Source of the DNA: an uncultured SAR86 cluster bacterium
GTDB lineage: Bacteria > Pseudomonadota > Gammaproteobacteria > Magnimaribacterales > D2472
Direction: 5' to 3'
Length of the DNA stretch: 64,000 bases
Assembly (NCBI GenBank): GCA_902608115.1
Contig: CACLMT010000002.1
Span: 31,767-95,766, forward strand
The translations under genes and the position numbers were made by a program. Positions 1 to 64,000 of the stretch are shown here, piece by piece (positions within the stretch are counted from its first letter, which is position 1; each line of letters starts with the position of its first letter). The notes beneath the pieces were generated by a model. That model saw only the letters and a list, made by a program, of their open reading frames with translations, had not been told where the DNA came from and ran no database searches.

Positions 1-2
1 GT

Positions 3-209
3 ATTGAGCATTGGAATGAGGAACCAGGAGGCGTAATAATTAAACGCCTGTGTGAGCATTTTGATAATGTGGCTTGGCTTAACCCAGTACCTGATGATCA
101 TTGGGACTATACCTCATCTTTATGTATCATAAGGGATTTATTAACTCACAGAATGTATCCACTTACATTAAAGGGATTAGAGGAGGGGATGTCTGAATTA
201 TCAAAATGA
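3..209 (+). CDS. C-terminal fragment of a VWA/CoxE-like domain protein (truncated by window edge)
   Basis: Own translation, frame 3: IEHWNEEPG...VAWLNPVP..HWDYTSS...RMYPLTLKGLEEGMSELSK*. The WLNP motif is typical of this family. The stop overlaps the next ATG (ATGA). Confidence 0.7.
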   Translation: MEHWNEEPGGVIIKRLCEHFDNVAWLNPVPDDHWDYTSSLCIIRDLLTHRMYPLTLKGLEEGMSELSK

Positions 210-1603
210 ATATTACTAATAATATTACTAATACGACACAAAGTACTGGAATCAAGTGGGGGCCTTTCACTCTTCGTATTCCATTTATCCATATTAAATT
301 AAGAGCACCTGAATTTCTTCAGGGTTTAGTTATATCAGGAGCAACTGCATTTGCCGCTGCTCCACTTGCTATGAAGTTAGGATTAACTTTTGATGAAGCG
401 GTTGCTTTAAGTTTAGTTGCAGGAACTTTAATTTCATCTGGCCCTTTAATTTTTGGTGAACCTATGGCTCCTGGTTGGGTTACACCTGCTGTTCCTATTG
501 TAATGGGAGCTCTTGCTGCGGCTGGTTTTTATGGTGTTCCACCCGATGGTGCAGAGACCTGTATTGATGGAGTTTGTAAATATAATCCAGAAACATTCCA
601 ATTTATGGCTGCAATGTGTTTTGAGTTTACTGCCCTTATTCTAATTTTAGGTTTAACAGGTTGGGGAAAACTCTTAATTGAAAAAATACCAAATGGTTTA
701 AAAGCAGGAATAATCTTAGGTGCAGCTTTGGCAGCATTTTATCAGGTATTTTATGTCGATTTCGAAGCGTATTTAGTCCAACCTATTTCAATGACTATTG
801 CAATCGTTCTATGTGTTATTACTACTTTCTCTAATCCATTTAAAAAAATAGCTACAAAGAATAAATTTTTTGAAATAGTTGGATCTTTAGGTCTTCTCCC
901 GGGTTTTTTAATAGCAGGTTTCGCTGCATTTATGATCGGAGAGATTAACTTTAATATTGAATGGGGATTCAAAATTCCTGCAATTGGAAGTTTGATTGAG
1001 AGAACTTCACCTTTTTATATAGGGTTACCAACAATTGAAATGTATAAAGATGCTTTTCCATTAGTGATTATTGGATATATGTTGTTATTTGGTGATTTGG
1101 TAACAGCAACCGAGGTTCTGAAAGATGCACAAAAATATAGAGAAGATGAGAAACTACCCATAGATTTAAATCGTTCTCATCTTTCAGTTGGTATTAGAAA
1201 TTTACTTGGAGGACTTATTAATCCGTTTTTCCCAACACAGGGCGCTCTATGGACGGGTGTTCATGTAGTAGTTGCTGAACAGTGGAAAAAAGGTCCAAAA
1301 AACATGCCTTCTATTTTTGATGGCATAGGATCTTATTACTTAATGGGTATTCCTTTTCTATATTTCACTTTACCCTTTGTGACACTCATGCAACCTCTTA
1401 TGGTTATGGCGCTTACTTTAACTTTAATACTTACTGGTTTTGCATGTGCATATGTAGCTATGGCTATACCAAAGAAAAATTCAGAGATGGCCACTGCATT
1501 ACTTGTTGCATTTTTTATAACTTTTTATAGTGCATGGGTTGGTTTGCTTATTGGTCTTTTGCTTTCAATTTTTGTTGATGGTCTTGAAGAAGAAACTTTA
1601 TGA
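206..1603 (+). CDS. Multi-pass membrane permease (xanthine/uracil/vitamin C permease-like)
   Basis: 465 aa, about 12 hydrophobic segments; substrate not assignable. Confidence 0.6.
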   Translation: MNITNNITNTTQSTGIKWGPFTLRIPFIHIKLRAPEFLQGLVISGATAFAAAPLAMKLGLTFDEAVALSLVAGTLISSGPLIFGEPMAPGWVTPAVPIVMGALAAAGFYGVPPDGAETCIDGVCKYNPETFQFMAAMCFEFTALILILGLTGWGKLLIEKIPNGLKAGIILGAALAAFYQVFYVDFEAYLVQPISMTIAIVLCVITTFSNPFKKIATKNKFFEIVGSLGLLPGFLIAGFAAFMIGEINFNIEWGFKIPAIGSLIERTSPFYIGLPTIEMYKDAFPLVIIGYMLLFGDLVTATEVLKDAQKYREDEKLPIDLNRSHLSVGIRNLLGGLINPFFPTQGALWTGVHVVVAEQWKKGPKNMPSIFDGIGSYYLMGIPFLYFTLPFVTLMQPLMVMALTLTLILTGFACAYVAMAIPKKNSEMATALLVAFFITFYSAWVGLLIGLLLSIFVDGLEEETL

Positions 1604-2523
1604 GTCAATATGCTTTAGAGATTAAAAACCTAAATAAAACCTATGCTTCAGGAGTTGTTGCCTTAAAAGGAATTGATCTAAAAGTATCTGAAGGAGATTT
1701 TTTTGCTTTGCTTGGTCCTAATGGTGCAGGCAAGTCTTCAACAATTGGAATTATTGCTTCTCTTGTAACCAAATCTTCTGGGAAAGTTAAAATTTTTGAT
1801 ATAGATATAGATCAAAATTTCCCTGAAGCTAAGCGAATGCTTGGGGTTGTTTCTCAAGAAATTAATTTTAATAATTTTGAGAAGGTATTTGATATCGTAA
1901 CTACTCAGGCAGGATATTATGGAATACCTTTAAAAGCTGCTAAAGAAAAAACTGAAGTTGTATTAAAACGATTAGGTTTATGGGAAAAAAGAGATGAACA
2001 AGCTCGAAACTTATCCGGTGGCTTTAAAAGAAGATTGATGATTGCAAAAGCATTAATTCATGAACCAAATTTATTAATTCTAGATGAACCTACAGCCGGT
2101 GTTGATATTGAATTAAGAAGAGAAATGTGGGATTTTCTAAAGGAAATAAATGCCAATGGGACAACCATTATATTAACTACTCATTATTTAGAAGAAGCAG
2201 AGCAATTATGTAAAAATATTGCAATTATTGATCATGGTGATTTGGTTGAAAATACCAGCATGAAAAATCTTCTAAGTCAGCTCGATGTTCAAGGTTATGT
2301 TCTAGATATAGATAAATCACTTGATAGTCCTCCATCATTACATAATTATTCTATTTCATTAGAAGATCCCTCCACTCTCAATGTAACAATCAAAAAAAAT
2401 CAATCAATCAATGATTTATTTAATGAATTATCATCAATAGGAATCAAAGTGACTTCAATGAGAAATAAGTCAAACAGATTAGAAGAGATGTTTATTGAAA
2501 TGGTTAAAAGGGGTTATCAATGA
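1600..2523 (+). CDS. yadG: ABC transporter ATP-binding protein (YadG-like)
   Basis: Walker A GPNGAGKS, LSGG signature, LILDEPT Walker B; coupled to an ABC-2 permease. Confidence 0.9.
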   Translation: MSQYALEIKNLNKTYASGVVALKGIDLKVSEGDFFALLGPNGAGKSSTIGIIASLVTKSSGKVKIFDIDIDQNFPEAKRMLGVVSQEINFNNFEKVFDIVTTQAGYYGIPLKAAKEKTEVVLKRLGLWEKRDEQARNLSGGFKRRLMIAKALIHEPNLLILDEPTAGVDIELRREMWDFLKEINANGTTIILTTHYLEEAEQLCKNIAIIDHGDLVENTSMKNLLSQLDVQGYVLDIDKSLDSPPSLHNYSISLEDPSTLNVTIKKNQSINDLFNELSSIGIKVTSMRNKSNRLEEMFIEMVKRGYQ

Positions 2524-3299
2524 TAATAAATAATGAGATCTTAACCGGATTAACAACTCTCATAAGAAAAGAAATAAAGCGGTTTTTAAGAATCTGGGTG
2601 CAAACCCTTGTCCCACCAGCAGTAACCATGTCTTTATATTTTGTAATTTTTGGTTCATTAATTGGTCCAAGAATTGGCTCTATGGACGGGCTTGATTACA
2701 TACAATTTATGATACCTGGCTTGATTATGATGGCAGTTATTACAAATTCTTATGCGAATGTAGTTTCCTCGTTTTATGCTGTTAAATTTCAAAAATCTAT
2801 TGAAGAATTACTTATTTCACCTATGCCTAATTGGACTATTTTATTGGGTTTTGTAATGGGAGGTGTTTGTCGGGGAGTCATAATAGGATTTATAGTTTTT
2901 GGTGTGAGCTTATTTTTTTATCCAGCTTTTTCAGTAGTAAATCCTGGTCTTACCGTTACAGTGTTGCTTTTAACAACTATTCTTTTTTCATTGATGGGTT
3001 TTTTAAATGCAGTTTTTGCAGACAGTTTTGATGATATATCCGTAATCCCAACCTTTGTTTTAACACCTTTGATTTATCTTGGAGGGGTTTTTTATTCTAT
3101 AAATATATTACCTGAATTTTGGCGAAATATTTCAATGGGAAATCCTATGCTTTATGTAGTAAATACTTTTAGAGAAGGAATGTTGGGTGTTAGTGATGTG
3201 TCTATACCATTTGCTCTTTCAATGATTGTATTTTTTATAATTTTACTAGGCTCTTTAAGTCTTTATCTATTACATAAAGGCACAGGAATACGTCAGTGA
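2520..3299 (+). CDS. yadH: ABC-2 type transporter permease (YadH-like)
   Basis: RFLRIWVQTLVPP, PGLIMMAVITNSYANV and LGGVFYS motifs. Confidence 0.88.
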   Translation: MIINNEILTGLTTLIRKEIKRFLRIWVQTLVPPAVTMSLYFVIFGSLIGPRIGSMDGLDYIQFMIPGLIMMAVITNSYANVVSSFYAVKFQKSIEELLISPMPNWTILLGFVMGGVCRGVIIGFIVFGVSLFFYPAFSVVNPGLTVTVLLLTTILFSLMGFLNAVFADSFDDISVIPTFVLTPLIYLGGVFYSINILPEFWRNISMGNPMLYVVNTFREGMLGVSDVSIPFALSMIVFFIILLGSLSLYLLHKGTGIRQ

Positions 3300-4027
3300 A
3301 AACTAGATTTCTTGGAAAAAAAACTCCTGGAATTAGCAAATACTCACCAAAAATTTTAGAAAAGGTTGAGCGAGCCAATATTCAATCAATGAGCTCCTTT
3401 TTTGGATGTGATTTTTGGAATGCTTATGAGTTTTCATTTTTAAATAGTTCTAATCAACCTGTATTGGAAACCTTAGAAATTATCATTCCAATGACTTCAT
3501 TAAATACCGTTGAATCTAAGTCTTTAAAACTATATTTAGCATCGTTCTACAATAAGAAATTTAGTAACATTCAAAATGCTCTTAAGTTAATAGAGAAAGA
3601 TTTATATAAATTAGTTAAAACAAAGGTATCCGTTACCAAAGTTAAAAAACACCCGGAGCCTCCACAGTCCTTGCTTGTAAATAATAAAAAAAATTTAATT
3701 CCAAAAAATAAAATTATTAGGTTTGAGGGGTTTAGATCAATTTGTCCAGTTACCAATCAGCCTGACTGGGCAAACATTTATATTCACTCATCTGACGATC
3801 GGATTGATGCAAAAAAATTAAATAGATTACTGAAATCGTATAGAGAACATGGAGATTTCCATGAAACTTGTATAGAGTCTATTTTTTTGTTACTCCTTGA
3901 TGATTTTAAGTTATCCAATGTAACTATTTTTGGAAGGTTTCTTAGAAGAGGTGGGATAGATATAAATCCTTTAAGGTCAACTCAAAGCAAGTTACTTTTT
4001 TCAAATTTCAGAGATTTGTCTCAATAA
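3296..4027 (+). CDS. queF: NADPH-dependent 7-cyano-7-deazaguanine reductase QueF (bimodular type)
   Basis: ESKSLKLYL QueF motif, RSICPVTNQPDWA (catalytic Cys/Asp), FHETCIE, RRGGIDINP. Confidence 0.85.
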   Translation: MKTRFLGKKTPGISKYSPKILEKVERANIQSMSSFFGCDFWNAYEFSFLNSSNQPVLETLEIIIPMTSLNTVESKSLKLYLASFYNKKFSNIQNALKLIEKDLYKLVKTKVSVTKVKKHPEPPQSLLVNNKKNLIPKNKIIRFEGFRSICPVTNQPDWANIYIHSSDDRIDAKKLNRLLKSYREHGDFHETCIESIFLLLLDDFKLSNVTIFGRFLRRGGIDINPLRSTQSKLLFSNFRDLSQ

Positions 4028-4175
4028 TAAAAGTACTGGCAATTGATGAAAGCGGGGCATAGGAAGATATCCATAGATGCTGCATCAAAATTTTCAAATC
4101 TTGAATCTATTAAGTTGAATCATGTGGCAATTATTTCTCAATTGCATGAATTTGAAAAAAGATATATAAAACAAT

Positions 4176-4637
4176 ATGGATCATTTTATAGAAAAAGCTT
4201 TAAATCTTCCTCCTATTGATCAGATAGGATTCGTCGTTAAAGATATTGAGGCTTCTATCAAACTTTATGATCCTTTATTCGGTCCTTTTTCTACGATGGA
4301 ACCTGATGAGATGACTTATCTTTATCGTGGGATTGAAGAACCTTGCAAAATGCGATTAGCATTTGGTAAAACTGGTAATATTGAAATTGAACTCATTGAA
4401 CTCATCTCAGGCAAATCACCTCATAAAGAATTTCTAGATGCTGGGCGTGAGGGTATACATCATATCCGTTTCATAGTTGATGATTTAGATAAATCAGTTA
4501 CTGCTGCAAAAAAACTTAAATTTAAGCCTATCTGGACCAGAAAATTTGCTGAAGGATTGGCTGTGGCCTATCTCGAAAGGAATAATGACCCTTTATTGAT
4601 CGAGTTTTTTGAAAATCATGGGACTATGCCAGAGTAA
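4176..4637 (+). CDS. VOC/glyoxalase family protein (methylmalonyl-CoA epimerase-like)
   Basis: IDQIGFVVKD, IELIE and EGIHHIRF motifs. Confidence 0.8.
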   Translation: MDHFIEKALNLPPIDQIGFVVKDIEASIKLYDPLFGPFSTMEPDEMTYLYRGIEEPCKMRLAFGKTGNIEIELIELISGKSPHKEFLDAGREGIHHIRFIVDDLDKSVTAAKKLKFKPIWTRKFAEGLAVAYLERNNDPLLIEFFENHGTMPE

Positions 4638-4662
4638 CTAGATTGGCAAAAAGAGAAGCAAA

Positions 4663-5556
4663 TTAACCATTTTTTCCTTGTGCATATTCATGCATAGGTC
4701 TAATAATTTCATCGGCGTAACGTTGCATCTGATCAATTTTTTGTTGAATAGTGGATTCCCAACCTATTGAGAATGCAAACGGAGCATTAACAGTAGCTGT
4801 CACCCCAAGATCGTAAAGCTTTTTGAGTGTATCGAGATCATGCTCTATAGTTAATCCTAATATTGTTTCAAATGGTTGATCAGATCTACCTGCTCTCTTA
4901 CGATAAGTATTTAATTTATTTAATAAATCAGGGATCTCATCAGGATGATTTCCAACACCTATAAAACCATCAGCTCTTTTTGCCATTCTCCTCAGTGCAA
5001 CATCACTAGAGCCTCCCATTAGAATAGGTATACGATTCTTTGGAGAGGGGAGAATACGCAATTTTTTAAATTGTATATATTGTCCTTGATATTCAGACCA
5101 TTCACCTGACCAAAGTAATTCAATCACATCTAAACACTCATCATATCTTTTTCCTCTTAACTTAAAATCAAGACCATAAGCTTCATATTCTTCCTGCATC
5201 CATCCCACGCCAGCTCCCAGCATAAATCTATCATTGGAGAGAATAGCTAATGTTCCTGTAGCTTTAGCGACTTCAATAGGGTTTCTTAAAGGTAAAATGT
5301 ACACTGCAGTAGAAAGTCTGAGCTTTGAAGTAACAGCTGCCATATTAGCTAAAGTTACCCAAGGATCTGGATAATCTCTATCATCACCCATTGGTGCAGT
5401 TCCGTCTTCTGAGTAGGGATAGATAGACTTAATTGTTTTTGGAAAGAATGCATGGTCAGCATTCATAACTCCATAGAAATTATTATCTTCAGCTGCTTTT
5501 GCAATTTCTGAATATTGATCAGTTTCAGACCAAACAAGCATTTGCCAAAATTTCAT
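4663..5556 (-). CDS. LLM-class probable F420-dependent oxidoreductase (Rv2161c-like)
   Basis: DH...YPY, DPWVTLA, LPLRNP, LGAGVGWMQEEY motifs. Confidence 0.85.
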   Translation of the reverse strand: MKFWQMLVWSETDQYSEIAKAAEDNNFYGVMNADHAFFPKTIKSIYPYSEDGTAPMGDDRDYPDPWVTLANMAAVTSKLRLSTAVYILPLRNPIEVAKATGTLAILSNDRFMLGAGVGWMQEEYEAYGLDFKLRGKRYDECLDVIELLWSGEWSEYQGQYIQFKKLRILPSPKNRIPILMGGSSDVALRRMAKRADGFIGVGNHPDEIPDLLNKLNTYRKRAGRSDQPFETILGLTIEHDLDTLKKLYDLGVTATVNAPFAFSIGWESTIQQKIDQMQRYADEIIRPMHEYAQGKNG

Positions 5557-5620
5557 GAATTATATTTTCCTCCTGAGTAACAATATATATTATATAAATA
5601 TCATGTAAAATCATCATCCA

Positions 5621-5661
5621 CAGGAGAGATGGCAGAGTGGTCGATTGCGCTACCTTGGAAA
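5621..5661 (+). repeat. att-like direct repeat: 5' half of tRNA-Ser(GGA), ending in the anticodon loop
   Basis: CAGGAGAGATGGCAGAGTGGTCGATTGCGCTACCTTGGAAA, identical to 9524-9564 (41 bp). Confidence 0.95.
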
Positions 5662-5770
5662 ACCTTATAAGCCTTTATTTTCCTGTTACGCCTAATACCA
5701 AATATCCCTTAAATACAGCCTTTCTAGGACATTCTGATATTTGCTGATAATTAGTAAAACAGGGTGATAT

Positions 5771-5814
5771 GGGTAAGAGTTACCCCCAAAGTTACCCTCA
5801 AGAGTTTATTACCC
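5771..5814. repeat. Putative integrase arm-type sites (AGTTACCC x2, ATTACCC, inverted GGGTAA)
   Basis: AGTTACCC at 5778 and 5790 (12-bp period), ATTACCC at 5808, GGGTAA at 5771; about 110-150 bp inside the left att. Confidence 0.5.
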
Positions 5815-5844
5815 AATTAAAAAAGGACTGAGTCTACAAAAAGA

Positions 5845-5864
5845 CTGGGATGCGAATTAACCCT
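5845..5864 (+). repeat. Islet motif copy A (CTGGGATGCGAATTAACCCT)
   Basis: 19/20 identical to the reverse complement of 7561-7580; 5831-5860 also resembles 6870-6900. Confidence 0.8.
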
Positions 5865-6204
5865 TTGTATCTTCTGTAGAAGAACCTAGTTCATTACAAC
5901 GATTTATGATTCCCTTCCAAGGTTCACTTGCCCAGTCTTTTGGTACTTTCAAAATTTCTGAAGTTGCTACCTCTTTAAATGCAATGTCTCCGACACATAT
6001 TCTTTGTTGACATAAAGGTTCCTCAACCTGACAATTGTTTACAAAAGCAGTCTTCCAACCTAATCGAAAATTATAATCAGATTCATCGCTGTCTATTGAT
6101 TCAATATTTACATCATAATTACCAACTAAAGAATTGAAAAGTAAATGTTTTGTTAGAAGATAAGATATTAAAAATATAATTATAGCCAATAAAAACTTTT
6201 TCAT
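5857..6204 (-). CDS. Hypothetical membrane-anchored/secreted protein
   Basis: 115 aa, MKKFLL N-terminal hydrophobic segment, 4 Cys. Confidence 0.6.
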   Translation of the reverse strand: MKKFLLAIIIFLISYLLTKHLLFNSLVGNYDVNIESIDSDESDYNFRLGWKTAFVNNCQVEEPLCQQRICVGDIAFKEVATSEILKVPKDWASEPWKGIINRCNELGSSTEDTKG

Positions 6205-6210
6205 ATGTTA

Positions 6211-6444
6211 TTACAGTCCTTCTACTCTATTACATTTATGCATTTTCCTACTTGTAGTTCTTATGCCTCCCTGAGGACGAATGTAGGTAAAAAATCCTTT
6301 GGTCAAAATTAATCCAGTCCGTTCAAGGACGTAACTGCTAATGGAGCTTGAGCTTCTGCATTCAACTTCTGATTTACATGAGCTCCACTCTATAAAGTAT
6401 TCTCTAAAAAGTTGTCTACCACCAGCGTTCAGTTTTGCACTCAT
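6211..6444 (-). CDS. Hypothetical protein, possibly the C-terminal remnant of a secreted protein
   Basis: 77 aa, no signal peptide; ATG lies 1 nt after the upstream stop. Confidence 0.35.
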   Translation of the reverse strand: MSAKLNAGGRQLFREYFIEWSSCKSEVECRSSSSISSYVLERTGLILTKGFFTYIRPQGGIRTTSRKMHKCNRVEGL

Positions 6445-6445
6445 C

Positions 6446-6799
6446 TTATTCCCTGATATCTAAAATTTTGCCCCTATAAGTACATGTGGCAACATTTTGA
6501 TTAGTAGCAATACTAATAGATATAGTTCCAGTTGCACACAATCTGGCAACCGTTGCAATAAACCATTCTGGTCTGTGATTTACTCCTCCCATATAAATTG
6601 AAAGCACATCTCCCTCTTGACAGTTTCCCATCACATTATTGTTTGAAGGTTTCAACTGAATTTTTTTAATATTTTTTACGTGACAAAGATTTGGATGTTT
6701 TGTAACAACTAAATTATCAGAGATCTTATTATCAGTTGCTTCAAGATTTACAGTCTGAAGGGTAAAAATTCCTAATATTAAAATGTTTTTTATTTTCAT
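6446..6799 (-). CDS. Hypothetical secreted Cys-containing protein
   Basis: 117 aa, signal-peptide-like N-terminus, 4 Cys. Confidence 0.6.
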   Translation of the reverse strand: MKIKNILILGIFTLQTVNLEATDNKISDNLVVTKHPNLCHVKNIKKIQLKPSNNNVMGNCQEGDVLSIYMGGVNHRPEWFIATVARLCATGTISISIATNQNVATCTYRGKILDIRE

Positions 6800-6912
6800 G
6801 TTAATTTCCTACTTTGAACACATAAACGATAGATAGTTGAATATGTTTAAAGTATAAACTATAAATAGTAGTCAACAAAAAGAGGGGATAGCGAAATGAA
6901 AAACATCCTCTA

Positions 6913-6950
6913 CAACCCTCGGTGTGTGTTTGCTATAGTTAGAAGCTATG
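6913..6950 (+). promoter_or_regulatory. Extended -10 promoter plus start-codon module, copy 1 (likely leaderless mRNA)
   Basis: CAACCCTCGGTGTGTGTTTGCTATAGTTAGAAGCTATG; TG-n-TATAGT 8 nt before the ATG; near-identical copy at 9422-9458. Confidence 0.6.
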
Positions 6951-7535
6951 AGAAAACTTCTACCCATTCTGTGTTTATTGATTCTGAGCTCTTGCTCACC
7001 CACACTAGAAATTCCATCTGACCAGCTGGTTAAAAGAAATGGCATTACCTACGAAATTAATTCACAAACTCCGTTTAGTGGAAGAGCAGTTTCTTACTAC
7101 GAGAACGGTCAAGTAAAGTTCAAAGAAAATTATAAAGACGGAGACCTGAACGGACCTTATGAGACTTACTATGAGAATGGGCAATTAGAAATTAAAGGAA
7201 ATTACAAAGATGGAGTGGCTAACGGACTTGCTGAGGTTTATTTCGAGAATGGTCAATTAAAGAGGAAAGGAAAAGCTAAAGAAGGAAACCAACACGGACT
7301 AAGTGAGACTTACTATGAGAATGGGCAATTAGAAATTAAAGGAAATTACAAAGATGGAGAAGAAGACGGACTTTTTGAGGGTTACCACGACAACGGTCAA
7401 TTACAATATAAAGGAGTCTTCAATGATGGAAAAGCGGACGGAATCATAGAGAAGTACTTCGATAACGGTCAGTTAGAGATTAAATATTGTTTTCAAGAGG
7501 GTGAAAGAGTAGACATGTCCTACTGTGAGAAATAG
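6948..7535 (+). CDS. Lipoprotein with MORN-variant (YwqK-like) repeats
   Basis: Lipobox LSSC; 24-aa repeats YYENGQL..KG.YKDG...G; exact 56-bp internal duplication 7160-7215 / 7304-7359. Confidence 0.85.
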   Translation: MRKLLPILCLLILSSCSPTLEIPSDQLVKRNGITYEINSQTPFSGRAVSYYENGQVKFKENYKDGDLNGPYETYYENGQLEIKGNYKDGVANGLAEVYFENGQLKRKGKAKEGNQHGLSETYYENGQLEIKGNYKDGEEDGLFEGYHDNGQLQYKGVFNDGKADGIIEKYFDNGQLEIKYCFQEGERVDMSYCEK

Positions 7536-7560
7536 ATAGGTTCTTCCTCATTATACACCT

Positions 7561-7580
7561 AGGGTTAATTCGCACCCCAG
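7561..7580 (-). repeat. Islet motif copy B (inverted relative to 5845-5864)
   Basis: AGGGTTAATTCGCACCCCAG. Confidence 0.8.
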
Positions 7581-7672
7581 CATCTTTCTAGCCACAAGCC
7601 AGAAAAACCCATGTCATGTCCGTTAATGAATCGGCTTATCGGCTAGGCGTTCGTTGTATTACAGCAGGGTGC

Positions 7673-8020
7673 TTATTTGCAATTCACTATAGATAAATAT
7701 TCTGAGGGCCTTTTGGTATTCAACCAAGAAATCCAACAAGAGTTTATTCCATCACCATTTTTATCCTTTGCAATAACATTCACTTTGAAGACTTTGTAAA
7801 GCTTGTTTTTATTGTCATAAACCTTAATTTCATCTCCAACAGTTATTGAAGTTTTGTTGGTTGAAACATCCCAGCTTACAGATGTTGTCAGGCCAAAAAA
7901 ATTTTTTTCAGTCAGTGTCATTGCAGAGCTTCCGCTCCAGTAAGCGCTATTAGAATATGTTTCAGCAAAAGCTCCAAAGCTTATAAAGACCATCAAAACT
8001 AAGGTAAGGGTGTTTTTCAT
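7673..8020 (-). CDS. Hypothetical secreted protein (start re-assigned to MKNTLTLVL)
   Basis: ATG at 8020 gives a clean signal peptide ending AFA-E and removes the overlap with the upstream ORF. Confidence 0.6.
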   Translation of the reverse strand: MKNTLTLVLMVFISFGAFAETYSNSAYWSGSSAMTLTEKNFFGLTTSVSWDVSTNKTSITVGDEIKVYDNKNKLYKVFKVNVIAKDKNGDGINSCWISWLNTKRPSEYLSIVNCK

Positions 8021-8027
8021 GCGTCTT

Positions 8028-8660
8028 TTAGAGCACCTTGCAAGACCCTTCTCCATCTTGAGAGGTGCTTCCCGTAATATTTGTCTTACTTTTTATAAAT
8101 CTCTTGAGTGAATATTTCATAGGTAGATTATTCATGTCTCCACCATTAAGAATATTAGATAAATCAATGCTCCAATTCATTTGCTCTAGTTCGACACGAG
8201 TTTGATATTCATCATATTGACTTCCATAAGGCAATTTGATTGAAAAAATATACTTCATCACATTGTCGTACCTCTGAAAACTTCCTTCTTGAACATCATC
8301 ATCTAATAACTGCAGCTCATTTACTGCATCAACAGTCCTATCTAGCTGTGGATCAAAGTAATAATATGGAGTCCAGCCTTTATGATTATCAAACTTAGTG
8401 AGCCAAATATCATTGTTAAAAGCTGAAAGTACTGAGACTTTTTTTGTATCGTATTTCTCATTCTTCCCTTTCGAATTCATGCTGACATCAGCCTCTACAA
8501 AGCAATCTATATAAAATAGCTTCTCCATAGATATTTCTTCGAATACTTCAGGCGTAATAGAGCCTGTATTAATATGGTCTATAACTTCATTAAAATAATC
8601 TTTGGCTCCATAAACTGTCAAAGATAGTAAAAATGGAATTATCAGCAGGAGTTTATTCAA
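8028..8660 (-). CDS. Hypothetical secreted protein (probable TTG start at 8660)
   Basis: GGAG lies just upstream of the TTG; NKLLLIIPFLLSLTVYG signal peptide. Confidence 0.6.
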   Translation of the reverse strand: MNKLLLIIPFLLSLTVYGAKDYFNEVIDHINTGSITPEVFEEISMEKLFYIDCFVEADVSMNSKGKNEKYDTKKVSVLSAFNNDIWLTKFDNHKGWTPYYYFDPQLDRTVDAVNELQLLDDDVQEGSFQRYDNVMKYIFSIKLPYGSQYDEYQTRVELEQMNWSIDLSNILNGGDMNNLPMKYSLKRFIKSKTNITGSTSQDGEGSCKVL

Positions 8661-8751
8661 AGGGATCTCCACTTTCTAAAACCTCATCCATATCTGCAAA
8701 AGCTTCAAAGCTTCCAAAAACTAACAAAACTAAGGCAAGGGTTTGTTTCAT
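8653..8751 (-). pseudogene. Signal-peptide-only gene remnant MKQTLALVLLVFGSFEAFADMDEVLESGDPFE
   Basis: Own translation, 32 aa; DNA and peptide homologous to the N-terminus of the 8020 ORF. Confidence 0.5.
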
Positions 8752-8789
8752 ATATTAATTATTCAAGCTATCCAACCGTCTCATTCTTT

Positions 8790-8933
8790 TTAAGCATTAG
8801 CTCTTTTTAAAAGATTAGAAAGCCTGTCTATAACTTCCTCCTTTTCATTAGGAGTAAAGTTATCTTCAACGGCATGGAGGTTATCAAATAACCTATCAAC
8901 GATAACATCTTGAAGGGCGATTAGCTTTTTCAT
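8790..8933 (-). CDS. Small hypothetical protein (47 aa)
   Basis: Own translation MKKLIALQDVIVDRLFDNLHAVEDNFTPNEKEEVIDRLSNLLKRANA; fills the gap in the minus-strand array. Confidence 0.4.
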   Translation of the reverse strand: MKKLIALQDVIVDRLFDNLHAVEDNFTPNEKEEVIDRLSNLLKRANA

Positions 8934-8948
8934 ATGGAGTCGATGAAG

Positions 8949-9359
8949 CTAGAATTTATTATCTTTTTCAATAATCTTGCAGTTGCCCCTATGTTCTTGA
9001 GGACCGCGAGTAAGTTCCAAAGTTTCTCTATTGATGTGGTAAACGGCATATTCTCGACAACCATCGTTCACGGAACAATAGGAAAGAAATAAAGTGCTAC
9101 TGCTCATTTCTGTCTTTACTTTTTTGATTGTAGCCATGCCTGCACCTTCTAAATGTTCAATCCAAGCAGTTCTGTTTTCTGTAAAAGTTCCTGTCTTTGC
9201 ATTCGTATCAATTGAATATTCAAACAGCCAAGGCTTGCCATCTATTGTCTTGGGTGGTGGGTTGTCACCTAAATTTTCCATTTCACACTCAAAAAAAATC
9301 TCTTTTGCAAAAGCACTTGTGGCCATAAGCATTGTTAATAGTATTGTTAGTTTTTTCAT
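8949..9359 (-). CDS. Hypothetical secreted protein
   Basis: GGGGAG RBS, signal peptide ending AFA, 4 Cys. Confidence 0.65.
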   Translation of the reverse strand: MKKLTILLTMLMATSAFAKEIFFECEMENLGDNPPPKTIDGKPWLFEYSIDTNAKTGTFTENRTAWIEHLEGAGMATIKKVKTEMSSSTLFLSYCSVNDGCREYAVYHINRETLELTRGPQEHRGNCKIIEKDNKF

Positions 9360-9421
9360 AATCTCCCCTTTAAAAATTAGTATGATTAATTAAAGCATAA
9401 TCTAAGAATTAAACGAAATCG

Positions 9422-9458
9422 CAACCTCGATGTGTGTTTGTTATAGTGAGAACCTATG
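9422..9458 (+). promoter_or_regulatory. Promoter/start module copy 2, now followed only by an 11-codon stub
   Basis: CAACCTCGATGTGTGTTTGTTATAGTGAGAACCTATG, followed by TTTGTGCT x2 (9465, 9477). Confidence 0.55.
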
Positions 9459-9525
9459 CTTATTTTTGTGCTTCAATTTGTGCTCTTATAATCAACTTAA
9501 AGTACAATTCCCTTTCTTATAAGCA

Positions 9526-9615
9526 GGAGAGATGGCAGAGTGGTCGATTGCGCTACCTTGGAAAGGTAGTAACTGGGCAACTGGTTCCGGGGTTCGAATC
9601 CCCGTCTCTCCGCCA
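9526..9615 (+). tRNA. tRNA-Ser(GGA)
   Basis: GGAGAGA/TCTCTCC acceptor stem, CTACC-TTGGAAA-GGTAG anticodon arm, long variable arm, GTTCGAATC, encoded CCA. Confidence 0.97.
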
Positions 9616-9666
9616 TTGGTATCATAATTTAATACTTCAACCAATTCTTGGTAAAAGATATCTCTA

Positions 9667-11484
9667 TTAACTAGTTTGGATCCATTTATCAATCAATTCT
9701 TCTAAAATAAATAAAGGAACAATGCCTTGATCTAGAACAATTGAGTGAAAGGTTTTTAAATCAAACTTATCCCCCATCGTATTTTGAGCTTTTTTTCTAA
9801 GTTCAAGAATTTTTAACATACCCATTTTGTAACTAGTGGCTTGGCCTGGCCAAACAATGTAACGTTCAATTTCTACTCTCACTTCTGTATCAGACATTCC
9901 TGTTGTTTTTTTCATATATTCCATGGCTTTTTCCCTGGTCCATTTTTTAAAGTGGATGCCTGTATCAACAACCAATCTATTAGCTCTAAACATTTCACTT
10001 TGAAGGACACCAAGTTCGTCGTAAAGATTTTTAGTCATGCCAACTTCAACTGCTAATTGTTCAGAGTAAAGAGCCCAACCCTCGGTGAAGGCAGAAGTTC
10101 TATAACCCATTTTTCTATAGAGCGTTAAATCTTTATTTTCTTGATTTAGCGCTATTTGGAAGTGATGACCAGGAACTGCTTCATGGAATGTCAATGTCCT
10201 CATTCCAAAAGTAGGGGTTTGTTTGATGTCATATAAGTTTGCATAAAAAACTCCAGGACGCGAACCATCTAAGCTAGGGGCTTGATAGTAACCTCCTGCA
10301 GCTGTTTTTTCTGAGTATTCTGGTACAGCCCTTACTTCTACAGGGCTAGCTGGAAATCTTTCAAAATAGGGCCTCACATCTTCTTCTGCTTCTTTAACCA
10401 TTTGATTATAATCAGCAACTACAATTTCTTTCCTATCAGGAGTGTCTTCATATAGGAAATCTGGATTTTCATTTAAATCATTCATCATCTCGCCAAGTGG
10501 CTTATTAACCTCATAACCAAGAGTAGAAAAGATTTCTTTCATTCTATTTCCAATCCGTTCAACTTCTAAAAGTCCAATTTGATGAATCTCCTCAGCTGTA
10601 TAATCAGTTGTTGTATAAGATCTTAGTCTAGCTGCATAGAAAGCATCACCATTTGGAAGAGACCAAACACCGTGACGCTGATTAGCATTTTCATAATTCA
10701 TTTCCATGAATTCTAAAATTGATTTGTACCCTGGTTTCACATCTGATTGAATCACTGCGCTTAGTTCATTTATAAGGCTTTCTTTTTTTTGCGAGCTAAT
10801 ATCTAACTCACCAACTTTTTTAATAAATATTTGCATTAAAGGATTGTCAGCATCCTCATAAGCAATAAATTCTTTTAACTGCCTGATGACATGATCAAAG
10901 ACATATTGAGGCGCAAAAATGCCTAATTTTTTTTGTTCTTTAAGCCAAACTAGATCCGAGTTAAATGAATCATCAAACAGCATTATTCTTTTAATATAAT
11001 CCGTAGCCTCTCTATAATTTCTAATTGGATGGGTATCCGTCATAAATTCGACCAAGTTTAGGTGATTCCCGCTTATTTGATTGAATGGATAAGAGTGGTA
11101 TCTAAAATTTTCAAATTGGTTAATGCTATTTTCAGTATCAAATATTGCAATCTTTTGAGTTATCTTTTGAACATCGGATAAATTATTAGGATTGTATTTT
11201 TTAAGCATTGAAAGATGTTTAATATTATCTAGGTGATCTTTTTCACCATCTTCTAAAGTATCAATTGAGAGCTTTTGATTGTGTTTCAAAATTGCATTAT
11301 ATGGATCAAAAATTCCTAAGTAGGTCATAAATTCTGGAGAATCCAGAAGACTCATGGTTAGTTCTTTGGCGAGATAATGATCTAAAGAGTGCGGCTTCAT
11401 CAAAAATAAATTAGCCATATACAGTGATACAAAAGCTAGGCCACCTAAAATGAGGTAGCCAATATATTTAAATAATTTTTTCAT
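9667..11484 (-). CDS. DUF885 family protein (putative Zn metallopeptidase)
   Basis: HEAVPGHHFQ, AFTEGWALYSE, LVVDTGIH and PGQATSYK motifs. Confidence 0.9.
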   Translation of the reverse strand: MKKLFKYIGYLILGGLAFVSLYMANLFLMKPHSLDHYLAKELTMSLLDSPEFMTYLGIFDPYNAILKHNQKLSIDTLEDGEKDHLDNIKHLSMLKKYNPNNLSDVQKITQKIAIFDTENSINQFENFRYHSYPFNQISGNHLNLVEFMTDTHPIRNYREATDYIKRIMLFDDSFNSDLVWLKEQKKLGIFAPQYVFDHVIRQLKEFIAYEDADNPLMQIFIKKVGELDISSQKKESLINELSAVIQSDVKPGYKSILEFMEMNYENANQRHGVWSLPNGDAFYAARLRSYTTTDYTAEEIHQIGLLEVERIGNRMKEIFSTLGYEVNKPLGEMMNDLNENPDFLYEDTPDRKEIVVADYNQMVKEAEEDVRPYFERFPASPVEVRAVPEYSEKTAAGGYYQAPSLDGSRPGVFYANLYDIKQTPTFGMRTLTFHEAVPGHHFQIALNQENKDLTLYRKMGYRTSAFTEGWALYSEQLAVEVGMTKNLYDELGVLQSEMFRANRLVVDTGIHFKKWTREKAMEYMKKTTGMSDTEVRVEIERYIVWPGQATSYKMGMLKILELRKKAQNTMGDKFDLKTFHSIVLDQGIVPLFILEELIDKWIQTS

Positions 11485-11610
11485 ACAATAATCCTTATTT
11501 CTTTTATCCTGATTTAATTAACTCTGTCTAGGTATATACCTTTGTTCAGTTAAAAAGGTTGCAACTTCATGTGGTATATTTATTTTACCATTTAACCTAG
11601 AGTTTTACGT

Positions 11611-12024
11611 ATGACTAATCCATTTCACCTAGCAATACCTGTCAGTGATTTAGATAAAGCAGCAGCATTCTATGAAAATGTAATAGGTTGTAAAAGGGGC
11701 AGGGAGGCCAAGCATTGGATTGACTTTGATTTATTTGGACATCAGCTTGTATGTCATTATGTAGAGACACCCAGCTCATATCATTCAAATCCAGTAGATG
11801 GTGATGATGTTCCAGTGCCACACTTTGGAGTCATACTTAATATCGATGAGTTTGATGTATTGGCAAAACGACTAATAGAGGCAAATCAATCTTTCATTAT
11901 TGAACCAAGAATTAGATTTAAAGGAAAGTCTGGTGAGCAGAGAACTATGTTTTTAAAAGACCCAAGCAATAATGCAATTGAATTTAAAGCTTTTGCTAAT
12001 TTAGATAATTTATTTAAATCCTAA
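11611..12024 (+). CDS. VOC/glyoxalase family protein
   Basis: PFHLAIPV, WIDFDLFGHQ, VPVPHFG, DPSNNAIEFKAF. Confidence 0.85.
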   Translation: MTNPFHLAIPVSDLDKAAAFYENVIGCKRGREAKHWIDFDLFGHQLVCHYVETPSSYHSNPVDGDDVPVPHFGVILNIDEFDVLAKRLIEANQSFIIEPRIRFKGKSGEQRTMFLKDPSNNAIEFKAFANLDNLFKS

Positions 12025-12507
12025 ACTTCTAGCAGCTATTGGGTTAGACATAACCCCTTTATCTATTTTTTGATAAAAGCTAGAGGTTTTTTTAAAAACA
12101 CTTTCTTTTATTAACCATTTCCCAGATTCTTTTATATAAATATCCTTATAAAAGCCAGTTAAATTTAGAGTGATTTTTTTGTTGGTATCTACTAAAAAAT
12201 AGCTTAATGACCAATGAGCGGATGCATTGTTTTTTGTAATTTTAATTATTGGATTTTTTCCAGAGTGGTGTTCAAGTAGATGGTCAAAACAGGAAAATAC
12301 TTTAAATTCATTAACCATTTTTTTTGCTGTATTAAATATTCCAAAATCTTCATAGTCAATATGAACAGCATTGTGACTAAAGCATTCAATCATTGATTGA
12401 GTATCCTTTGTATCACAGGCATCAAAGTAGCGATACTTAAGGTTTTTGATTGCTTCACAATCTTCTAAATGAGTTATTCGTGTGTTTATCGATTGAGATA
12501 AATTCAT
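12010..12507 (-). CDS. SnoaL-like/NTF2 family protein (BaiE/LinA-like)
   Basis: LEDCEAIKNLKYRY..ACD, HHSGKNP, GFYKD.Y...GKWLI. Confidence 0.75.
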   Translation of the reverse strand: MNLSQSINTRITHLEDCEAIKNLKYRYFDACDTKDTQSMIECFSHNAVHIDYEDFGIFNTAKKMVNEFKVFSCFDHLLEHHSGKNPIIKITKNNASAHWSLSYFLVDTNKKITLNLTGFYKDIYIKESGKWLIKESVFKKTSSFYQKIDKGVMSNPIAARSLGFK

Positions 12508-12603
12508 GTTCTATTCATTATTATATAAATAATCGCATTGAGCATTGACTTATGAGAGATATTATTATTAAATACTGTATATATATACAGTATAATTAAA
12601 ATT

Positions 12604-12840
12604 ATGGATAATATAATACATTTACAATTTACAGATCCAATTATTGATGAGTTTGAAGCATTTGTTGATAAAACAGCTGGATTAAAGACCATTGCTTTTA
12701 AATACTTTGGTGCTGATAGTGATAAAGCTGCTGATTATCTTAATATCGAAAGGCTTGGAAGTTTAAAATCAACTGATAAAATTGACCAATTTCAAGTTGG
12801 TAATTTTCAAGAATTTTATCAGCCAGAACTATCGTTTTAA
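12604..12840 (+). CDS. Small hypothetical protein
   Basis: 78-aa ORF with protein-like composition. Confidence 0.5.
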   Translation: MDNIIHLQFTDPIIDEFEAFVDKTAGLKTIAFKYFGADSDKAADYLNIERLGSLKSTDKIDQFQVGNFQEFYQPELSF

Positions 12841-12898
12841 GTTTTTAGATAATTAAAGGGTTACTTTTCATCTACTAAATTCTCTATATAATTTTATA

Positions 12899-13099
12899 TA
12901 GTTGTCGCATATTTAGATTACTAAGGGGATTTGTATATGCTTGTTTTGGTACCCTTGCACAGGAGGTGATCTTATTAGTATTTATATTAAATTAGAAATC
13001 GGAGGTTTTATCTTCTGACACAGGCTAAATTTCTGAATTCGTCTACTAGACTTATCTAACTCTAGTAGTTTGAAGCCTCCTTAGGGAGGCTTCTTTTTT
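12899..13099 (+). ncRNA. Candidate small RNA or small-ORF transcript
   Basis: TATAAT at 12887-12892; 10-aa ORF 12937-12969; AGGAGGTGATC at 12961; hairpin 13043-13068; intrinsic terminator. Confidence 0.45.
13072..13099 (+). terminator. Rho-independent terminator
   Basis: GAAGCCTCC-TTAG-GGAGGCTTC followed by a T-run. Confidence 0.85.
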
Positions 13100-13174
13100 A
13101 ATAAATAAACCCTTTATCACGAGAATAAACATTATAATTCTCATTTTTTAACTTTCTAATTCATTATTATTTAT

Positions 13175-14041
13175 ATGGAACTTAAAAATTGGATACTATT
13201 AATTGTTCTAGCTGCAATATGGGGCAGTGCATTTATGTTCATTAAAATCTCAACAGAAGACTTTGGCCCAAATCTTTTGGTTGCTCTTAGATTGCTTTTA
13301 GCTGGAATTATTTTTACACCTTTTTTGCTTCAGAAAAAAAATAGAATTTACTTTAAATCTTATTTGCCTGGGATTTTGATTTTAGCTATTTTTAATAATG
13401 CATTACCTTTTACAATGTTTTCTTATGCCTCTCTTGGAGCAACTTCTAATATGCTTGCTATTCTTAATGGAGCTACTGCATTAATAACAATGGTAATAGC
13501 ATTCTTTTGGTTAAAAGAAGCCATATCATTCAAGCAGTTTTTAGGCCTTATACTTGGTTTTATAGGGATAATTATTTTGGTCAATCCTTTAAATAGTTCC
13601 GCAACTATTATGGCAAGTTTTGCAGCTTTAATAGGAGCATCATGTTATGCGTTTGGTGCAAATTACATTCAGAAGCATCACTTAGATTCAAATAAATTCG
13701 TTTTAGTAGGATGGGCTATGTTATTTGGTGGTTTATTGATGATCCCATTAGCTATTACAAATCTACCTGATCATTTACCAAGCACAAAGTCTATACTTTC
13801 TCTTTTATGGCTTTCAATTATTGCCACAGGAATGGCATATCTCGTGTTTGTTAAATTAATTGAGAATATAGGAGCAGTTAGAACATCAACAGTGACATAT
13901 TTAATACCAGTTTTTGGTATTTTGTGGGGTTATATATTTTTAAACGAACTTATTACATGGATTATATTGGGTGGTTTTGTTTTTATCATGATTGGCATAT
14001 ATTTAGCTAATTCAAATTTTCAAACTACAGTGGAGAAATAA
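13175..14041 (+). CDS. DMT/EamA family transporter
   Basis: LAAIWGSAFMFIK start, about 10 TM segments, VTYLIPVFGILWG. Confidence 0.9.
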   Translation: MELKNWILLIVLAAIWGSAFMFIKISTEDFGPNLLVALRLLLAGIIFTPFLLQKKNRIYFKSYLPGILILAIFNNALPFTMFSYASLGATSNMLAILNGATALITMVIAFFWLKEAISFKQFLGLILGFIGIIILVNPLNSSATIMASFAALIGASCYAFGANYIQKHHLDSNKFVLVGWAMLFGGLLMIPLAITNLPDHLPSTKSILSLLWLSIIATGMAYLVFVKLIENIGAVRTSTVTYLIPVFGILWGYIFLNELITWIILGGFVFIMIGIYLANSNFQTTVEK

Positions 14042-14042
14042 T

Positions 14043-14402
14043 ATGAGTTACACCGAACAAGAATTAGCTAAAGCTGATGAGGTAATACCAAGAGTGAGCC
14101 TTACAAATTATAAAAATGATAACAATAGAAAAATAATGGTAGATGTAAGACAGTTAGAGGAATTGCAAGCATCTGGAACAGTAAAAGGCGCGCTACATAT
14201 TCCAAAAGGAGTTATTGAATTTAGAATGAATAATAATAAGGATGTACATGAAGATACATCTATTTATGTATTTTGTGCTATTGGTATTAGATCTGCATTA
14301 GCAGGATACAATTTAAAAAAAATTGGATATAAAAATGTTTTTAATCTTATTGGTTTTCAAGATATCCTTGATCAAGGCGCTGAGATTGAAAGTGTTTCTT
14401 AA
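14043..14402 (+). CDS. Rhodanese-like domain protein
   Basis: VDVR..EE, GALHIP, active-site CAIGIRS. Confidence 0.85.
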   Translation: MSYTEQELAKADEVIPRVSLTNYKNDNNRKIMVDVRQLEELQASGTVKGALHIPKGVIEFRMNNNKDVHEDTSIYVFCAIGIRSALAGYNLKKIGYKNVFNLIGFQDILDQGAEIESVS

Positions 14403-14420
14403 TAAAGGAGTATAAAAATT

Positions 14421-14813
14421 ATGTTTAGTCATATTATGGTTGGAGCAAATGATATAGAAGCATCTAAAATTTTTTATGACAAAGTTTTAGGTGTCCTTGG
14501 ATGTGAGCCTGGATTATTATCAGAAAATTTAACAGGTCAAAAACGGTACATGTATTTCTTGGACGGCAGTACGTTTTTAATTACTGAACCAATAGACGGA
14601 AATCCTTCCACGCATGGCAATGGATCAACTATTGGTTTTAATGTGCCCGATGAAGTTACCGGAGATACTTGGTATGAAGTAGGCCTAGAGAATGGTGGTA
14701 CTGATTGCGAAGATCCTCCTGGTGTCAGAGAGGGCATGGGCGTAAAAATGTATCTTGCTTATTTACAAGATCCATCAGGTAATAAAATTTGCGCACTCAA
14801 AAGATTAGCGTAA
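14421..14813 (+). CDS. VOC/glyoxalase family protein
   Basis: FSHIMVGAND, GNGSTIGF, YLAYLQDPSGNKIC. Confidence 0.85.
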   Translation: MFSHIMVGANDIEASKIFYDKVLGVLGCEPGLLSENLTGQKRYMYFLDGSTFLITEPIDGNPSTHGNGSTIGFNVPDEVTGDTWYEVGLENGGTDCEDPPGVREGMGVKMYLAYLQDPSGNKICALKRLA

Positions 14814-14838
14814 ATTAAATAGATTTTTTTTATTAAAC

Positions 14839-14915
14839 TGGCACGCCCGGAGAGATTCGAACTCCCGACCCCTTGGTTCGAAGCCAAGTACTCTATCCAG
14901 CTGAGCTACGGGCGC
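14839..14915 (-). tRNA. tRNA-Arg(TCG)
   Basis: GCGCCCGTAGCTCAGCTGGATAGAG...CTTGG-CTTCGAA-CCAAG...GTTCGAATC...GCCA. Confidence 0.95.
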
Positions 14916-15042
14916 TTGTATAGATTATGCATTCTATTTACTTTAGGCCTGTCAATCAATGTAATTTAATTGTAAAAATAAATGTTGAAAGAATATGCAT
15001 TGGTTACCATAATAAAGTTTGATTATCATTTAGGAACAAAAA

Positions 15043-17139
15043 GTGAATAAAAAATTTATCTTGTATTTATTAATTGGCTTAATTATTGGCTGTTCAAAAC
15101 CTTCTGAAAATTCTTCAGCTTTGCCTGGATCATTGGATGATTCACAAGATGGATTTTTAAATATTGCTGGTGCAAGAATTGGTCTTGCATCTCAACCAGA
15201 AATTGATTGGGATTTTCAAGCAGTTGACCCTTATATGGATGTTAATTCAAAAATAAGCTCCTCTAGAGTTCCTTTGTTTGGTGATTTACATGTCCATACA
15301 AAATATTCCTTCGATGCTTATATTTTTGGAACGCTTGCTAGTCCTGATGATGCTTATGAATTTGCTAAAGGAGCGCCATTACGTCATCCAGCAGGATTTG
15401 ACATGCAATTAAAAAGACCTTTAGATTTTTATGGAGTTACAGATCATGGAACATTTTTAGGTCAAGTTGAAGAAGCAGCTACACCTGGAACTGTTTATTA
15501 TGAAGCACCTTCAAGTATTCAAGTTCGAGATATTAATTCAGTTGAAAATCTTAATTTATCAACATTTGATGCTAGGAGAGAAGCATTTGGTGGATTTTTA
15601 TTAAAAACAACTACTGCCCTAAGAGAGGGGAAGCTTGATATTCGGTATGTGGATAAAGTTAGTAGAACTGCGTGGGCAGACATTGTAGCGGCAGCTGAAA
15701 GACATAATGATCCTGGAAAGTTTACAACTTTTATTGGTTTTGAATATACAGCCTCAACGCCAGATATGGGTAACTTACATAGAAATGTTATTTTTAGAGG
15801 AGATGGAAATAGAATTCCATCTGTACCATATGGGAGAGCTAATTCTAATTCTCCTGAAGGTCTATGGAATTGGATGGATCGTTTAAGAGAAGATGGTATT
15901 GAGAGTATGGCAATTCCACATAATTCAAATGGTTCCGGTGGCAATATGTTTGCTTTAGTAGATTCAAATGATAAACCTTTCACCAAGGAGTATTCAGATC
16001 TGCGATCAAGAAATGAACCCATAGTTGAAATAACTCAAGTTAAAGGAACATCCGACACACACCCAGCATTATCTAAAAATGATGAATGGGCTGATTTTGA
16101 AATCATGCCCTACAAAGTAGCTACATTAGAGTACTCAGAGCCTAAAGGTAGTTATGTTAGGGATGCATTTTTAGAAGGTTTGAGACTGGAAATTCAAAAA
16201 GGCTTTAACCCTTACAAGTTTGGATTAATTGGCTCTAGTGATACTCATACAGGAGCTTCGTCTCAAGACGAGAGCAATTTTTATTCAAAGATTGGGTTAT
16301 TAGATTCAACGCCTGAGATGAGAGGCTCAATACCTATAAATAATTCTTTTAGTGAAGAAAACCCAAGCGCTGCTGAAGGGGGTTGTTTTGAGATCAGCCA
16401 ACCAACTGAAGATGGTGTTGTGGAATATTGTGTAACAGCACAAGAGGTGAATGGAGAAATATATATGAATTCATCATCTATCACCTGGGGGGCATCAGGT
16501 CTTGCGGGTGTTTGGGCTGAAGAGAATACTAGAGAGAGCATATACAATGCCCTTCGTCGCAAAGAATCATTTGCTACATCAGGCCCAAGAATGACCATTC
16601 GTTTTTTTGCAGGGTTTGATTTAGATAATACTAAACTTAATGATATTGATTTAGTTGAACATCTTTATGCAAAGGGTAAATCCATGGGTTCAGACCTTGA
16701 TGGTATAGCAAAACAAACACCTCTATTTTTTGTTTGGGCTGTTAGAGATTCATATTCAGCTCCATTACAACGAATTCAGATTATTAAAGGATTTATTGAT
16801 GTAAGTGGGAATCCTCAAGAAGAGGTCTTTGATGTGACTTGTTCTGATGAAGGAACTCCAGATCCAATAAGTCATAGATGCCCAGATAATAATGCAAAAG
16901 TTGATATTTCTAATTGCGCCTTCTCACAAGATATTGGAGCTACAGAATTAAAGTCTTTTTGGAGTGATCCTACGTTTAAGGTTGATCAACGTGCTTTTTA
17001 TTATGTTAGAGCACTTGAAAATCCAACCTGTAGATGGAGTACTTGGGATGCAATAAGAAATAATCTTGACCCTAGATCTGATATGCCAAAAACTATTCAA
17101 GAGCGAGCTTGGTCATCACCAATTCATTATATTCCTTAG
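15043..17139 (+). CDS. DUF3604 domain lipoprotein (PHP-like metallohydrolase)
   Basis: Lipobox IIGC; FGDLHVHT, VTDH, NLHRNVIFR, GSSDTH, QERAWSSPI. Confidence 0.88.
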   Translation: MNKKFILYLLIGLIIGCSKPSENSSALPGSLDDSQDGFLNIAGARIGLASQPEIDWDFQAVDPYMDVNSKISSSRVPLFGDLHVHTKYSFDAYIFGTLASPDDAYEFAKGAPLRHPAGFDMQLKRPLDFYGVTDHGTFLGQVEEAATPGTVYYEAPSSIQVRDINSVENLNLSTFDARREAFGGFLLKTTTALREGKLDIRYVDKVSRTAWADIVAAAERHNDPGKFTTFIGFEYTASTPDMGNLHRNVIFRGDGNRIPSVPYGRANSNSPEGLWNWMDRLREDGIESMAIPHNSNGSGGNMFALVDSNDKPFTKEYSDLRSRNEPIVEITQVKGTSDTHPALSKNDEWADFEIMPYKVATLEYSEPKGSYVRDAFLEGLRLEIQKGFNPYKFGLIGSSDTHTGASSQDESNFYSKIGLLDSTPEMRGSIPINNSFSEENPSAAEGGCFEISQPTEDGVVEYCVTAQEVNGEIYMNSSSITWGASGLAGVWAEENTRESIYNALRRKESFATSGPRMTIRFFAGFDLDNTKLNDIDLVEHLYAKGKSMGSDLDGIAKQTPLFFVWAVRDSYSAPLQRIQIIKGFIDVSGNPQEEVFDVTCSDEGTPDPISHRCPDNNAKVDISNCAFSQDIGATELKSFWSDPTFKVDQRAFYYVRALENPTCRWSTWDAIRNNLDPRSDMPKTIQERAWSSPIHYIP

Positions 17140-17143
17140 TCAA

Positions 17144-18145
17144 TTGAGTAGTATTTTTAAGCCTCAGCGACAATGCTTAGCAGTAGTTGTATTATTTTTT
17201 TCAATCACTCTAGTTTCTGAAACTTTTACTAATACCAACCATGTTCCTAATGACAAGAGTTTTGGAGATTTTTTGAAATGGACTTTAGATGGAAAGAATG
17301 ATCCTGAAAAAATACAAATTGAAACTTCAAACCAATGGCAGCTACTGACTTTCGAAGATACTAATTATGCAGTTTGGGTAGGGCATGCAACTTACCTTAT
17401 TAATAACGGTGACCTTAACATTCTGACAGATCCTATTTTTTCAGAACGTGCATCACCTTTTTCATGGCTAGGCCCAAAGAGAATGATACCTCCAGCAATT
17501 CCATTAAAAGATCTTCCAAAAATTGATGTGGTGGTTATTAGTCACAATCATTACGATCACTTTGATATACCATCTCTGAAGAAATTATATGAGCTGAATT
17601 CTGAAACAATTTTTTTAGTTCCTCAAGGAGATAAAAGACGGTTAAAGAGGGCTGGTATAACGTATGTGCATGAATTTTTATGGTGGGAAAATATTCAAAT
17701 TCAAGATACAACTTTTACCTTTACACCGGTACAGCATTGGTCAAAGAGAGGATTATATGATCGAAATAAAAGTCTTTGGGGTGGTTGGTTTATGCAAGCT
17801 AAGGACTTAAAACTTTATCATGCGGGTGATACAGGCTACTCGAATGATTTTGTAACTACTAGAGATCAGTTAGGATCTCCAGATTATTCTTTTATACCTA
17901 TAGGCGGGTATGATCCTAGATGGTTTATGAAACATGCGCATGTAAATCCTGAAGAGGCAGTACAAATTGCGATAGATTTAAAAAGCTCTTACTCATTTGG
18001 TATGCATTGGGGTACATTTATTTTAACTGATGAGCCAGTGACTGAACCTCCAAAGAGAATTGAGGTGACTTTAAAAGATCAAGGTTTTGAGACTAGTTTT
18101 TTTAGATCTCCAAAACCTGGTGAATTACTTAAATTAAGCAATTAA
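17144..18145 (+). CDS. MBL-fold metallo-hydrolase (NAPE-PLD/RomA-like); start uncertain
   Basis: WVGHAT, TDPIFS, SHNHYDH, AGDTGY, MHWGTF; in-frame TTG at 17144 avoids the overlap. Confidence 0.85.
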   Translation: MSSIFKPQRQCLAVVVLFFSITLVSETFTNTNHVPNDKSFGDFLKWTLDGKNDPEKIQIETSNQWQLLTFEDTNYAVWVGHATYLINNGDLNILTDPIFSERASPFSWLGPKRMIPPAIPLKDLPKIDVVVISHNHYDHFDIPSLKKLYELNSETIFLVPQGDKRRLKRAGITYVHEFLWWENIQIQDTTFTFTPVQHWSKRGLYDRNKSLWGGWFMQAKDLKLYHAGDTGYSNDFVTTRDQLGSPDYSFIPIGGYDPRWFMKHAHVNPEEAVQIAIDLKSSYSFGMHWGTFILTDEPVTEPPKRIEVTLKDQGFETSFFRSPKPGELLKLSN

Positions 18146-18278
18146 ACCAATACAATCTTTTTATGAATTAATTAGATATGTTGGTTGAAGTTTTGGAAAT
18201 GTGTTGCAAAGAGCCACTCAGAATTAAATTATTAAAGCCAGCCCATATTAATAGATTAAGAGAGTATGCTCTAGCTCT

Positions 18279-19400
18279 TTATTGAACCGTCCCAAAAGCG
18301 AGCTCTGTTACTTCAAATAATGCTGTATTTAAATCTGACATTATCTCACCACTTTCTGTTTGAGTTATTTCTAATTTTCTATTGATGCGGTCTAGTTCGT
18401 TTTGAGGAATGCTATCTAGATCGTCTCGATATAATAAGTATAAATCAGCTATATCTAGGTGAAGCTGTATGACATCAGTTGTATTATTTATATAACTTTT
18501 TGCAAGATATTCTATTGCAGAGATTTTTGGAGAGAAATGACTTATTGAATCATCAAGAGCAACAAGCTGATTCAAGGTTTCTATAAAAGATTTTAGATTT
18601 ATAAAAATCTCACGTTTTATTTGATTATATTCTTCATATTTAACTGTTACTCCTTGGTGAATCTTTGAAACAATATCTGGATTTAATTTTTCAGTACTTA
18701 AATGAAAAGCTTGAAGTCTTGTTGTGTCTGCAAGAAATTTTGCTCCATAAATTTCAATATCAATAATAATTTTAGATAAGTTAAAATCTGGCAAATATAG
18801 TTTATTTAATTCAAGGTTTTCTGCAATCAATAATACAAAGTCAGCACTCAGGAAGTATGATTTAGCTGAGAGTTGATCATATTGATAGTAATCTTGCTCG
18901 ATAATTATCTTTATTTGATTTTCAGATATTTCTGCAAGTTGTTTCATATGGTCATCAAGCTTCTGAATTAGCTGATAGCTTGCTTTATATAGCGGCATAT
19001 AAACTTTAATGCCTGAAGAAGATTTTAATTTTATGTTATTAAATTCTTTTTGAAATTTATTTTGTTCTCTATAAATTCTATCTTGTAGTATCTCAAGACT
19101 TTCAAACATCTGTTGTTCAGATATCTTGTCGCTATAAAAATCATTTGTAAGAAGATAATTAATTTCATACTGAAGAGTATTTTGGTAAGCAACAGCATCT
19201 ACTGCTTTTTGAAAAATTAATACAAAAGTCTGCATTTCTTTTCTTGATATTGGATTTTCCATTATCTCTCCAATTTCTTCTAAGGTTAGCTCTTTAATAT
19301 CAGCTTTAATTAGCTCTGAAAAAGGAATTAATAAAATTATAAACAGTGAAAAAGCAAGAGTTTTTTTAAAGATTTTGTTTTTTGATAGCATATATTGCAT
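18279..19400 (-). CDS. Hypothetical exported alpha-helical protein
   Basis: 373 aa, N-terminal signal/TM segment, amphipathic acidic helices; divergent from the caspase gene with a 29-bp gap. Confidence 0.6.
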   Translation of the reverse strand: MQYMLSKNKIFKKTLAFSLFIILLIPFSELIKADIKELTLEEIGEIMENPISRKEMQTFVLIFQKAVDAVAYQNTLQYEINYLLTNDFYSDKISEQQMFESLEILQDRIYREQNKFQKEFNNIKLKSSSGIKVYMPLYKASYQLIQKLDDHMKQLAEISENQIKIIIEQDYYQYDQLSAKSYFLSADFVLLIAENLELNKLYLPDFNLSKIIIDIEIYGAKFLADTTRLQAFHLSTEKLNPDIVSKIHQGVTVKYEEYNQIKREIFINLKSFIETLNQLVALDDSISHFSPKISAIEYLAKSYINNTTDVIQLHLDIADLYLLYRDDLDSIPQNELDRINRKLEITQTESGEIMSDLNTALFEVTELAFGTVQ

Positions 19401-19429
19401 AATTAATACTACTCTATTAATTGAAATAA

Positions 19430-21430
19430 ATGAAAAAGTATTCCTTTTTTATAGTTTTAAGTCTATTTTCAGTATGGGTATTCTCTAATGAGAATTATCA
19501 GTGTGATGCTGTTGATGATGACTTAACTGGGCTTGTTTGTATTTCATCTGATAAGAAATATTCAACGGTTTCAAAATTAACTCAACTAGGCTCAACCTAT
19601 AATGCCTCTATAACATTTCCTGATGATGGTGATACCTGGGAAGTTGAGGTCAATCAATCCAACATTAAAATTTCCATGAATGATGATGAATCATTTTTTG
19701 GCAAAATTAAAAATAAAAGAATTTTTGGCACCTTGGTTAGAAAAAACTTTTCAAGGACTGATGCTGAGCTTGTAGGATCTGGAATGACGGGTGAGGCAGA
19801 TATTTTCTATGATAATGGAGATACCTTTAAAGGAAGGATAAAAGATAATCTTCGAGAAGGATTGGGCGTATATACTTTTGCTTTGCTTGATGGACAAGAA
19901 AATCCAGAATTTACAGAGTGTATTTATAAAGAAGATGAATGCCAAACAGGAAAATATTACTTCGATACTGGAACAACATATCAAGGCGACTTTGAGGATG
20001 GGTTTTTCCATGGCGAGGGTGTTTACCGATATAATCATGGCGCGATCTATACAGGAACGTTTGCTTATGATTCCAGAAGAGGATATGGGGAATATTTTTA
20101 TGAAGAGGGGTCAAAACTATCGCACTACAAGGGATATTACATAGATAATAAACAACATGGCCCTGGTGAAACTATGTGGTCTGGAGATGGAATACCTGGT
20201 TACGGTGATCGTCTTATTAAATATCACGTTGGTCAATACAAAGATGGAGAAATGACTGGTCAAGGTGTTTTTTTAGATTTTGAAAAAAGAATTATTTATC
20301 AAGGAAATCTCCTGGAAGGTTCCAGGCATGGTGCAGGCACAACTTTTTTGCAAGATGAGGAGGGTAGGCTTTTTTCACATAGTGGTAACTATAAAGATGA
20401 TCTTCTTAACGGTTTTGGGAAAATACATTATTCAGATGGAGCAACATTTGAAGGCAATTATTCAGAAGGACAACGAAGTGGTCTTGGAGTTTTGATTGAT
20501 CCAATTATAAGCACAGTTAGTACAGGGATTTTTTCGAATGGCGAACTAAATGGCATGGGAAAGGAAGAGGTATTTAATGCAGATGGAAGTTCTGCATTTG
20601 TTTTAGAAATTAACTTTCTTAATGGAGAGAAGCATGGGCGTGGACTAGTTACTTTCAATGATGGTTCAACTTTTTATGCTAGATATATTGATGGTGAGTA
20701 TCAAGGGGAGCTGGAAGAATTACAGGATCCCCCAGTACCCATAAATGATAGATTAGCTTTAGTAATAGGTAATGATAATTATTTAAGCAGTCCCTTAAAT
20801 AATGCTGTTTCGGATTCTATTGGAATATCGGATCAACTTAAAAAGTCAGGATTTGAAGTGATTTATGTTTCCAATGCTACTTATGAATTATTTCAAAAGG
20901 CAATTAGCGAATTTAGAAATAGATTAGAATTAATGGGTCCAACAACAACTGCTCTTTTTTATTACGCTGGACATGCTGCTCAAGTTGATGGAATAAATTA
21001 TCTTAACCCTATTGATTCTGAGATATCTAGTAAATTTGAACTATATACAAAAGCTATAAATATGAATGATATTTTCTCCGTCGTTTCAGAACATGTTGAT
21101 AGGGTAAAAATTGTTATTTTAGACGCTTGTCGAAATAACCCATATCCTAGTTTTATCAGGTCAGCATCAACTGGATTAGCACAAATGACTGCTCCAGACG
21201 GAACAATTATTGGCTACTCCACCAGTCCAGGCAAAGTATCCCTAGATGGAGAAATAAACGGTTATGGAATTTATACTGGAAATTTAATAAGTGCTATGAA
21301 TGTTCCTGGGAGAACTATTGAAGAAGTTTTTAAGGAAACTACAAGAGCAGTTAAAACTTTAACAAATAATAAACAAGTTCCTTACACATCCACTACTTTA
21401 TCAGGTAATTTTTATTTTATAGAAGATTAA
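19430..21430 (+). CDS. Secreted MORN-repeat protein with C-terminal caspase-family (peptidase C14) domain
   Basis: Signal peptide; many Y.G.F..G..HG.G MORN repeats; ALVIGNDNY, YYAGHA (His) and ILDACRN (Cys) dyad intact. Confidence 0.9.
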   Translation: MKKYSFFIVLSLFSVWVFSNENYQCDAVDDDLTGLVCISSDKKYSTVSKLTQLGSTYNASITFPDDGDTWEVEVNQSNIKISMNDDESFFGKIKNKRIFGTLVRKNFSRTDAELVGSGMTGEADIFYDNGDTFKGRIKDNLREGLGVYTFALLDGQENPEFTECIYKEDECQTGKYYFDTGTTYQGDFEDGFFHGEGVYRYNHGAIYTGTFAYDSRRGYGEYFYEEGSKLSHYKGYYIDNKQHGPGETMWSGDGIPGYGDRLIKYHVGQYKDGEMTGQGVFLDFEKRIIYQGNLLEGSRHGAGTTFLQDEEGRLFSHSGNYKDDLLNGFGKIHYSDGATFEGNYSEGQRSGLGVLIDPIISTVSTGIFSNGELNGMGKEEVFNADGSSAFVLEINFLNGEKHGRGLVTFNDGSTFYARYIDGEYQGELEELQDPPVPINDRLALVIGNDNYLSSPLNNAVSDSIGISDQLKKSGFEVIYVSNATYELFQKAISEFRNRLELMGPTTTALFYYAGHAAQVDGINYLNPIDSEISSKFELYTKAINMNDIFSVVSEHVDRVKIVILDACRNNPYPSFIRSASTGLAQMTAPDGTIIGYSTSPGKVSLDGEINGYGIYTGNLISAMNVPGRTIEEVFKETTRAVKTLTNNKQVPYTSTTLSGNFYFIED

Positions 21431-21437
21431 TTTTCTT

Positions 21438-21466
21438 TGTAACAAAACTCTCTCTTGCTCGTAGTA
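21438..21466 (+). promoter_or_regulatory. ECF sigma-type promoter P1
   Basis: TGTAAC-N16-CGTAGTA. Confidence 0.7.
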
Positions 21467-21510
21467 TTTATATAAGGCAATTACGCTTTGTATGTAAAAA
21501 GGAAAATTCT

Positions 21511-21831
21511 ATGAAAAAACTACTTTTAACAACCATGATCGCTTTTGGATCAATGGGGGCTCAAGCAAGCTATAACTACTTAAACTCATACACCTATGGA
21601 AATAATACAAGTACCTACGGTCAAGTTGGTGGTAACAGTGTCAACTTATCAACCTCTAGATATGGAAATAATATATCTACCTATGGAAGTATTGGTAGCA
21701 GCTCTGTAAATATTTATAGCAACAGCTATGGCAACACTACATCCACATATGGCAATGTAGGATCTTCTAGAATTAATGGCCAAAGTTCTACTTACGGGAA
21801 TTCAACAAATTCTTGGTGGACTATAGACTAA
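21511..21831 (+). CDS. Secreted S/N/G/T/Y-rich protein with 22-aa repeats (amyloid-like or beta-repeat)
   Basis: AAGGA RBS; signal peptide ending AQA; YGN at residues 29, 51, 73 and 95. Confidence 0.75.
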   Translation: MKKLLLTTMIAFGSMGAQASYNYLNSYTYGNNTSTYGQVGGNSVNLSTSRYGNNISTYGSIGSSSVNIYSNSYGNTTSTYGNVGSSRINGQSSTYGNSTNSWWTID

Positions 21832-21840
21832 TTAATTTTT

Positions 21841-21874
21841 TATACATGCCCTTGATTACTCGAGGGTATGTATA
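21841..21874 (+). terminator. Hairpin after the repeat-protein gene (terminator or mRNA stabiliser)
   Basis: TATACATGCCCTTGA-TTAC-TCGAGGGTATGTATA, 15-bp stem with two G-U pairs. Confidence 0.6.
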
Positions 21875-21910
21875 TTTCAAATAGATAGATAAATATGCAA
21901 GAATACCTTA

Positions 21911-22384
21911 ATGACAAATTTCGAAAGTATGCTTTTTTCAGACGGTCTGAGGGTTAAGCTTATGAATATTGCCATGTCTAGAACTTTCAATCGATTCGAT
22001 GCTGAGGACCTTGTGCAAACCACGTACCTCAAAGCAATTGAGAAACAAGATCAGTTTTCTGGTGAAAAGATAGATCCCTGGATTGTTACTATCTTGAAAA
22101 ATACATTTATTGATTCAACACGCAAGAAAAAACCGGATCTTCCGGGTGATGATCTACCAGAACTGACAGAAGATGGCGATCAGGAAAACACCTTACTAGA
22201 GAGAGACCGTGATATGTGCTTTGAAAAACTTGATGAGGTAGAAAGGGATGTCATTGCCATGAAACAAACAATGAGTTATAAGGAAATTGCTGATTTTCTT
22301 CAAATAAAAGCAAGTTCAGTGCGAGTAAAGCTATTGCGAGCAAAAGAAAAATTTATGATTTGTATGGATTTTGATAATGACTGA
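21911..22384 (+). CDS. ECF (sigma-70 group 4) RNA polymerase sigma factor
   Basis: DAEDLVQTTYLKA (region 2), W...ILKN.FID..RK, SYKEIA...SVRVKLLRA (region 4). Confidence 0.92.
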   Translation: MTNFESMLFSDGLRVKLMNIAMSRTFNRFDAEDLVQTTYLKAIEKQDQFSGEKIDPWIVTILKNTFIDSTRKKKPDLPGDDLPELTEDGDQENTLLERDRDMCFEKLDEVERDVIAMKQTMSYKEIADFLQIKASSVRVKLLRAKEKFMICMDFDND

Positions 22385-23036
22385 TCAAGATAAAATTTTA
22401 ATCATGTCCTATTTGGATAATGAGCTTGATGCGAAAGAAATCTCTGAGATTGAATTATTAATTGCTAGCGATTCAGATGCTCAAGATTATCTCAATCAAC
22501 TTAAAATGACCAATAATGAGGTGGATGCGTTTTTTAACTCTGATGATATGAAGCTACTAGATGCTTCTATATCTGAATTTGTTGAAAGCTTTAAACCGAA
22601 ACAAGCAGCATCTTTTGTAAATTTTAGCAATGTTCTTGCAGGCTTCTTTACTCCCAAACAAGCTCTAAGCTACTCATTTACAGCTGCACTTTTTTTAGTA
22701 GTAGGTTTATTTTTTCAAGATCTTACCTATAAAGAAATATTATTTGATTTGAATGGTGATATTTATGAAAAACAAGTTTTTATTACAAGGGGCGTAAGTG
22801 TTAATGTTGGCCTCAAAGATGAAATACATGCAATGATCTATGAAATGGTTCAAAACAATTCTCCTGAAGGTAATTTAACCTATGGTTCGAGTGTTTATGC
22901 TATATTTCTTGAAGATAAAACCATTGAAACAGATTCTTTAAATTGTTATGCAGGCCAGTATTTTATTGCGGGAGAAAACCAAGAATTCATTTTCTGCGAA
23001 TCCCAGCAGGACACTTCTCTTATTTTTATTAATTAG
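22371..23036 (+). CDS. Putative membrane-bound anti-sigma factor
   Basis: Overlaps the sigma gene; N-terminal LIMSYLDNELD anti-sigma-domain motif, one TM helix, small extracytoplasmic domain with a Cys pair. Confidence 0.8.
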   Translation: MIMTDQDKILIMSYLDNELDAKEISEIELLIASDSDAQDYLNQLKMTNNEVDAFFNSDDMKLLDASISEFVESFKPKQAASFVNFSNVLAGFFTPKQALSYSFTAALFLVVGLFFQDLTYKEILFDLNGDIYEKQVFITRGVSVNVGLKDEIHAMIYEMVQNNSPEGNLTYGSSVYAIFLEDKTIETDSLNCYAGQYFIAGENQEFIFCESQQDTSLIFIN

Positions 23037-23152
23037 TTTTTCGTATTCACACCTCCTTACTTTTCAAGAGGCTTTACCTATAGCTGATAATCGTTACATT
23101 AATCATTTTGTTGTTTAAGGAGATACATTGCTTATAGCATTTTATAAACTTC

Positions 23153-23178
23153 TGTAACATTCATACTTAACAACCGTT
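23153..23178 (+). promoter_or_regulatory. ECF sigma-type promoter P2
   Basis: TGTAAC-N16-CGTT. Confidence 0.55.
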
Positions 23179-23214
23179 CAACTCATGTAAACAGAGGATT
23201 GCAACGAAAGTTTA

Positions 23215-23243
23215 AGTAACAAACTCACTCTTTAATCGTAGTA
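23215..23243 (+). promoter_or_regulatory. ECF sigma-type promoter P3
   Basis: AGTAAC-N16-CGTAGTA, followed by GGAG RBS and ATG at 23267. Confidence 0.7.
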
Positions 23244-23266
23244 AGCCTATACATGGAGTATTAAAT

Positions 23267-24835
23267 ATGAAATTTTTAACAAAACAATCTTCTTCACACA
23301 TGCTATATGTATTTGCATGGTCTTTAGAAATAATCTTATGCCTATGTGGTATTTTAATTGCATTTACTTTGTCATACCTTGGTATGGTCAGCTTAGAAGG
23401 TGATCAACAATTTTCCCAAGCCCAGTATTTAACTATGGGGATTGCTTTTTTACCGCTTTTTGCTATTGCCTTAACTGAGCTATTAAAGATTCCAGCAGTA
23501 ACAGGATTTGTCTATGCAAAGTCTTTAAAAACAAAGTTAATAGCAGGATTTTTTCTCTTAGCGGTGTGTATTCTCACTTTTGAAACTATGTTTTCTGGTC
23601 AGGAGCAAGCTTTTGCCTTAAGAACAGAGCAAATCAAAGTAGAGAAGGAGGATGAAAATCGAATAGTTGAAAAAATGCAACTTATTGATAGTCAAGTTGA
23701 GTCAATCTCAGGATTATCGCTTGCACAAATTAGAAAGCACTCAAGCAATGGACTAAAGATCCAATTACAACCACTCGAAACTCAAATTACGGAACTGCGA
23801 GTTCGTGAAAATGAATTAAAGATCTCAATGAATCCAGCAGAAATTGAAGAACAAAAAAGGCAAATTAATAATCTTGAAAAAAACAAAGATAGATTGTTTG
23901 TTCAATATCAACAAGAATTAAACAGTTTGAATTCTGCGCTTAATCAACTGAATAAAAATGAGCAAAATGAATTAAAAGACACTATCATCTTCAAAAATTC
24001 TATTAGAAAAAAATATTCAGATCAAAGAGCTGGGTTAAAAGCAGAAAAAGCAGCTCTAAAATTGGCTCTTGATACAAAAGTTAAATCAATAGATACAAAA
24101 ATATCTACTGCTGATAATCTAATTGCAGATTACAGTAAACCAAACCCTAAAGTGATAGCTGATCTTAATATCGTTAGTGCACAGATATTAGCACTACAAC
24201 AAGAAATCAAATTAAGAATTGATAAAGCCAATAAAGAAGTAGATGTAACCCTTGCTAATACATCTTCTAATAAACTAAGAATCAATCAATTGCAATTGTC
24301 CAAAGTAGAGTTGGGCGCAGAATTAAATTCTGTTAGAGATAGTATTGCTTCACGTTCAAATAAATCAAACATTCATAGGTTGGCTGCCTTGTATTATGGT
24401 ATAGATAATCCGGCTGACCTCTCACAGGAAGATATTTCTATTTTCGCATTGATATTCATGGCTAGCATTGCATTTGTGGTCGCTGTAGCAGGCCCCCTTA
24501 TTGCTTTTATATCTCTTAGAAATTACGTTGAGGGAGATGCACCTAAGCCTAATAAAACAGCTTTGGCAATTAGAAAGGCTGCTGTAGCTTTAAGAAGAAG
24601 ACTGCTTAAGCCTAAAGTTATTACCAAAATTAATGAGGTTGAAGTTGAAAAAGAAATTATTAAAGAAATACCAGTTGAAAAGGTTGTTTATGAAAAGGTA
24701 GAGGTGCCAACACCATTTGAGGTTACTAAATTTGTCGGTGTTCCTGTACCCACTGATCCTAAAGATCTTCCTTCGCCGCCAGAAATAGACGTCGAGAAGG
24801 TCAATAACTTATTAGATCAAGGGGAAGCAGCATGA
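23267..24835 (+). CDS. Membrane protein with long coiled coil and VEK-rich C-terminal tail
   Basis: 3 N-terminal TM helices, ~250-aa heptad-rich region, a further TM helix, then EVEVEKEIIKEIPVEKVVYEKVEVP. Confidence 0.75.
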   Translation: MKFLTKQSSSHMLYVFAWSLEIILCLCGILIAFTLSYLGMVSLEGDQQFSQAQYLTMGIAFLPLFAIALTELLKIPAVTGFVYAKSLKTKLIAGFFLLAVCILTFETMFSGQEQAFALRTEQIKVEKEDENRIVEKMQLIDSQVESISGLSLAQIRKHSSNGLKIQLQPLETQITELRVRENELKISMNPAEIEEQKRQINNLEKNKDRLFVQYQQELNSLNSALNQLNKNEQNELKDTIIFKNSIRKKYSDQRAGLKAEKAALKLALDTKVKSIDTKISTADNLIADYSKPNPKVIADLNIVSAQILALQQEIKLRIDKANKEVDVTLANTSSNKLRINQLQLSKVELGAELNSVRDSIASRSNKSNIHRLAALYYGIDNPADLSQEDISIFALIFMASIAFVVAVAGPLIAFISLRNYVEGDAPKPNKTALAIRKAAVALRRRLLKPKVITKINEVEVEKEIIKEIPVEKVVYEKVEVPTPFEVTKFVGVPVPTDPKDLPSPPEIDVEKVNNLLDQGEAA

Positions 24836-25734
24836 ATGCGGCAATTTATGATTCAAGTGCCGTTGATGTATACATCCTAGAGCAAATTAAAAGGGAGCAA
24901 GAAATCACCAGAACTCGATCAATAGAAAACTTTGCTAAAGAGGCTCCTTTTTTACTATTACTCTGGGGTGGTCGGCTATTAGCAATTGGTTTATTAGTCC
25001 TTTGTATTGGATATGCAATTAAATTAGCTCTCAGCTGGCATCATATTGATGAAACTATTAATTCTTACCCATCTCCTTCTGTTCATACCGGATATCAAAC
25101 AGATGCAATCAGCAAAGAGGATACTGTATTTGATGTGGAAGCAATCCTTTCAGGAACTAACGGAAATAATCAAAGTAGGGGATCAATATCAAATCCAGCG
25201 GAGATTACCAAAGACAGTCCGTTGCCAATAACATCAGTTGAACAAGGTAACGTTCAAGATAGTAATGGGCCTGCTTCAGATGTTATTGAGTCTGGTATTG
25301 ATAGTTCTTTTTCTGGGCCATCATTGGATCATGATAATAGTCAAAGCTCATCGAATACAGAGTCACAACAATCAATTCAAAGCAATCCAGAATTGAAAAC
25401 TACTCAAGAGCATGAAATGGATAATAAAAATAATATTGCACCACCAGAAGAAGATACTATTAGACATTATACGGTTTTTGATCGAATTCCCTTTGACGGT
25501 AAGTCTATTAAAACAGTAATAGTTGGAAGGAAGTTTAATGAACCCGGTGGGCCGCTGATAGAAAAATATTGTTATTTCAAAGTTCCAAAGTCTAAGGATA
25601 TTTACGATTCAATTTATTTCATAAGAGATACTTCTAAAGGTAGGCACGAACTCCCAATTACACAGAATTTATCAAAATTTCTAAAAATAGAGTATCAAGA
25701 ATTATTAGATGCCAAATCAAAATGCAAAATTTAA
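24832..25734 (+). CDS. Hypothetical single-pass membrane protein with low-complexity linker
   Basis: ATGA overlap with the upstream gene; TM segment, S/Q/N-rich linker, C-terminal domain with 2 Cys. Confidence 0.65.
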   Translation: MNAAIYDSSAVDVYILEQIKREQEITRTRSIENFAKEAPFLLLLWGGRLLAIGLLVLCIGYAIKLALSWHHIDETINSYPSPSVHTGYQTDAISKEDTVFDVEAILSGTNGNNQSRGSISNPAEITKDSPLPITSVEQGNVQDSNGPASDVIESGIDSSFSGPSLDHDNSQSSSNTESQQSIQSNPELKTTQEHEMDNKNNIAPPEEDTIRHYTVFDRIPFDGKSIKTVIVGRKFNEPGGPLIEKYCYFKVPKSKDIYDSIYFIRDTSKGRHELPITQNLSKFLKIEYQELLDAKSKCKI

Positions 25735-26375
25735 AAAAATATTTTTTACTTAGCTTTGTATTTCTTCTTGCAGTTCAAGGCTTTGCTGATGGTACGCAGA
25801 TTTATAATGCTAAGGTTGATGGAGTAGTTTTAATTCTTGGAGAGGGTGGTTTAGCCTCGGGTGCAATTATTAGCAAAGAAGGTCATATTCTTACAAATTG
25901 GCATGCTGTTTATGGGAATGAAAATATGAATATTTTTATTCTAGGAGTGGGTGAGGTTGAAGATAATACCTATCAAGCTCAAGTTTTAAAACTGAGCCAA
26001 TCACAAGATTTAGCACTATTAAAAATAATAAACCCACCCAGAAATCTTAATGTCCTTAGATTAAGCAAAGTTATTCCTCAAATTGGATCAGCAGTTCATG
26101 CTATTGGTCATCCTCAGGGTGAGATCTGGACATATGGCCACGGTTATATCAGTCAACACAGAGATAACTATGAATGGAGTTACAAAGATTCTGATGAAAT
26201 TTTCACTGCTGATGTATACCAGATGGATGCTCCTATCTATGAAGGTAATTCAGGAGGACCTTTATTGAACAAATTTGGAAATATTGTCGGCATTAATTCA
26301 TTTGGCTATCAGAATAAACAGGGTTTGAATTATGCAGTCAGCGTCAAAGAGATTATTAAATTTTTAGCAAATTAA
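25722..26375 (+). CDS. Secreted trypsin-like serine protease (S1, no PDZ domain)
   Basis: Signal peptide; LTNWHA (His), DLALL (Asp), GNSGGPL (Ser). Confidence 0.9.
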   Translation: MQNLKKYFLLSFVFLLAVQGFADGTQIYNAKVDGVVLILGEGGLASGAIISKEGHILTNWHAVYGNENMNIFILGVGEVEDNTYQAQVLKLSQSQDLALLKIINPPRNLNVLRLSKVIPQIGSAVHAIGHPQGEIWTYGHGYISQHRDNYEWSYKDSDEIFTADVYQMDAPIYEGNSGGPLLNKFGNIVGINSFGYQNKQGLNYAVSVKEIIKFLAN

Positions 26376-26384
26376 ATAATTATT

Positions 26385-26413
26385 TGTAACAAACTTATTT
26401 ATCAATCGTAATA
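26385..26413 (+). promoter_or_regulatory. ECF sigma-type promoter P4
   Basis: TGTAAC-N16-CGTAATA. Confidence 0.7.
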
Positions 26414-26416
26414 ATT

Positions 26417-26541
26417 AGGTAGTTGGTTAGAAATTAACCTCCCACTAATCGACTCAAGGGCTGGTGAAATTCCAGATAAATAGCGAGCTAGATTTATAAC
26501 ACTATTTCTCCTACCTGTTATAGCTCGCTGTTTCGGTGGGA
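26417..26541 (+). other. Structured 5' leader or candidate ncRNA downstream of P4
   Basis: Nested stems TCCCAC/GTGGGA, AAATAGCGAGCTA/TAGCTCGCTGTTT, CTGG/CCAG, plus GGTTA/TAACC. Confidence 0.5.
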
Positions 26542-26567
26542 TAAAAAAATTTAAACAAAGAAATTAC

Positions 26568-27530
26568 ATGTCAAAAATACCATTAAACGAAACCAGCACA
26601 GAATTAAAAAATTACCTGCTTGCAAAGTCATACTTGGAATATATTCAATGGCAGCTAGCTGACTTAGACTTATTTACGTCTTTTGTTCCAATTGTAGAAC
26701 GAGCTGCAAAATATGGTCAATTGCAAGAACGATTGATTAATTTAGACGAATCAATTTCTAACGCCTATCAATTTAGAGATTTTACAAGCGAGATATCTAA
26801 AGATGCCTTTGATTTGTTGATTGCTCACACAATAAATTTTTACAATTACATCAACAATCAAGTAAAAAATTGTTTGAATGCCAGTAAAAAGTCTGATGAT
26901 ATTAATGCTGCTGACATACACTTTTTTACAACTTGTATAAAAAAATGGGATCTTTATAAAACTCTTTTACCTAGCGATCATTATGAGATTGGCTTTTTAG
27001 ATGCAGCTATTTTTTCAACTCGTGCTTTTTTAGAGGGATTCAAGGACGAGTCTTGTTACAAAATTGGCGAAGAGTTATCCATGAAATCAATGGATGAATT
27101 AGAAAAGATATATATTTCTATCACTCAAAACACTTATCTAGTTGATGAATATGCTTCACTGAAAATATTGAACAAGGATACCAGCGATGATCAAGAAGAT
27201 TTTAATAAGTTTCTTGGTCTGCATTTAGTCTCTATAGCGTGGAGTTATCGCCAGAGTCATTTATCTGCAAAAATATTTAAAAGTTTAATTGTTGATGCAG
27301 AACAATTATCTGAGCAAGAGGTTGATGTTTTGATAGGGTTTTGTGAATCGATAAGCACCGATTACATGGAGGCTTCAGCTGCTAAAACACAAATATTTCT
27401 CATCATTATTAAAAAGATATTTGATGTAGCGGGGTGTGAACTTCGAGAAGTTGATCTATTTTATCCTCCTAATGAGCCTGAAGAGATTTTTAATTCCAAA
27501 GAGTTTAAATATCTCAGAGATCTTCTATGA
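26568..27530 (+). CDS. Hypothetical cytoplasmic alpha-helical protein
   Basis: 320-aa ORF, acidic, no signal peptide, no recognised motif. Confidence 0.6.
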   Translation: MSKIPLNETSTELKNYLLAKSYLEYIQWQLADLDLFTSFVPIVERAAKYGQLQERLINLDESISNAYQFRDFTSEISKDAFDLLIAHTINFYNYINNQVKNCLNASKKSDDINAADIHFFTTCIKKWDLYKTLLPSDHYEIGFLDAAIFSTRAFLEGFKDESCYKIGEELSMKSMDELEKIYISITQNTYLVDEYASLKILNKDTSDDQEDFNKFLGLHLVSIAWSYRQSHLSAKIFKSLIVDAEQLSEQEVDVLIGFCESISTDYMEASAAKTQIFLIIIKKIFDVAGCELREVDLFYPPNEPEEIFNSKEFKYLRDLL

Positions 27531-27628
27531 ACAAAATTGTAAGAGTTAAATGCTTACCAAGTGCATACAATCATTCTTATAATATAATTATTAATCCTTG
27601 AAGAATTTATAAATATCCATTTCAAAGT

Positions 27629-27997
27629 TTAGTTTATATCCAATGCGTACTCTCTAAGAATTTTGAGAGGAACTAATTCTAAGGTTTTGATATGCGTCTT
27701 AGTGAGATAAATTTTTGGAGCGCAATTTGCTTCAAAGGCTTCCACCCATCTTGGAGCACACAAACACCAATCATCTCCTGCTTTAAGACCTGGAAAACCA
27801 TATTCTGTCACGGGTGTTGAAAGATCATTACCCTTGTATTTAGAAAAAGCTAAAAATTCCTCAGTCATGTTAACGCAAACTGTGTGTATGCCATGATCGG
27901 ATTCATAAGTTTCGCAATAACCACTGCGGGTAAAACCTGTGATTGGATTTTCACAGCAAACTGTCATTACTTCTCCAAAAACATTTAACTGATCCAT
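27629..27997 (-). CDS. DUF2237 family protein
   Basis: NVFGE...C...P.TGF.R.GYC, GNDLSTP, GD.WCLCA.RW. Confidence 0.9.
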   Translation of the reverse strand: MDQLNVFGEVMTVCCENPITGFTRSGYCETYESDHGIHTVCVNMTEEFLAFSKYKGNDLSTPVTEYGFPGLKAGDDWCLCAPRWVEAFEANCAPKIYLTKTHIKTLELVPLKILREYALDIN

Positions 27998-28053
27998 TAA
28001 AAGATTATACGATTTATTTACTTAATGAGATAAATTAACTAGGTCCTAGAGAT

Positions 28054-28299
28054 CTAAAAAAAAATAGGTCCAGATACCTCTATTTTAGAAGCGTTAAGCA
28101 AATTAAAAAATCGTTCCCATAAGTCTTGTTGATGTTTTTGTTTCAAGTCATTTGGAAAACCTACTGATCCGCAACTACCAACTCTTACCCAGGCACTGGA
28201 AAATCTAAGGTATGGGTCTTGCTTAAATGTGAAATAGTATGCGCATGAACCAGTATTCAGGGTTACATGATAAATAGTTTTTTTGTCGTTTTTATTCAT
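28054..28299 (-). CDS. Small hypothetical protein under putative SAM riboswitch control
   Basis: 81 aa; GGAG RBS 6 nt before the ATG; directly downstream of the riboswitch. Confidence 0.6.
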   Translation of the reverse strand: MNKNDKKTIYHVTLNTGSCAYYFTFKQDPYLRFSSAWVRVGSCGSVGFPNDLKQKHQQDLWERFFNLLNASKIEVSGPIFF

Positions 28300-28304
28300 T
28301 TTTT

Positions 28305-28391
28305 CTCCATTAGTTGTTGAATAACCACATCATTTTTCCACCTTGCCGGAGTCGGCAGGTTGGAGAGGAATTTAATCCTGCTCTTGATGCT
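28305..28391 (-). promoter_or_regulatory. SAM-I/IV-type riboswitch
   Basis: GCAUCAAGAG...CCAACC-UGCCG-ACUC-CGGCA-AGGUGG-AAAAAUGAUG; P1 CAUCA/UGAUG; P5-like hairpin; L3 CUCC complementary to the GGAG RBS; TG-n-TATAAT promoter at 28397-28405. Confidence 0.75.
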
Positions 28392-28425
28392 TGTGTATTA
28401 TATCAATTTTTTGAAAATAATCATT

Positions 28426-29634
28426 TTATATTTTAGCTCTATTGATAAAGGGAAGAACTCCTAGGTTTAGGATAGAGTAAATTAATAATCCTGAAGAAAT
28501 TTGAGTCATTACTGATTCTTGATAAGTGACAAGATAAATCAATAAACATAAGCTTATCCTTATCGTTTCTGCTAAATAACCTGTTTTATTATCAAGCCAT
28601 AAAGATGTGCAATACATTGTAAAAGCCATCATAGCAATGGTGATGCAAAGTTGTTGATAATTTAATTCTCCGCTCTCAAGTAACACAAGACCCACATAAG
28701 TCATAGATATAAATTGAAAGAATGCATAAATTTTAATCTTTGAAGGAACTACTGGGTTGTACTTCTTAAATGTCTCTGGATTAAAATTATCATTTGATTC
28801 AGGGTATGGGAGGCTGCTAGGTTTCCAACCAGTTCTTGCAAAGGGAACATGAATTTTTTCTTTCCAATTTTGTGCATTCCACATATCTTTAAAGATACTT
28901 ACATAAATATGTAGGTTAGCCCAAATAGGATTAAAGGTGTTTAAGGTTCCCCTAATCCCATAAATACAAGCTTCATTTTCATCTTCTTCTTTAAAGGTTC
29001 CAAACATCCGATCCCAAACAATAAAAACTCCACCATAATTTTTATCAATATAGTTTTCATTTTGTGCATGATGAACTCTATGATTCGAAGGTGTTACAAA
29101 CAATAACTCATACCAACCTAATTTAGGAATATGCTCGCTGTGCACCCAAAATTGATAAATAAGATTAATGGAGGCAACGCTCACAAAAACGTAAGAGGGC
29201 ACTCCAATCCAAAATACTGGGATATAAAAAACCCAAGTAAGCAGCGCCCCTGTTCCAGTTTGTCTTAGAGCTGTACTTAAGTTGTAATCTTCACTTTGAT
29301 GGTGAGCAACATGTGATGCCCAAAAGATTTGTCTTTCATGGCTTATCCGATGAAACCAGTAATAAAAAAAATCATAAACAACAAATGCAAAAACCCATGT
29401 TAACGGAGAAGAGGCATCCATTCGCCATAATGCAAAATAAGTTTCTGTTAAGTAAAAGACATAACCACCAAGACCTATAAAGATAAGATTATTTGCTGAT
29501 CTAAGAGATCCCATAAACAAGCTACTAATAGCATCGTTTAATCTATAGGTATTATTTTTCTTAATCACACCATAAGCCAACTCAATTAATATAGCTAATA
29601 GAAAAAAAGGAACCGCATAAGGCACATAGTCCAT
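28426..29634 (-). CDS. Sterol desaturase/alkylglycerol monooxygenase family protein
   Basis: His boxes YWFHRISH, HVAHH, QFWVH, HRVHH; KNYGG...WDRMFGTF. Confidence 0.88.
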   Translation of the reverse strand: MDYVPYAVPFFLLAILIELAYGVIKKNNTYRLNDAISSLFMGSLRSANNLIFIGLGGYVFYLTETYFALWRMDASSPLTWVFAFVVYDFFYYWFHRISHERQIFWASHVAHHQSEDYNLSTALRQTGTGALLTWVFYIPVFWIGVPSYVFVSVASINLIYQFWVHSEHIPKLGWYELLFVTPSNHRVHHAQNENYIDKNYGGVFIVWDRMFGTFKEEDENEACIYGIRGTLNTFNPIWANLHIYVSIFKDMWNAQNWKEKIHVPFARTGWKPSSLPYPESNDNFNPETFKKYNPVVPSKIKIYAFFQFISMTYVGLVLLESGELNYQQLCITIAMMAFTMYCTSLWLDNKTGYLAETIRISLCLLIYLVTYQESVMTQISSGLLIYSILNLGVLPFINRAKI

Positions 29635-29687
29635 AGTTAAAATTATAAAAGCTAATTAAACTATTGTGTAATATCTACAGAAGAGTA

Positions 29688-31025
29688 TTAAATTTTTACT
29701 GGCATTTCTTGAATGGCATGAACAAAGTTGTTGGGAGCAACCTTCCATTCTCCATTCATGTGAATATCAGGAAAACGAGATAAAATTTGTTTATAAGCTT
29801 CTTCTAATTGCATTAGAGCAACAGGTTTACCGATGCAAGTATGTCTCCCAATTCCAAATGCTAAATGTTTATCAGCATTCTCCCTTTCAATATCAAATTG
29901 ATTTGGATTCATAAAAACTGATGGATCCCTGTTAGCTGCTCCATACCACATAATAATTTTTTCTCCTTTACCAATTCGCTGTTCACCAATTTGTGTTTCA
30001 CACGTTGAAGTCCTTCGCATGTGCATAACAGGTGATACCATCCGAATACATTCTTGTAAAAAATTAGGCATTAAATCTTTATTCTTTAATAACTTTTCTT
30101 TTTGATCAGGATTCTCAGTAAGGAGCTTTATAGCACCGCTTAATGTATTTCTAGTTGTATCATTGCCAGCAAAAATAATTAATAACCAAGAACCATCAAG
30201 AAATTCTGGACTAAGTTTTTGACCTTCTAGTTCAGCGTTAGCAATTGCTGACAATAAATCATTTGCTGGATTTTTTCTTTTAGAATTTAGAATATCTCTA
30301 CCATATTCAAACATCTCATCAACCATGTTATTAAACATGTTAATCATGTCAGTGTTAGGGGTTTTATTGGCTCGTAATTTTAGTTGTTCAATTTGCATGT
30401 ATTGGGCTAACTCTAAAAACTCCATCCATGTTACTAGCTTTGGTCGATCTTCATCGGGGATGCCGAGTATTTCAGACAATGTAAAGATAGGTAGTTGTTG
30501 TGAAAACTCATGAACAAAATTAAATTCTTTTTTAGTTTCCATAGCATCAAGGAGAATAGTAACTTTTGTTTGAACTTTAGTTCTTAAATCAGCGATATAA
30601 TCTGGCTTAAAAAAAGGCATATGCTCTCGTCTTAGATTTATATGTAAATCACCATCAAGGTTGAGCATGTGGTCAATTGATGATGGCCATAACTTTGGGT
30701 GGCGTCTTTCTTCACTTCCAAGAGTCATTAGAGTTGCAGTACCAATTTGTGAAGAGAAAGTTTTAGGATCTGATGACACTTTTATAATATCTTTATAGCG
30801 TGTTAAAGACCAAAAACCTGGTTCCACATCAGCTAAAAAAGCTGGGTGAAAATATATAGGCGCTAATTTACGCATTTTTTCAAAGTGTTCGTAAGGCGGA
30901 CCTTTTGTAAAAATATTTAAATCTGAAAAATTTATTTCAGCTTTATAGTTATAAATAAGAGGGTACTTGTTTGGATTGAATTGAGTTTTGATAACCTCTT
31001 TGCTAATCGAAATTGGTTGATTCAT
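29688..31025 (-). CDS. Cytochrome P450
   Basis: AGNDTT I-helix, ExxR (ECIR), FGIGRHTCIG heme-binding motif. Confidence 0.95.
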   Translation of the reverse strand: MNQPISISKEVIKTQFNPNKYPLIYNYKAEINFSDLNIFTKGPPYEHFEKMRKLAPIYFHPAFLADVEPGFWSLTRYKDIIKVSSDPKTFSSQIGTATLMTLGSEERRHPKLWPSSIDHMLNLDGDLHINLRREHMPFFKPDYIADLRTKVQTKVTILLDAMETKKEFNFVHEFSQQLPIFTLSEILGIPDEDRPKLVTWMEFLELAQYMQIEQLKLRANKTPNTDMINMFNNMVDEMFEYGRDILNSKRKNPANDLLSAIANAELEGQKLSPEFLDGSWLLIIFAGNDTTRNTLSGAIKLLTENPDQKEKLLKNKDLMPNFLQECIRMVSPVMHMRRTSTCETQIGEQRIGKGEKIIMWYGAANRDPSVFMNPNQFDIERENADKHLAFGIGRHTCIGKPVALMQLEEAYKQILSRFPDIHMNGEWKVAPNNFVHAIQEMPVKI

Positions 31026-33745
31026 TATTTAATGATTACTATTTGTCCAAGATTTAGATTTCTAATTGGTTCTTCAATTTTTTCTAGGTCCCCAACAATC
31101 AACCAAGTCCATTGATTTGGTTTAATGTATTTTTGTGCTTTGGCTTGAACTTGTTCTAATGTAGGCTTGTCTAGCAATTGAGGTAATTGATTTAAATAAT
31201 TTAAATCTCTGTTGTAAATTACTATATCTGAAACGCCACTTTTTAAGGCTCCTAAAGTCTCAAACCGACCAGGAAGTCTTAAGGTTTTTGAAGCTTTTCC
31301 TTTAGCTAACTCCTCATCCGTTACCATGTTTGTTGAAAGATATGCGTCATACTCTTTTATAATTTCAGATATTGATTCTGAAGTTTTATCTGTTTGAACA
31401 GGAGCTGTTACTAGCATAGCTCTTTGACCTTTAGCATCACTTAATCGAGTTCTTACGCCATACGACCAACTTTTATCTTCTCTAAGGTTCATATTCAGTC
31501 TAGCTGTAAAACTGCCTCCAATTGCATAATTCATATAATCCAGTTCAATTTCTTCATTTGTGGCTGTGGGAGGTAAAAGTTGGCCAGCCACAATATACGA
31601 TTGTTGAGCATTTGGTTTGTCTATCAGATATACGACCCTAGTTATTGGAAGAGGGACCTTTGATAAAGTTTTTAGAGGATTGCTTGAAATATCTGTCCAA
31701 TCCCCAAATTTTTCTTCTAGCATTTCTACAATCTTATCTAGAGCAATATCACCAGCTACTACAAAAGTAAGGTTATTTGGATTGATAGCTCTTTTATGAA
31801 TATCAACAATGTTATCTCGAACAATTGCTTCAATTGTTGATGAGACACCACTTCCAGTTAAAGGTTTTCCATAAGGGTGATCCTCTCCATAAAGCAATTT
31901 ACCTATATTTCTATAAGCTATTGAAACGGGTCTATTTTCCTCTTGGATAATAGATGCAAGCGTTTGTTTCTTAATCCTATTTATTTCATCAACAGGGAAG
32001 GTTGGGTGGATTAAAGCTTCTTTAGCAAGATCTAAAGTTTTTGAAAGATTAGAGTTTAATGATGACAAGGAAACAAATGAAGTATCTAAGCCTGAACCAA
32101 AACTCAAATTTGAACCTAGCGAATCCAAGGCTTCATCAAACTTGAGAGAAGAGTATTTTTTAGTACCTTCATTTAACATATCCATCATAAAGTTTGTATA
32201 ACCAAGCTCTTTAGGATTTTCTTGTGCATATCCAAAGTTAAATTGAAAATTCATTTCTACTAACGGGACCCCAGAGCGTTGAGCTAAAACAACCTTTGCT
32301 CCATTGGAAAGCGTCGCTGTTTGGAGATCTGGAAATTTAAATGAAACTTTATCTGATGGGTAGGGTATTCCTTTTGAGCGGTCTATATCTGTTGGATTAA
32401 TATTATATTTATCAGAAGGTAATATTGTTAAGACATAAGGAGTATCATCAATCCACTTTGCAAATGTTGCCTTTATTTTAGATGTTGTTGCCTTATCAAT
32501 AAAAGCAGCATTTTCTCTATAACAACCTGGATTCCCTGTAAATGTCTGACATGTGGCGAGTAGGTCTGATTTACCTCCAAAACCTCCAATACGCTGAATT
32601 CCTCTTATAAATCCTGCTAGAGCTTTAGTTTTTTCAGTTTTTAGTAATTTAGTATCAGGACCTTTTTTAATAAATGAGTTCATCACATCATCTAATGCAT
32701 TCTCAACCATTAGAGGATCTTCACCAGACACTACATCTACAATAATAATAAAAAGTCCTGCAATTTCACGATCATAATAAAATGCAGTTACATTTGTGGC
32801 TATTTGGTTTTTATAAACTAGTTCTTTATATAAAGGTGAATTTTTCCCACCAGTTAAAACGCTTGAAGCTAGATCAAAGTGAGCAGCTGCTTCTGTATCT
32901 CTTTCAGGCACATTCCATATCTTATAAATTCTAGCTTGGGGGACATTATCAAACATTATTTCGCGCTTTTCTTCGGATCTTTTAGCTATCCATTTTTCTG
33001 GTTTTGTTAGAGGAGGACCCGCAGGGATATCACCAAAAAATTTGGTTACCTTTTCTTTTGCAGTCTCTAAATCTATATCACCAGCCAATGCTAAAACTGC
33101 ATTATTTGGACCATAGTAAGTTTTAAACCAATCTTGCACATCTTCAAGAGAAGCCGCATCTAAATCTTCCATAGAACCAATAGTTGACCATGAATAAGGA
33201 TGTCCTTTTGGAAAAGCCGATTCACTAATTTTAGAAAAAGCTCTTCCGTAAGGTTGATTTTCTCCTTGTCGCTTCTCATTCTGTACTACGCCTCTTTGTT
33301 CATCTAGTTTTTCTTGATCAACAACGCCAAGTAAATGACCCATTCGATCAGATTCCATCCATAAAGCTAGGTCAAGAGCATTAGTGGGAACATTTTGAAA
33401 ATAATTAGTTCTATCAGAATTTGTAGTTCCATTCTGATCAGTTGAACCTATTTTTTCAAAAGGTTCAAAATATTCACTATTGTAATTTTCAGTTCCATTA
33501 AACATTAAATGTTCAAATAAATGAGCAAAACCAGTTTTACCAAATTTTTCATTTTTTGATCCAACGTGATACCAAACGTTAATAGCGACCATAGGTACTT
33601 TATGATCTTCATGAACAACAACCGTTAGGCCATTATTAAGGGTAAAACTCTCATATTTAATTTCAGGCAAATCATCCAATAATGAAGCTTGAGTTAAAAC
33701 GGTTAAAGTAATATTTAATGTTAATAATTGAAAAAATTTTTTCAT
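31025..33745 (-). CDS. M16 family (pitrilysin/PqqL-like) zinc peptidase
   Basis: Inverted HxxEH motif (HLFEH), LREDKSWSYG, signal peptide. Confidence 0.93.
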   Translation of the reverse strand: MKKFFQLLTLNITLTVLTQASLLDDLPEIKYESFTLNNGLTVVVHEDHKVPMVAINVWYHVGSKNEKFGKTGFAHLFEHLMFNGTENYNSEYFEPFEKIGSTDQNGTTNSDRTNYFQNVPTNALDLALWMESDRMGHLLGVVDQEKLDEQRGVVQNEKRQGENQPYGRAFSKISESAFPKGHPYSWSTIGSMEDLDAASLEDVQDWFKTYYGPNNAVLALAGDIDLETAKEKVTKFFGDIPAGPPLTKPEKWIAKRSEEKREIMFDNVPQARIYKIWNVPERDTEAAAHFDLASSVLTGGKNSPLYKELVYKNQIATNVTAFYYDREIAGLFIIIVDVVSGEDPLMVENALDDVMNSFIKKGPDTKLLKTEKTKALAGFIRGIQRIGGFGGKSDLLATCQTFTGNPGCYRENAAFIDKATTSKIKATFAKWIDDTPYVLTILPSDKYNINPTDIDRSKGIPYPSDKVSFKFPDLQTATLSNGAKVVLAQRSGVPLVEMNFQFNFGYAQENPKELGYTNFMMDMLNEGTKKYSSLKFDEALDSLGSNLSFGSGLDTSFVSLSSLNSNLSKTLDLAKEALIHPTFPVDEINRIKKQTLASIIQEENRPVSIAYRNIGKLLYGEDHPYGKPLTGSGVSSTIEAIVRDNIVDIHKRAINPNNLTFVVAGDIALDKIVEMLEEKFGDWTDISSNPLKTLSKVPLPITRVVYLIDKPNAQQSYIVAGQLLPPTATNEEIELDYMNYAIGGSFTARLNMNLREDKSWSYGVRTRLSDAKGQRAMLVTAPVQTDKTSESISEIIKEYDAYLSTNMVTDEELAKGKASKTLRLPGRFETLGALKSGVSDIVIYNRDLNYLNQLPQLLDKPTLEQVQAKAQKYIKPNQWTWLIVGDLEKIEEPIRNLNLGQIVIIK

Positions 33746-33814
33746 GAATTTCTGCCCCTATGATTGTTGAATATATTTTATACTTTAGTTAGTAGAATAT
33801 GTATATAGATATAA

Positions 33815-35476
33815 ATGAAATTAAATAGTTCAAAAAAATTTAATCAATTAACTTTAATATCTCTATCTTTGATCGTAGCTTTATTTATTACTAGTTGCTC
33901 AGATACTTTAAGTGATACAACTGATGGGAGATTAAGATATTGGATTTCAACTCTATCTTCGGATGAGTTTGAAGGTCGTGCGCCAGGAACACCTGGAGGA
34001 CAATTAACAAAGAATTTTATTTCTCAATCTTTCCAAGATTTTGATCTTCAACCTATAACTAATGATTATTTTCTTGATGTTCCTACATCGGAAATTACTT
34101 TAAAAGATTCATCTTATTTAACTCTCTCATTTAGAGGTGATGATAGGAAAATGATAACCGGTGAGGAAGTTGTTTTTTGGACAAAACATGCAAGGGATTA
34201 TAGAAAAATAAGAGATAGCGAAGTTGTATTTGTTGGGTATGGAATTGTTGCGCCCGAGTACGATTGGAATGATTACGAAGGAATAGATGTTACAGGAAAA
34301 ACCGTTCTGATATTGGTAAATGATCCTGGTTTTGCTACTGGAAAATTAAGACTCTTCAACGGTAGATCAATGACTTATTATGGAAGATGGACTTATAAAT
34401 TTGAAGAAGCTGCAAGACAAGGTGCTGCTGCAGCTATCATTGTTCATGAAGAAGAACCGGCAGCATATCCATGGAGTGTTGTTGAAAATAGTTGGCAAGG
34501 CCCTCAATTAGACTTACAAAGAGATGATTTAGGAGCTGAGCGAGTTATCTTAGAGAGCTGGATTAGAGACCATGTTTTGGACGATGTTTTAAAATTTACA
34601 GGATTTAACTATTTAGCTTTAAAAGAAATTGCTTTAGAAAAAACATTTTCACCTTTTCCTTTTAGGGGTTTGACTCTTAGTTCAGAAATATTTAATAAAG
34701 TTAGGTATTTACAATCACATAATATAGGCGCAATTAAACATGGAAGAACTAAACCAAATGAATATATTTTATTTATGGCTCATTGGGATCATCTAGGAAA
34801 GGTTAAAGCTATTAAACCTGGTGATGATATTATTTTTAATGGTGCTGTGGATAATGCTACTGGGGTAGCATCTATACTGGAACTTGCAAAACGCTATTCA
34901 GAAATTGATACTGAACGATCTGTTATATTTTTAGCTGTAACATTGGAAGAATCTGGATTGCTTGGTTCAGAGTATTTTGCAAAATATCCACCAATAGATT
35001 TATCCCATGTTGTATCTGGGTTTAATTTTGATGCGATTCTTCCGACAGGCTTAACTAATGATATGGTTGTAGTTGGTTATGGAGCATCTGAACTCGAAGA
35101 TCTATTAGAAGAAGAGCTTTCTAAAGAAGGTAGATATGTAAATCCAGATCCAAATCCTGAAAAAGGGTATTTTTATCGATCTGATCATATTAGTTTTGCT
35201 AAACGAGGTGTTCCTATGTTGTATGCCGATGGGGGATTTGATCTTGTTAATGGTGGTAAGGCTGCTGGTTTTGTAATAGAAGATGGATACAGAGTTGATG
35301 CCTACCATGGCGTTGCTGATGAATATTCTGAGTCTTGGGACTTAACAGGCCTTAATCAATCAATTGATGTTATATATGCAATTAGCTTAGAACTTGCAAA
35401 TAATTCACAATGGCCAAATTGGTATGACGGAAATGAATTTAAAGCAATTAGAGATCAATCTAGACAATTTGAATGA
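33815..35476 (+). CDS. M28 family aminopeptidase with PA domain (lipoprotein)
   Basis: AHWDHLG, GAVDNATG, EESGLLGS, RSDH, YH motifs. Confidence 0.92.
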   Translation: MKLNSSKKFNQLTLISLSLIVALFITSCSDTLSDTTDGRLRYWISTLSSDEFEGRAPGTPGGQLTKNFISQSFQDFDLQPITNDYFLDVPTSEITLKDSSYLTLSFRGDDRKMITGEEVVFWTKHARDYRKIRDSEVVFVGYGIVAPEYDWNDYEGIDVTGKTVLILVNDPGFATGKLRLFNGRSMTYYGRWTYKFEEAARQGAAAAIIVHEEEPAAYPWSVVENSWQGPQLDLQRDDLGAERVILESWIRDHVLDDVLKFTGFNYLALKEIALEKTFSPFPFRGLTLSSEIFNKVRYLQSHNIGAIKHGRTKPNEYILFMAHWDHLGKVKAIKPGDDIIFNGAVDNATGVASILELAKRYSEIDTERSVIFLAVTLEESGLLGSEYFAKYPPIDLSHVVSGFNFDAILPTGLTNDMVVVGYGASELEDLLEEELSKEGRYVNPDPNPEKGYFYRSDHISFAKRGVPMLYADGGFDLVNGGKAAGFVIEDGYRVDAYHGVADEYSESWDLTGLNQSIDVIYAISLELANNSQWPNWYDGNEFKAIRDQSRQFE

Positions 35477-36933
35477 ATCAAGTGATGCATAAGGACGTTA
35501 TTGTTGTGGGTGCCGGTATATCAGGAATTGCTGCTGGACATAATTTACAAAAAAGCTGTCCATCTAAATCATTTGCTATTCTTGAAGGAAGAAATTCAAT
35601 TGGCGGGACGTGGGACTTGTTCAAGTATCCAGGTATAAGATCCGATTCCGATATGCATACGCTAGGATTTCGTTTTAAACCATGGATTCATAGAAAATCT
35701 ATTGCAGACGCACCATCCATTATGGATTATTTAAATGAAACCGTAGATGAATCTTCATTAAGAGATAAGATTATGTATAAGCATAAAGTTATTTCAGCGA
35801 ATTGGATTTCTAAAAAATCAATTTGGGAGCTTGAAGTTTTAGATAATCTTCAGAATAAAAGAATAACGTGTAATTTTCTATTTTTATGTGGCGGTTATTA
35901 TAGTTATGACAATGCATATCAGCCTCAATTTCATGGCCAAAAAAATTTTCAAGGACCTATTATTCATCCACAATTTTGGGATGAAACATTAGATTATTCT
36001 AATAAACAAGTGGTGGTTATAGGCAGTGGAGCAACTGCTGTAACTATTGTGCCAGCGTTAACCGATAAAGCTAAACATGTTGTTATGCTTCAACGCTCTC
36101 CTAGCTATCTTGTCTCTGCCCCAGCTGAAGATGCTTGGAGTAAGAGGCTGAATAAAATTCTTCCTATTAAATTAAGTTATTTTTTGGTTCGATGGAAAAA
36201 TATTTTAGCAGTCAGTTTATTATTTTATTTATCCAGAAGATTTCCAAATAGAATAAAAGAAAAAATTATAAATTCAGTTCGAGAGGAACTGGGGGATGAT
36301 TTTGATATAGAGAAGCATTTTACTCCTAAATATAATCCATGGGATCAACGAATGTGTCTTGTTCCTGACAGCGATTTTTTTAACTCAATTAATAAAGGCA
36401 CTGCCTCTGTTGTTACTGATGTAATAGACAAATTTACAGAAGATGGCATTTTATTAAAATCAGGAAAGACATTAAAAGCAGATATCATTGTTACTGCAAC
36501 AGGGTTTGAGCTAATTGCTCTAAATGGTATAGCAGTATCACTGGATGGTATTAAAGTAGAAGCAAATAACAAGCTTTCATATAAGGGGATGATGTTAAGT
36601 GGTGTTCCTAATCTTGCATTTTCATTTGGATATGTAAATGCATCATGGACTCTTAGAGCTGATTTAACTTGTGAATATGTTTGCCGATTGTTAAATCAAA
36701 TGGAAAAAGAGGGCGCTACTGCATGTTGTCCCGAAGAAGACCCCAAGGCTGAAGCTGACGATGAGTACATTGATTTTACTTCAGGATATGTCCAAAGAGG
36801 TCGTAACAGATTACCTAAACAAGGAATGAAGGCTCCATGGAGAAATTATCAAAATTATTTAATTGATATATTTTTAGTTAGAATGTTTTCTATCAAAGAT
36901 TCTACCTTACGTTTTTATAATGCAAATGAATAA
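35473..36933 (+). CDS. Flavin-containing (Baeyer-Villiger) monooxygenase, EthA-like
   Basis: GAGISG, GGTWDLFKYPGIRSDSD, F.G.IIHPQFW, IGSGATA, ATG motifs. Confidence 0.92.
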   Translation: MNQVMHKDVIVVGAGISGIAAGHNLQKSCPSKSFAILEGRNSIGGTWDLFKYPGIRSDSDMHTLGFRFKPWIHRKSIADAPSIMDYLNETVDESSLRDKIMYKHKVISANWISKKSIWELEVLDNLQNKRITCNFLFLCGGYYSYDNAYQPQFHGQKNFQGPIIHPQFWDETLDYSNKQVVVIGSGATAVTIVPALTDKAKHVVMLQRSPSYLVSAPAEDAWSKRLNKILPIKLSYFLVRWKNILAVSLLFYLSRRFPNRIKEKIINSVREELGDDFDIEKHFTPKYNPWDQRMCLVPDSDFFNSINKGTASVVTDVIDKFTEDGILLKSGKTLKADIIVTATGFELIALNGIAVSLDGIKVEANNKLSYKGMMLSGVPNLAFSFGYVNASWTLRADLTCEYVCRLLNQMEKEGATACCPEEDPKAEADDEYIDFTSGYVQRGRNRLPKQGMKAPWRNYQNYLIDIFLVRMFSIKDSTLRFYNANE

Positions 36934-38389
36934 TGATGCATTACCTTATTTGCGCAGTCTTCACAGTCTTTTATCGTCTATTTCAAGCTCACAGAATGAT
37001 ACTGAAGACGTATCTATGCGGATTGATCTATCAAAACGCTTAGTTGATCTTCTGATTGTTCAATTAGAGGCATCCCACTCTTTCAAAGATGATTGTATTG
37101 ATAGGCTTTCTGAAATAGTTATTAGATTAGAAAAGCTATTACCACAATCAGATAAGAATAAATTACTTTTAATGGACTTACAAAAGATTTGTGATGCGAA
37201 GACTGTAAAGGCTTATGATCAATTTTTGGAAATTTCTAGTAAAATCCAGCGAGAACTTATACAGCTGAATACTACGAAAGCTCTAGAGTTATCCAAGTTA
37301 CTTTTTGGTATCGAAAAAGACTACTGCCAACAAATTTCTGATGCAATTTTTGCCCAAAATAATTTAAACAGTAACAGCAAAGAGTCAACTTCAGCACGAA
37401 ATGCACGTAGTTTTAGTACTCATGACATGACTGCTTTTATTCGTGATCAATTTCCTGAAGAGACAGAAACCATTATCGCAAATGTCTCATTTGTTGCAGG
37501 CGGATATTCTAAATTCACAGCAGACATAAGTTTAGCGAAAACCACATCACTTCCAAAAAATATAATCTTACGTGGAGATTCAGATGATGCATTTGGAGGT
37601 ATGTCAGTAGTTGATGAGTATCAATTAATAGAAACCGTTTATGAGAATGGAGTTTGTGCACCCAAGCCATTGGCTATAGCAAAAAATGATGATGTATTTG
37701 GCTCTCCTTTTATGTTGATGGAGAAAATGTCTGGAACTTGTATAGGGCATATGTATGACATTCCACCTATTCGTTCTGATTCTTTGGTTCAAGATATTGC
37801 TAAGAAACTCTCTTCAATACATAGCATTCCTTTAAAAATGTTAAATAAAACAACCAATGGTGTAGATTGTCTTTCTAGCGATAAAGCTCTCAGCTGGATA
37901 TCTTCATCAGAGACTTCATGGCTACCATTGAATCTTCCTTCACCAGCATTTTCTGCAGCTTTTGAATGGCTTCGGCATAATGTAAAACTATATGATAATG
38001 GGCCTCGATCTTTAGTTCATGGGGATTATGGTTTGAATAATTTATTGATTGAAGATGAGTGCGTAACTGGGATTCTTGACTGGGAACATTCGCATGTCGG
38101 TAATCCGTCATACGATCTTGGCTATTTTCATCCAATGGCAGAGACATTAGCTTCATGGTCCTTATTTCTTGATGCTTATGCCAATACAGGCGCACCTATG
38201 CCGAATGAAGATCAAATTAATTATAGTGTTTTGCTTGGAGCCACTAGGGTGGGTGTAATGGTTTGCCAAGTAAGAAGTGCATTTCTTAATAATCAAGAAA
38301 CTGGAATTGCTTCCTCTATAGGAATTGCAGGTGATTATTATGATGTGGCCGTAATACGTATTTCAAATGCTTTAGAAAAGGTCCTTTGA
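36920..38389 (+). CDS. APH/phosphotransferase family protein with N-terminal helical extension
   Basis: GGYSK, LVHGDYG..N, ILDWE. Confidence 0.8.
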   Translation: MQMNNDALPYLRSLHSLLSSISSSQNDTEDVSMRIDLSKRLVDLLIVQLEASHSFKDDCIDRLSEIVIRLEKLLPQSDKNKLLLMDLQKICDAKTVKAYDQFLEISSKIQRELIQLNTTKALELSKLLFGIEKDYCQQISDAIFAQNNLNSNSKESTSARNARSFSTHDMTAFIRDQFPEETETIIANVSFVAGGYSKFTADISLAKTTSLPKNIILRGDSDDAFGGMSVVDEYQLIETVYENGVCAPKPLAIAKNDDVFGSPFMLMEKMSGTCIGHMYDIPPIRSDSLVQDIAKKLSSIHSIPLKMLNKTTNGVDCLSSDKALSWISSSETSWLPLNLPSPAFSAAFEWLRHNVKLYDNGPRSLVHGDYGLNNLLIEDECVTGILDWEHSHVGNPSYDLGYFHPMAETLASWSLFLDAYANTGAPMPNEDQINYSVLLGATRVGVMVCQVRSAFLNNQETGIASSIGIAGDYYDVAVIRISNALEKVL

Positions 38390-39447
38390 TGAATACTTAT
38401 AAACGAGACAGAACTAGACTTGGAGCATATTTATTACCTGGAAGAATTAAAAATCCAACTGATGTAATAGCTCAAGCAGCAAAAGGTGAAGAATTAGGTC
38501 TTGGAACTCTATGGCTTAGCGAAAGATGGGGAAATAAAGATATTGGAGCAATATGTGGTGCTGTTAGTCAAGCCGCACCATCTACATATATTGCTGCAGG
38601 TACAACCCATTTTCTTACTAGACATCCTGCAGTTTTAGCATCAATGGCAATGACCTTGCAGTCATTGAGCGGAGGAAAGTTTTTACTTGGTATAGGTCGC
38701 GGTGTCCCAGAAATGTTTCGGGCTATAGGATTGCCCAATATTTCTTTTAAACACTTAATTGATAGTGTGGCTATTCATAAAAAACTTTGTAAAGGAGAGT
38801 TAGTAAACTATAAAGGTGTATTGGGTGAATATAATGGTATGCAGTTAATTGATTTGCCAGATGTAAAACAACCTCCCATTATTTTAGGGGCAATTGGGCC
38901 AAAAGCATTGCAGGTAGCCGGGACTCACTTTGATGGCGTAATACTTCATCCATTCTTAACTCCTGATGGGGTTAATCGATGTAGTAAGATTGTTAAGAAT
39001 GCAGCCACCGCAGCAGGACGAGATCCTGATAATATCAAAATTTATGCAACAGTTGTTCTTGCAGCGGACCTAACTCCTGACAAGGAAGAAGAAGTGGTTG
39101 GCGGGAGGGCAGTTAGTTATTTTCAAAATCAAAGTTATGCAGACATATTAGTGGGCTTTAATGGATGGGATAAAAATATTTTAAGGAAATTATGGGAGCA
39201 TCCCCTTCTTAAAAATCTTAAAAGCAATGCAGACCAAACTTTTACTAACGAAGAGCTAGCTGAAGTAAGCCGTGTTTTACCAAAAGAGTGGTTATTATCT
39301 GGAGGTGCTGTAGGTAGCAAGGAGCACTGTGCATCTCGTCTCGATGATTATCTAGCTGTAGCTGACAATATCATTATTCATGGATCTACTCCAGATAAGC
39401 TTACTCCAACAATAAAAGTATTTACGAATAAAACTTTATTAGATTAA
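38386..39447 (+). CDS. LLM-class probable F420-dependent oxidoreductase (MSMEG_2249-like)
   Basis: LSERW..KD, TRHP, LGIGRG, DGVILHPFLT, IIHGSTP. Confidence 0.8.
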   Translation: MMNTYKRDRTRLGAYLLPGRIKNPTDVIAQAAKGEELGLGTLWLSERWGNKDIGAICGAVSQAAPSTYIAAGTTHFLTRHPAVLASMAMTLQSLSGGKFLLGIGRGVPEMFRAIGLPNISFKHLIDSVAIHKKLCKGELVNYKGVLGEYNGMQLIDLPDVKQPPIILGAIGPKALQVAGTHFDGVILHPFLTPDGVNRCSKIVKNAATAAGRDPDNIKIYATVVLAADLTPDKEEEVVGGRAVSYFQNQSYADILVGFNGWDKNILRKLWEHPLLKNLKSNADQTFTNEELAEVSRVLPKEWLLSGGAVGSKEHCASRLDDYLAVADNIIIHGSTPDKLTPTIKVFTNKTLLD

Positions 39448-39453
39448 GTAAGT

Positions 39454-39530
39454 TGGCGCACCCGGAGAGATTCGAACTCCCGACCCCTTGGTTCGTAGCC
39501 AAGTACTCTATCCAGCTGAGCTACGGGCGC
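39454..39530 (-). tRNA. tRNA-Arg(ACG)
   Basis: GCGCCCGTAGCTCAGCTGGATAGAG...CTTGG-CTACGAA-CCAAG...GTTCGAATC...GCCA. Confidence 0.96.
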
Positions 39531-39640
39531 ATATAAACATGATTATATGTTTATTTAATTTTTTCTGCTTATCTAATTTGTGTATTAATTATAAAAAATA
39601 GTACTATCTATAGTTAATTATAAAAATAAACTAATGAGCA

Positions 39641-40465
39641 ATGTTTGAACTTAAATTACTAAGTGGAGCTCTTGGAGCAGAGTTGTATGGAGTCAATCTT
39701 GCAAAAGATCTTTCAAATGATGTTTTAAAAGAAATGAGAAGATTGCTTGTTGAGCATGAAGTTATTTTTTTTCGAGATCAAGATATTTCTCATGAACAGC
39801 ATAAACAAATAGCTCATTTCTTTGGGCCCCTTCAGACTCATCCAGCATATGGAACGGTTCCAGATTTTCCTGAAATAACTATTTTAGAAAGCACAGCTGA
39901 AAAACCTACAAAAATTGAAAAATGGCACACTGATATGACATTCAGAGAACATCCGCCGATGGGTTCTATCTTAAGATCCAAAATTTGCCCGCCTAGTGGT
40001 GGAGATACATTATGGTCTAGTATGACCAGCGCGTATGAAGCTTTATCTCAACCTATGAAAGATTTTTTAGATAATCTTAATGCTGAGCATGACTTTTCTC
40101 ATGGCTTCAAAGAAAGTCTAGCTGAACCGGGAGGTCGAGAAAGACTAAAAGATGCGATTAAAGATAATCCCCCAGTTATTCATCCAGTAATTCAAACTCA
40201 TCCAGAAAGTGGTAAAAAAGTAATTTTTGTAAATACACTTTTTACCACTAAAATCATTGAATTATCAGCAGATGAAAGTAATTCTATTTTAAATTTCTTA
40301 TACGATTATATAAAAACTCCAGAATTTACTTGTAGATTTAGTTGGGAGCCAAACAGTATTGCATTTTGGGATAATAGGAGTACACAACACAAACCAGTTA
40401 ATGACTATTTTCCTTCACATAGAATGCTTGAAAGAATAACCATAGATGGCAATAAACCATATTAA
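39641..40465 (+). CDS. TauD/TfdA family alpha-ketoglutarate-dependent dioxygenase
   Basis: WHTD, GGDT, HPVIQTHPESG, WDNRSTQH. Confidence 0.92.
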   Translation: MFELKLLSGALGAELYGVNLAKDLSNDVLKEMRRLLVEHEVIFFRDQDISHEQHKQIAHFFGPLQTHPAYGTVPDFPEITILESTAEKPTKIEKWHTDMTFREHPPMGSILRSKICPPSGGDTLWSSMTSAYEALSQPMKDFLDNLNAEHDFSHGFKESLAEPGGRERLKDAIKDNPPVIHPVIQTHPESGKKVIFVNTLFTTKIIELSADESNSILNFLYDYIKTPEFTCRFSWEPNSIAFWDNRSTQHKPVNDYFPSHRMLERITIDGNKPY

Positions 40466-40556
40466 TAATTAGGCCTCTTTAATAGTGTTACTTTCTTTAC
40501 CGATATATAAAAAAACTTTATATTAAAACTATATTAAATATACACATATTTGTTGA

Positions 40557-41027
40557 ATGCCAAACTTTGAAACCATCATTCTTATCCTGCAAACTTTAGG
40601 ACCGTTTACTGTTCTTGTAACTGTTTATTTCTTAGTAACTGAGCTTAGGGAACAAAACAGAGTTGCTAGAGCAAATGCCCGTCAAAATATTGCTGACTCC
40701 CATCAAAAACTTGCATTGGCAGGTATGAAAACAATTTTAGTACAAGCAAAACTTAAACTAAGAAATGACGAAGAACTCAATAAAGAAGAAAATGCTCAAT
40801 ATTTAACTTATTTTAGCTTAATGCTGAGGGCTAGAGAAAACCAACATTATCAATTTAAAATAGGCATGTTAGATGAAGGTGAATGGGAATCAATGTTGAC
40901 TTCATTTAAAACTTTATTTAAAGAACCAAAACACTTAGAAATTTGGGATTTTATTAAAATTACTTTTTCAGATGATTTTGTTGCTTTGGTTGATGAGCAA
41001 ATTAATCAAACCAAGCTATATGGATAA
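40557..41027 (+). CDS. Hypothetical membrane-anchored protein, first gene of the c-di-GMP operon
   Basis: N-terminal TM segment followed by a helical domain. Confidence 0.6.
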   Translation: MPNFETIILILQTLGPFTVLVTVYFLVTELREQNRVARANARQNIADSHQKLALAGMKTILVQAKLKLRNDEELNKEENAQYLTYFSLMLRARENQHYQFKIGMLDEGEWESMLTSFKTLFKEPKHLEIWDFIKITFSDDFVALVDEQINQTKLYG

Positions 41028-41029
41028 TT

Positions 41030-42124
41030 ATGCATACTGACCAAGAGCTTAATTATTTAACTAAATCATTACTTCATCACCCAAGCCCATACATTATTTA
41101 TGAGTTAGATGGATCAATTGCTTGGGCAAATATTGCAGCTAAATATATATTTAATTTATCTAAGTTAGATGAATTAGGCGTTGTTAAAATAGATGATCAG
41201 ATTACAAAGAACTTTGGTGATCTAGGCTCAATAGCGCTTTATTACGATACACCTATAGAAATTTCATTGAGAGAGATAAATTTCTTTATGAGAACTAGGG
41301 TACATATGATTCCAGTTGATATTTCTAGCGGGATTATGTTGATTGAACTTTTGTGTTCTTCTCGTTCTGGACTTGATGCATTAAGAAAAACAATTGATTG
41401 TATTGAGCACAATCGAATTGAATTGGCTTATCAAAAACAGGTTAATTTAGAAACCGATGAAGTGACTGGTGTTGAAGCGTTGCTAAGATTACAAGACGGA
41501 GAGGGAGGCTATTTAGCCAATGATGAAATTATTCCGCAGATTGAAGGGGAAAGTCTTTTTTCTTTGGTCGTTTTAGAGTCTCTTGTTCAACTGGAGAAAT
41601 TTTTCGCTATAAAGCAAGAAATTGGTTTTGGTGACGCTACTTTGTATCTTAATGTATCAGCTCACACAATTATGCATCCAGAATTTTGTAAAATTTTTAC
41701 TGATTTTGTGGAGAAACATAGCCTCGCACCTAATCAGTTTGGGTTAGAAGTTACTGAAACAGCTGAACTTGCGGATATGAACGTTGCATCTGCGTCCCTT
41801 AATGCTCTTAAAAAGAAAGGCATTAAAATTTCGTTAGATGATTTTGGAGCTGGATATGCATCATTGAAATATGTGCGCGATCTACCAATAGATGTTGTAA
41901 AGCTCGACAAACATTTTACTTTTAATGTTTCAGATCCTTCTACTGCAAGGCTAATTAGTTTTGTAACAGAAGTATGCAATGATCTTGATTTAGAGATGAT
42001 TGGAGAAGGCATTGAAACTGAAGAGGATAAGCAGGCAATGTTAGATCTGGGTTGCAAAATTGGACAAGGTTATCTAATGCATAGACCAGATTTTTTAGAT
42101 TCATTTATTGATAAGGACAAGTAA
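41030..42124 (+). CDS. EAL-domain c-di-GMP phosphodiesterase with N-terminal PAS-like region
   Basis: YQ, EALLR, LNVSA, LEVTE, LDDFGAGYASL, KLD, EGIET, QGY. Confidence 0.88.
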   Translation: MHTDQELNYLTKSLLHHPSPYIIYELDGSIAWANIAAKYIFNLSKLDELGVVKIDDQITKNFGDLGSIALYYDTPIEISLREINFFMRTRVHMIPVDISSGIMLIELLCSSRSGLDALRKTIDCIEHNRIELAYQKQVNLETDEVTGVEALLRLQDGEGGYLANDEIIPQIEGESLFSLVVLESLVQLEKFFAIKQEIGFGDATLYLNVSAHTIMHPEFCKIFTDFVEKHSLAPNQFGLEVTETAELADMNVASASLNALKKKGIKISLDDFGAGYASLKYVRDLPIDVVKLDKHFTFNVSDPSTARLISFVTEVCNDLDLEMIGEGIETEEDKQAMLDLGCKIGQGYLMHRPDFLDSFIDKDK

Positions 42125-43613
42125 TAACATGGATAAATTGAGACCCAAAGAATCATCAAAGGGCGCAGAAGAAATTGTCTTAACTCAAATAAAACAGGAT
42201 TTTATTACACCTGCTAATGCAATATTTGATTATGTTGATATGGTTGAAAAGGCTCTTCACCAAAAAGATTTAATATTTAATGATGAAATAGATCAAATTA
42301 AATCATCATGCACCAAGCTAATTAATCAATATGAAGAAGCTTTTGTAGAGAATACTGGCGTCAATGCTGAATCCATTAAAAAATCTTCAGAAGAATATTC
42401 TGAGCTTAGACATAATTTACGTACTCCATTAAATGCAATTATTGGTTACAGTGAAATTTTAATAGAAGATTTTGAAGATAGTTTAGAAAAGGGGACAATT
42501 GAAGATTTTGAACAAATTATTAATTTAGCTCGCGAAACTGAAAAGGCTATTGAAATATTTGTTGATTACATAAGAGGCGAATCAATTAATGCTAATAATG
42601 ATGCATCATCCAATCAATTAGAAAGCGCAGAAGCATTATTTAAATCCTTAGGGGATATTGAATATTCAATAATTCTAGACGACGACATTAAGCAATCAGA
42701 TATATTAATAGTTGATGACAACAAAACGAATTGTGAAGTTTTACAAAGACGTCTCTCAATGCAAGGTTTGAGCTGCAGAACTTCTTATGATGGAAACTCA
42801 GCAATTGCAGAAGTCTTTAAGAAGACTCCTGATTTAATATTATTGGATGTAATTCTTCCAGATATAAATGGATTGGAACTTCTAAAAACATTTAGAAAGG
42901 AGCACAATTCAGAATCGCTTCCAGTGATAATGGTTTCAGCCTTTGATGATGTTGATAGCATTTCTAAATGTATTCAATTAGGCGCTCAGGATTACTTACC
43001 TAAACCAATAAATGGAACAATTTTATTAGCTAAAGTTGTTGCCGCTTTGGAAAGGAAGTTTTGGAGAGAGCGTGAAAAAAAGCTAGTAGACAAATTGCAT
43101 ATTCAAGCAACAACCGATCAATTAACAGGTATATATAATCGTCGTGTAATTTTTGAAGCTTTAGATGAGGCAATGGATAATTCCAAGAAATCTAAAGATA
43201 GGGATTTCTCAATTATTATTTTCGATATAGACTTCTTTAAAAAAGTTAATGATACATATGGTCATGCGGGTGGCGATGCTGTTTTGATATCTTTTGCTCA
43301 ATTATTACAAACAGAAATATCTTCACCAAATATTGTTGGCAGGATTGGAGGTGAAGAGTTTTTAGCTATTCTCTATCTGAGTAAAGATCAAGCTGTTGAA
43401 TTTTGTAAAAAATTGATTAAAAAAATTAATAAAAATGTTGTTAATTTTGATGGAATTGATATAAAGATTACTTCTAGTGGAGGTGTTGCATTTTCAAACG
43501 AAACTGAAACATCAGCTGACTTGACGAACAAAGCAGATGAAAGGCTTTATGAAGCGAAAAAAGAAGGTAGGAATAGATTTAAATTAATTGATATAGAATT
43601 ACTTGGAGACTAA
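42108..43613 (+). CDS. HisKA-like/REC/GGDEF diguanylate cyclase response regulator (likely start ATG 42129)
   Basis: RHNLRTPLNAIIGYSE, ILIVDD...DLILLDV..P, DQLTG, DIDFFK.VND.YGH..GD, GGEEF. Confidence 0.88.
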   Translation: MIRTSNNMDKLRPKESSKGAEEIVLTQIKQDFITPANAIFDYVDMVEKALHQKDLIFNDEIDQIKSSCTKLINQYEEAFVENTGVNAESIKKSSEEYSELRHNLRTPLNAIIGYSEILIEDFEDSLEKGTIEDFEQIINLARETEKAIEIFVDYIRGESINANNDASSNQLESAEALFKSLGDIEYSIILDDDIKQSDILIVDDNKTNCEVLQRRLSMQGLSCRTSYDGNSAIAEVFKKTPDLILLDVILPDINGLELLKTFRKEHNSESLPVIMVSAFDDVDSISKCIQLGAQDYLPKPINGTILLAKVVAALERKFWREREKKLVDKLHIQATTDQLTGIYNRRVIFEALDEAMDNSKKSKDRDFSIIIFDIDFFKKVNDTYGHAGGDAVLISFAQLLQTEISSPNIVGRIGGEEFLAILYLSKDQAVEFCKKLIKKINKNVVNFDGIDIKITSSGGVAFSNETETSADLTNKADERLYEAKKEGRNRFKLIDIELLGD

Positions 43614-43616
43614 ATA

Positions 43617-43982
43617 ATGGCTAAGATTTTATACGTTGAAGATAATGAAATGAATCGTGATATGTTATCTCGTCGATTATCGAGAAGAGGTTATGAAGTT
43701 ATTATGGCTGTTGATGGTCAAGCAGGAATAGATATGATGAGAAGCGAAGCTCCAGATATAGTTCTTATGGACATGGGTTTACCAGTATTAGATGGTTGGG
43801 AGGCTACTGTTCAAGCAAAAGCAGATGATTCTATTAATTCAATTCCAATTATTGCATTAACTGCTCATGCATTAGAATCTGATAAACAAAAAGCATTAGA
43901 GTGTGGCGCGGACGATTTTGATACTAAGCCAATTGACTTTAAGAGGTTATTAGAAAAGATTGAATCGCTTGTTGCTTCTTAA
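43617..43982 (+). CDS. Single-domain response regulator (DivK/CheY-like)
   Basis: ILYVEDN, IVLMDM.LP..DG, IIALTA, TKPI. Confidence 0.92.
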   Translation: MAKILYVEDNEMNRDMLSRRLSRRGYEVIMAVDGQAGIDMMRSEAPDIVLMDMGLPVLDGWEATVQAKADDSINSIPIIALTAHALESDKQKALECGADDFDTKPIDFKRLLEKIESLVAS

Positions 43983-46960
43983 TTGCCTTGAACAATTCCT
44001 TGAATCATTTTTGATAAGTTATCCATAGATACTTCATCTTTCTTAACTAGCCCAACAACTCTTTCTTTCAAGAGGTCCTCTTGAACGTCTGTTAAATCTT
44101 TTCCTGAAAACACAAGCACAGGCGCTCTTTTTTCTTCTGGCACATCTTTTATGTAGTTATCTAAAAATTCAAATCCATCCATCCTCGGCATTTCTAAATC
44201 TAGGATTATTAATGCAGGATTATCCTTGGTTCGTTCTAGACCTTCCTTTCCATCTCTAGCATCAATAGGTCTATATCCAGCATCTTTTAATAGTCGTGAT
44301 AGTAACTCTCTTATATCTTTATCGTCATCAATTACCAATACTTTTTGATTACTAGATTTAGTTCCCAAATATTTTTTAATAATATTGATAAAGAGGGTTC
44401 TGTCGATGGGTTTGGTTAAATAATCATTTGCTCCAAGGGATGCAGCAAGGTTTGATTGATTGAGCTGACTAATCATTATTACGGGTATATTTTTTAACTG
44501 AGAATCAGTTTTACATTCCTTAAGTAGAGACCATCCATCTCTTCCGGGCATCAAGACATCTAAAAGAATTAGTTTTGGTTTAACTTCACGAATTAATTCC
44601 ATGCCTTTTTCACTATTAGTAGCTCCTAAAAGAGTTAGATTAAGTTTTGAAATTGTTCTTTTAATTAAATCATGCATAGCAACATCATCATCTACAAGAA
44701 CAACTAAATTATCCTGATCGTCGAGATTAATTACATTGCTATCAACATCATCTTCATTATATTCAGGACATTCACGAGGAACAGAGAGGGTAAAAGTAGA
44801 CCCAGTTCCTTCAATGCTAGTTACCTTAACATCTCCTCCCATTATTTCTGCAAATTTTTTAGAAATAGGAAGGCCTAATCCTGTTCCTCCATAATTTGCT
44901 GCAGTAGATCTTTCAGCTTGAGTGTATTCTTCGAACACTTTATCAACTCCTTCTTGACTCATTCCTGCTCCAGTATCTATAACTGCAAAATCTACAAATT
45001 CTACATCACCATCCATTCGAGATTTTACATCTAATGTTACTGTGCCATTTTTTGTAAATTTAAAGCCATTACTAAGGAAGTTAGCTAGACATTGTCTCAG
45101 TTTAGTTTCATCCTGAGACATTGAACCCATAGCTCCATCAAGATTTATAACAAATCCATTATTATTTTTTGCAGCTAAAGGTTCTGAAACATCCTTAATT
45201 GTTTGAATCATATTTTCAATTTCAAAATTTGTTATAAATAACTCCATTTTTCCAGCTTCAATTTTTGATAGATCAAGGATATTATTAATTAATGAAAGCA
45301 GATGAGTTCCAGCTGAAGTAATCTTTTTTAAATCTGGTAATAAGTCGTCATATCCTAAATCCTCGCAATCTTCATATAGCATTTCTCCATAACCCAAGAT
45401 TGCATTTAAAGGTGTTCGCAATTCATGACTCATATTTGCAAAGAATTTTGTTTTTTGATCACTGGCGCTTCTTGCTTCATCTCTTGCTAGTTCCATTTCA
45501 CTAGTTCTTGCATCAATAAGACCATTTACTTCATCTGACATTCTTGAGAATGCAACTAACATTAATTCGACAGAAGCTTCTTCACTGGAATTTCTATCTG
45601 AACTTTCTGCTAACTCATTCATCTTTTTAATATCATTTAAAATAAGAGTTCTTGCATTCCCATCTAGTTGATCAGCTAAAGCTGTCATCTTTTCAATAAT
45701 TACTTCATCTCTTTCATGGCGTCGATTAGCCTGTTCTTCACGGATGGATTCCATTTCTACTAAATGTGATTTATAGCTGTGGAGAGCTGTTGATAGTTGG
45801 CCAACTTCATCATTTTTTGAAGCTAGTATCCCTTTTCTTGCTGGCATTTCTTGGGAGTGATCACCTTTTGTTAAGCCCTCTAATACCTCAATTGCCTTAG
45901 TAATACCACCAAAAGTTCTAGTGGTAATAAAAGCTATTAGAGAAATAATTAAAATTACAAAAGCAAGAGCACCTATATAAGTTATATTAAGCACATTTGC
46001 AGCTCTAAGAATATTTTCTCTTTCATCTTTAAAAATATATAGTTGAGCTTCATCAGCTGATAAGTATGAACTAAGAGGGAGAAGGGTTATTGAGGTTCCG
46101 AGATCGGTGTCTTTTGCAGAATATCTAGATCCGAAAGAATCTTTAAAAGTTCCAGCCTTATTTGTTAATTTATCAAAATTCTTCACATCAAAAAGATCAT
46201 CATCTGTATTACCAAATTGTTGATAATAATCATTCAAAGAAATTAAACCCGATTCAGTATTAATTGCAGTACGAACTTCAAACTCATCTTCAAATACTTC
46301 CAAACCTTTTCTAATATCAACACCTAAAGCAATGACTGCTAAGGTTTCACCTTCAATCTTTACTGGAAAACTTAATGCTTGATTTAGTGTTGAAGATTGC
46401 TCTTTATCTTTATCAATAATTTTAATAATTGATTGTCTTGGTCTTGTTGAAGCTTCATTTAAAAAGGAATCCAGATAACTAAAAAAATCAGGTCTTGCGT
46501 TTGGTGAGCAAGGATCAATTCCTAGAAGATCTAATGCACTTCCACAATATATTCTTTCACCTGATGGGAAATACACCATTACATAACTTAAATTTCCATA
46601 ATCTAACTCTTCTTCAAAAAATAGTTCAATCAGGTATTGAGCGTCTCCAATTCTTTTAGCGCTGATCGTATCTAAGAAAGGGTTTGTAAAATTATTACTG
46701 GGAGATACTTCATCCATGTATATCTCTGTATCAGGCTCCCAATAAGATGCATTTTCACCAGTTATAGGAAGCCACTTAGACATAACGTCAAATGATTTAT
46801 TATAGGTTTGGTACCATGCTGACTCATACAGAGTTAGCAAAGATTCGTTAGATGAGTTTTCTTGAATATTTTCTCTATAGCCAAAAGAAAATATAAATAT
46901 GGCAGCAACCAAGACATTACCAAGAACTCCAAAAAGTAACAATTGGAGTCTTATTGGCAT
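43979..46960 (-). CDS. Hybrid sensor histidine kinase (periplasmic sensor, HAMP, HisKA, HATPase, two REC)
   Basis: ANMSHELRTPLN, NFLSNGFKFT, DTGAGM, GGTGLGL, two receiver domains. Confidence 0.93.
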   Translation of the reverse strand: MPIRLQLLLFGVLGNVLVAAIFIFSFGYRENIQENSSNESLLTLYESAWYQTYNKSFDVMSKWLPITGENASYWEPDTEIYMDEVSPSNNFTNPFLDTISAKRIGDAQYLIELFFEEELDYGNLSYVMVYFPSGERIYCGSALDLLGIDPCSPNARPDFFSYLDSFLNEASTRPRQSIIKIIDKDKEQSSTLNQALSFPVKIEGETLAVIALGVDIRKGLEVFEDEFEVRTAINTESGLISLNDYYQQFGNTDDDLFDVKNFDKLTNKAGTFKDSFGSRYSAKDTDLGTSITLLPLSSYLSADEAQLYIFKDERENILRAANVLNITYIGALAFVILIISLIAFITTRTFGGITKAIEVLEGLTKGDHSQEMPARKGILASKNDEVGQLSTALHSYKSHLVEMESIREEQANRRHERDEVIIEKMTALADQLDGNARTLILNDIKKMNELAESSDRNSSEEASVELMLVAFSRMSDEVNGLIDARTSEMELARDEARSASDQKTKFFANMSHELRTPLNAILGYGEMLYEDCEDLGYDDLLPDLKKITSAGTHLLSLINNILDLSKIEAGKMELFITNFEIENMIQTIKDVSEPLAAKNNNGFVINLDGAMGSMSQDETKLRQCLANFLSNGFKFTKNGTVTLDVKSRMDGDVEFVDFAVIDTGAGMSQEGVDKVFEEYTQAERSTAANYGGTGLGLPISKKFAEIMGGDVKVTSIEGTGSTFTLSVPRECPEYNEDDVDSNVINLDDQDNLVVLVDDDVAMHDLIKRTISKLNLTLLGATNSEKGMELIREVKPKLILLDVLMPGRDGWSLLKECKTDSQLKNIPVIMISQLNQSNLAASLGANDYLTKPIDRTLFINIIKKYLGTKSSNQKVLVIDDDKDIRELLSRLLKDAGYRPIDARDGKEGLERTKDNPALIILDLEMPRMDGFEFLDNYIKDVPEEKRAPVLVFSGKDLTDVQEDLLKERVVGLVKKDEVSMDNLSKMIQGIVQGN

Positions 46961-46984
46961 AAGTTATATTTTGTTAATGCAGCT

Positions 46985-47359
46985 CTAGTCAGCCAGTTGA
47001 AAAGTTAGATGAATTTGTACGTTATTAACTTTTACTGATGTATTGTTATACATAGGTGGGTCGTAAAGAAATTTTCTTACAGCTTTAATAGCAGCTCTAT
47101 CAAATACGCCTGCAGGGTTACTTTCCACAACATAAGGGTCTAATACTGAACCATCCGTATCAACATCAAATTCAAGTCGAACAGATCCTTCAACCCCAAG
47201 TCTAATAGCTCGTCTAGGATATGTTGGAACAGGACTAGATATTCTAGTTACTTCAATTTCGATTCCATCATCTCCTACGTAACCCTTATCTCCAGCAAAA
47301 ATTGGTTGGGCTAATACAAAAGTAAAAATTATGATCAAAAAAGAATTAAATTTTTTCAT
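46985..47359 (-). CDS. TonB C-terminal domain protein
   Basis: P.YPRRA...GVEG.V.LEFDV..DG.V, VFDRAA..AV. Confidence 0.85.
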   Translation of the reverse strand: MKKFNSFLIIIFTFVLAQPIFAGDKGYVGDDGIEIEVTRISSPVPTYPRRAIRLGVEGSVRLEFDVDTDGSVLDPYVVESNPAGVFDRAAIKAVRKFLYDPPMYNNTSVKVNNVQIHLTFQLAD

Positions 47360-47500
47360 AATATTATTAGTTAAACATTAGTTTAAGATATGCAATTATT
47401 TTAAACACATCCAATACCGCAATATAATACCAAGAAATGACTTATGGTGTTAATATCTTTTCACAATTGTCGTAAAAAAAAGATAGATATTTAAATATTT

Positions 47501-47902
47501 ATGAAAAAAGTTAAAGATCACTTAAATGAGCAAAGATACTGGGATATTTTTACAATATCAGAAGAATCTGATTTATTTGAAGCATCAAAGTTAATGCATA
47601 AAAATAAGATTGGAGCACTTATGATTGTAAAAGCTGATTCAATTGATCTTCTTTGCAAATCATCTGTTGTTGGCATATTAACAGAAAGAGATATTGTTTA
47701 TGCGTTATCAGGTGGTAATAAAAGTCTTCAATCCAAAACAGTGTTTGATGTAATGACAAAAAAGCTTATTTATACCTGTCCAGAAACATCTAACTCGGAA
47801 GCCAAGCAATTGATGCTTGAAAATCAAATTCGACATCTTCCTGTTTTTTCAGACGAACATCTTGTGGGAATAATTTCTATGAGGGATGTATTTAGATCCT
47901 GA
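47501..47902 (+). CDS. CBS domain protein
   Basis: GILTERD, VMT, IRHLPV, GIISMRD. Confidence 0.9.
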   Translation: MKKVKDHLNEQRYWDIFTISEESDLFEASKLMHKNKIGALMIVKADSIDLLCKSSVVGILTERDIVYALSGGNKSLQSKTVFDVMTKKLIYTCPETSNSEAKQLMLENQIRHLPVFSDEHLVGIISMRDVFRS

Positions 47903-47916
47903 TTTAATTTTTTTAC

Positions 47917-49257
47917 ATGACATTTTTTCAACGTTTATCTTATGCTGCATTAAATTTTCCTACCTCAGCAGCAGGGATGCCTATTTTTATATTTATCCTT
48001 CCTTACTATGCAGGTGATTTAGGTCTTGGACTTTCTTTGGTTGGTATTATTTTTTTTCTTGGGAGAATAACAGACATATTTACAGATCCTATTATGGGTG
48101 TCTTGATTGATAAATTTCCTTCAAAATGGGGTAAACATAAACATTGGATTTTTTTATCTGCTCCAGTTTTAATGCTGGCAACTTATTTAATTTTTTCCCC
48201 ACCTGTTTCCTCAGCGTCAACTTATTATTTCTTTCTAGCTTTATTTTTACTTTATTCAGGATTTACTTTAAGTTCTATAACTCAGTTATCTTGGTCATCG
48301 TTTCTTGTGCCTGACTATGACGATAGGACTAGATTATTAACTTTAAGAGAATTAATGGCATTAATTGGAATGTTATGTGTGATTGCAATCCCGGCAATTG
48401 TAGAATTATTTAATACGTCTCTTGAAGCTAAAGTATTAGCAATTGGCATATTTGTTTTCTTTAGTATCCCAATAATGACAGTCAATGCGCTAAAACATGT
48501 CCCAGATTCGCAAAAAGCAAATGATCAATCTATCACTGAAAATCCTTTTAGAATATTTTTTAGTTTATTTAAAAACTTAATGTTAAATAAGATTATTTTT
48601 GCTGCTTTTCTAATAGCTTTCTGTATGGGTTTAAATGGAGCTCTTTATCTTATTTGGATGGAAGTTGTGATTGAATTACCAGAATATTCTTCAAGATTAA
48701 TGCTTGCTTATTATTTAGTTAGCATATTAGGTTTATGGGCTTGGAGACAATTAAGCATTAAAACAAATAAGCATTACGCTGCAGCAGCAGCATGTGTTTA
48801 TGCAGTGGTTATATTAGTTATAGGTTTTATTGGTTATGGTTTTATTAGAGAATTAGATGACTTTACAAAATTAATATCAGTTGGCTTATTTATTATCCTG
48901 TATGGATTTTCATTTTCAGGACCATTCCCATTAATTAATGCAATTATTGCTGATATTTCAGATAAGTTGTCATTAGACTATGATAAGAATATTTCAGGAA
49001 CAGTTTTTTCATATCTTACTGCAATCATTAAGCTTGGTTTTGCCTTGGCAGCAATGGTCCCATATCTTGCTTTAGAGTTACTGTGGGGTTTCGATATTTC
49101 GTTGGGTATTGCAAATACCGAGTCTTCAAAAATGGCAATTTTTTATATTTGGATTTTTGTGCCAATATTAAGCTATGGAATAGCTGCGTTTATGTTATTT
49201 ACTCATTCTCTTGGCAGGAATGAGCATAAACAAATTAAAGAAAGTTTGAGACAATAA
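47917..49257 (+). CDS. MFS transporter, GPH (MelB-like) family
   Basis: [15 protein letters not shown]...SKWG, YDDRTRL, about 12 TM segments. Confidence 0.85.
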
Positions 49258-49259
49258 AA

Positions 49260-49427
49260 ATGGAATATAGGAAATATGAATGTGTGATTTGTGGTCATAT
49301 TTATGATGAAGAGTTTGGTGAGCCTGATGATGGAATTTTACCAGGAACTAGATGGGAAGATATTCCTGATGATTGGGTTTGTCCAGACTGCGGGGTAAGT
49401 AAATTTGATTATGAATTAATGGAATAA
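49260..49427 (+). CDS. Rubredoxin (absent from the ORF track)
   Basis: Own translation [55 protein letters not shown]; two CxxCG motifs. Confidence 0.95.
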
Positions 49428-49428
49428 A

Positions 49429-49902
49429 ATGATAACTAGATTAGATGTTTATTTCCTAACTTTTATATTTTCTTTATGTACCCCAACTCAATCTGCTAAT
49501 TTAAATATTGCTTTTGTTGGCGATATTCCAATCGAAGAGCTTTTAAAGAAAAAGCAAATATTTAAGCTAGAGTACGATAAATATGAAATAGATAATAAGA
49601 TTGATTTAACAAGTATAAAAGATACTGAAGTATTTATTTTTTTTGGTATTTGGTGCCATGATAGCCAAAGAGAGGTACCACGCATGCTTAGAATTTTGCA
49701 TGAATTAAATATCCCACCTCATCAAATTTCTTTAATCGGCCTTACTTCTAAAAAAGACGAGCCAAAGAATCGTGCAAAAAAATTAAAAGTTATAAATACC
49801 CCAACATTCATTGTGTTTAAAAATAATATTGAAATAGGGAGAATTATTGAACGACCCTCGATGAGTTTGGAAAAAGATCTATCGAATATTTTGAAATCTT
49901 AA
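49429..49902 (+). CDS. Thioredoxin-like protein (WCxDS type)
   Basis: FFGIWCHDSQREVP, PTFIV...EIGRIIERP. Confidence 0.8.
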   Translation: MITRLDVYFLTFIFSLCTPTQSANLNIAFVGDIPIEELLKKKQIFKLEYDKYEIDNKIDLTSIKDTEVFIFFGIWCHDSQREVPRMLRILHELNIPPHQISLIGLTSKKDEPKNRAKKLKVINTPTFIVFKNNIEIGRIIERPSMSLEKDLSNILKS

Positions 49903-49917
49903 TTAAATTTATTTCTT

Positions 49918-50910
49918 TTATTTAAGATTCATCTCAGCAATACGTTTTGCCTCATCGTAGTCAGTATAAAAAGTTGCAAAATGTCTTCGAAATTTTGCAA
50001 TTGGTCCATCCTTATCACATAGGACTGGTTTATAAGCATATTTTTTATTTTCCCAAACAGGTATATCTTCATTTACTTGTTTATTTATATCTGCAATTAT
50101 GGCAGCGCCTACACCGCCTTTAGGAACTTTACCATTTATTTTTTTTTGCAAAAATGAAAATCGGGTGATTACTTTTTCATTCTCTATAGGGGTAGTGGAC
50201 CCTAGAAGGAGGGTATCACATATACCTTCAAATTTTGTTACATTATCTCCAGGACCATTAGAGAAGCCTGATATCTTTCCTTTAACGGTACCCTTAGGAG
50301 TTTCCATATTAGCTTCTTGAATAAAATATCTTTTTTGTTCGTCATAAGTAACTTCAAATTCAGGGTAGCTAACTACCCCATGAACATACATAAAATGGGC
50401 TGCATCTACGGCATTCTCAGCCATATCTTGAATGTGGCAATTGATTGTATATTCAAATTTTTCAAATTTATCAGCCCATTCGGGGTCGCTAATTTCTGGA
50501 TATGATTCAACTTCATAATGTGGATTATTTCCATTAGGATGATACCAAGCATAAATTAAGTTGTTTTTTTCAACTGTTGGGTATTTAAAAATTTGTGTTT
50601 CTTTTGCTTTAGGTGGAATTTTTTTGGCATATGGAATGTTATCTATTTTACCATCAGCACCCCATTGCCAAGCATGAAAAGGGCACTCGATGCATTCATC
50701 TTTTACTAGTCCACCATGGCCTAAGTGAGCTCCTAGGTGTGGGCAGTAGGCATCTAACATTGTTACTTCACCCGATTTGGTTCTAAAGAGTACCTGGTCT
50801 TGTGCAAAATATCTGACAGGTTTTACATCTCCAGGTTTTAAATCATCTGAATAATCAACAACATACCAACCAAAAGGTATTGGCATAGGGTATCTTTTTC
50901 TATTATTCAT
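49918..50910 (-). CDS. Rieske 2Fe-2S oxygenase (KshA/steroid-desaturase-like)
   Basis: CPHLGAHL...CPFHAW Rieske motif; ENAVD.AHF.YVH mononuclear Fe site; D..VWENK. Confidence 0.88.
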   Translation of the reverse strand: MNNRKRYPMPIPFGWYVVDYSDDLKPGDVKPVRYFAQDQVLFRTKSGEVTMLDAYCPHLGAHLGHGGLVKDECIECPFHAWQWGADGKIDNIPYAKKIPPKAKETQIFKYPTVEKNNLIYAWYHPNGNNPHYEVESYPEISDPEWADKFEKFEYTINCHIQDMAENAVDAAHFMYVHGVVSYPEFEVTYDEQKRYFIQEANMETPKGTVKGKISGFSNGPGDNVTKFEGICDTLLLGSTTPIENEKVITRFSFLQKKINGKVPKGGVGAAIIADINKQVNEDIPVWENKKYAYKPVLCDKDGPIAKFRRHFATFYTDYDEAKRIAEMNLK

Positions 50911-50923
50911 ATTTTTAATTATT

Positions 50924-51790
50924 TTATAACTTTAGTAATTTTTTTGCATTTTCACCTAAGAACCTAGGCAATACTTCCTTTTTTAGAGGAATATGCTCTA
51001 GCTCAGTAAATATTTTTTTTAAAGATAAACCCATTGGGTAATAACCAGCATACATAACTTTTTCTTTACCTCGAGTATTAGCAAAATGCAGAATATCTTC
51101 AGGATAATGTTTTGGAGAAAATGCGCTTGTAGAATAATAAAGGTTCGGATATTTCAGCATTAACTTACATGCCAAGGCTGTCCAAGGCTCAGCTCCGTGC
51201 CTCATAACAAATTTAAGATCTGGGAAATACCAGCAGACTTCGTCAATTAATTCTACTTTTTGTGGAGCCATTGGGATTCTAGGGCCTGGAACTCCAACAC
51301 AACAAAAGAATGGAATATCTAACTCAATACACATTTTATAGATGGGATGCCATTTTTGATCATTGATTGGTATTTGTGGGTGCATCCCAGATGGAAATGC
51401 ACTGACTGCTTTTATCCCGTAGGTTTCATATATTCTCTTAATATTTATTGCTTCATCTTTAATGTTTGGATTTATTGGTAAATCAAAGATAAATCTATCT
51501 GCATGATTTTTAGCTGCTTTAATTTTTATATCAGATTTTTCATGGAAGCCAACCATAGCCATGTTGATAAAATATCTATCCATTTCATTAATTGTGAATT
51601 GAATAAAATCATCATGTGATCCAGTTTCAGGTATTTCTTTAAACATATATTGAGCAGGCATTTTAAACATTGATCTAGATTCTTCATCTCTAAGAAGAGG
51701 TTCCATAAATTTATACCAATCAGATCTATCTTCCTGTTCAGGAATCCCAAGCATTAGATCAATTGTTAGTATGTCTTTATTAAATGCCAT
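50924..51790 (-). CDS. Amidohydrolase_2 family protein
   Basis: GVPGPRIP, FPDLKFVMRHG.EPW, TSAFSPKHYP. Confidence 0.8.
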   Translation of the reverse strand: MAFNKDILTIDLMLGIPEQEDRSDWYKFMEPLLRDEESRSMFKMPAQYMFKEIPETGSHDDFIQFTINEMDRYFINMAMVGFHEKSDIKIKAAKNHADRFIFDLPINPNIKDEAINIKRIYETYGIKAVSAFPSGMHPQIPINDQKWHPIYKMCIELDIPFFCCVGVPGPRIPMAPQKVELIDEVCWYFPDLKFVMRHGAEPWTALACKLMLKYPNLYYSTSAFSPKHYPEDILHFANTRGKEKVMYAGYYPMGLSLKKIFTELEHIPLKKEVLPRFLGENAKKLLKL

Positions 51791-51890
51791 GACTAAAGTT
51801 TAAACAATAATTTATCTTTAAGTTGATAGAAATCAAAAAAAGAGAGAATACTTAAAATATCCTTGACGAATAATATTTTAATGTTACTCA

Positions 51891-52667
51891 TTAAGACATA
51901 AATTCTCCACCGTTAACATCAAGGTTTGCACCCGTAATAACTTTAGCTAAATCTGAAATTAAAAATAATGCAGCATTTGCACAATCGCTATCGTCAGGAA
52001 TAATTCCCAGAGGAATATCTTTAGTTACATTATCAATAATATCTTGAGGTTTTACTCCCATAGATTCAGCCGTAAAATTAATATACATTTCAACTGGAGG
52101 ACCCCACATCCAACCCATAAATACTGAATTAACTCTAATACCTTTTGGACCGAGTTCTTTAGCAAGTATCTTTGTTGCGGTAGTCAATGCTCCTTTAGAA
52201 GCAGCGTAACCCCCCTGAGTAGGCAATGGTTTTTTTGTAATTAAGCTGTTAATCATAACAATTGCACCACTTTTATTTGGAGTCATCTCTTTTACAGCCG
52301 CCATGGTTAAGTTCATGGTTCCGAAAAAATTTGTATTCATAGTTTCTTGCCAATCAGCAAAATCAGAATCCTCAATTTCTTTGAAGTCACCAGCCCGGTA
52401 TGCGCTGTTAATCAATCCATCAAGTTTTCCATATTGTTTTACTGTTTCTTGAACCAAATTTTTGCAATCTTTGGAGTTAGTAATATCACAGGGGATGGCT
52501 ATAACATCTGATTTTTTTCCAATTTCTTCCTTTAGTTGATTTAATAGACCAGTGGATCTTGCTGCAATGGCTATTTTTGCACCCTCTCTAGCTGCGCCAT
52601 ATGCCAACTCTTGACCCAAACCAGGGCCAATACCAGAAATAATTACAACTTTATCTTTTAATAACAT
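51891..52667 (-). CDS. SDR oxidoreductase (Rv3530c-like)
   Basis: SGIGPGLG, YAASKG, WMWGPPV. Confidence 0.88.
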   Translation of the reverse strand: MLLKDKVVIISGIGPGLGQELAYGAAREGAKIAIAARSTGLLNQLKEEIGKKSDVIAIPCDITNSKDCKNLVQETVKQYGKLDGLINSAYRAGDFKEIEDSDFADWQETMNTNFFGTMNLTMAAVKEMTPNKSGAIVMINSLITKKPLPTQGGYAASKGALTTATKILAKELGPKGIRVNSVFMGWMWGPPVEMYINFTAESMGVKPQDIIDNVTKDIPLGIIPDDSDCANAALFLISDLAKVITGANLDVNGGEFMS

Positions 52668-52675
52668 TTTAATTC

Positions 52676-53815
52676 CTATTTTATATATTGATTTATGTAG
52701 TCCTTGAAGTGATCGTCAATGAAAGAGCTTTCTAGACCAAATTCTTCAAGTGAATAATGATGAGCACCCATTTCATGTTTATTTTCTTCTTTCCAAGCTT
52801 TCATTGCATTTTCAGTTTGATTATTAAAATCTTCATTTATAAAGTCATATACTGCCTTCATTTCAGTTAAAGGATCTTTGATCATTTTATTAAATTCAAG
52901 ATTTAAGAAATGATTTGGATTAGCTTTACTAATATTCATACAATGTTCTAAAACTTTAGCTAATTTATTAGCCCAGTGATTTCCAATCATATTTTTATCA
53001 TATGTGTTAGTAAGAGGCTCAAAAAGGTTTGCACACATTGAACAAAAAGAGGGGACAGTTTTATGTGGATCACGGTGTGTTTGAATCACTTTAGAATCAG
53101 GAAAAACTTGGAGCAATTTATCTATAAAGCCTAAATGGTGAGGTGATTTTAATATCCATCTTTTTTTCTCTCTTCCAGGATTTTGCCATTGTAAGTATTG
53201 CAATATAATCTTTAGCTGCTTGTAGGCATGGATATGATCTTGTTTTTCTATCCATTTAGAGTAAGAAGGAAGTCGCATGAATGATTCAGGAACTGTACTA
53301 AAAAATGTATGTTCTAAAAGTAAAACTTCTTCATCAGCTCCCTTGTAATCCCAAGGATGTATTTTTAAAGCATCTGGGGAAGCTGCTACGACTGTATCAA
53401 CTTCGGCTTTACCAAGAGCCATTCTTTCTTCTGGATTTCCTCTAATCTCATTTTTTAGCATTGCTGGATTTCTGCCTTCCCACCAGAGCATGGCAGTGTG
53501 ATTTGGATCAGCTGCTAAAAGACGGTGGGTCATAGTGCTGCCAGTTCTTGGTAGGCCGACAATCACAACAGGGGAAATGATTTTTTCTTTTAAAATTTCA
53601 TTATTTTTCTTTATTGCTTCATCTATAAGTAGAAGATTAGTTAGCAGTCCAGTCAAACGATGTTGTTGAGCCTGAATTCCAATTTCATTTAAATCAGCCT
53701 CTTCGTTAATTGATTTAATTAAGGTTTCAAAACCTTCAATAAATAGAGGGTTTCCAAGTGAACTTAAACCAGTTATTTTCTTAGCATTAGATAAAATTTG
53801 GTTTGAATTTAACAT
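52676..53815 (-). CDS. Sulfotransferase family protein (Rv3529c-like)
   Basis: GLPRTGST PAPS-binding loop, WILKSP.H, THRDP. Confidence 0.88.
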   Translation of the reverse strand: MLNSNQILSNAKKITGLSSLGNPLFIEGFETLIKSINEEADLNEIGIQAQQHRLTGLLTNLLLIDEAIKKNNEILKEKIISPVVIVGLPRTGSTMTHRLLAADPNHTAMLWWEGRNPAMLKNEIRGNPEERMALGKAEVDTVVAASPDALKIHPWDYKGADEEVLLLEHTFFSTVPESFMRLPSYSKWIEKQDHIHAYKQLKIILQYLQWQNPGREKKRWILKSPHHLGFIDKLLQVFPDSKVIQTHRDPHKTVPSFCSMCANLFEPLTNTYDKNMIGNHWANKLAKVLEHCMNISKANPNHFLNLEFNKMIKDPLTEMKAVYDFINEDFNNQTENAMKAWKEENKHEMGAHHYSLEEFGLESSFIDDHFKDYINQYIK

Positions 53816-54894
53816 TAGATACTCTCCAAAGTATCTAATTTTTTAATTTTTACATCTGGGATGGGACATGAATCCGCACCAATCCATCTTAGTAACATAG
53901 CTCCATTTTTTCTTCCTTCTGTAATTAGATTATTTTTAATATTTATAGGATGATGAGTAACAATAATTTTTAAATCATGATTATCAATTGTTGCTGATTT
54001 AGAGTTTAGATGAATTGGGTAATGCCTATAATCTAAAGATTCCATCCAATAATTCTCTAATTGAAAATTCCAATAATCACAATCAGGGATAGGCGTATTA
54101 ATTTCCATATATTCATCAGAGTTAAATTCATAATAGCCATGTAAATAAAAAATTTTTGGATCACCGCCAGCAGCTTGAAAAAATGCTTGATCACCTAGTG
54201 GAAGTGAATTTTTATGATTTTTTTCGAAATCTTTTACCCAATTTAAAAAAGTATTTGCAGTACCCTTTACAAAAGCTATTGAGTTATCAAGGTGAAATTC
54301 TAGTTCTTGGATATTCAGAAGAGGTGGAATGTCAATATTTCCTAATTTTTTGATATTCATAGAAGCATGTTTTTGATTAAATCGATCTGTATAAGTTTGT
54401 CTGACAATTATCATATTTGTGTCTTTTGGAAGATTTAGATAATTTCTACTGTTGGAATTTGGACCTAAAACTAATTTAAAATTTCCAATTTCATCAATAT
54501 CCATCTCTGACATATCTAGCTCACCAAGTGATCGCATTTTTCCATCTATACTGTATCTGTTTTCCTTTAAACCAAAACTTAAATATTCAACCTCGCCAAT
54601 ATTTCCTGCAATTTCATATGATTCAGAACCATTAATATTTGCATTGAGGTAAATGTTATCAGGGTTATCTGCACCAATTTTTGCTGTTTCATGAGAGAGG
54701 TTGTAAAAAGATGGATGCATTGAATTTGAATGTTCAAAATTCATCTCTAGAGAAAGTCTTAGAAGTCTTAATAGATATCTATATCCTTCTGTTTTATCAG
54801 TTTCAGATAAATTAACTTGCTCTGAGATAATATCTCCAGCAGTTTTCAATTCATCACAAAAACTATCCCATTTTTGCTTTAATAAATCAGCCAT
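53815..54894 (-). CDS. DUF1214 domain protein (Rv3531c-like)
   Basis: EGYRYLLR, DNPDNIY, YWNFQL.NYWMESLDYR, LLRW. Confidence 0.8.
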   Translation of the reverse strand: MADLLKQKWDSFCDELKTAGDIISEQVNLSETDKTEGYRYLLRLLRLSLEMNFEHSNSMHPSFYNLSHETAKIGADNPDNIYLNANINGSESYEIAGNIGEVEYLSFGLKENRYSIDGKMRSLGELDMSEMDIDEIGNFKLVLGPNSNSRNYLNLPKDTNMIIVRQTYTDRFNQKHASMNIKKLGNIDIPPLLNIQELEFHLDNSIAFVKGTANTFLNWVKDFEKNHKNSLPLGDQAFFQAAGGDPKIFYLHGYYEFNSDEYMEINTPIPDCDYWNFQLENYWMESLDYRHYPIHLNSKSATIDNHDLKIIVTHHPINIKNNLITEGRKNGAMLLRWIGADSCPIPDVKIKKLDTLESI

Positions 54895-54957
54895 ATTTGT
54901 TCTTCTTTATTCAATAAATTTATATTATGGTTATTAGTAAATCATATAAATTTTAAG

Positions 54958-56028
54958 ATGCCAAAGCCACAAGAAAGAAACCAAGAGGAAACTAAAGTAA
55001 TTTTTCAATCATGGTTAGATAAAAAACTTGCTAATGCTTCAAATATTAGTATAGAGATATTAGGCGGACCAGAAAATACTGGCTTTTCAAATGAAACTTT
55101 AAGTTTTAATGTTTCGTATTCTCATGATGGTCAGGATGTATCCCAAGGTATGGTTTTAAGGTTTTATCCAGAAGGCTTTTTTGTTTTCCCTGATTATGAC
55201 ATTTATAAACAGTTCTTAATTATGCAAAAACTTTCAACCTATAATATCAAGGTTCCGAATGTGTTGTGGTATGAGTCAAGCACTGAAGTTTTTGGTACTT
55301 CATTTTATGTTATGGAGATGGCTAAGGGTGAGGCGCCATCTGATAACCCGCCATTTCATCAAGAAGGATGGGTGGTAGATTCCTCTGAAGATGTAAGAAA
55401 AAAGATTTGGTGGGGGTGGGTAAATGAAATGTCAAAAATACATAAAGTTGATATCACAGGAGGCAATTTTAATTTTCTTAATAGACCTGAGATAGCTAAT
55501 GATTATTTAGATCAAGAGCTTAATTATTATTTTAATTTTCATGAATGGGCTATGAAGGGAGAAGCTCATCCAGTTGCTGATTTTGCCGCTAAGTGGTTAA
55601 AGGACAATAAACCAGTTCCCAGTCAATCTTCTATTATTTGGGGAGATTGTAGGTGTGCAAATATTATGTATTTACCAAATGGTGAAATTTCAGCAGTCCT
55701 TGATTGGGAGATGGCATCACTTGGAGACCCATGTATGGATTTAGCATGGGGAATTGCAATTGATGATTGTAATAGCAAAGGTTTGGGAGTTGAGAGGTTA
55801 AGTGGTTTTCCAGGAACAGATGTAACAATTGCTAAGTGGGAGGAATTAACTGGCTATAGCGCTGATAATTTTAATTATTATTACACACTTGCTTTATATA
55901 AATTTACAGTAATTATGGTTAGAGTTATACGTAAAGTAGAACATTATGAAATGATGCCTATGGGTCTTGATGCTCATATAAATAATCATGTAACTGCTAT
56001 GTTAGATGCAAAATTAAAGGAGTTTTAA
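54958..56028 (+). CDS. APH/phosphotransferase family protein
   Basis: GFSNET, VFPDYD, WGD.R..N, AVLDWEMA. Confidence 0.85.
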   Translation: MPKPQERNQEETKVIFQSWLDKKLANASNISIEILGGPENTGFSNETLSFNVSYSHDGQDVSQGMVLRFYPEGFFVFPDYDIYKQFLIMQKLSTYNIKVPNVLWYESSTEVFGTSFYVMEMAKGEAPSDNPPFHQEGWVVDSSEDVRKKIWWGWVNEMSKIHKVDITGGNFNFLNRPEIANDYLDQELNYYFNFHEWAMKGEAHPVADFAAKWLKDNKPVPSQSSIIWGDCRCANIMYLPNGEISAVLDWEMASLGDPCMDLAWGIAIDDCNSKGLGVERLSGFPGTDVTIAKWEELTGYSADNFNYYYTLALYKFTVIMVRVIRKVEHYEMMPMGLDAHINNHVTAMLDAKLKEF

Positions 56029-56030
56029 AT

Positions 56031-57557
56031 ATGGCAATTTTTTCAATTTCTCATTCTAATGATGGTCGCAAGCAACTATCTTTAAAAAGCCCTGTTGATT
56101 TATCGCACATAGGTACTTATGACTGCGCTAATAAAGATGAAATATCTAAAATAATGACTCAGGCTAAGGTTGCTCAGGCTAAATGGAAAACGAGCACCCT
56201 CAAAGATCGCGTTGAGTTAATGCATAAAGTTGCTGATGTGGTTATTGATCAACAAAATCAAATTATGGAAGTTGTTATGAGAGAAACCGGTAAACCCCAA
56301 CAAGAGGCTATGTCAATGGAAGTTTTTTCATCAGTTGATTCATTAATTTTTTATGCTAATCGAGCTGAAAAATGGCTTTCAGATAAAAAAATAAAAATGC
56401 ATGGTCCTATGAGATTTATAAAAAAAACATTTATTACCTATAAACCTAGGGGGGTGGTTGTTGTTATTACTCCTTGGAATGGCCCATTTATTTTATCTAT
56501 CAATCCTGTTATTCAGGCTTTGCTATGTGGAAATAGCGCCATTATTAAGCCTTCAGAAATTACACCTATGTCTGGAGCTTTAGTTGAAGAAATATTTGCT
56601 TTAGCTGGAGCGCCAAAACACCTTGTACAAACAGTTATTGGTGATGGAGAGACTGGAGCTGAGTTAATTGATCAAGTTCCAGATAAAGTATCGTTTACAG
56701 GTAGTGTGTCTACTGGAAAAAAAATTGCTTCTAAATGTGGAGAAATGCTAATTCCGTTTAGCCTAGAGCTAGGCGGTAAAGATGCCATGATTGTTTGCTC
56801 AGATGCTGATATAAAAGATGCAGCGAGTGGAGCTGTAGTTGGATCATGCATGAATGCAGGTCAATATTGTTGCGGAACAGAAAGAATTTATGTCATGGAG
56901 GATATTTATGATGAATTTGTTGCTGAAGTTGTTTCTATTACTAAATCTCTCGTTCAAAGCAATGATGGGAAAGGGGATATCGGTCCTACTTTTTGGGATA
57001 AGCAAATTGAAATAATTGAAGACCATGTTAAAGATGCAATTGATAAAGGAGCTAAAGTATTAGTAGGCGGTAATCGAAATCCATCATTTAAAGGCTTATA
57101 TTTTGAACCTACAGTTTTGGTAGAGGTTTCTCATGAAATGAAGGTGATGAAAGATGAGACTTTTGGTCCAATTATCTCGATTATGAAAGTCTCTTCTGAA
57201 GAAGAAGCTTTGACTTTAGCGAATCAGTCACATTATGGTCTTAATGGTAATGTTTGGACAAAAGATTTAGTTAAGGGTAAGAAAATTGCTAAATCAATTG
57301 AAACAGGCGCGTGTTCAGTGAACGATATGGCAATGAGTTATGGTGTTAACGAAGTTCCATTTGGCGGAGTAAAAGAAAGTGGTTTAGGGGTGGTTAATGG
57401 GAAAGAAGGATTACTAGGGTATGCTCACGCTATGCCAATCATTGTTGGCAAAAAATCTGCATCAGCATATCCCTATACTGATAAATCATTAGATCAACTT
57501 AGAAGCGCTTTAAAGATTTTTTGGGGTAATAAATTAGTTAGAAAAATATTTGGATAA
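56031..57557 (+). CDS. Aldehyde dehydrogenase
   Basis: PWN, KPSE, FTGS, ELGGKD, GQYC, ETFGP, PFGG. Confidence 0.95.
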   Translation: MAIFSISHSNDGRKQLSLKSPVDLSHIGTYDCANKDEISKIMTQAKVAQAKWKTSTLKDRVELMHKVADVVIDQQNQIMEVVMRETGKPQQEAMSMEVFSSVDSLIFYANRAEKWLSDKKIKMHGPMRFIKKTFITYKPRGVVVVITPWNGPFILSINPVIQALLCGNSAIIKPSEITPMSGALVEEIFALAGAPKHLVQTVIGDGETGAELIDQVPDKVSFTGSVSTGKKIASKCGEMLIPFSLELGGKDAMIVCSDADIKDAASGAVVGSCMNAGQYCCGTERIYVMEDIYDEFVAEVVSITKSLVQSNDGKGDIGPTFWDKQIEIIEDHVKDAIDKGAKVLVGGNRNPSFKGLYFEPTVLVEVSHEMKVMKDETFGPIISIMKVSSEEEALTLANQSHYGLNGNVWTKDLVKGKKIAKSIETGACSVNDMAMSYGVNEVPFGGVKESGLGVVNGKEGLLGYAHAMPIIVGKKSASAYPYTDKSLDQLRSALKIFWGNKLVRKIFG

Positions 57558-57559
57558 TA

Positions 57560-58330
57560 TTATTTTGGTTTAGCGACTTCTAAATATGAGGGGATTTCTC
57601 CACCGCCATGAACCTCTAAAGAGGAACCAGTTACCCATTTTGCAAGATCTGAAGCAAAGAAAACGCATGCATCAGCTACATCTTGGGGTCGACCCATTCT
57701 TTTTAAAGGTATTTTTTTTGCTACTTTAGCGAGCTCTCTCTTACCTCCATAGTGAAGAATTGAATTTTCAGTCTCAATATAACCTACGATTATTGAATTT
57801 ACTTTAATTTTTGGCGCCCATTCCACGGCAAGAGTTTTACTTAAATTTACTAACGCTCCTTTCGATGCGCCATAAGCTGCACTACCAGGAGTTGGCCTAG
57901 TTGCTGTAACACTAGAAATATTAATAATATTTGAAACAGTTTTTTGTTTAATCATAATTTTTGCAATTTTCTGACTAACATTTAATGGTGCTGTAAAATT
58001 TAAATCAATAATTGATTGATGGAATTTAGGAGAGGCAGTAATGGTTTTAGCCAATGGAGATCCTCCTGCATTATTAATTAATATATCTATTGATTTAAAT
58101 TTAGATTTAATAATGCTTATTGCTCCATCTAATGACTCTAAATCTTTAATATCACACTTTATAAATATTGCTTTATTGCCTTTTGCTTGAATTAATTTTT
58201 TTGGTCTATTTCGAGCTAGAACTATTACCTTTGCGTCTAATTTTAAGAAAGTTTTTGCTATATGGGCACCAATTCCTCTAGTTCCGCCAGTAATTACGAC
58301 AGATTTATTTTTAAAATTTATATTTCTCAT
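57560..58330 (-). CDS. SDR oxidoreductase (Rv3549c-like)
   Basis: TGGTRGIG, NNAGGSP, RPTPGSAAYGASK, LAVEWAPK, LEVHGGGE. Confidence 0.88.
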   Translation of the reverse strand: MRNINFKNKSVVITGGTRGIGAHIAKTFLKLDAKVIVLARNRPKKLIQAKGNKAIFIKCDIKDLESLDGAISIIKSKFKSIDILINNAGGSPLAKTITASPKFHQSIIDLNFTAPLNVSQKIAKIMIKQKTVSNIINISSVTATRPTPGSAAYGASKGALVNLSKTLAVEWAPKIKVNSIIVGYIETENSILHYGGKRELAKVAKKIPLKRMGRPQDVADACVFFASDLAKWVTGSSLEVHGGGEIPSYLEVAKPK

Positions 58331-58508
58331 AGATTAAAATCTAGAATTAATGATTGATTTAATTATAACCATGTAACAACTATATTATAGTAATTCGGTC
58401 ATAAAGCTTCTTAGTGAGAGTAAATTTTATGCAATTGATATCCATTGATTCGTTAATAACTTTGTATAATCTGTATGTCTAAACAGAAAAATAATTTGGA
58501 GTAATTCT

Positions 58509-59141
58509 ATGAAAATTGCAATTCTTGGAGGAACTGGAGCTTTAGGTAAAGGGCTGGCAACTAGATGGATCAAATCGAATCATGAAATTATTATTGGTAG
58601 CAGGAAATTTGATAAAGCTCAACACATAGCTCAAAGTTTAGGGTTGGATAAATCATCCGGCATGTTAAATATTGATGCTGCTAAAAAATGTGAAATTGCA
58701 TGTTTAACAGTTCCTTATACTCATCAGGAAGATATCTTGCGAAGTATTGAAGATTCGCTGAAGAAGAAAATCCTTATTGATGCCACTGTTCCGTTAATTC
58801 CACCAAAGATAATGAGAGTTCAATTGCCCCAAGAAGGGTCAGCTGCATTAAAAGCTCAATTGATACTTGGAGAATCTACAAAAGTCATATCTGCATTTCA
58901 AAATATTTCTGCTGAACTATTACAATCTACTCAAGAGGTTGATTGTGATGTTTTGGTAACTGGTAATAATTTTGAGGCAAGGTCTACAGTCATAAGTCTT
59001 GTTAATGATGCTGGACTAAAAGGTTGGCATGCAGGTCCATTATGTAATTCAGTTGCAGCAGAAGCATTAACTTCTGTATTAATTTCAATTAATAAGAACC
59101 ATTCTATCGATCATTCTGGTATAAAAATTACCGGTATTTAA
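58509..59141 (+). CDS. npdG: NADPH-dependent F420 reductase
   Basis: GGTGALGKGLA.RW, IGSR, DATVPL, SAFQNISA, AEALTSVLISINK. Confidence 0.9.
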   Translation: MKIAILGGTGALGKGLATRWIKSNHEIIIGSRKFDKAQHIAQSLGLDKSSGMLNIDAAKKCEIACLTVPYTHQEDILRSIEDSLKKKILIDATVPLIPPKIMRVQLPQEGSAALKAQLILGESTKVISAFQNISAELLQSTQEVDCDVLVTGNNFEARSTVISLVNDAGLKGWHAGPLCNSVAAEALTSVLISINKNHSIDHSGIKITGI

Positions 59142-59151
59142 GAGAAATAAG

Positions 59152-59913
59152 ATTAACTCAATAAATTTAACTGCTATAGATAATATCCCCCTTATTGAGC
59201 CAGGGAATAATATTAGTGAAATTATTATTAAAGGCTTAGAAGATCAAGGGATTAAACTTGAAGATGGCGATATTATTGCAATTGCACAAAAAATTATTTC
59301 AAAATCAGAAAACAGATATCTTGATATCTCTTCATTGATCCCTAGCAAAGAAGCAGAAAAACTCGCAAAAAAAATTCAAAAGGATCCTCAATTTATTCAA
59401 GCAGTCTTGAATGAATCCAAACAAGTGGTAAGACACAGAATGGATGTATTAATTGTCGAACATAAATTAGGTTTTATTCATGCAAATGCTGGAATTGATA
59501 GATCTAATATAGATCAATCTAAGAATAATGTTCTTTTGCTTCCAGAGAATCCAGATTTATCTGCTAAGAAAATTTGTAATTCAATTATGGAGTATTTTAA
59601 TAAAGAAATTGGATTAATTATTACAGATACTATGGGAAGACCATTTAGAAATGGCATTGTAGGATTCGCAATTGGTAGTTTTAATATTCCATGTATCTTA
59701 GATGAAAGAGGTAAGAAGGATTTATACAATAATGAGCTTAAGCTTACACAAATTGGAGTAGCAGATGAGCTCGCAGCAGCAGCATCATTATTGATGGGCC
59801 AAGCTACACAAAAAAAACCAATTGTAGTTATCAAGGGTTGTAACTTAAATTTAAATACATCAAGTACCGCAAAAGATTTAATTAGAAGCGAAAATGAGGA
59901 TTTGTTTCGATGA
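59152..59913 (+). CDS. cofE: Coenzyme F420-0:L-glutamate ligase CofE (extended 5' of the ORF-track start; probable ATT start)
   Basis: In-frame upstream IPLIEPGN...GDIIAIAQKIISKSE; NAGIDRSN, LLPENPD, DTMGRPFR, ADELAAAASL. Confidence 0.88.
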   Translation: MNSINLTAIDNIPLIEPGNNISEIIIKGLEDQGIKLEDGDIIAIAQKIISKSENRYLDISSLIPSKEAEKLAKKIQKDPQFIQAVLNESKQVVRHRMDVLIVEHKLGFIHANAGIDRSNIDQSKNNVLLLPENPDLSAKKICNSIMEYFNKEIGLIITDTMGRPFRNGIVGFAIGSFNIPCILDERGKKDLYNNELKLTQIGVADELAAAASLLMGQATQKKPIVVIKGCNLNLNTSSTAKDLIRSENEDLFR

Positions 59914-60839
59914 AGAATTATTTATTATTATGTGGAGGTGTTGGAGGAGCTAAATTAGCGCTTGGATTTTCAAAAGTATTAGAACCATCTAATATGACAA
60001 TAGTTGTAAATACAGGAGATGATTTTGAATATTTAAATCTAAAAATCTGCCCAGATTTAGATACGGTTATTTACACACTAAGCGGTGAATCTGATTCGTT
60101 AAAGGGTTGGGGTAGGGCAGACGAATCATGGACAATGCTAAAGACATTAGGTGATTTGGGTGGTGATACTTGGTTTCAATTAGGCGATAAAGATCTAGCA
60201 ACCCATTTTTTAAGAACAGACTTAATAAAAAAAGGAGCTTCATTAAGCTTTGTTAGTCAAGAATTATGTAAACGATTTAATGTAGATCATTTTATTTTAC
60301 CAATGACAGACGATTTAGTTGAAACTTATGTTCAAACTAAAAATAAACTTCTTTCATTTCAAGAATATTTTGTAAAACTTCGATGTGAGCCACCTGTATC
60401 TGATTTTGTTTTTAAAGGATTAGATAATGCAAAATTTAATCCATTAATTAATTTAAGTTCTTTTAATGAGATAATTATCTGTCCCTCAAATCCATTCGTT
60501 AGCATTAATCCAATTATTCAATTGAGTGAGTTAAATAAATTTTTAAAAGAAAACTCTAATCGAGTGAGCGTTATCAGCCCAATTGTTGAAGCTAAATCTT
60601 TAAAAGGTCCAACTTCAAAAATTATGAATGAATTAGGTTTGGATGTTTCTGTGAAGACAATAGCAAGTTTTTATCAAGAATTTGCTGATACTTTATTTAT
60701 TGATAGAGCAGATAGCCATCAACGTAAAGATATAGAAAGTCTAGGCTTTAAGGTTTTTGAGAGTGATTTAATTATGAATAATTTAGAATCAAAAATTGCG
60801 CTTGCAAAATCTGTTATTAATTACTTAGAAAAGAATTAA
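59910..60839 (+). CDS. cofD: 2-phospho-L-lactate transferase CofD
   Basis: GGVGGAKL, VNTGDD, CPDLDT, WFQLGDKD, FQEYFV, PSNPFVSI. Confidence 0.93.
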   Translation: MKNYLLLCGGVGGAKLALGFSKVLEPSNMTIVVNTGDDFEYLNLKICPDLDTVIYTLSGESDSLKGWGRADESWTMLKTLGDLGGDTWFQLGDKDLATHFLRTDLIKKGASLSFVSQELCKRFNVDHFILPMTDDLVETYVQTKNKLLSFQEYFVKLRCEPPVSDFVFKGLDNAKFNPLINLSSFNEIIICPSNPFVSINPIIQLSELNKFLKENSNRVSVISPIVEAKSLKGPTSKIMNELGLDVSVKTIASFYQEFADTLFIDRADSHQRKDIESLGFKVFESDLIMNNLESKIALAKSVINYLEKN

Positions 60840-60840
60840 A

Positions 60841-61416
60841 GTGAAAATTGCTGCCTTAATTCCGGTAAAAAAATATACTGAATCAAAAGTTCGACTTCAA
60901 AATATACTTTCTAAGGATAAGCGCACTTTAATTTCAAAATTAATGGCTGAGAGAACTGTTTCTGAATTAATAAAATCAAATATGTTTCACTCGATAACTA
61001 TTGTTACAAATGATCCAGAATTAAATATTAATGGGACAAATTCTTTTAAAAGTTACTCTCCATTAAACAAAGCTCTTCAAGAGGCGATTGAAAATTTACC
61101 CCAAGTAGATAAGGTTATGATCATGCATTCAGACCTTCCAATGATTAACTTTAAAGATATAAAAAATTTACTAAAATATGCTAAGTCAAATCAATTATTG
61201 ATAGTTTCAGATTCACTTGAATTTGGAACCAATTGTTTAATCTATGATTCTAATTGTCATTTTAATCTATGTTTTGGATTAAATAGTTACCAATTATTTA
61301 TTAATGAATTTCAAGATCAAGGTATTAAATTTACTAAACATAATTGTAAAGCAATAGAACAAGACCTTGACTCGGAAGAAGATTACTTCAAACTAATTAG
61401 CTATCTTAAAAATTGA
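60841..61416 (+). CDS. cofC: 2-phospho-L-lactate/PEP guanylyltransferase CofC
   Basis: IPVK....K.RL, LN.AL, SDLP, GTN, FG.NS, DLD..ED; operon context. Confidence 0.85.
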   Translation: MKIAALIPVKKYTESKVRLQNILSKDKRTLISKLMAERTVSELIKSNMFHSITIVTNDPELNINGTNSFKSYSPLNKALQEAIENLPQVDKVMIMHSDLPMINFKDIKNLLKYAKSNQLLIVSDSLEFGTNCLIYDSNCHFNLCFGLNSYQLFINEFQDQGIKFTKHNCKAIEQDLDSEEDYFKLISYLKN

Positions 61417-61472
61417 CTAAATTTGAAATTAAAGATCATCTAAATATTGAATTACGGAATTAAGGCGGGAAG

Positions 61473-62348
61473 ATGAATAAAAAAATATTACATTTATTAA
61501 TTGTATTAATTGGATACGTTGGTTGTATATGTTCTATGTACTTAACATGGAATCTCTTTGAAAACTTCAATATATTTTTAAGGCTTTTGATTTGTCATGT
61601 TGAGGGAACTATTTTTATTTATGTGCTTAGCGTCCTGTTTAAAAATTCTAGTTGGTATGATGCATTTTGGTCTGTTATTCCTGTTGTTTTAGGTATTTTT
61701 TGTTGGAGTGATGTAAATGCTGCTGGAAATGGATTAAGAGCATTATTGATGTTTACTTGTCTTTTATTTTGGGCGATAAGGCTTACTTATAATTGGATTA
61801 GATCATGGGATGGCTTTTCTCATGAAGACTGGCGTTATGTAATGATGAAAGGAAAAACAACTAATACATTCCAATATTTTATTAATGATTTCGGTGCTAT
61901 TCATTTAATTCCAACTTTATGTGTATACATGGCTTTGCTTCCAATGAATTATGCTCTTTTTTATTTTGGCTCTGATGTTTCATGGTTAGATTGGGCGGCA
62001 AGCATCATAGGTATTTCGGCAGTTATTATTCAAATTATTTCTGATCAGCAAATGTACAATTTTAGAAAATCGATACAAGAACCACAAACAAAAAATACCG
62101 GCCTATGGTATTACTCTCGACATCCTAATTATTTTGGAGAAATGCTTTTTTGGTTTAGTTTGTTTATTTTTGCTATTTCAGCGCATACGAATGCGCCATG
62201 GCTTTTTATAGGCACCATGATAATGTATGCTTTGATAGCTAAAGGCTCAGTATCTATGATGGATAAAAGATCATTGTCTAAAAGACCAGATTTTAAACAC
62301 TACATGGATTCAACACCTGCATTATTTTTGAACCCTTTTAAGAGGTAA
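61473..62348 (+). CDS. DUF1295 family membrane protein (steroid 5-alpha-reductase-like)
   Basis: NSSWYDAFWS, EDWRY, SDQQ, GLWYYSRHPNYFGE. Confidence 0.88.
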   Translation: MNKKILHLLIVLIGYVGCICSMYLTWNLFENFNIFLRLLICHVEGTIFIYVLSVLFKNSSWYDAFWSVIPVVLGIFCWSDVNAAGNGLRALLMFTCLLFWAIRLTYNWIRSWDGFSHEDWRYVMMKGKTTNTFQYFINDFGAIHLIPTLCVYMALLPMNYALFYFGSDVSWLDWAASIIGISAVIIQIISDQQMYNFRKSIQEPQTKNTGLWYYSRHPNYFGEMLFWFSLFIFAISAHTNAPWLFIGTMIMYALIAKGSVSMMDKRSLSKRPDFKHYMDSTPALFLNPFKR

Positions 62349-62353
62349 GTTTA

Positions 62354-63655
62354 ATGAAATATTTATTAATTTCACTGTTTTCAATATTTACAATTTTTCC
62401 TATTTATTCAGGGGACCTAAGAGATCAGCTTGAACGCGATCTTGATGGGGTCATGACTAAAGTTATAAATTGGAGACACTACTTTCATCAATATCCCGAA
62501 TTATCTAATAGAGAATTTAAAACTCAAGAATCTATAGTAACTGCTCTTACAAATATGGGCCTTGAAGCAAATACAAATTATGGTAAGACAGGTGTTATTG
62601 CTTTTATAAGAGGACAAAATTCAGGACCTCTAATAGCTTTGCGAGCTGATATTGATGGTCTACCAGTAACGGAAAAACTAAATTTACCGTTTTCTTCTAA
62701 AGAAAGAACTACATACCAAGGAAATGATGTTGGAATTATGCATGCTTGCGGTCATGATGCTCACATTGCAATTCTTCTTGGAGTAGCAAGTTTCCTTTCT
62801 CAAAACACAGATAAATTAAATGGAGATATACTTCTTATTTTTCAACCAGCAGAAGAAGGAGCACCCCAAGGAGAAGAGGGTGGGGCTGAGTTAATGTTAA
62901 AAGAAGGGCTTTTTGAAATTGAAAAACCGGATGCTATATTTGGTCTGCATGTTTCAAATGCTTTACATGGCGGAATAATGTTAAAACCTGGACCAGCTAT
63001 GGCATCTGCTGAAGCTTTTCGAATTACTATTGAGGGTGAACAAACACATGGGTCTAGACCTTGGGAAGGAGCTGATCCAATTGTTGCTGCTTTTAATATA
63101 GGATCAGCACTTCAAACCATAATTAGTAGACGGTTAAATTTATTAGAAAGTCAGGCAGTAATTTCTGTTGGAATAATGAAAGCTGGAACTAGAAATAATA
63201 TTATTCCTCAAACAGCAATGTTAGAGGGAACTATTAGAACTTTTAAAGATTCATATATAACTCAAATTAGGGATGAAATTAAAACAATTGCCGAGAATGT
63301 TGCTAAAGCTCATCATACAAATGCAAATGTTGAATTTAGAGTTTATGGAGGGTATCCGGTAACTTTTAATGATTTAGATCTATCAGCTAAATATGCAGAT
63401 TCTTTATCTGAAGCTGCTGAAGGGAACTACTATGAATTGCTTGTTCCACGAACAGGGGCAGAAGATTTTTCTTTTTATGCGCAACAAGTGCCTGGATTAT
63501 TTTTCTTCCTTGGGGTTAATGCTCCTGGTGTTGAAGATAGTCCAACAAATCATTCTCCTTATTTTTATGTAGATGATAAAGCGTTGGATACAGGCATTAA
63601 GGGATTTATAAATCTTGTTGAAGATTTTTCTGCAGACTTTAATCAAGTCAATTAA
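62354..63655 (+). CDS. M20D family amidohydrolase
   Basis: HQYPELS, LRADID, MHACGHD, FQPAEE, AEDFS, NHSP. Confidence 0.92.
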   Translation: MKYLLISLFSIFTIFPIYSGDLRDQLERDLDGVMTKVINWRHYFHQYPELSNREFKTQESIVTALTNMGLEANTNYGKTGVIAFIRGQNSGPLIALRADIDGLPVTEKLNLPFSSKERTTYQGNDVGIMHACGHDAHIAILLGVASFLSQNTDKLNGDILLIFQPAEEGAPQGEEGGAELMLKEGLFEIEKPDAIFGLHVSNALHGGIMLKPGPAMASAEAFRITIEGEQTHGSRPWEGADPIVAAFNIGSALQTIISRRLNLLESQAVISVGIMKAGTRNNIIPQTAMLEGTIRTFKDSYITQIRDEIKTIAENVAKAHHTNANVEFRVYGGYPVTFNDLDLSAKYADSLSEAAEGNYYELLVPRTGAEDFSFYAQQVPGLFFFLGVNAPGVEDSPTNHSPYFYVDDKALDTGIKGFINLVEDFSADFNQVN

Positions 63656-63670
63656 TTTATAGGAGAATAA

Positions 63671-63856
63671 TTAATTATTAAATATATATATTAAAAGGTA
63701 AATTATCCCACTAAAAATTAGGACTAATAGTATTGGTCTTTGTCCAAGTTTTATTGAGTATTTTTTAGGTAAGAGTATCAAAATAGCAATTACGGCTGAG
63801 GTAATTCCTACACCCCATAACAAGTCTTTAAGTTCTAAAAAGACTTCAGATATCAT
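63671..63856 (-). CDS. Small hypothetical membrane protein
   Basis: 61 aa, two hydrophobic segments. Confidence 0.45.
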   Translation of the reverse strand: MISEVFLELKDLLWGVGITSAVIAILILLPKKYSIKLGQRPILLVLIFSGIIYLLIYIFNN

Positions 63857-63867
63857 AATTTAATTCT

Positions 63868-63999
63868 TTATTCTTTTGGTAGCAAAGAATGTAATCTGTC
63901 AATTGAATCTAAATATTCATTGATTAGTCGATACATTACATCTTTAACTGTTTCTATTTGGTTGACTTGACCAATAACTTGACCAGCTGCATTAAACGA
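63868..63999 (-). CDS. C-terminal fragment, probably nitronate monooxygenase/IpdC-like flavoprotein (truncated by window edge)
   Basis: Own translation SFNAAGQVIGQVNQIETVKDVMYRLINEYLDSIDRLHSLLPKE*. Confidence 0.55.
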   Translation of the reverse strand, partial: SFNAAGQVIGQVNQIETVKDVMYRLINEYLDSIDRLHSLLPKE

Positions 64000-64000
64000 G

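What the first reader, a model, noticed from the sequence alone, without database searches (positions are those of the whole stretch)
18279..27530. Candidate undescribed protease-triggered ECF signalling system: MORN-caspase, amyloid-like repeat protein, sigma/anti-sigma, coiled-coil membrane protein and trypsin
Seen: a ~9 kb block inserted among metabolic genes. It encodes a secreted MORN-repeat caspase with intact His/Cys dyad, a small secreted 22-aa-repeat protein, an overlapping ECF sigma/TM anti-sigma pair, a coupled three-gene operon (coiled-coil membrane protein, linker protein, PDZ-less trypsin with intact triad) and two orphans. Four copies of one ECF promoter motif lie in its intergenic gaps. 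Known: ECF anti-sigmas are released by regulated proteolysis, and caspase-superfamily domains are coupled to ECF sigmas in Myxococcus DdvA/DdvS and type III-E CRISPR Csx29/Csx30/CASP-sigma. Inference: an envelope-threat sensor in which the MORN scaffold binds a ligand, the caspase cuts the anti-sigma, and the freed sigma induces the repeat protein, the trypsin operon and the 26568 orphan, possibly for phage or predator defence or envelope repair. I do not recognise this gene combination as a named system.
Basis: partly seen in the sequence, partly recalled or inferred. Interest (0 to 1): 0.88.

Follow-up and report, generated by a model that had tools for sequence, protein, structure and literature searches.

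The report
Protease-linked ECF sigma island, CHAT-less variant
A 9.5 kb inserted island in a small marine bacterial genome carries an alternative sigma factor switch, its own promoters and several secreted proteases; related islands show that it belongs to an undescribed but conserved module and has lost that module's usual protease partner.

Summary
All nine ORFs, the domains, the catalytic residues, the gene overlaps and the four promoter-like motifs are present. The block is an insertion: 5 of 5 same-genus genomes join the two flanking genes directly.

The genes co-occur elsewhere. Three other genomes of 266 in the order and 38 marine metagenome contigs carry the order repeat protein, ECF sigma, anti-sigma, secreted CHAT protease, coiled-coil membrane protein, linker, trypsin. 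The motif GTAACA-N15-CGT[AT] lies upstream of the repeat/sigma operon and the coiled-coil operon.

The usual caspase-fold partner is CHAT, not the MORN-caspase. It sits between anti-sigma and the coiled-coil gene in 26 of 29 contigs and co-varies with the anti-sigma periplasmic domain. The window lacks about 3.07 kb, the CHAT gene, relative to its closest relative L043. MORN-caspases are accessory, seen in 6 of 38 contigs.

I read it as a split relative of the Myxococcus DdvS/DdvA TPR-CHAT anti-sigma system. This copy is a CHAT-less variant in which the MORN-caspase may be the input (complex prediction 0.52, weak). Function is inferred. The "amyloid-like" label is unsupported.

The parts
18279..19400 (-). 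orfA: 373-aa protein with a hydrophobic N-terminus and no family hit. Part of the inserted block but not of the conserved module.
   Evidence: ORF. No Pfam, NCBIfam, PADLOC or PHROG hit. A homologue (42% identity) in the same position occurs only in L043, 1 of 38 contigs.
19430..21430 (+). Secreted MORN-repeat Peptidase_C14 (caspase-fold) protease of 666 aa. It has no ECF motif upstream.
   Evidence: Pfam. H515/C567 and the N-terminal Cys pair C25/C37 are invariant in 7 of 7 sequences. All 7 N-termini printed begin with a hydrophobic stretch that I read as a signal peptide; no predictor was run. The closest solved relatives of the protease domain are MALT1 paracaspase chains, E 1.3e-9. The window has no motif match outside the four listed sites.
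21439..21463 (+). P1: ECF-type promoter motif in front of the repeat-protein gene, and probably of the rep-sigma-anti-sigma operon.
   Evidence: Exact match. The same motif lies 48-50 bp before the repeat-protein gene in 17 of the 19 rep-assigned matches; 19 of 66 motif matches in the 38 contigs sit there.
21511..21831 (+). Small secreted 22-residue-repeat protein (rep). It has about four repeats and a conserved C-terminal YGNST..W.ID.
   Evidence: Repeats read. Family alignment of 15 sequences. AF2 model has mean pLDDT 81, with residues 21-106 near 90, and shows 8 beta strands. No PDB fold match at E <= 0.001.
21911..22384 (+). Minimal ECF sigma factor of 157 aa, regions 2 and 4 only.
   Evidence: PDB relatives are generic ECF sigmas.
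22371..23036 (+). Candidate anti-sigma of 221 aa. It has an N-terminal DKILI.AYLD.E helix region, one TM segment (97-115) and a 106-aa periplasmic domain with two invariant Cys (C192, C209).
   Evidence: The 14-bp overlap with the sigma gene is. TM segment. Alignment of 25 sequences. The N-domain tracks sigma (rho 0.73) and the C-domain tracks CHAT (rho 0.43). No Pfam or PDB sequence match.
23042..23126 (.). Junction where the CHAT gene of sister islands is missing. About 85 bp stand in place of L043 5531-8601.
   Evidence: blastn collinearity: window 20219-23041 aligns to L043 2702-5530, and window 23127-27524 to L043 8602-12988. tblastn found no CHAT remnant here: the only CHAT-query match in the window is a 27-residue chance-level hit at 44018-44098, E 0.42. 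A 521-nt contig of public run X13 matches window 22748-23265 with 0 mismatches, bridging the junction.
23154..23178 (+). P2: variant ECF motif (GTAACATT-N13-CGTT), the upstream member of a tandem pair.
   Evidence: Tandem motifs before the coiled-coil gene also occur in G031, L044, L068 and L075.
23216..23240 (+). P3: ECF motif 26 bp before the coiled-coil gene.
   Evidence: A motif sits in this position in 32 of 36 contigs that include the region upstream of the gene, or 33 counting L051, where my ORF call starts too early.
23267..24835 (+). Coiled-coil membrane protein (cc) of 522 aa. Four hydrophobic segments (15-33, 55-73, 91-109, 390-408) flank a helical hairpin of about 250 residues. The C-terminal tail is charged and rich in V, E, K and P.
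   Evidence: Hydropathy. AF2 model has pLDDT 78, with the hairpin apex near residue 240. Foldseek against PDB gives only generic coiled coils, none at E <= 0.001. No Pfam family.
24832..25734 (+). Linker protein of 300 aa. One TM segment (41-59), a low-complexity insert specific to this island type, and a conserved C-terminal domain.
   Evidence: It is found with the trypsin gene in 14 of 14 contigs that extend at least 1.4 kb past the coiled-coil gene. No family hit and no usable Atlas hit.
25722..26375 (+). Secreted HtrA/DegS-like trypsin-fold protease of 217 aa, without a PDZ domain.
   Evidence: Pfam. NCBIfam DegP/HtrA/DegS models match the protease domain only and fall below their cut-offs. 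The triad is invariant in 20 of 20.
26386..26410 (+). P4: ECF motif directly after the trypsin stop codon, 157 bp before orfZ.
   Evidence: At the same place L043, L042 and L044 carry GTAACT instead of GTAACA.
26460..26534 (+). Conserved structured leader RNA upstream of orfZ.
   Evidence: RNAalifold on 4 sequences gives 23 pairs, 2 of them with compensatory changes, and an invariant loop. No Rfam match.
26568..27530 (+). orfZ: 320-aa protein of no known family, a variable cargo gene.
   Evidence: Homologues (46-70% identity) occur in L042, L043 and L044 only.

Best explanation
The block is one copy of a mobile, lineage-restricted envelope-surveillance module of marine Gammaproteobacteria.

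Core: an ECF sigma factor is held at the inner membrane by a one-pass anti-sigma.

Input (inferred): a secreted caspase-fold protease, normally a 1000-1100-aa LysM- or TPR-CHAT protein encoded right after the anti-sigma. It recognises the anti-sigma's disulfide-containing periplasmic domain. On an envelope or peptidoglycan cue it clips that domain. RseP-type intramembrane cleavage then frees sigma. This would be a two-gene version of the fused Myxococcus DdvA TPR-CHAT anti-sigma.

Output (shown at the level of conserved promoters):
- sigma's own operon, led by a small secreted beta-hairpin-repeat protein;
- a coiled-coil membrane protein / linker / PDZ-less trypsin operon, whose products I predict to face the periplasm;
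- variable cargo, orfZ in this copy.

The window is a natural variant that lacks the CHAT gene and keeps an accessory secreted MORN-caspase. That caspase probably serves as a substitute or parallel input.
For: Conservation (shown):
- The same gene order is found in G031, G222 and G173 and in 38 metagenome contigs.
- CHAT lies between anti-sigma and cc in 26 of 29 contigs that cover the interval. It abuts cc in 7 more contigs that do not reach the anti-sigma gene.
- Linker and trypsin follow cc in 14 of 14 contigs with enough sequence.
- The repeat protein lies upstream of sigma in 18 of 22 by script, 19 counting L066.

Regulon (shown):
- GTAACA-N15-CGT[AT] has 66 matches in 282 kb of contigs, 64 of them on the module's strand.
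- 35 are before cc and 19 before the repeat-protein gene.
- All 14 matches in the window, L009, L017 and L018 lie upstream of module or cargo genes.
- 7 of 9 matches in the whole genome lie at the two ECF loci.

Coupling of protease and anti-sigma:
- The genes are adjacent or overlapping.
- Similarity of the anti-sigma C-domain correlates with CHAT similarity (rho 0.43; 0 of 2000 permutations reach it). It does not correlate with sigma (0.07) or cc (0.10). The N-domain tracks sigma (0.73). This used 18 of 42 loci; the others lacked a full-length member of one family.
- Fusion precedent: DdvA (passages of PMC11506125).

Proteases look active and exported: CHAT His and Cys are kept in 33 of 33 and caspase H/C in 7 of 7. 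The N-termini printed (4 CHATs; 7 caspases) begin with a hydrophobic stretch that I read as a signal peptide; no predictor was run.

Cell-wall modules on the sensors: LysM on the CHATs of G222, L043 and L058; PG_binding_1 on an extra trypsin in G173; PDZ on the L078 caspase.

An RseP-like M50 protease is present in the genome.

For the window variant:
- Both CHAT-less loci with upstream sequence (the window and L078) have a MORN-caspase directly upstream.
- The anti-sigma C-domain is 84-86% identical to L042 and L043, which are 82% identical to each other. So there is no sign of decay.
- All ORFs and motifs are intact.
- Complex prediction of the caspase with the anti-sigma C-domain gave 'weak support'. 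The score was 0.52 (runs 0.43, 0.53, 0.52) and the best of 3 controls was 0.00. The runs share at least 86% of contacts and partner pLDDT is at least 72.
- Calibration: the mark was reached by 58 of 80 solved complexes and 2 of 110 mismatched pairs. At 0.60 or below it was reached by only 7 of those 80 and by both mismatches that passed.
Against: - No biochemical or expression evidence exists. No run on record as RNA holds the stretch.
- The anti-sigma assignment rests on context, topology and co-variation only. There is no Pfam or PDB sequence match, and the N-terminal 60 residues printed contain no His or Cys, so there is no zinc motif.
- Co-variation of the anti-sigma C-domain with CHAT could come from joint recombination of adjacent DNA, without any contact between the proteins.
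- The CHAT proteins show no sequence match to solved DdvA. Only the LysM part hits PDB.
- In L042, L043 and L044 the MORN-caspase coexists with CHAT, so it is not simply a replacement.
- In G055 a 44%-identical MORN-caspase has no other module gene on the 14.5 kb fetched. That contig ends 2.2 kb after the gene, the genome is 72% complete, and no cc match was found in it.
- The complex score is in the band the tool calls more often wrong than right unless the guess was likely beforehand.
- The trypsin, which is DegS-like, could equally be the site-1 protease.
- What the output proteins do is unknown.
Confidence: 0.5

Rival explanations
1. In this organism the MORN-caspase is the dedicated sensor and site-1 protease of the anti-sigma, and the system is complete as it stands.
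For: - The caspase is exported, has an intact dyad, and has no ECF motif upstream, as expected of an input.
- The CHAT-less loci (the window and L078) carry a MORN-caspase next to the sigma operon, and the L078 protein also has a PDZ domain.
- Complex prediction gave weak support: score 0.52 against a best control of 0.00. The mark was reached by 58 of 80 solved complexes and 2 of 110 mismatches, but at 0.60 or below by only 7 of the 80 and by both mismatches. The runs agree in at least 86% of contacts and partner pLDDT is at least 72.
- The anti-sigma C-domain is well conserved.
Against: - The closest islands (L042, L043, L044) have both the caspase and a LysM-CHAT next to an 76-81% identical anti-sigma.
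- CHAT, not the caspase, co-varies with and adjoins the anti-sigma.
- The caspase is found in only 6 of 38 contigs, and in varying positions.
- A MORN-caspase ortholog in G055 has no other module gene on the 14.5 kb fetched; the contig ends 2.2 kb past it.
Confidence: 0.3
2. This copy is a crippled or rewired remnant. Deletion of the cognate CHAT left sigma either locked off or constitutively on, and the MORN-caspase is an unrelated accessory passenger of the island.
For: - A clean 3.07 kb absence covers exactly the CHAT gene relative to L043.
- The left and right halves of the island show different relatedness to L042, L043 and L044, which suggests recombination at that slot.
- The larger island is also broken up. 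The second sigma/anti-sigma pair that follows orfZ in L042 and L043 sits on another contig here.
- In G173 the cc gene is interrupted by a TAG codon, so decay of module copies does occur.
Against: - Every remaining ORF, catalytic residue and promoter motif is intact.
- The anti-sigma periplasmic domain is not diverging faster than in CHAT-bearing relatives.
- CHAT-less arrangements recur in distinct backgrounds: 3 of 29 contigs (L045, L070, L078) plus the window.
- The junction is seen in an independent public run.
Confidence: 0.25
3. The proteases are outputs, not inputs. The signal reaches the anti-sigma by another route, for example the DegS-like trypsin with the coiled-coil and linker proteins acting as sensor and site-1 protease. 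CHAT, caspase and trypsin would then act as periplasmic effectors, as in abortive infection or attack on an invader.
For: - The protease domain of the trypsin is HtrA/DegS-like.
- In G173 and G222 CHAT lies in the sigma-driven operon.
- Distribution is sporadic and island-like, with toxin-like DUF4258 cargo under the same motif in G031 and G222.
- From memory, not from a call: caspase, CHAT and trypsin domains are common effectors in bacterial conflict systems.
Against: - The MORN-caspase, and the CHATs encoded on the opposite strand (G031, L048, L051, L059, L066, L068, L075, L076), have no motif in front.
- CHAT co-varies with the anti-sigma C-domain rather than with the output genes.
- PADLOC recognises no defence system here.
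Confidence: 0.2
4. An ordinary housekeeping envelope-stress sigma, like sigma-E with RseA and DegS.
For: It has an ECF sigma, a membrane anti-sigma and an HtrA-like protease, and RseP is present in the genome.
Against: - A strong cc match, and with it the module, was found in only 4 of 266 genomes of the order, including this one.
- It is absent at this site in 5 of 5 congeners.
- It lies in an inserted block.
- The sensor half is hypervariable.
Confidence: 0.05

Closest known systems
Myxococcus xanthus DdvS/DdvA (ECF sigma with a transmembrane anti-sigma carrying a periplasmic TPR-CHAT domain). I read the abstract and passages of PMC11506125.
   Same: An ECF sigma is held by a one-pass anti-sigma, and the periplasmic side is associated with a CHAT-type caspase-fold protease that keeps its His-Cys dyad. 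The proposed mechanism is CHAT cleavage near the membrane followed by RseP. Both occur in an accessory island.
   Different: - Here the anti-sigma (about 220 aa) and the CHAT protein (1000-1100 aa, with its own hydrophobic, signal-like N-terminus) are separate genes. The window has no CHAT at all, only a MORN-Peptidase_C14.
- There is no zinc (CHCC) motif.
- There is no detectable sequence similarity of sigma, anti-sigma or CHAT to solved DdvS/DdvA chains.
- The predicted regulon is envelope proteins, not CBASS or CRISPR.
- The paper's own survey found fused DdvA-like proteins only in Myxococcota and one Comamonas. Its table S7 could not be read.
Type III-E CRISPR craspase (Cas7-11, Csx29 TPR-CHAT, Csx30, an ECF-like sigma). 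I saw only the search listing and abstract start of PMC10028731 and of bioRxiv 2022.08.17.504292.
   Same: A CHAT protease acts on a sigma-regulating partner protein.
   Different: Craspase is cytoplasmic and RNA-guided. None of the 9 block proteins matched a Cas model in PADLOC. The proteases here begin with a hydrophobic stretch that I read as a signal peptide.
E. coli sigma-E / RseA / DegS / RseP (textbook knowledge, recalled).
   Same: ECF sigma, membrane anti-sigma, a periplasmic trypsin-fold protease, and an M50 site-2 protease in the genome.
   Different: The trypsin lacks the PDZ domain and is a predicted target of the sigma. The module is accessory. Caspase-fold proteases are added.
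ECF54 group context: carboxypeptidase, subtilase and CHAT genes near the sigma, with no anti-sigma (one passage of the review PMC8999054).
   Same: A CHAT-domain protein is conserved next to an ECF sigma, and proteolytic control is proposed.
   Different: ECF54 is described as lacking an anti-sigma, whereas here a conserved anti-sigma candidate is present. Group assignment could not be tested because no ECF-group HMMs were available.
EACC2-caspase neighbourhoods with an ECF sigma and a DUF1822 TPR protein (passages of PMC8195603).
   Same: A Peptidase_C14-type caspase is linked by neighbourhood to an ECF sigma.
   Different: The NCBIfam EACC1-type caspase model scores 34 bits against a cut-off of 140. 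No EACC or DUF1822 hits were found. The caspase here is exported and carries MORN repeats.

Membership tests
ECF (group 4) sigma-70 factors | Regions 2 and 4 only; matches the sigma70-ECF model above its cut-off | tested here: met
   Sigma70_r2 8e-12 and Sigma70_r4_2 1.3e-8 in a 157-aa protein. TIGR02937 scores 71.3 bits against a cut-off of 42.9.
ECF (group 4) sigma-70 factors | Autoregulated promoter with an AAC-type -35 and a CGT-type -10 (hallmark recalled from the ECF literature) | tested here: met
   GTAACA-N15-CGT[AT] lies before the rep/sigma operon in the window and G173, and before sigma in G031 and G222. It lies before the repeat-protein gene at 19 sites in the contigs.
Membrane anti-sigma factors (class I ASD / ZAS) | Encoded next to and co-transcribed with the sigma; single TM segment; N-terminal sigma-binding domain | tested here: inconclusive
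   There is a 14-bp overlap with the sigma gene and one TM segment at 97-115. The N-domain co-varies with sigma, rho 0.73. But there is no Pfam hit at E <= 0.1 and no PDB hit with the single sequence or a 25-sequence profile.
Membrane anti-sigma factors (class I ASD / ZAS) | H-x3-C-x2-C zinc motif (ZAS subclass) | tested here: not met
   Residues 1-60 contain no His or Cys (sequence; alignment).
DdvA-type TPR-CHAT anti-sigma | Anti-sigma domain, TM segment and periplasmic TPR-CHAT in one polypeptide | tested here: not met
   The anti-sigma is 221 aa. In relatives CHAT is a separate gene with its own hydrophobic, signal-like N-terminus. In the window it is absent.
Peptidase C14 (caspase / metacaspase / paracaspase) | Caspase fold with a catalytic His-Cys dyad | tested here: met
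   PF00656 E 6.5e-31. H515 (YAGHA) and C567 (DACR) are invariant in 7 of 7.
HtrA/DegS (S1C) proteases | Trypsin-fold domain with a His-Asp-Ser triad | tested here: met
   Trypsin_2 E 5.8e-24. H61/D96/S177 are kept in 20 of 20.
HtrA/DegS (S1C) proteases | One or two C-terminal PDZ domains | tested here: not met
   The protein is 217 aa with no PDZ hit. All NCBIfam HtrA/DegS models fall far below their cut-offs, for example TIGR02038 at 66 bits against 423.
Curli / functional amyloid (CsgA-like) | Curlin repeat family match or a beta-solenoid fold like CsgA | tested here: not met
   No Pfam or NCBIfam hit. The AF2 model is an 8-strand beta meander with no PDB match at E <= 0.001 and no curli chain among the 49 rows printed.
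Known anti-phage defence systems (PADLOC-DB v2) | Hits to system-specific models for the component proteins | tested here: not met
   Only generic domain hits: caspase 4.8e-7, and the trypsin domain of RT-Protease, HamA and LmuA models. The other 7 proteins have none.
ECF54 (ECF group with CHAT / subtilase / carboxypeptidase context) | Match to the ECF54 group HMM; no anti-sigma | not testable with these tools
   ECF-group HMMs are not in the libraries. Only one review passage was seen.

The most novel reading that the evidence does not exclude
The module is a periplasmic innate-immunity circuit. A hypervariable pair, made of a secreted caspase-fold protease (CHAT or MORN-caspase, with LysM, TPR, PDZ or MORN sensor modules) and the matching anti-sigma ectodomain, acts as a pattern-recognition receptor for envelope breach by phage, predatory bacteria or cell-wall-targeting effectors. 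Proteolytic release of the sigma then deploys a dedicated effector set: a periplasm-spanning coiled-coil protein, a tethered trypsin and an abundant beta-hairpin-repeat protein. This would be a caspase-to-transcription cascade in some of the smallest free-living marine genomes.
Probability: 0.25. Interest if true: 0.85.

Novelty: new variant of a known kind. Interest (0 to 1): 0.62.

Why it matters
Only one anti-sigma with a CHAT domain, DdvA, has been characterised, and its activation by autoproteolysis is still a proposal. This module has the two halves as separate genes. It also comes in natural variants: CHAT only, CHAT plus MORN-caspase, caspase only, and CHATs with LysM or TPR heads. Its promoter set is sharply defined.

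That makes the question "does a caspase-fold protease gate an ECF sigma?" directly testable by reconstitution with a P3 reporter. It also assigns a context to several protein families that have no annotation:
- the coiled-coil family, with 1005 representative clusters;
- the linker;
- the beta-hairpin-repeat protein.

All of this occurs in abundant, uncultured, genome-streamlined marine bacteria. This assembly matches only four sigma-70-type genes.

Tried and rejected
The 185,579-species collection was therefore never scanned. I used the genome search (order, 266 genomes; phylum sample, 401) and the metagenome scan instead.
- Rfam: no match in 18000-28000.
- PHROGs: no hit for 6 proteins.
- ESM Atlas: cc matches only unnamed clusters, the nearest named one being DUF4407 at 0.77, a lead only. 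The linker had no usable hit.
- Foldseek against PDB: only generic coiled coils for the cc model, and nothing for the repeat-protein model at E <= 0.001.
- PDB sequence searches found nothing for the anti-sigma, as a single sequence or as a profile. For the L043 CHAT only LysM matched.
- Expression: no RNA holder is listed. The only 'RNA?' run, X13, is a guess and holds two short contigs.
- The consensus terminator scan found no more sites than shuffles gave, so I make no terminator claim between the repeat-protein gene and sigma.
- The wider cc-like family (G001, G497, G605) showed no sigma, linker or trypsin nearby. No module protein, cc included, matched the stretch fetched for G178. The module is therefore not a property of that wider family. 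The G497 contig ends about 0.6 kb after the gene.
- A deletion remnant of CHAT in the window was sought by tblastn and not found.
- ECF-group (ECF Hub) assignment was not possible.
- Supplements of papers were closed. Table S7 of PMC11506125 and the ECF classification supplements may list related CHAT contexts that I could not see.

Full report
**What is in the window**

Pfam finds the following:
- MORN repeats plus Peptidase_C14 in the 666-aa protein;
- sigma-70 regions 2 and 4 in the 157-aa protein;
- Trypsin_2 in the 217-aa protein, without a PDZ domain.

The other six proteins have no significant hit in Pfam (nothing above a curated cut-off), and none in NCBIfam or PHROGs. PADLOC gives only generic caspase and trypsin domain hits.

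The sigma gene overlaps the next gene by 14 bp. The cc, linker and trypsin genes overlap by 4 and 13 bp. Caspase H515/C567 and trypsin H61/D96/S177 are present and invariant in relatives, 7 of 7 and 20 of 20.

The block is an insertion. In 5 of 5 same-genus genomes searched, the MBL-fold gene on the left flank and the DUF2237 gene on the right flank lie about 22 bp apart (flank identities).

**The promoter motif**

GTAACAAA-N13-CGTA occurs exactly three times in the whole 1.25 Mb assembly, all inside the block: 21439, 23216 and 26386. A fourth copy with the same spacing, GTAACATT-N13-CGTT, lies at 23154.

With the degenerate form GTAACA-N15-CGT[AT] the genome has 9 matches. Four are here, three are at a second ECF locus on contig C13, and two are elsewhere. 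Spacers of 11-19 other than 15 give 0-3 matches.

**Co-occurrence**

A search of 266 genomes of the same order with the coiled-coil (cc) protein found strong matches in G000, G031, G222 and G173. Two further matches, G001 and G178, were weak. Their neighbourhoods are:
- G222: 121-aa TM protein, sigma, anti-sigma, CHAT (1076 aa, with an N-terminal LysM), cc, linker, trypsin.
- G173: repeat protein, sigma, anti-sigma, CHAT (1106 aa), cc (interrupted by a TAG), linker, trypsin, and a PG_binding_1-trypsin protein.
- G031: sigma and anti-sigma, a CHAT on the other strand, cc, linker, trypsin, and a second CHAT nearby.

A metagenome scan returned 38 contigs. Annotated against the module proteins, they show the same order. 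By script:
- CHAT lies between anti-sigma and cc in 26 of the 29 contigs that cover that interval. It is missing in L045, L070 and L078.
- CHAT abuts cc in 7 further contigs that do not reach the anti-sigma gene.
- Linker and trypsin follow cc in 14 of 14 contigs with at least 1.4 kb of sequence after it.
- The repeat protein precedes sigma in 18 of 22 contigs. L066 also has one that my ORF call overlapped.

The motif has 66 matches in the 282 kb of contigs, 64 of them on the module's strand. Thirty-five are before cc, 19 before the repeat-protein gene, 1 before the 121-aa gene, 6 before other ORFs and 5 unassigned. Two of the unassigned (L044 5124 and L051 4556) are artefacts of my ORF starts. 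A motif is present before cc in 32 of 36 contigs that include that region, or 33 counting L051.

In G031 and G222 the motif also precedes DUF4258 gene pairs. In G173 it precedes a four-gene operon. So the regulon is a constant core plus variable cargo.

**The twist: CHAT is the usual partner and is missing here**

The module's regular caspase-fold protease is CHAT, not the MORN-caspase. The window is collinear with its closest relative L043, which carries:
- orfA at 42% identity and the caspase at 51%;
- the repeat protein at 89%, sigma at 82% and anti-sigma at 81%;
- cc at 78%, the linker at 63%, the trypsin at 75% and orfZ at 70%.

The exception is L043 5531-8601, the LysM-CHAT gene. About 85 bp stand in its place at 23042-23126. 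tblastn finds no CHAT remnant.

The junction is not an assembly artefact of this record alone. A 521-nt contig of public run X13 matches 22748-23265 without a mismatch. It may, however, come from a related sample.

MORN-C14 caspases occur in 6 of 38 contigs:
- upstream of the repeat-protein gene in L042, L043 and L044, together with CHAT;
- downstream of the trypsin gene in L065 and L066, together with CHAT;
- upstream of sigma in L078, which has no CHAT and whose caspase also carries a PDZ domain.

One order genome, G055, has a 44%-identical MORN-caspase with no other module gene on the 14.5 kb of its contig that I fetched; the contig ends 2.2 kb after the gene.

**Evidence that the protease talks to the anti-sigma**

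All 33 CHATs keep the His and Cys. The N-termini printed (4 CHATs, 7 caspases) begin with a hydrophobic stretch that I read as a signal peptide; no predictor was run.

The anti-sigma family (25 sequences aligned) has three parts:
- a conserved N-terminal segment (DKILI.AYLD.E);
- one TM segment;
- a variable ectodomain of about 100 residues with two invariant cysteines.

I compared 18 loci that have full-length sigma, anti-sigma, CHAT and cc. The other 24 of 42 were dropped, including the window (no CHAT) and G173 (split cc). Results:
- Ectodomain similarity correlates with CHAT similarity (Spearman 0.43; 0 of 2000 permutations reach it).
- It does not correlate with sigma (0.07; 476 of 2000) or cc (0.10; 241 of 2000).
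- The N-domain tracks sigma (0.73) and cc (0.70).

This fits a co-adapted sensor cassette. Joint recombination of adjacent DNA would give the same pattern, and the loci are related, so it is not proof of contact.

The fusion of exactly these parts in DdvA is the independent precedent. DdvA is an anti-sigma with a TM segment and a periplasmic TPR-CHAT domain. Its proposed mechanism is CHAT autoproteolysis followed by RseP. I read the abstract and passages of PMC11506125. An M50 RseP-like gene is present in this genome.

**The window variant**

After loss of CHAT the anti-sigma ectodomain is still 84-86% identical to those of L042 and L043, which are 82% identical to each other. All ORFs and motifs are intact.

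A complex prediction of the mature caspase (residues 21-666, 7-row alignment) with the ectodomain (residues 116-221, 25-row alignment) returned 'weak support':
- The median score was 0.52 (runs 0.43, 0.53, 0.52). The best of three controls was 0.00.
- At least 86% of contacts are shared between runs, and partner pLDDT is at least 72.
- The tool's calibration: the mark is reached by 58 of 80 solved complexes and 2 of 110 mismatched pairs. At 0.60 or below it is reached by only 7 of the 80 and by both passing mismatches.

I take this as a modest rise in the odds that the MORN-caspase can engage this anti-sigma, not as a demonstration.

**The output proteins**

*cc.* It has four hydrophobic segments and a confident helical hairpin of about 250 residues. 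By the positive-inside rule, which is my inference, the hairpin would lie in the periplasm. Foldseek finds only generic coiled coils. A word-index search found 52 close relatives, all unannotated and marine. A profile search found 1005 representative clusters at E <= 0.001 and 332 at E <= 1e-30, mostly 560-620 aa. There was no Pfam family above its curated cut-off in the cc-like part of 10 sampled (one, P0162, carries an N-terminal Peptidase_S78 domain), and no name beyond 'hypothetical protein' in 10 looked up. Three members of that wider family, in G001, G497 and G605, lie without sigma, linker or trypsin.

*Linker.* It has one TM segment and a conserved C-terminal domain.

*Repeat protein.* It is predicted with high confidence as eight beta strands in hairpins. 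It has no PDB match and no curlin signature. I call it a beta-hairpin-repeat protein rather than amyloid-like.

Every module product except sigma and orfZ is predicted to be exported or to have a periplasmic domain. Sensor-side proteins carry LysM, PG_binding_1, PDZ or MORN modules. This points to the cell wall or periplasm as the compartment being surveyed.

**Distribution and literature**

A strong cc match was found in 4 of 266 genomes of the order, including this one. In a sample of 401 genomes of the phylum, 3 (including G000) had a cc-like gene, and neither of the other two showed sigma, linker or trypsin nearby. The scan of all GTDB species failed, so the true range is unknown.

Four full-text searches were run. 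They found:
- DdvA;
- the craspase papers;
- a review passage on ECF54 with CHAT, subtilase and carboxypeptidase context but no anti-sigma;
- the EACC2-caspase/ECF neighbourhoods of PMC8195603.

None describes a separate secreted CHAT or MORN-caspase together with an anti-sigma and a cc-linker-trypsin operon. Supplements were closed, so this is 'not found in these searches', not 'not in print'.

**Verdict**

The best reading is a split, DdvA-like, protease-gated ECF module with a defined regulon. This copy has lost the cognate CHAT and retains an accessory MORN-caspase that may substitute. My confidence by step:
- About 0.9 that this is a real conserved sigma regulon module.
- About 0.5 that a caspase-fold protease gates the anti-sigma.
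- About 0.3-0.35 that the MORN-caspase does so here.

Whether the biological role is defence or envelope repair is open. Novelty: a new variant of a known kind. Interest: 0.62.

Noticed in passing
G000 contig C13, locus L085 1616-8415: A second ECF sigma (4185-4745) and anti-sigma (4742-5365). They are followed by a secreted protein with what I read as Sel1-like repeats (no family search was run on it), a 225-aa protein and another small secreted repeat protein (7541-7867, with IGN..F..DGS repeats). Three copies of the same promoter motif lie in this locus. The sigma2/anti-sigma2 pair is 75-86% identical to the pair that directly follows orfZ in L042 and L043. In sister genomes the two modules therefore form one larger island, which is split in this assembly.
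   Followed up: partly
window 26460-26534: A conserved structured leader lies between P4 and orfZ. It is a long hairpin with 2 compensatory pairs among 4 sequences and an invariant loop containing CUCC. There is no Rfam match.
   Followed up: partly
window 27629-27997 and L043 58-490: DUF2237 lies to the right of the island and on the minus strand in the window. In L043 it lies to the left, and in 5 congeners it is co-directional with the MBL gene. A rearrangement accompanies the island.
   Followed up: no
L018 (G173) 10759-12325: The cc gene of G173 is interrupted by one TAG codon, giving 240-aa and 301-aa pieces. It is either a decaying copy or a sequencing error.
   Followed up: no
L009 14658-15356 and L017 8795-9651: DUF4258 genes with a downstream partner sit divergently from the sigma operon, each behind its own copy of the ECF motif. 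This is a toxin-antitoxin-like cargo under sigma control.
   Followed up: no
L042 13101-13360 and L044 13101-13355: An insertion of about 230 bp with a short ORF lies between the trypsin gene and the orfZ leader. It is preceded by a GTAACT-N15-CGTT near-motif.
   Followed up: no
proteins P0053-P0198: The cc protein belongs to a large unannotated family, with 1005 representative clusters at E <= 0.001. Members are typically 560-620 aa and reach at least Rhodospirillales. One member is fused to a Caudovirus prohead protease domain (P0162).
   Followed up: partly
G000 whole genome: Only four sigma-70-type matches were found in the 78%-complete assembly: two ORFs of 601 and 289 aa that I take from their size alone to be RpoD- and RpoH-like, this ECF sigma, and the C13 ECF, which scores below the cut-off. 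So the two island sigmas are the only ECF-type sigmas detected.
   Followed up: no
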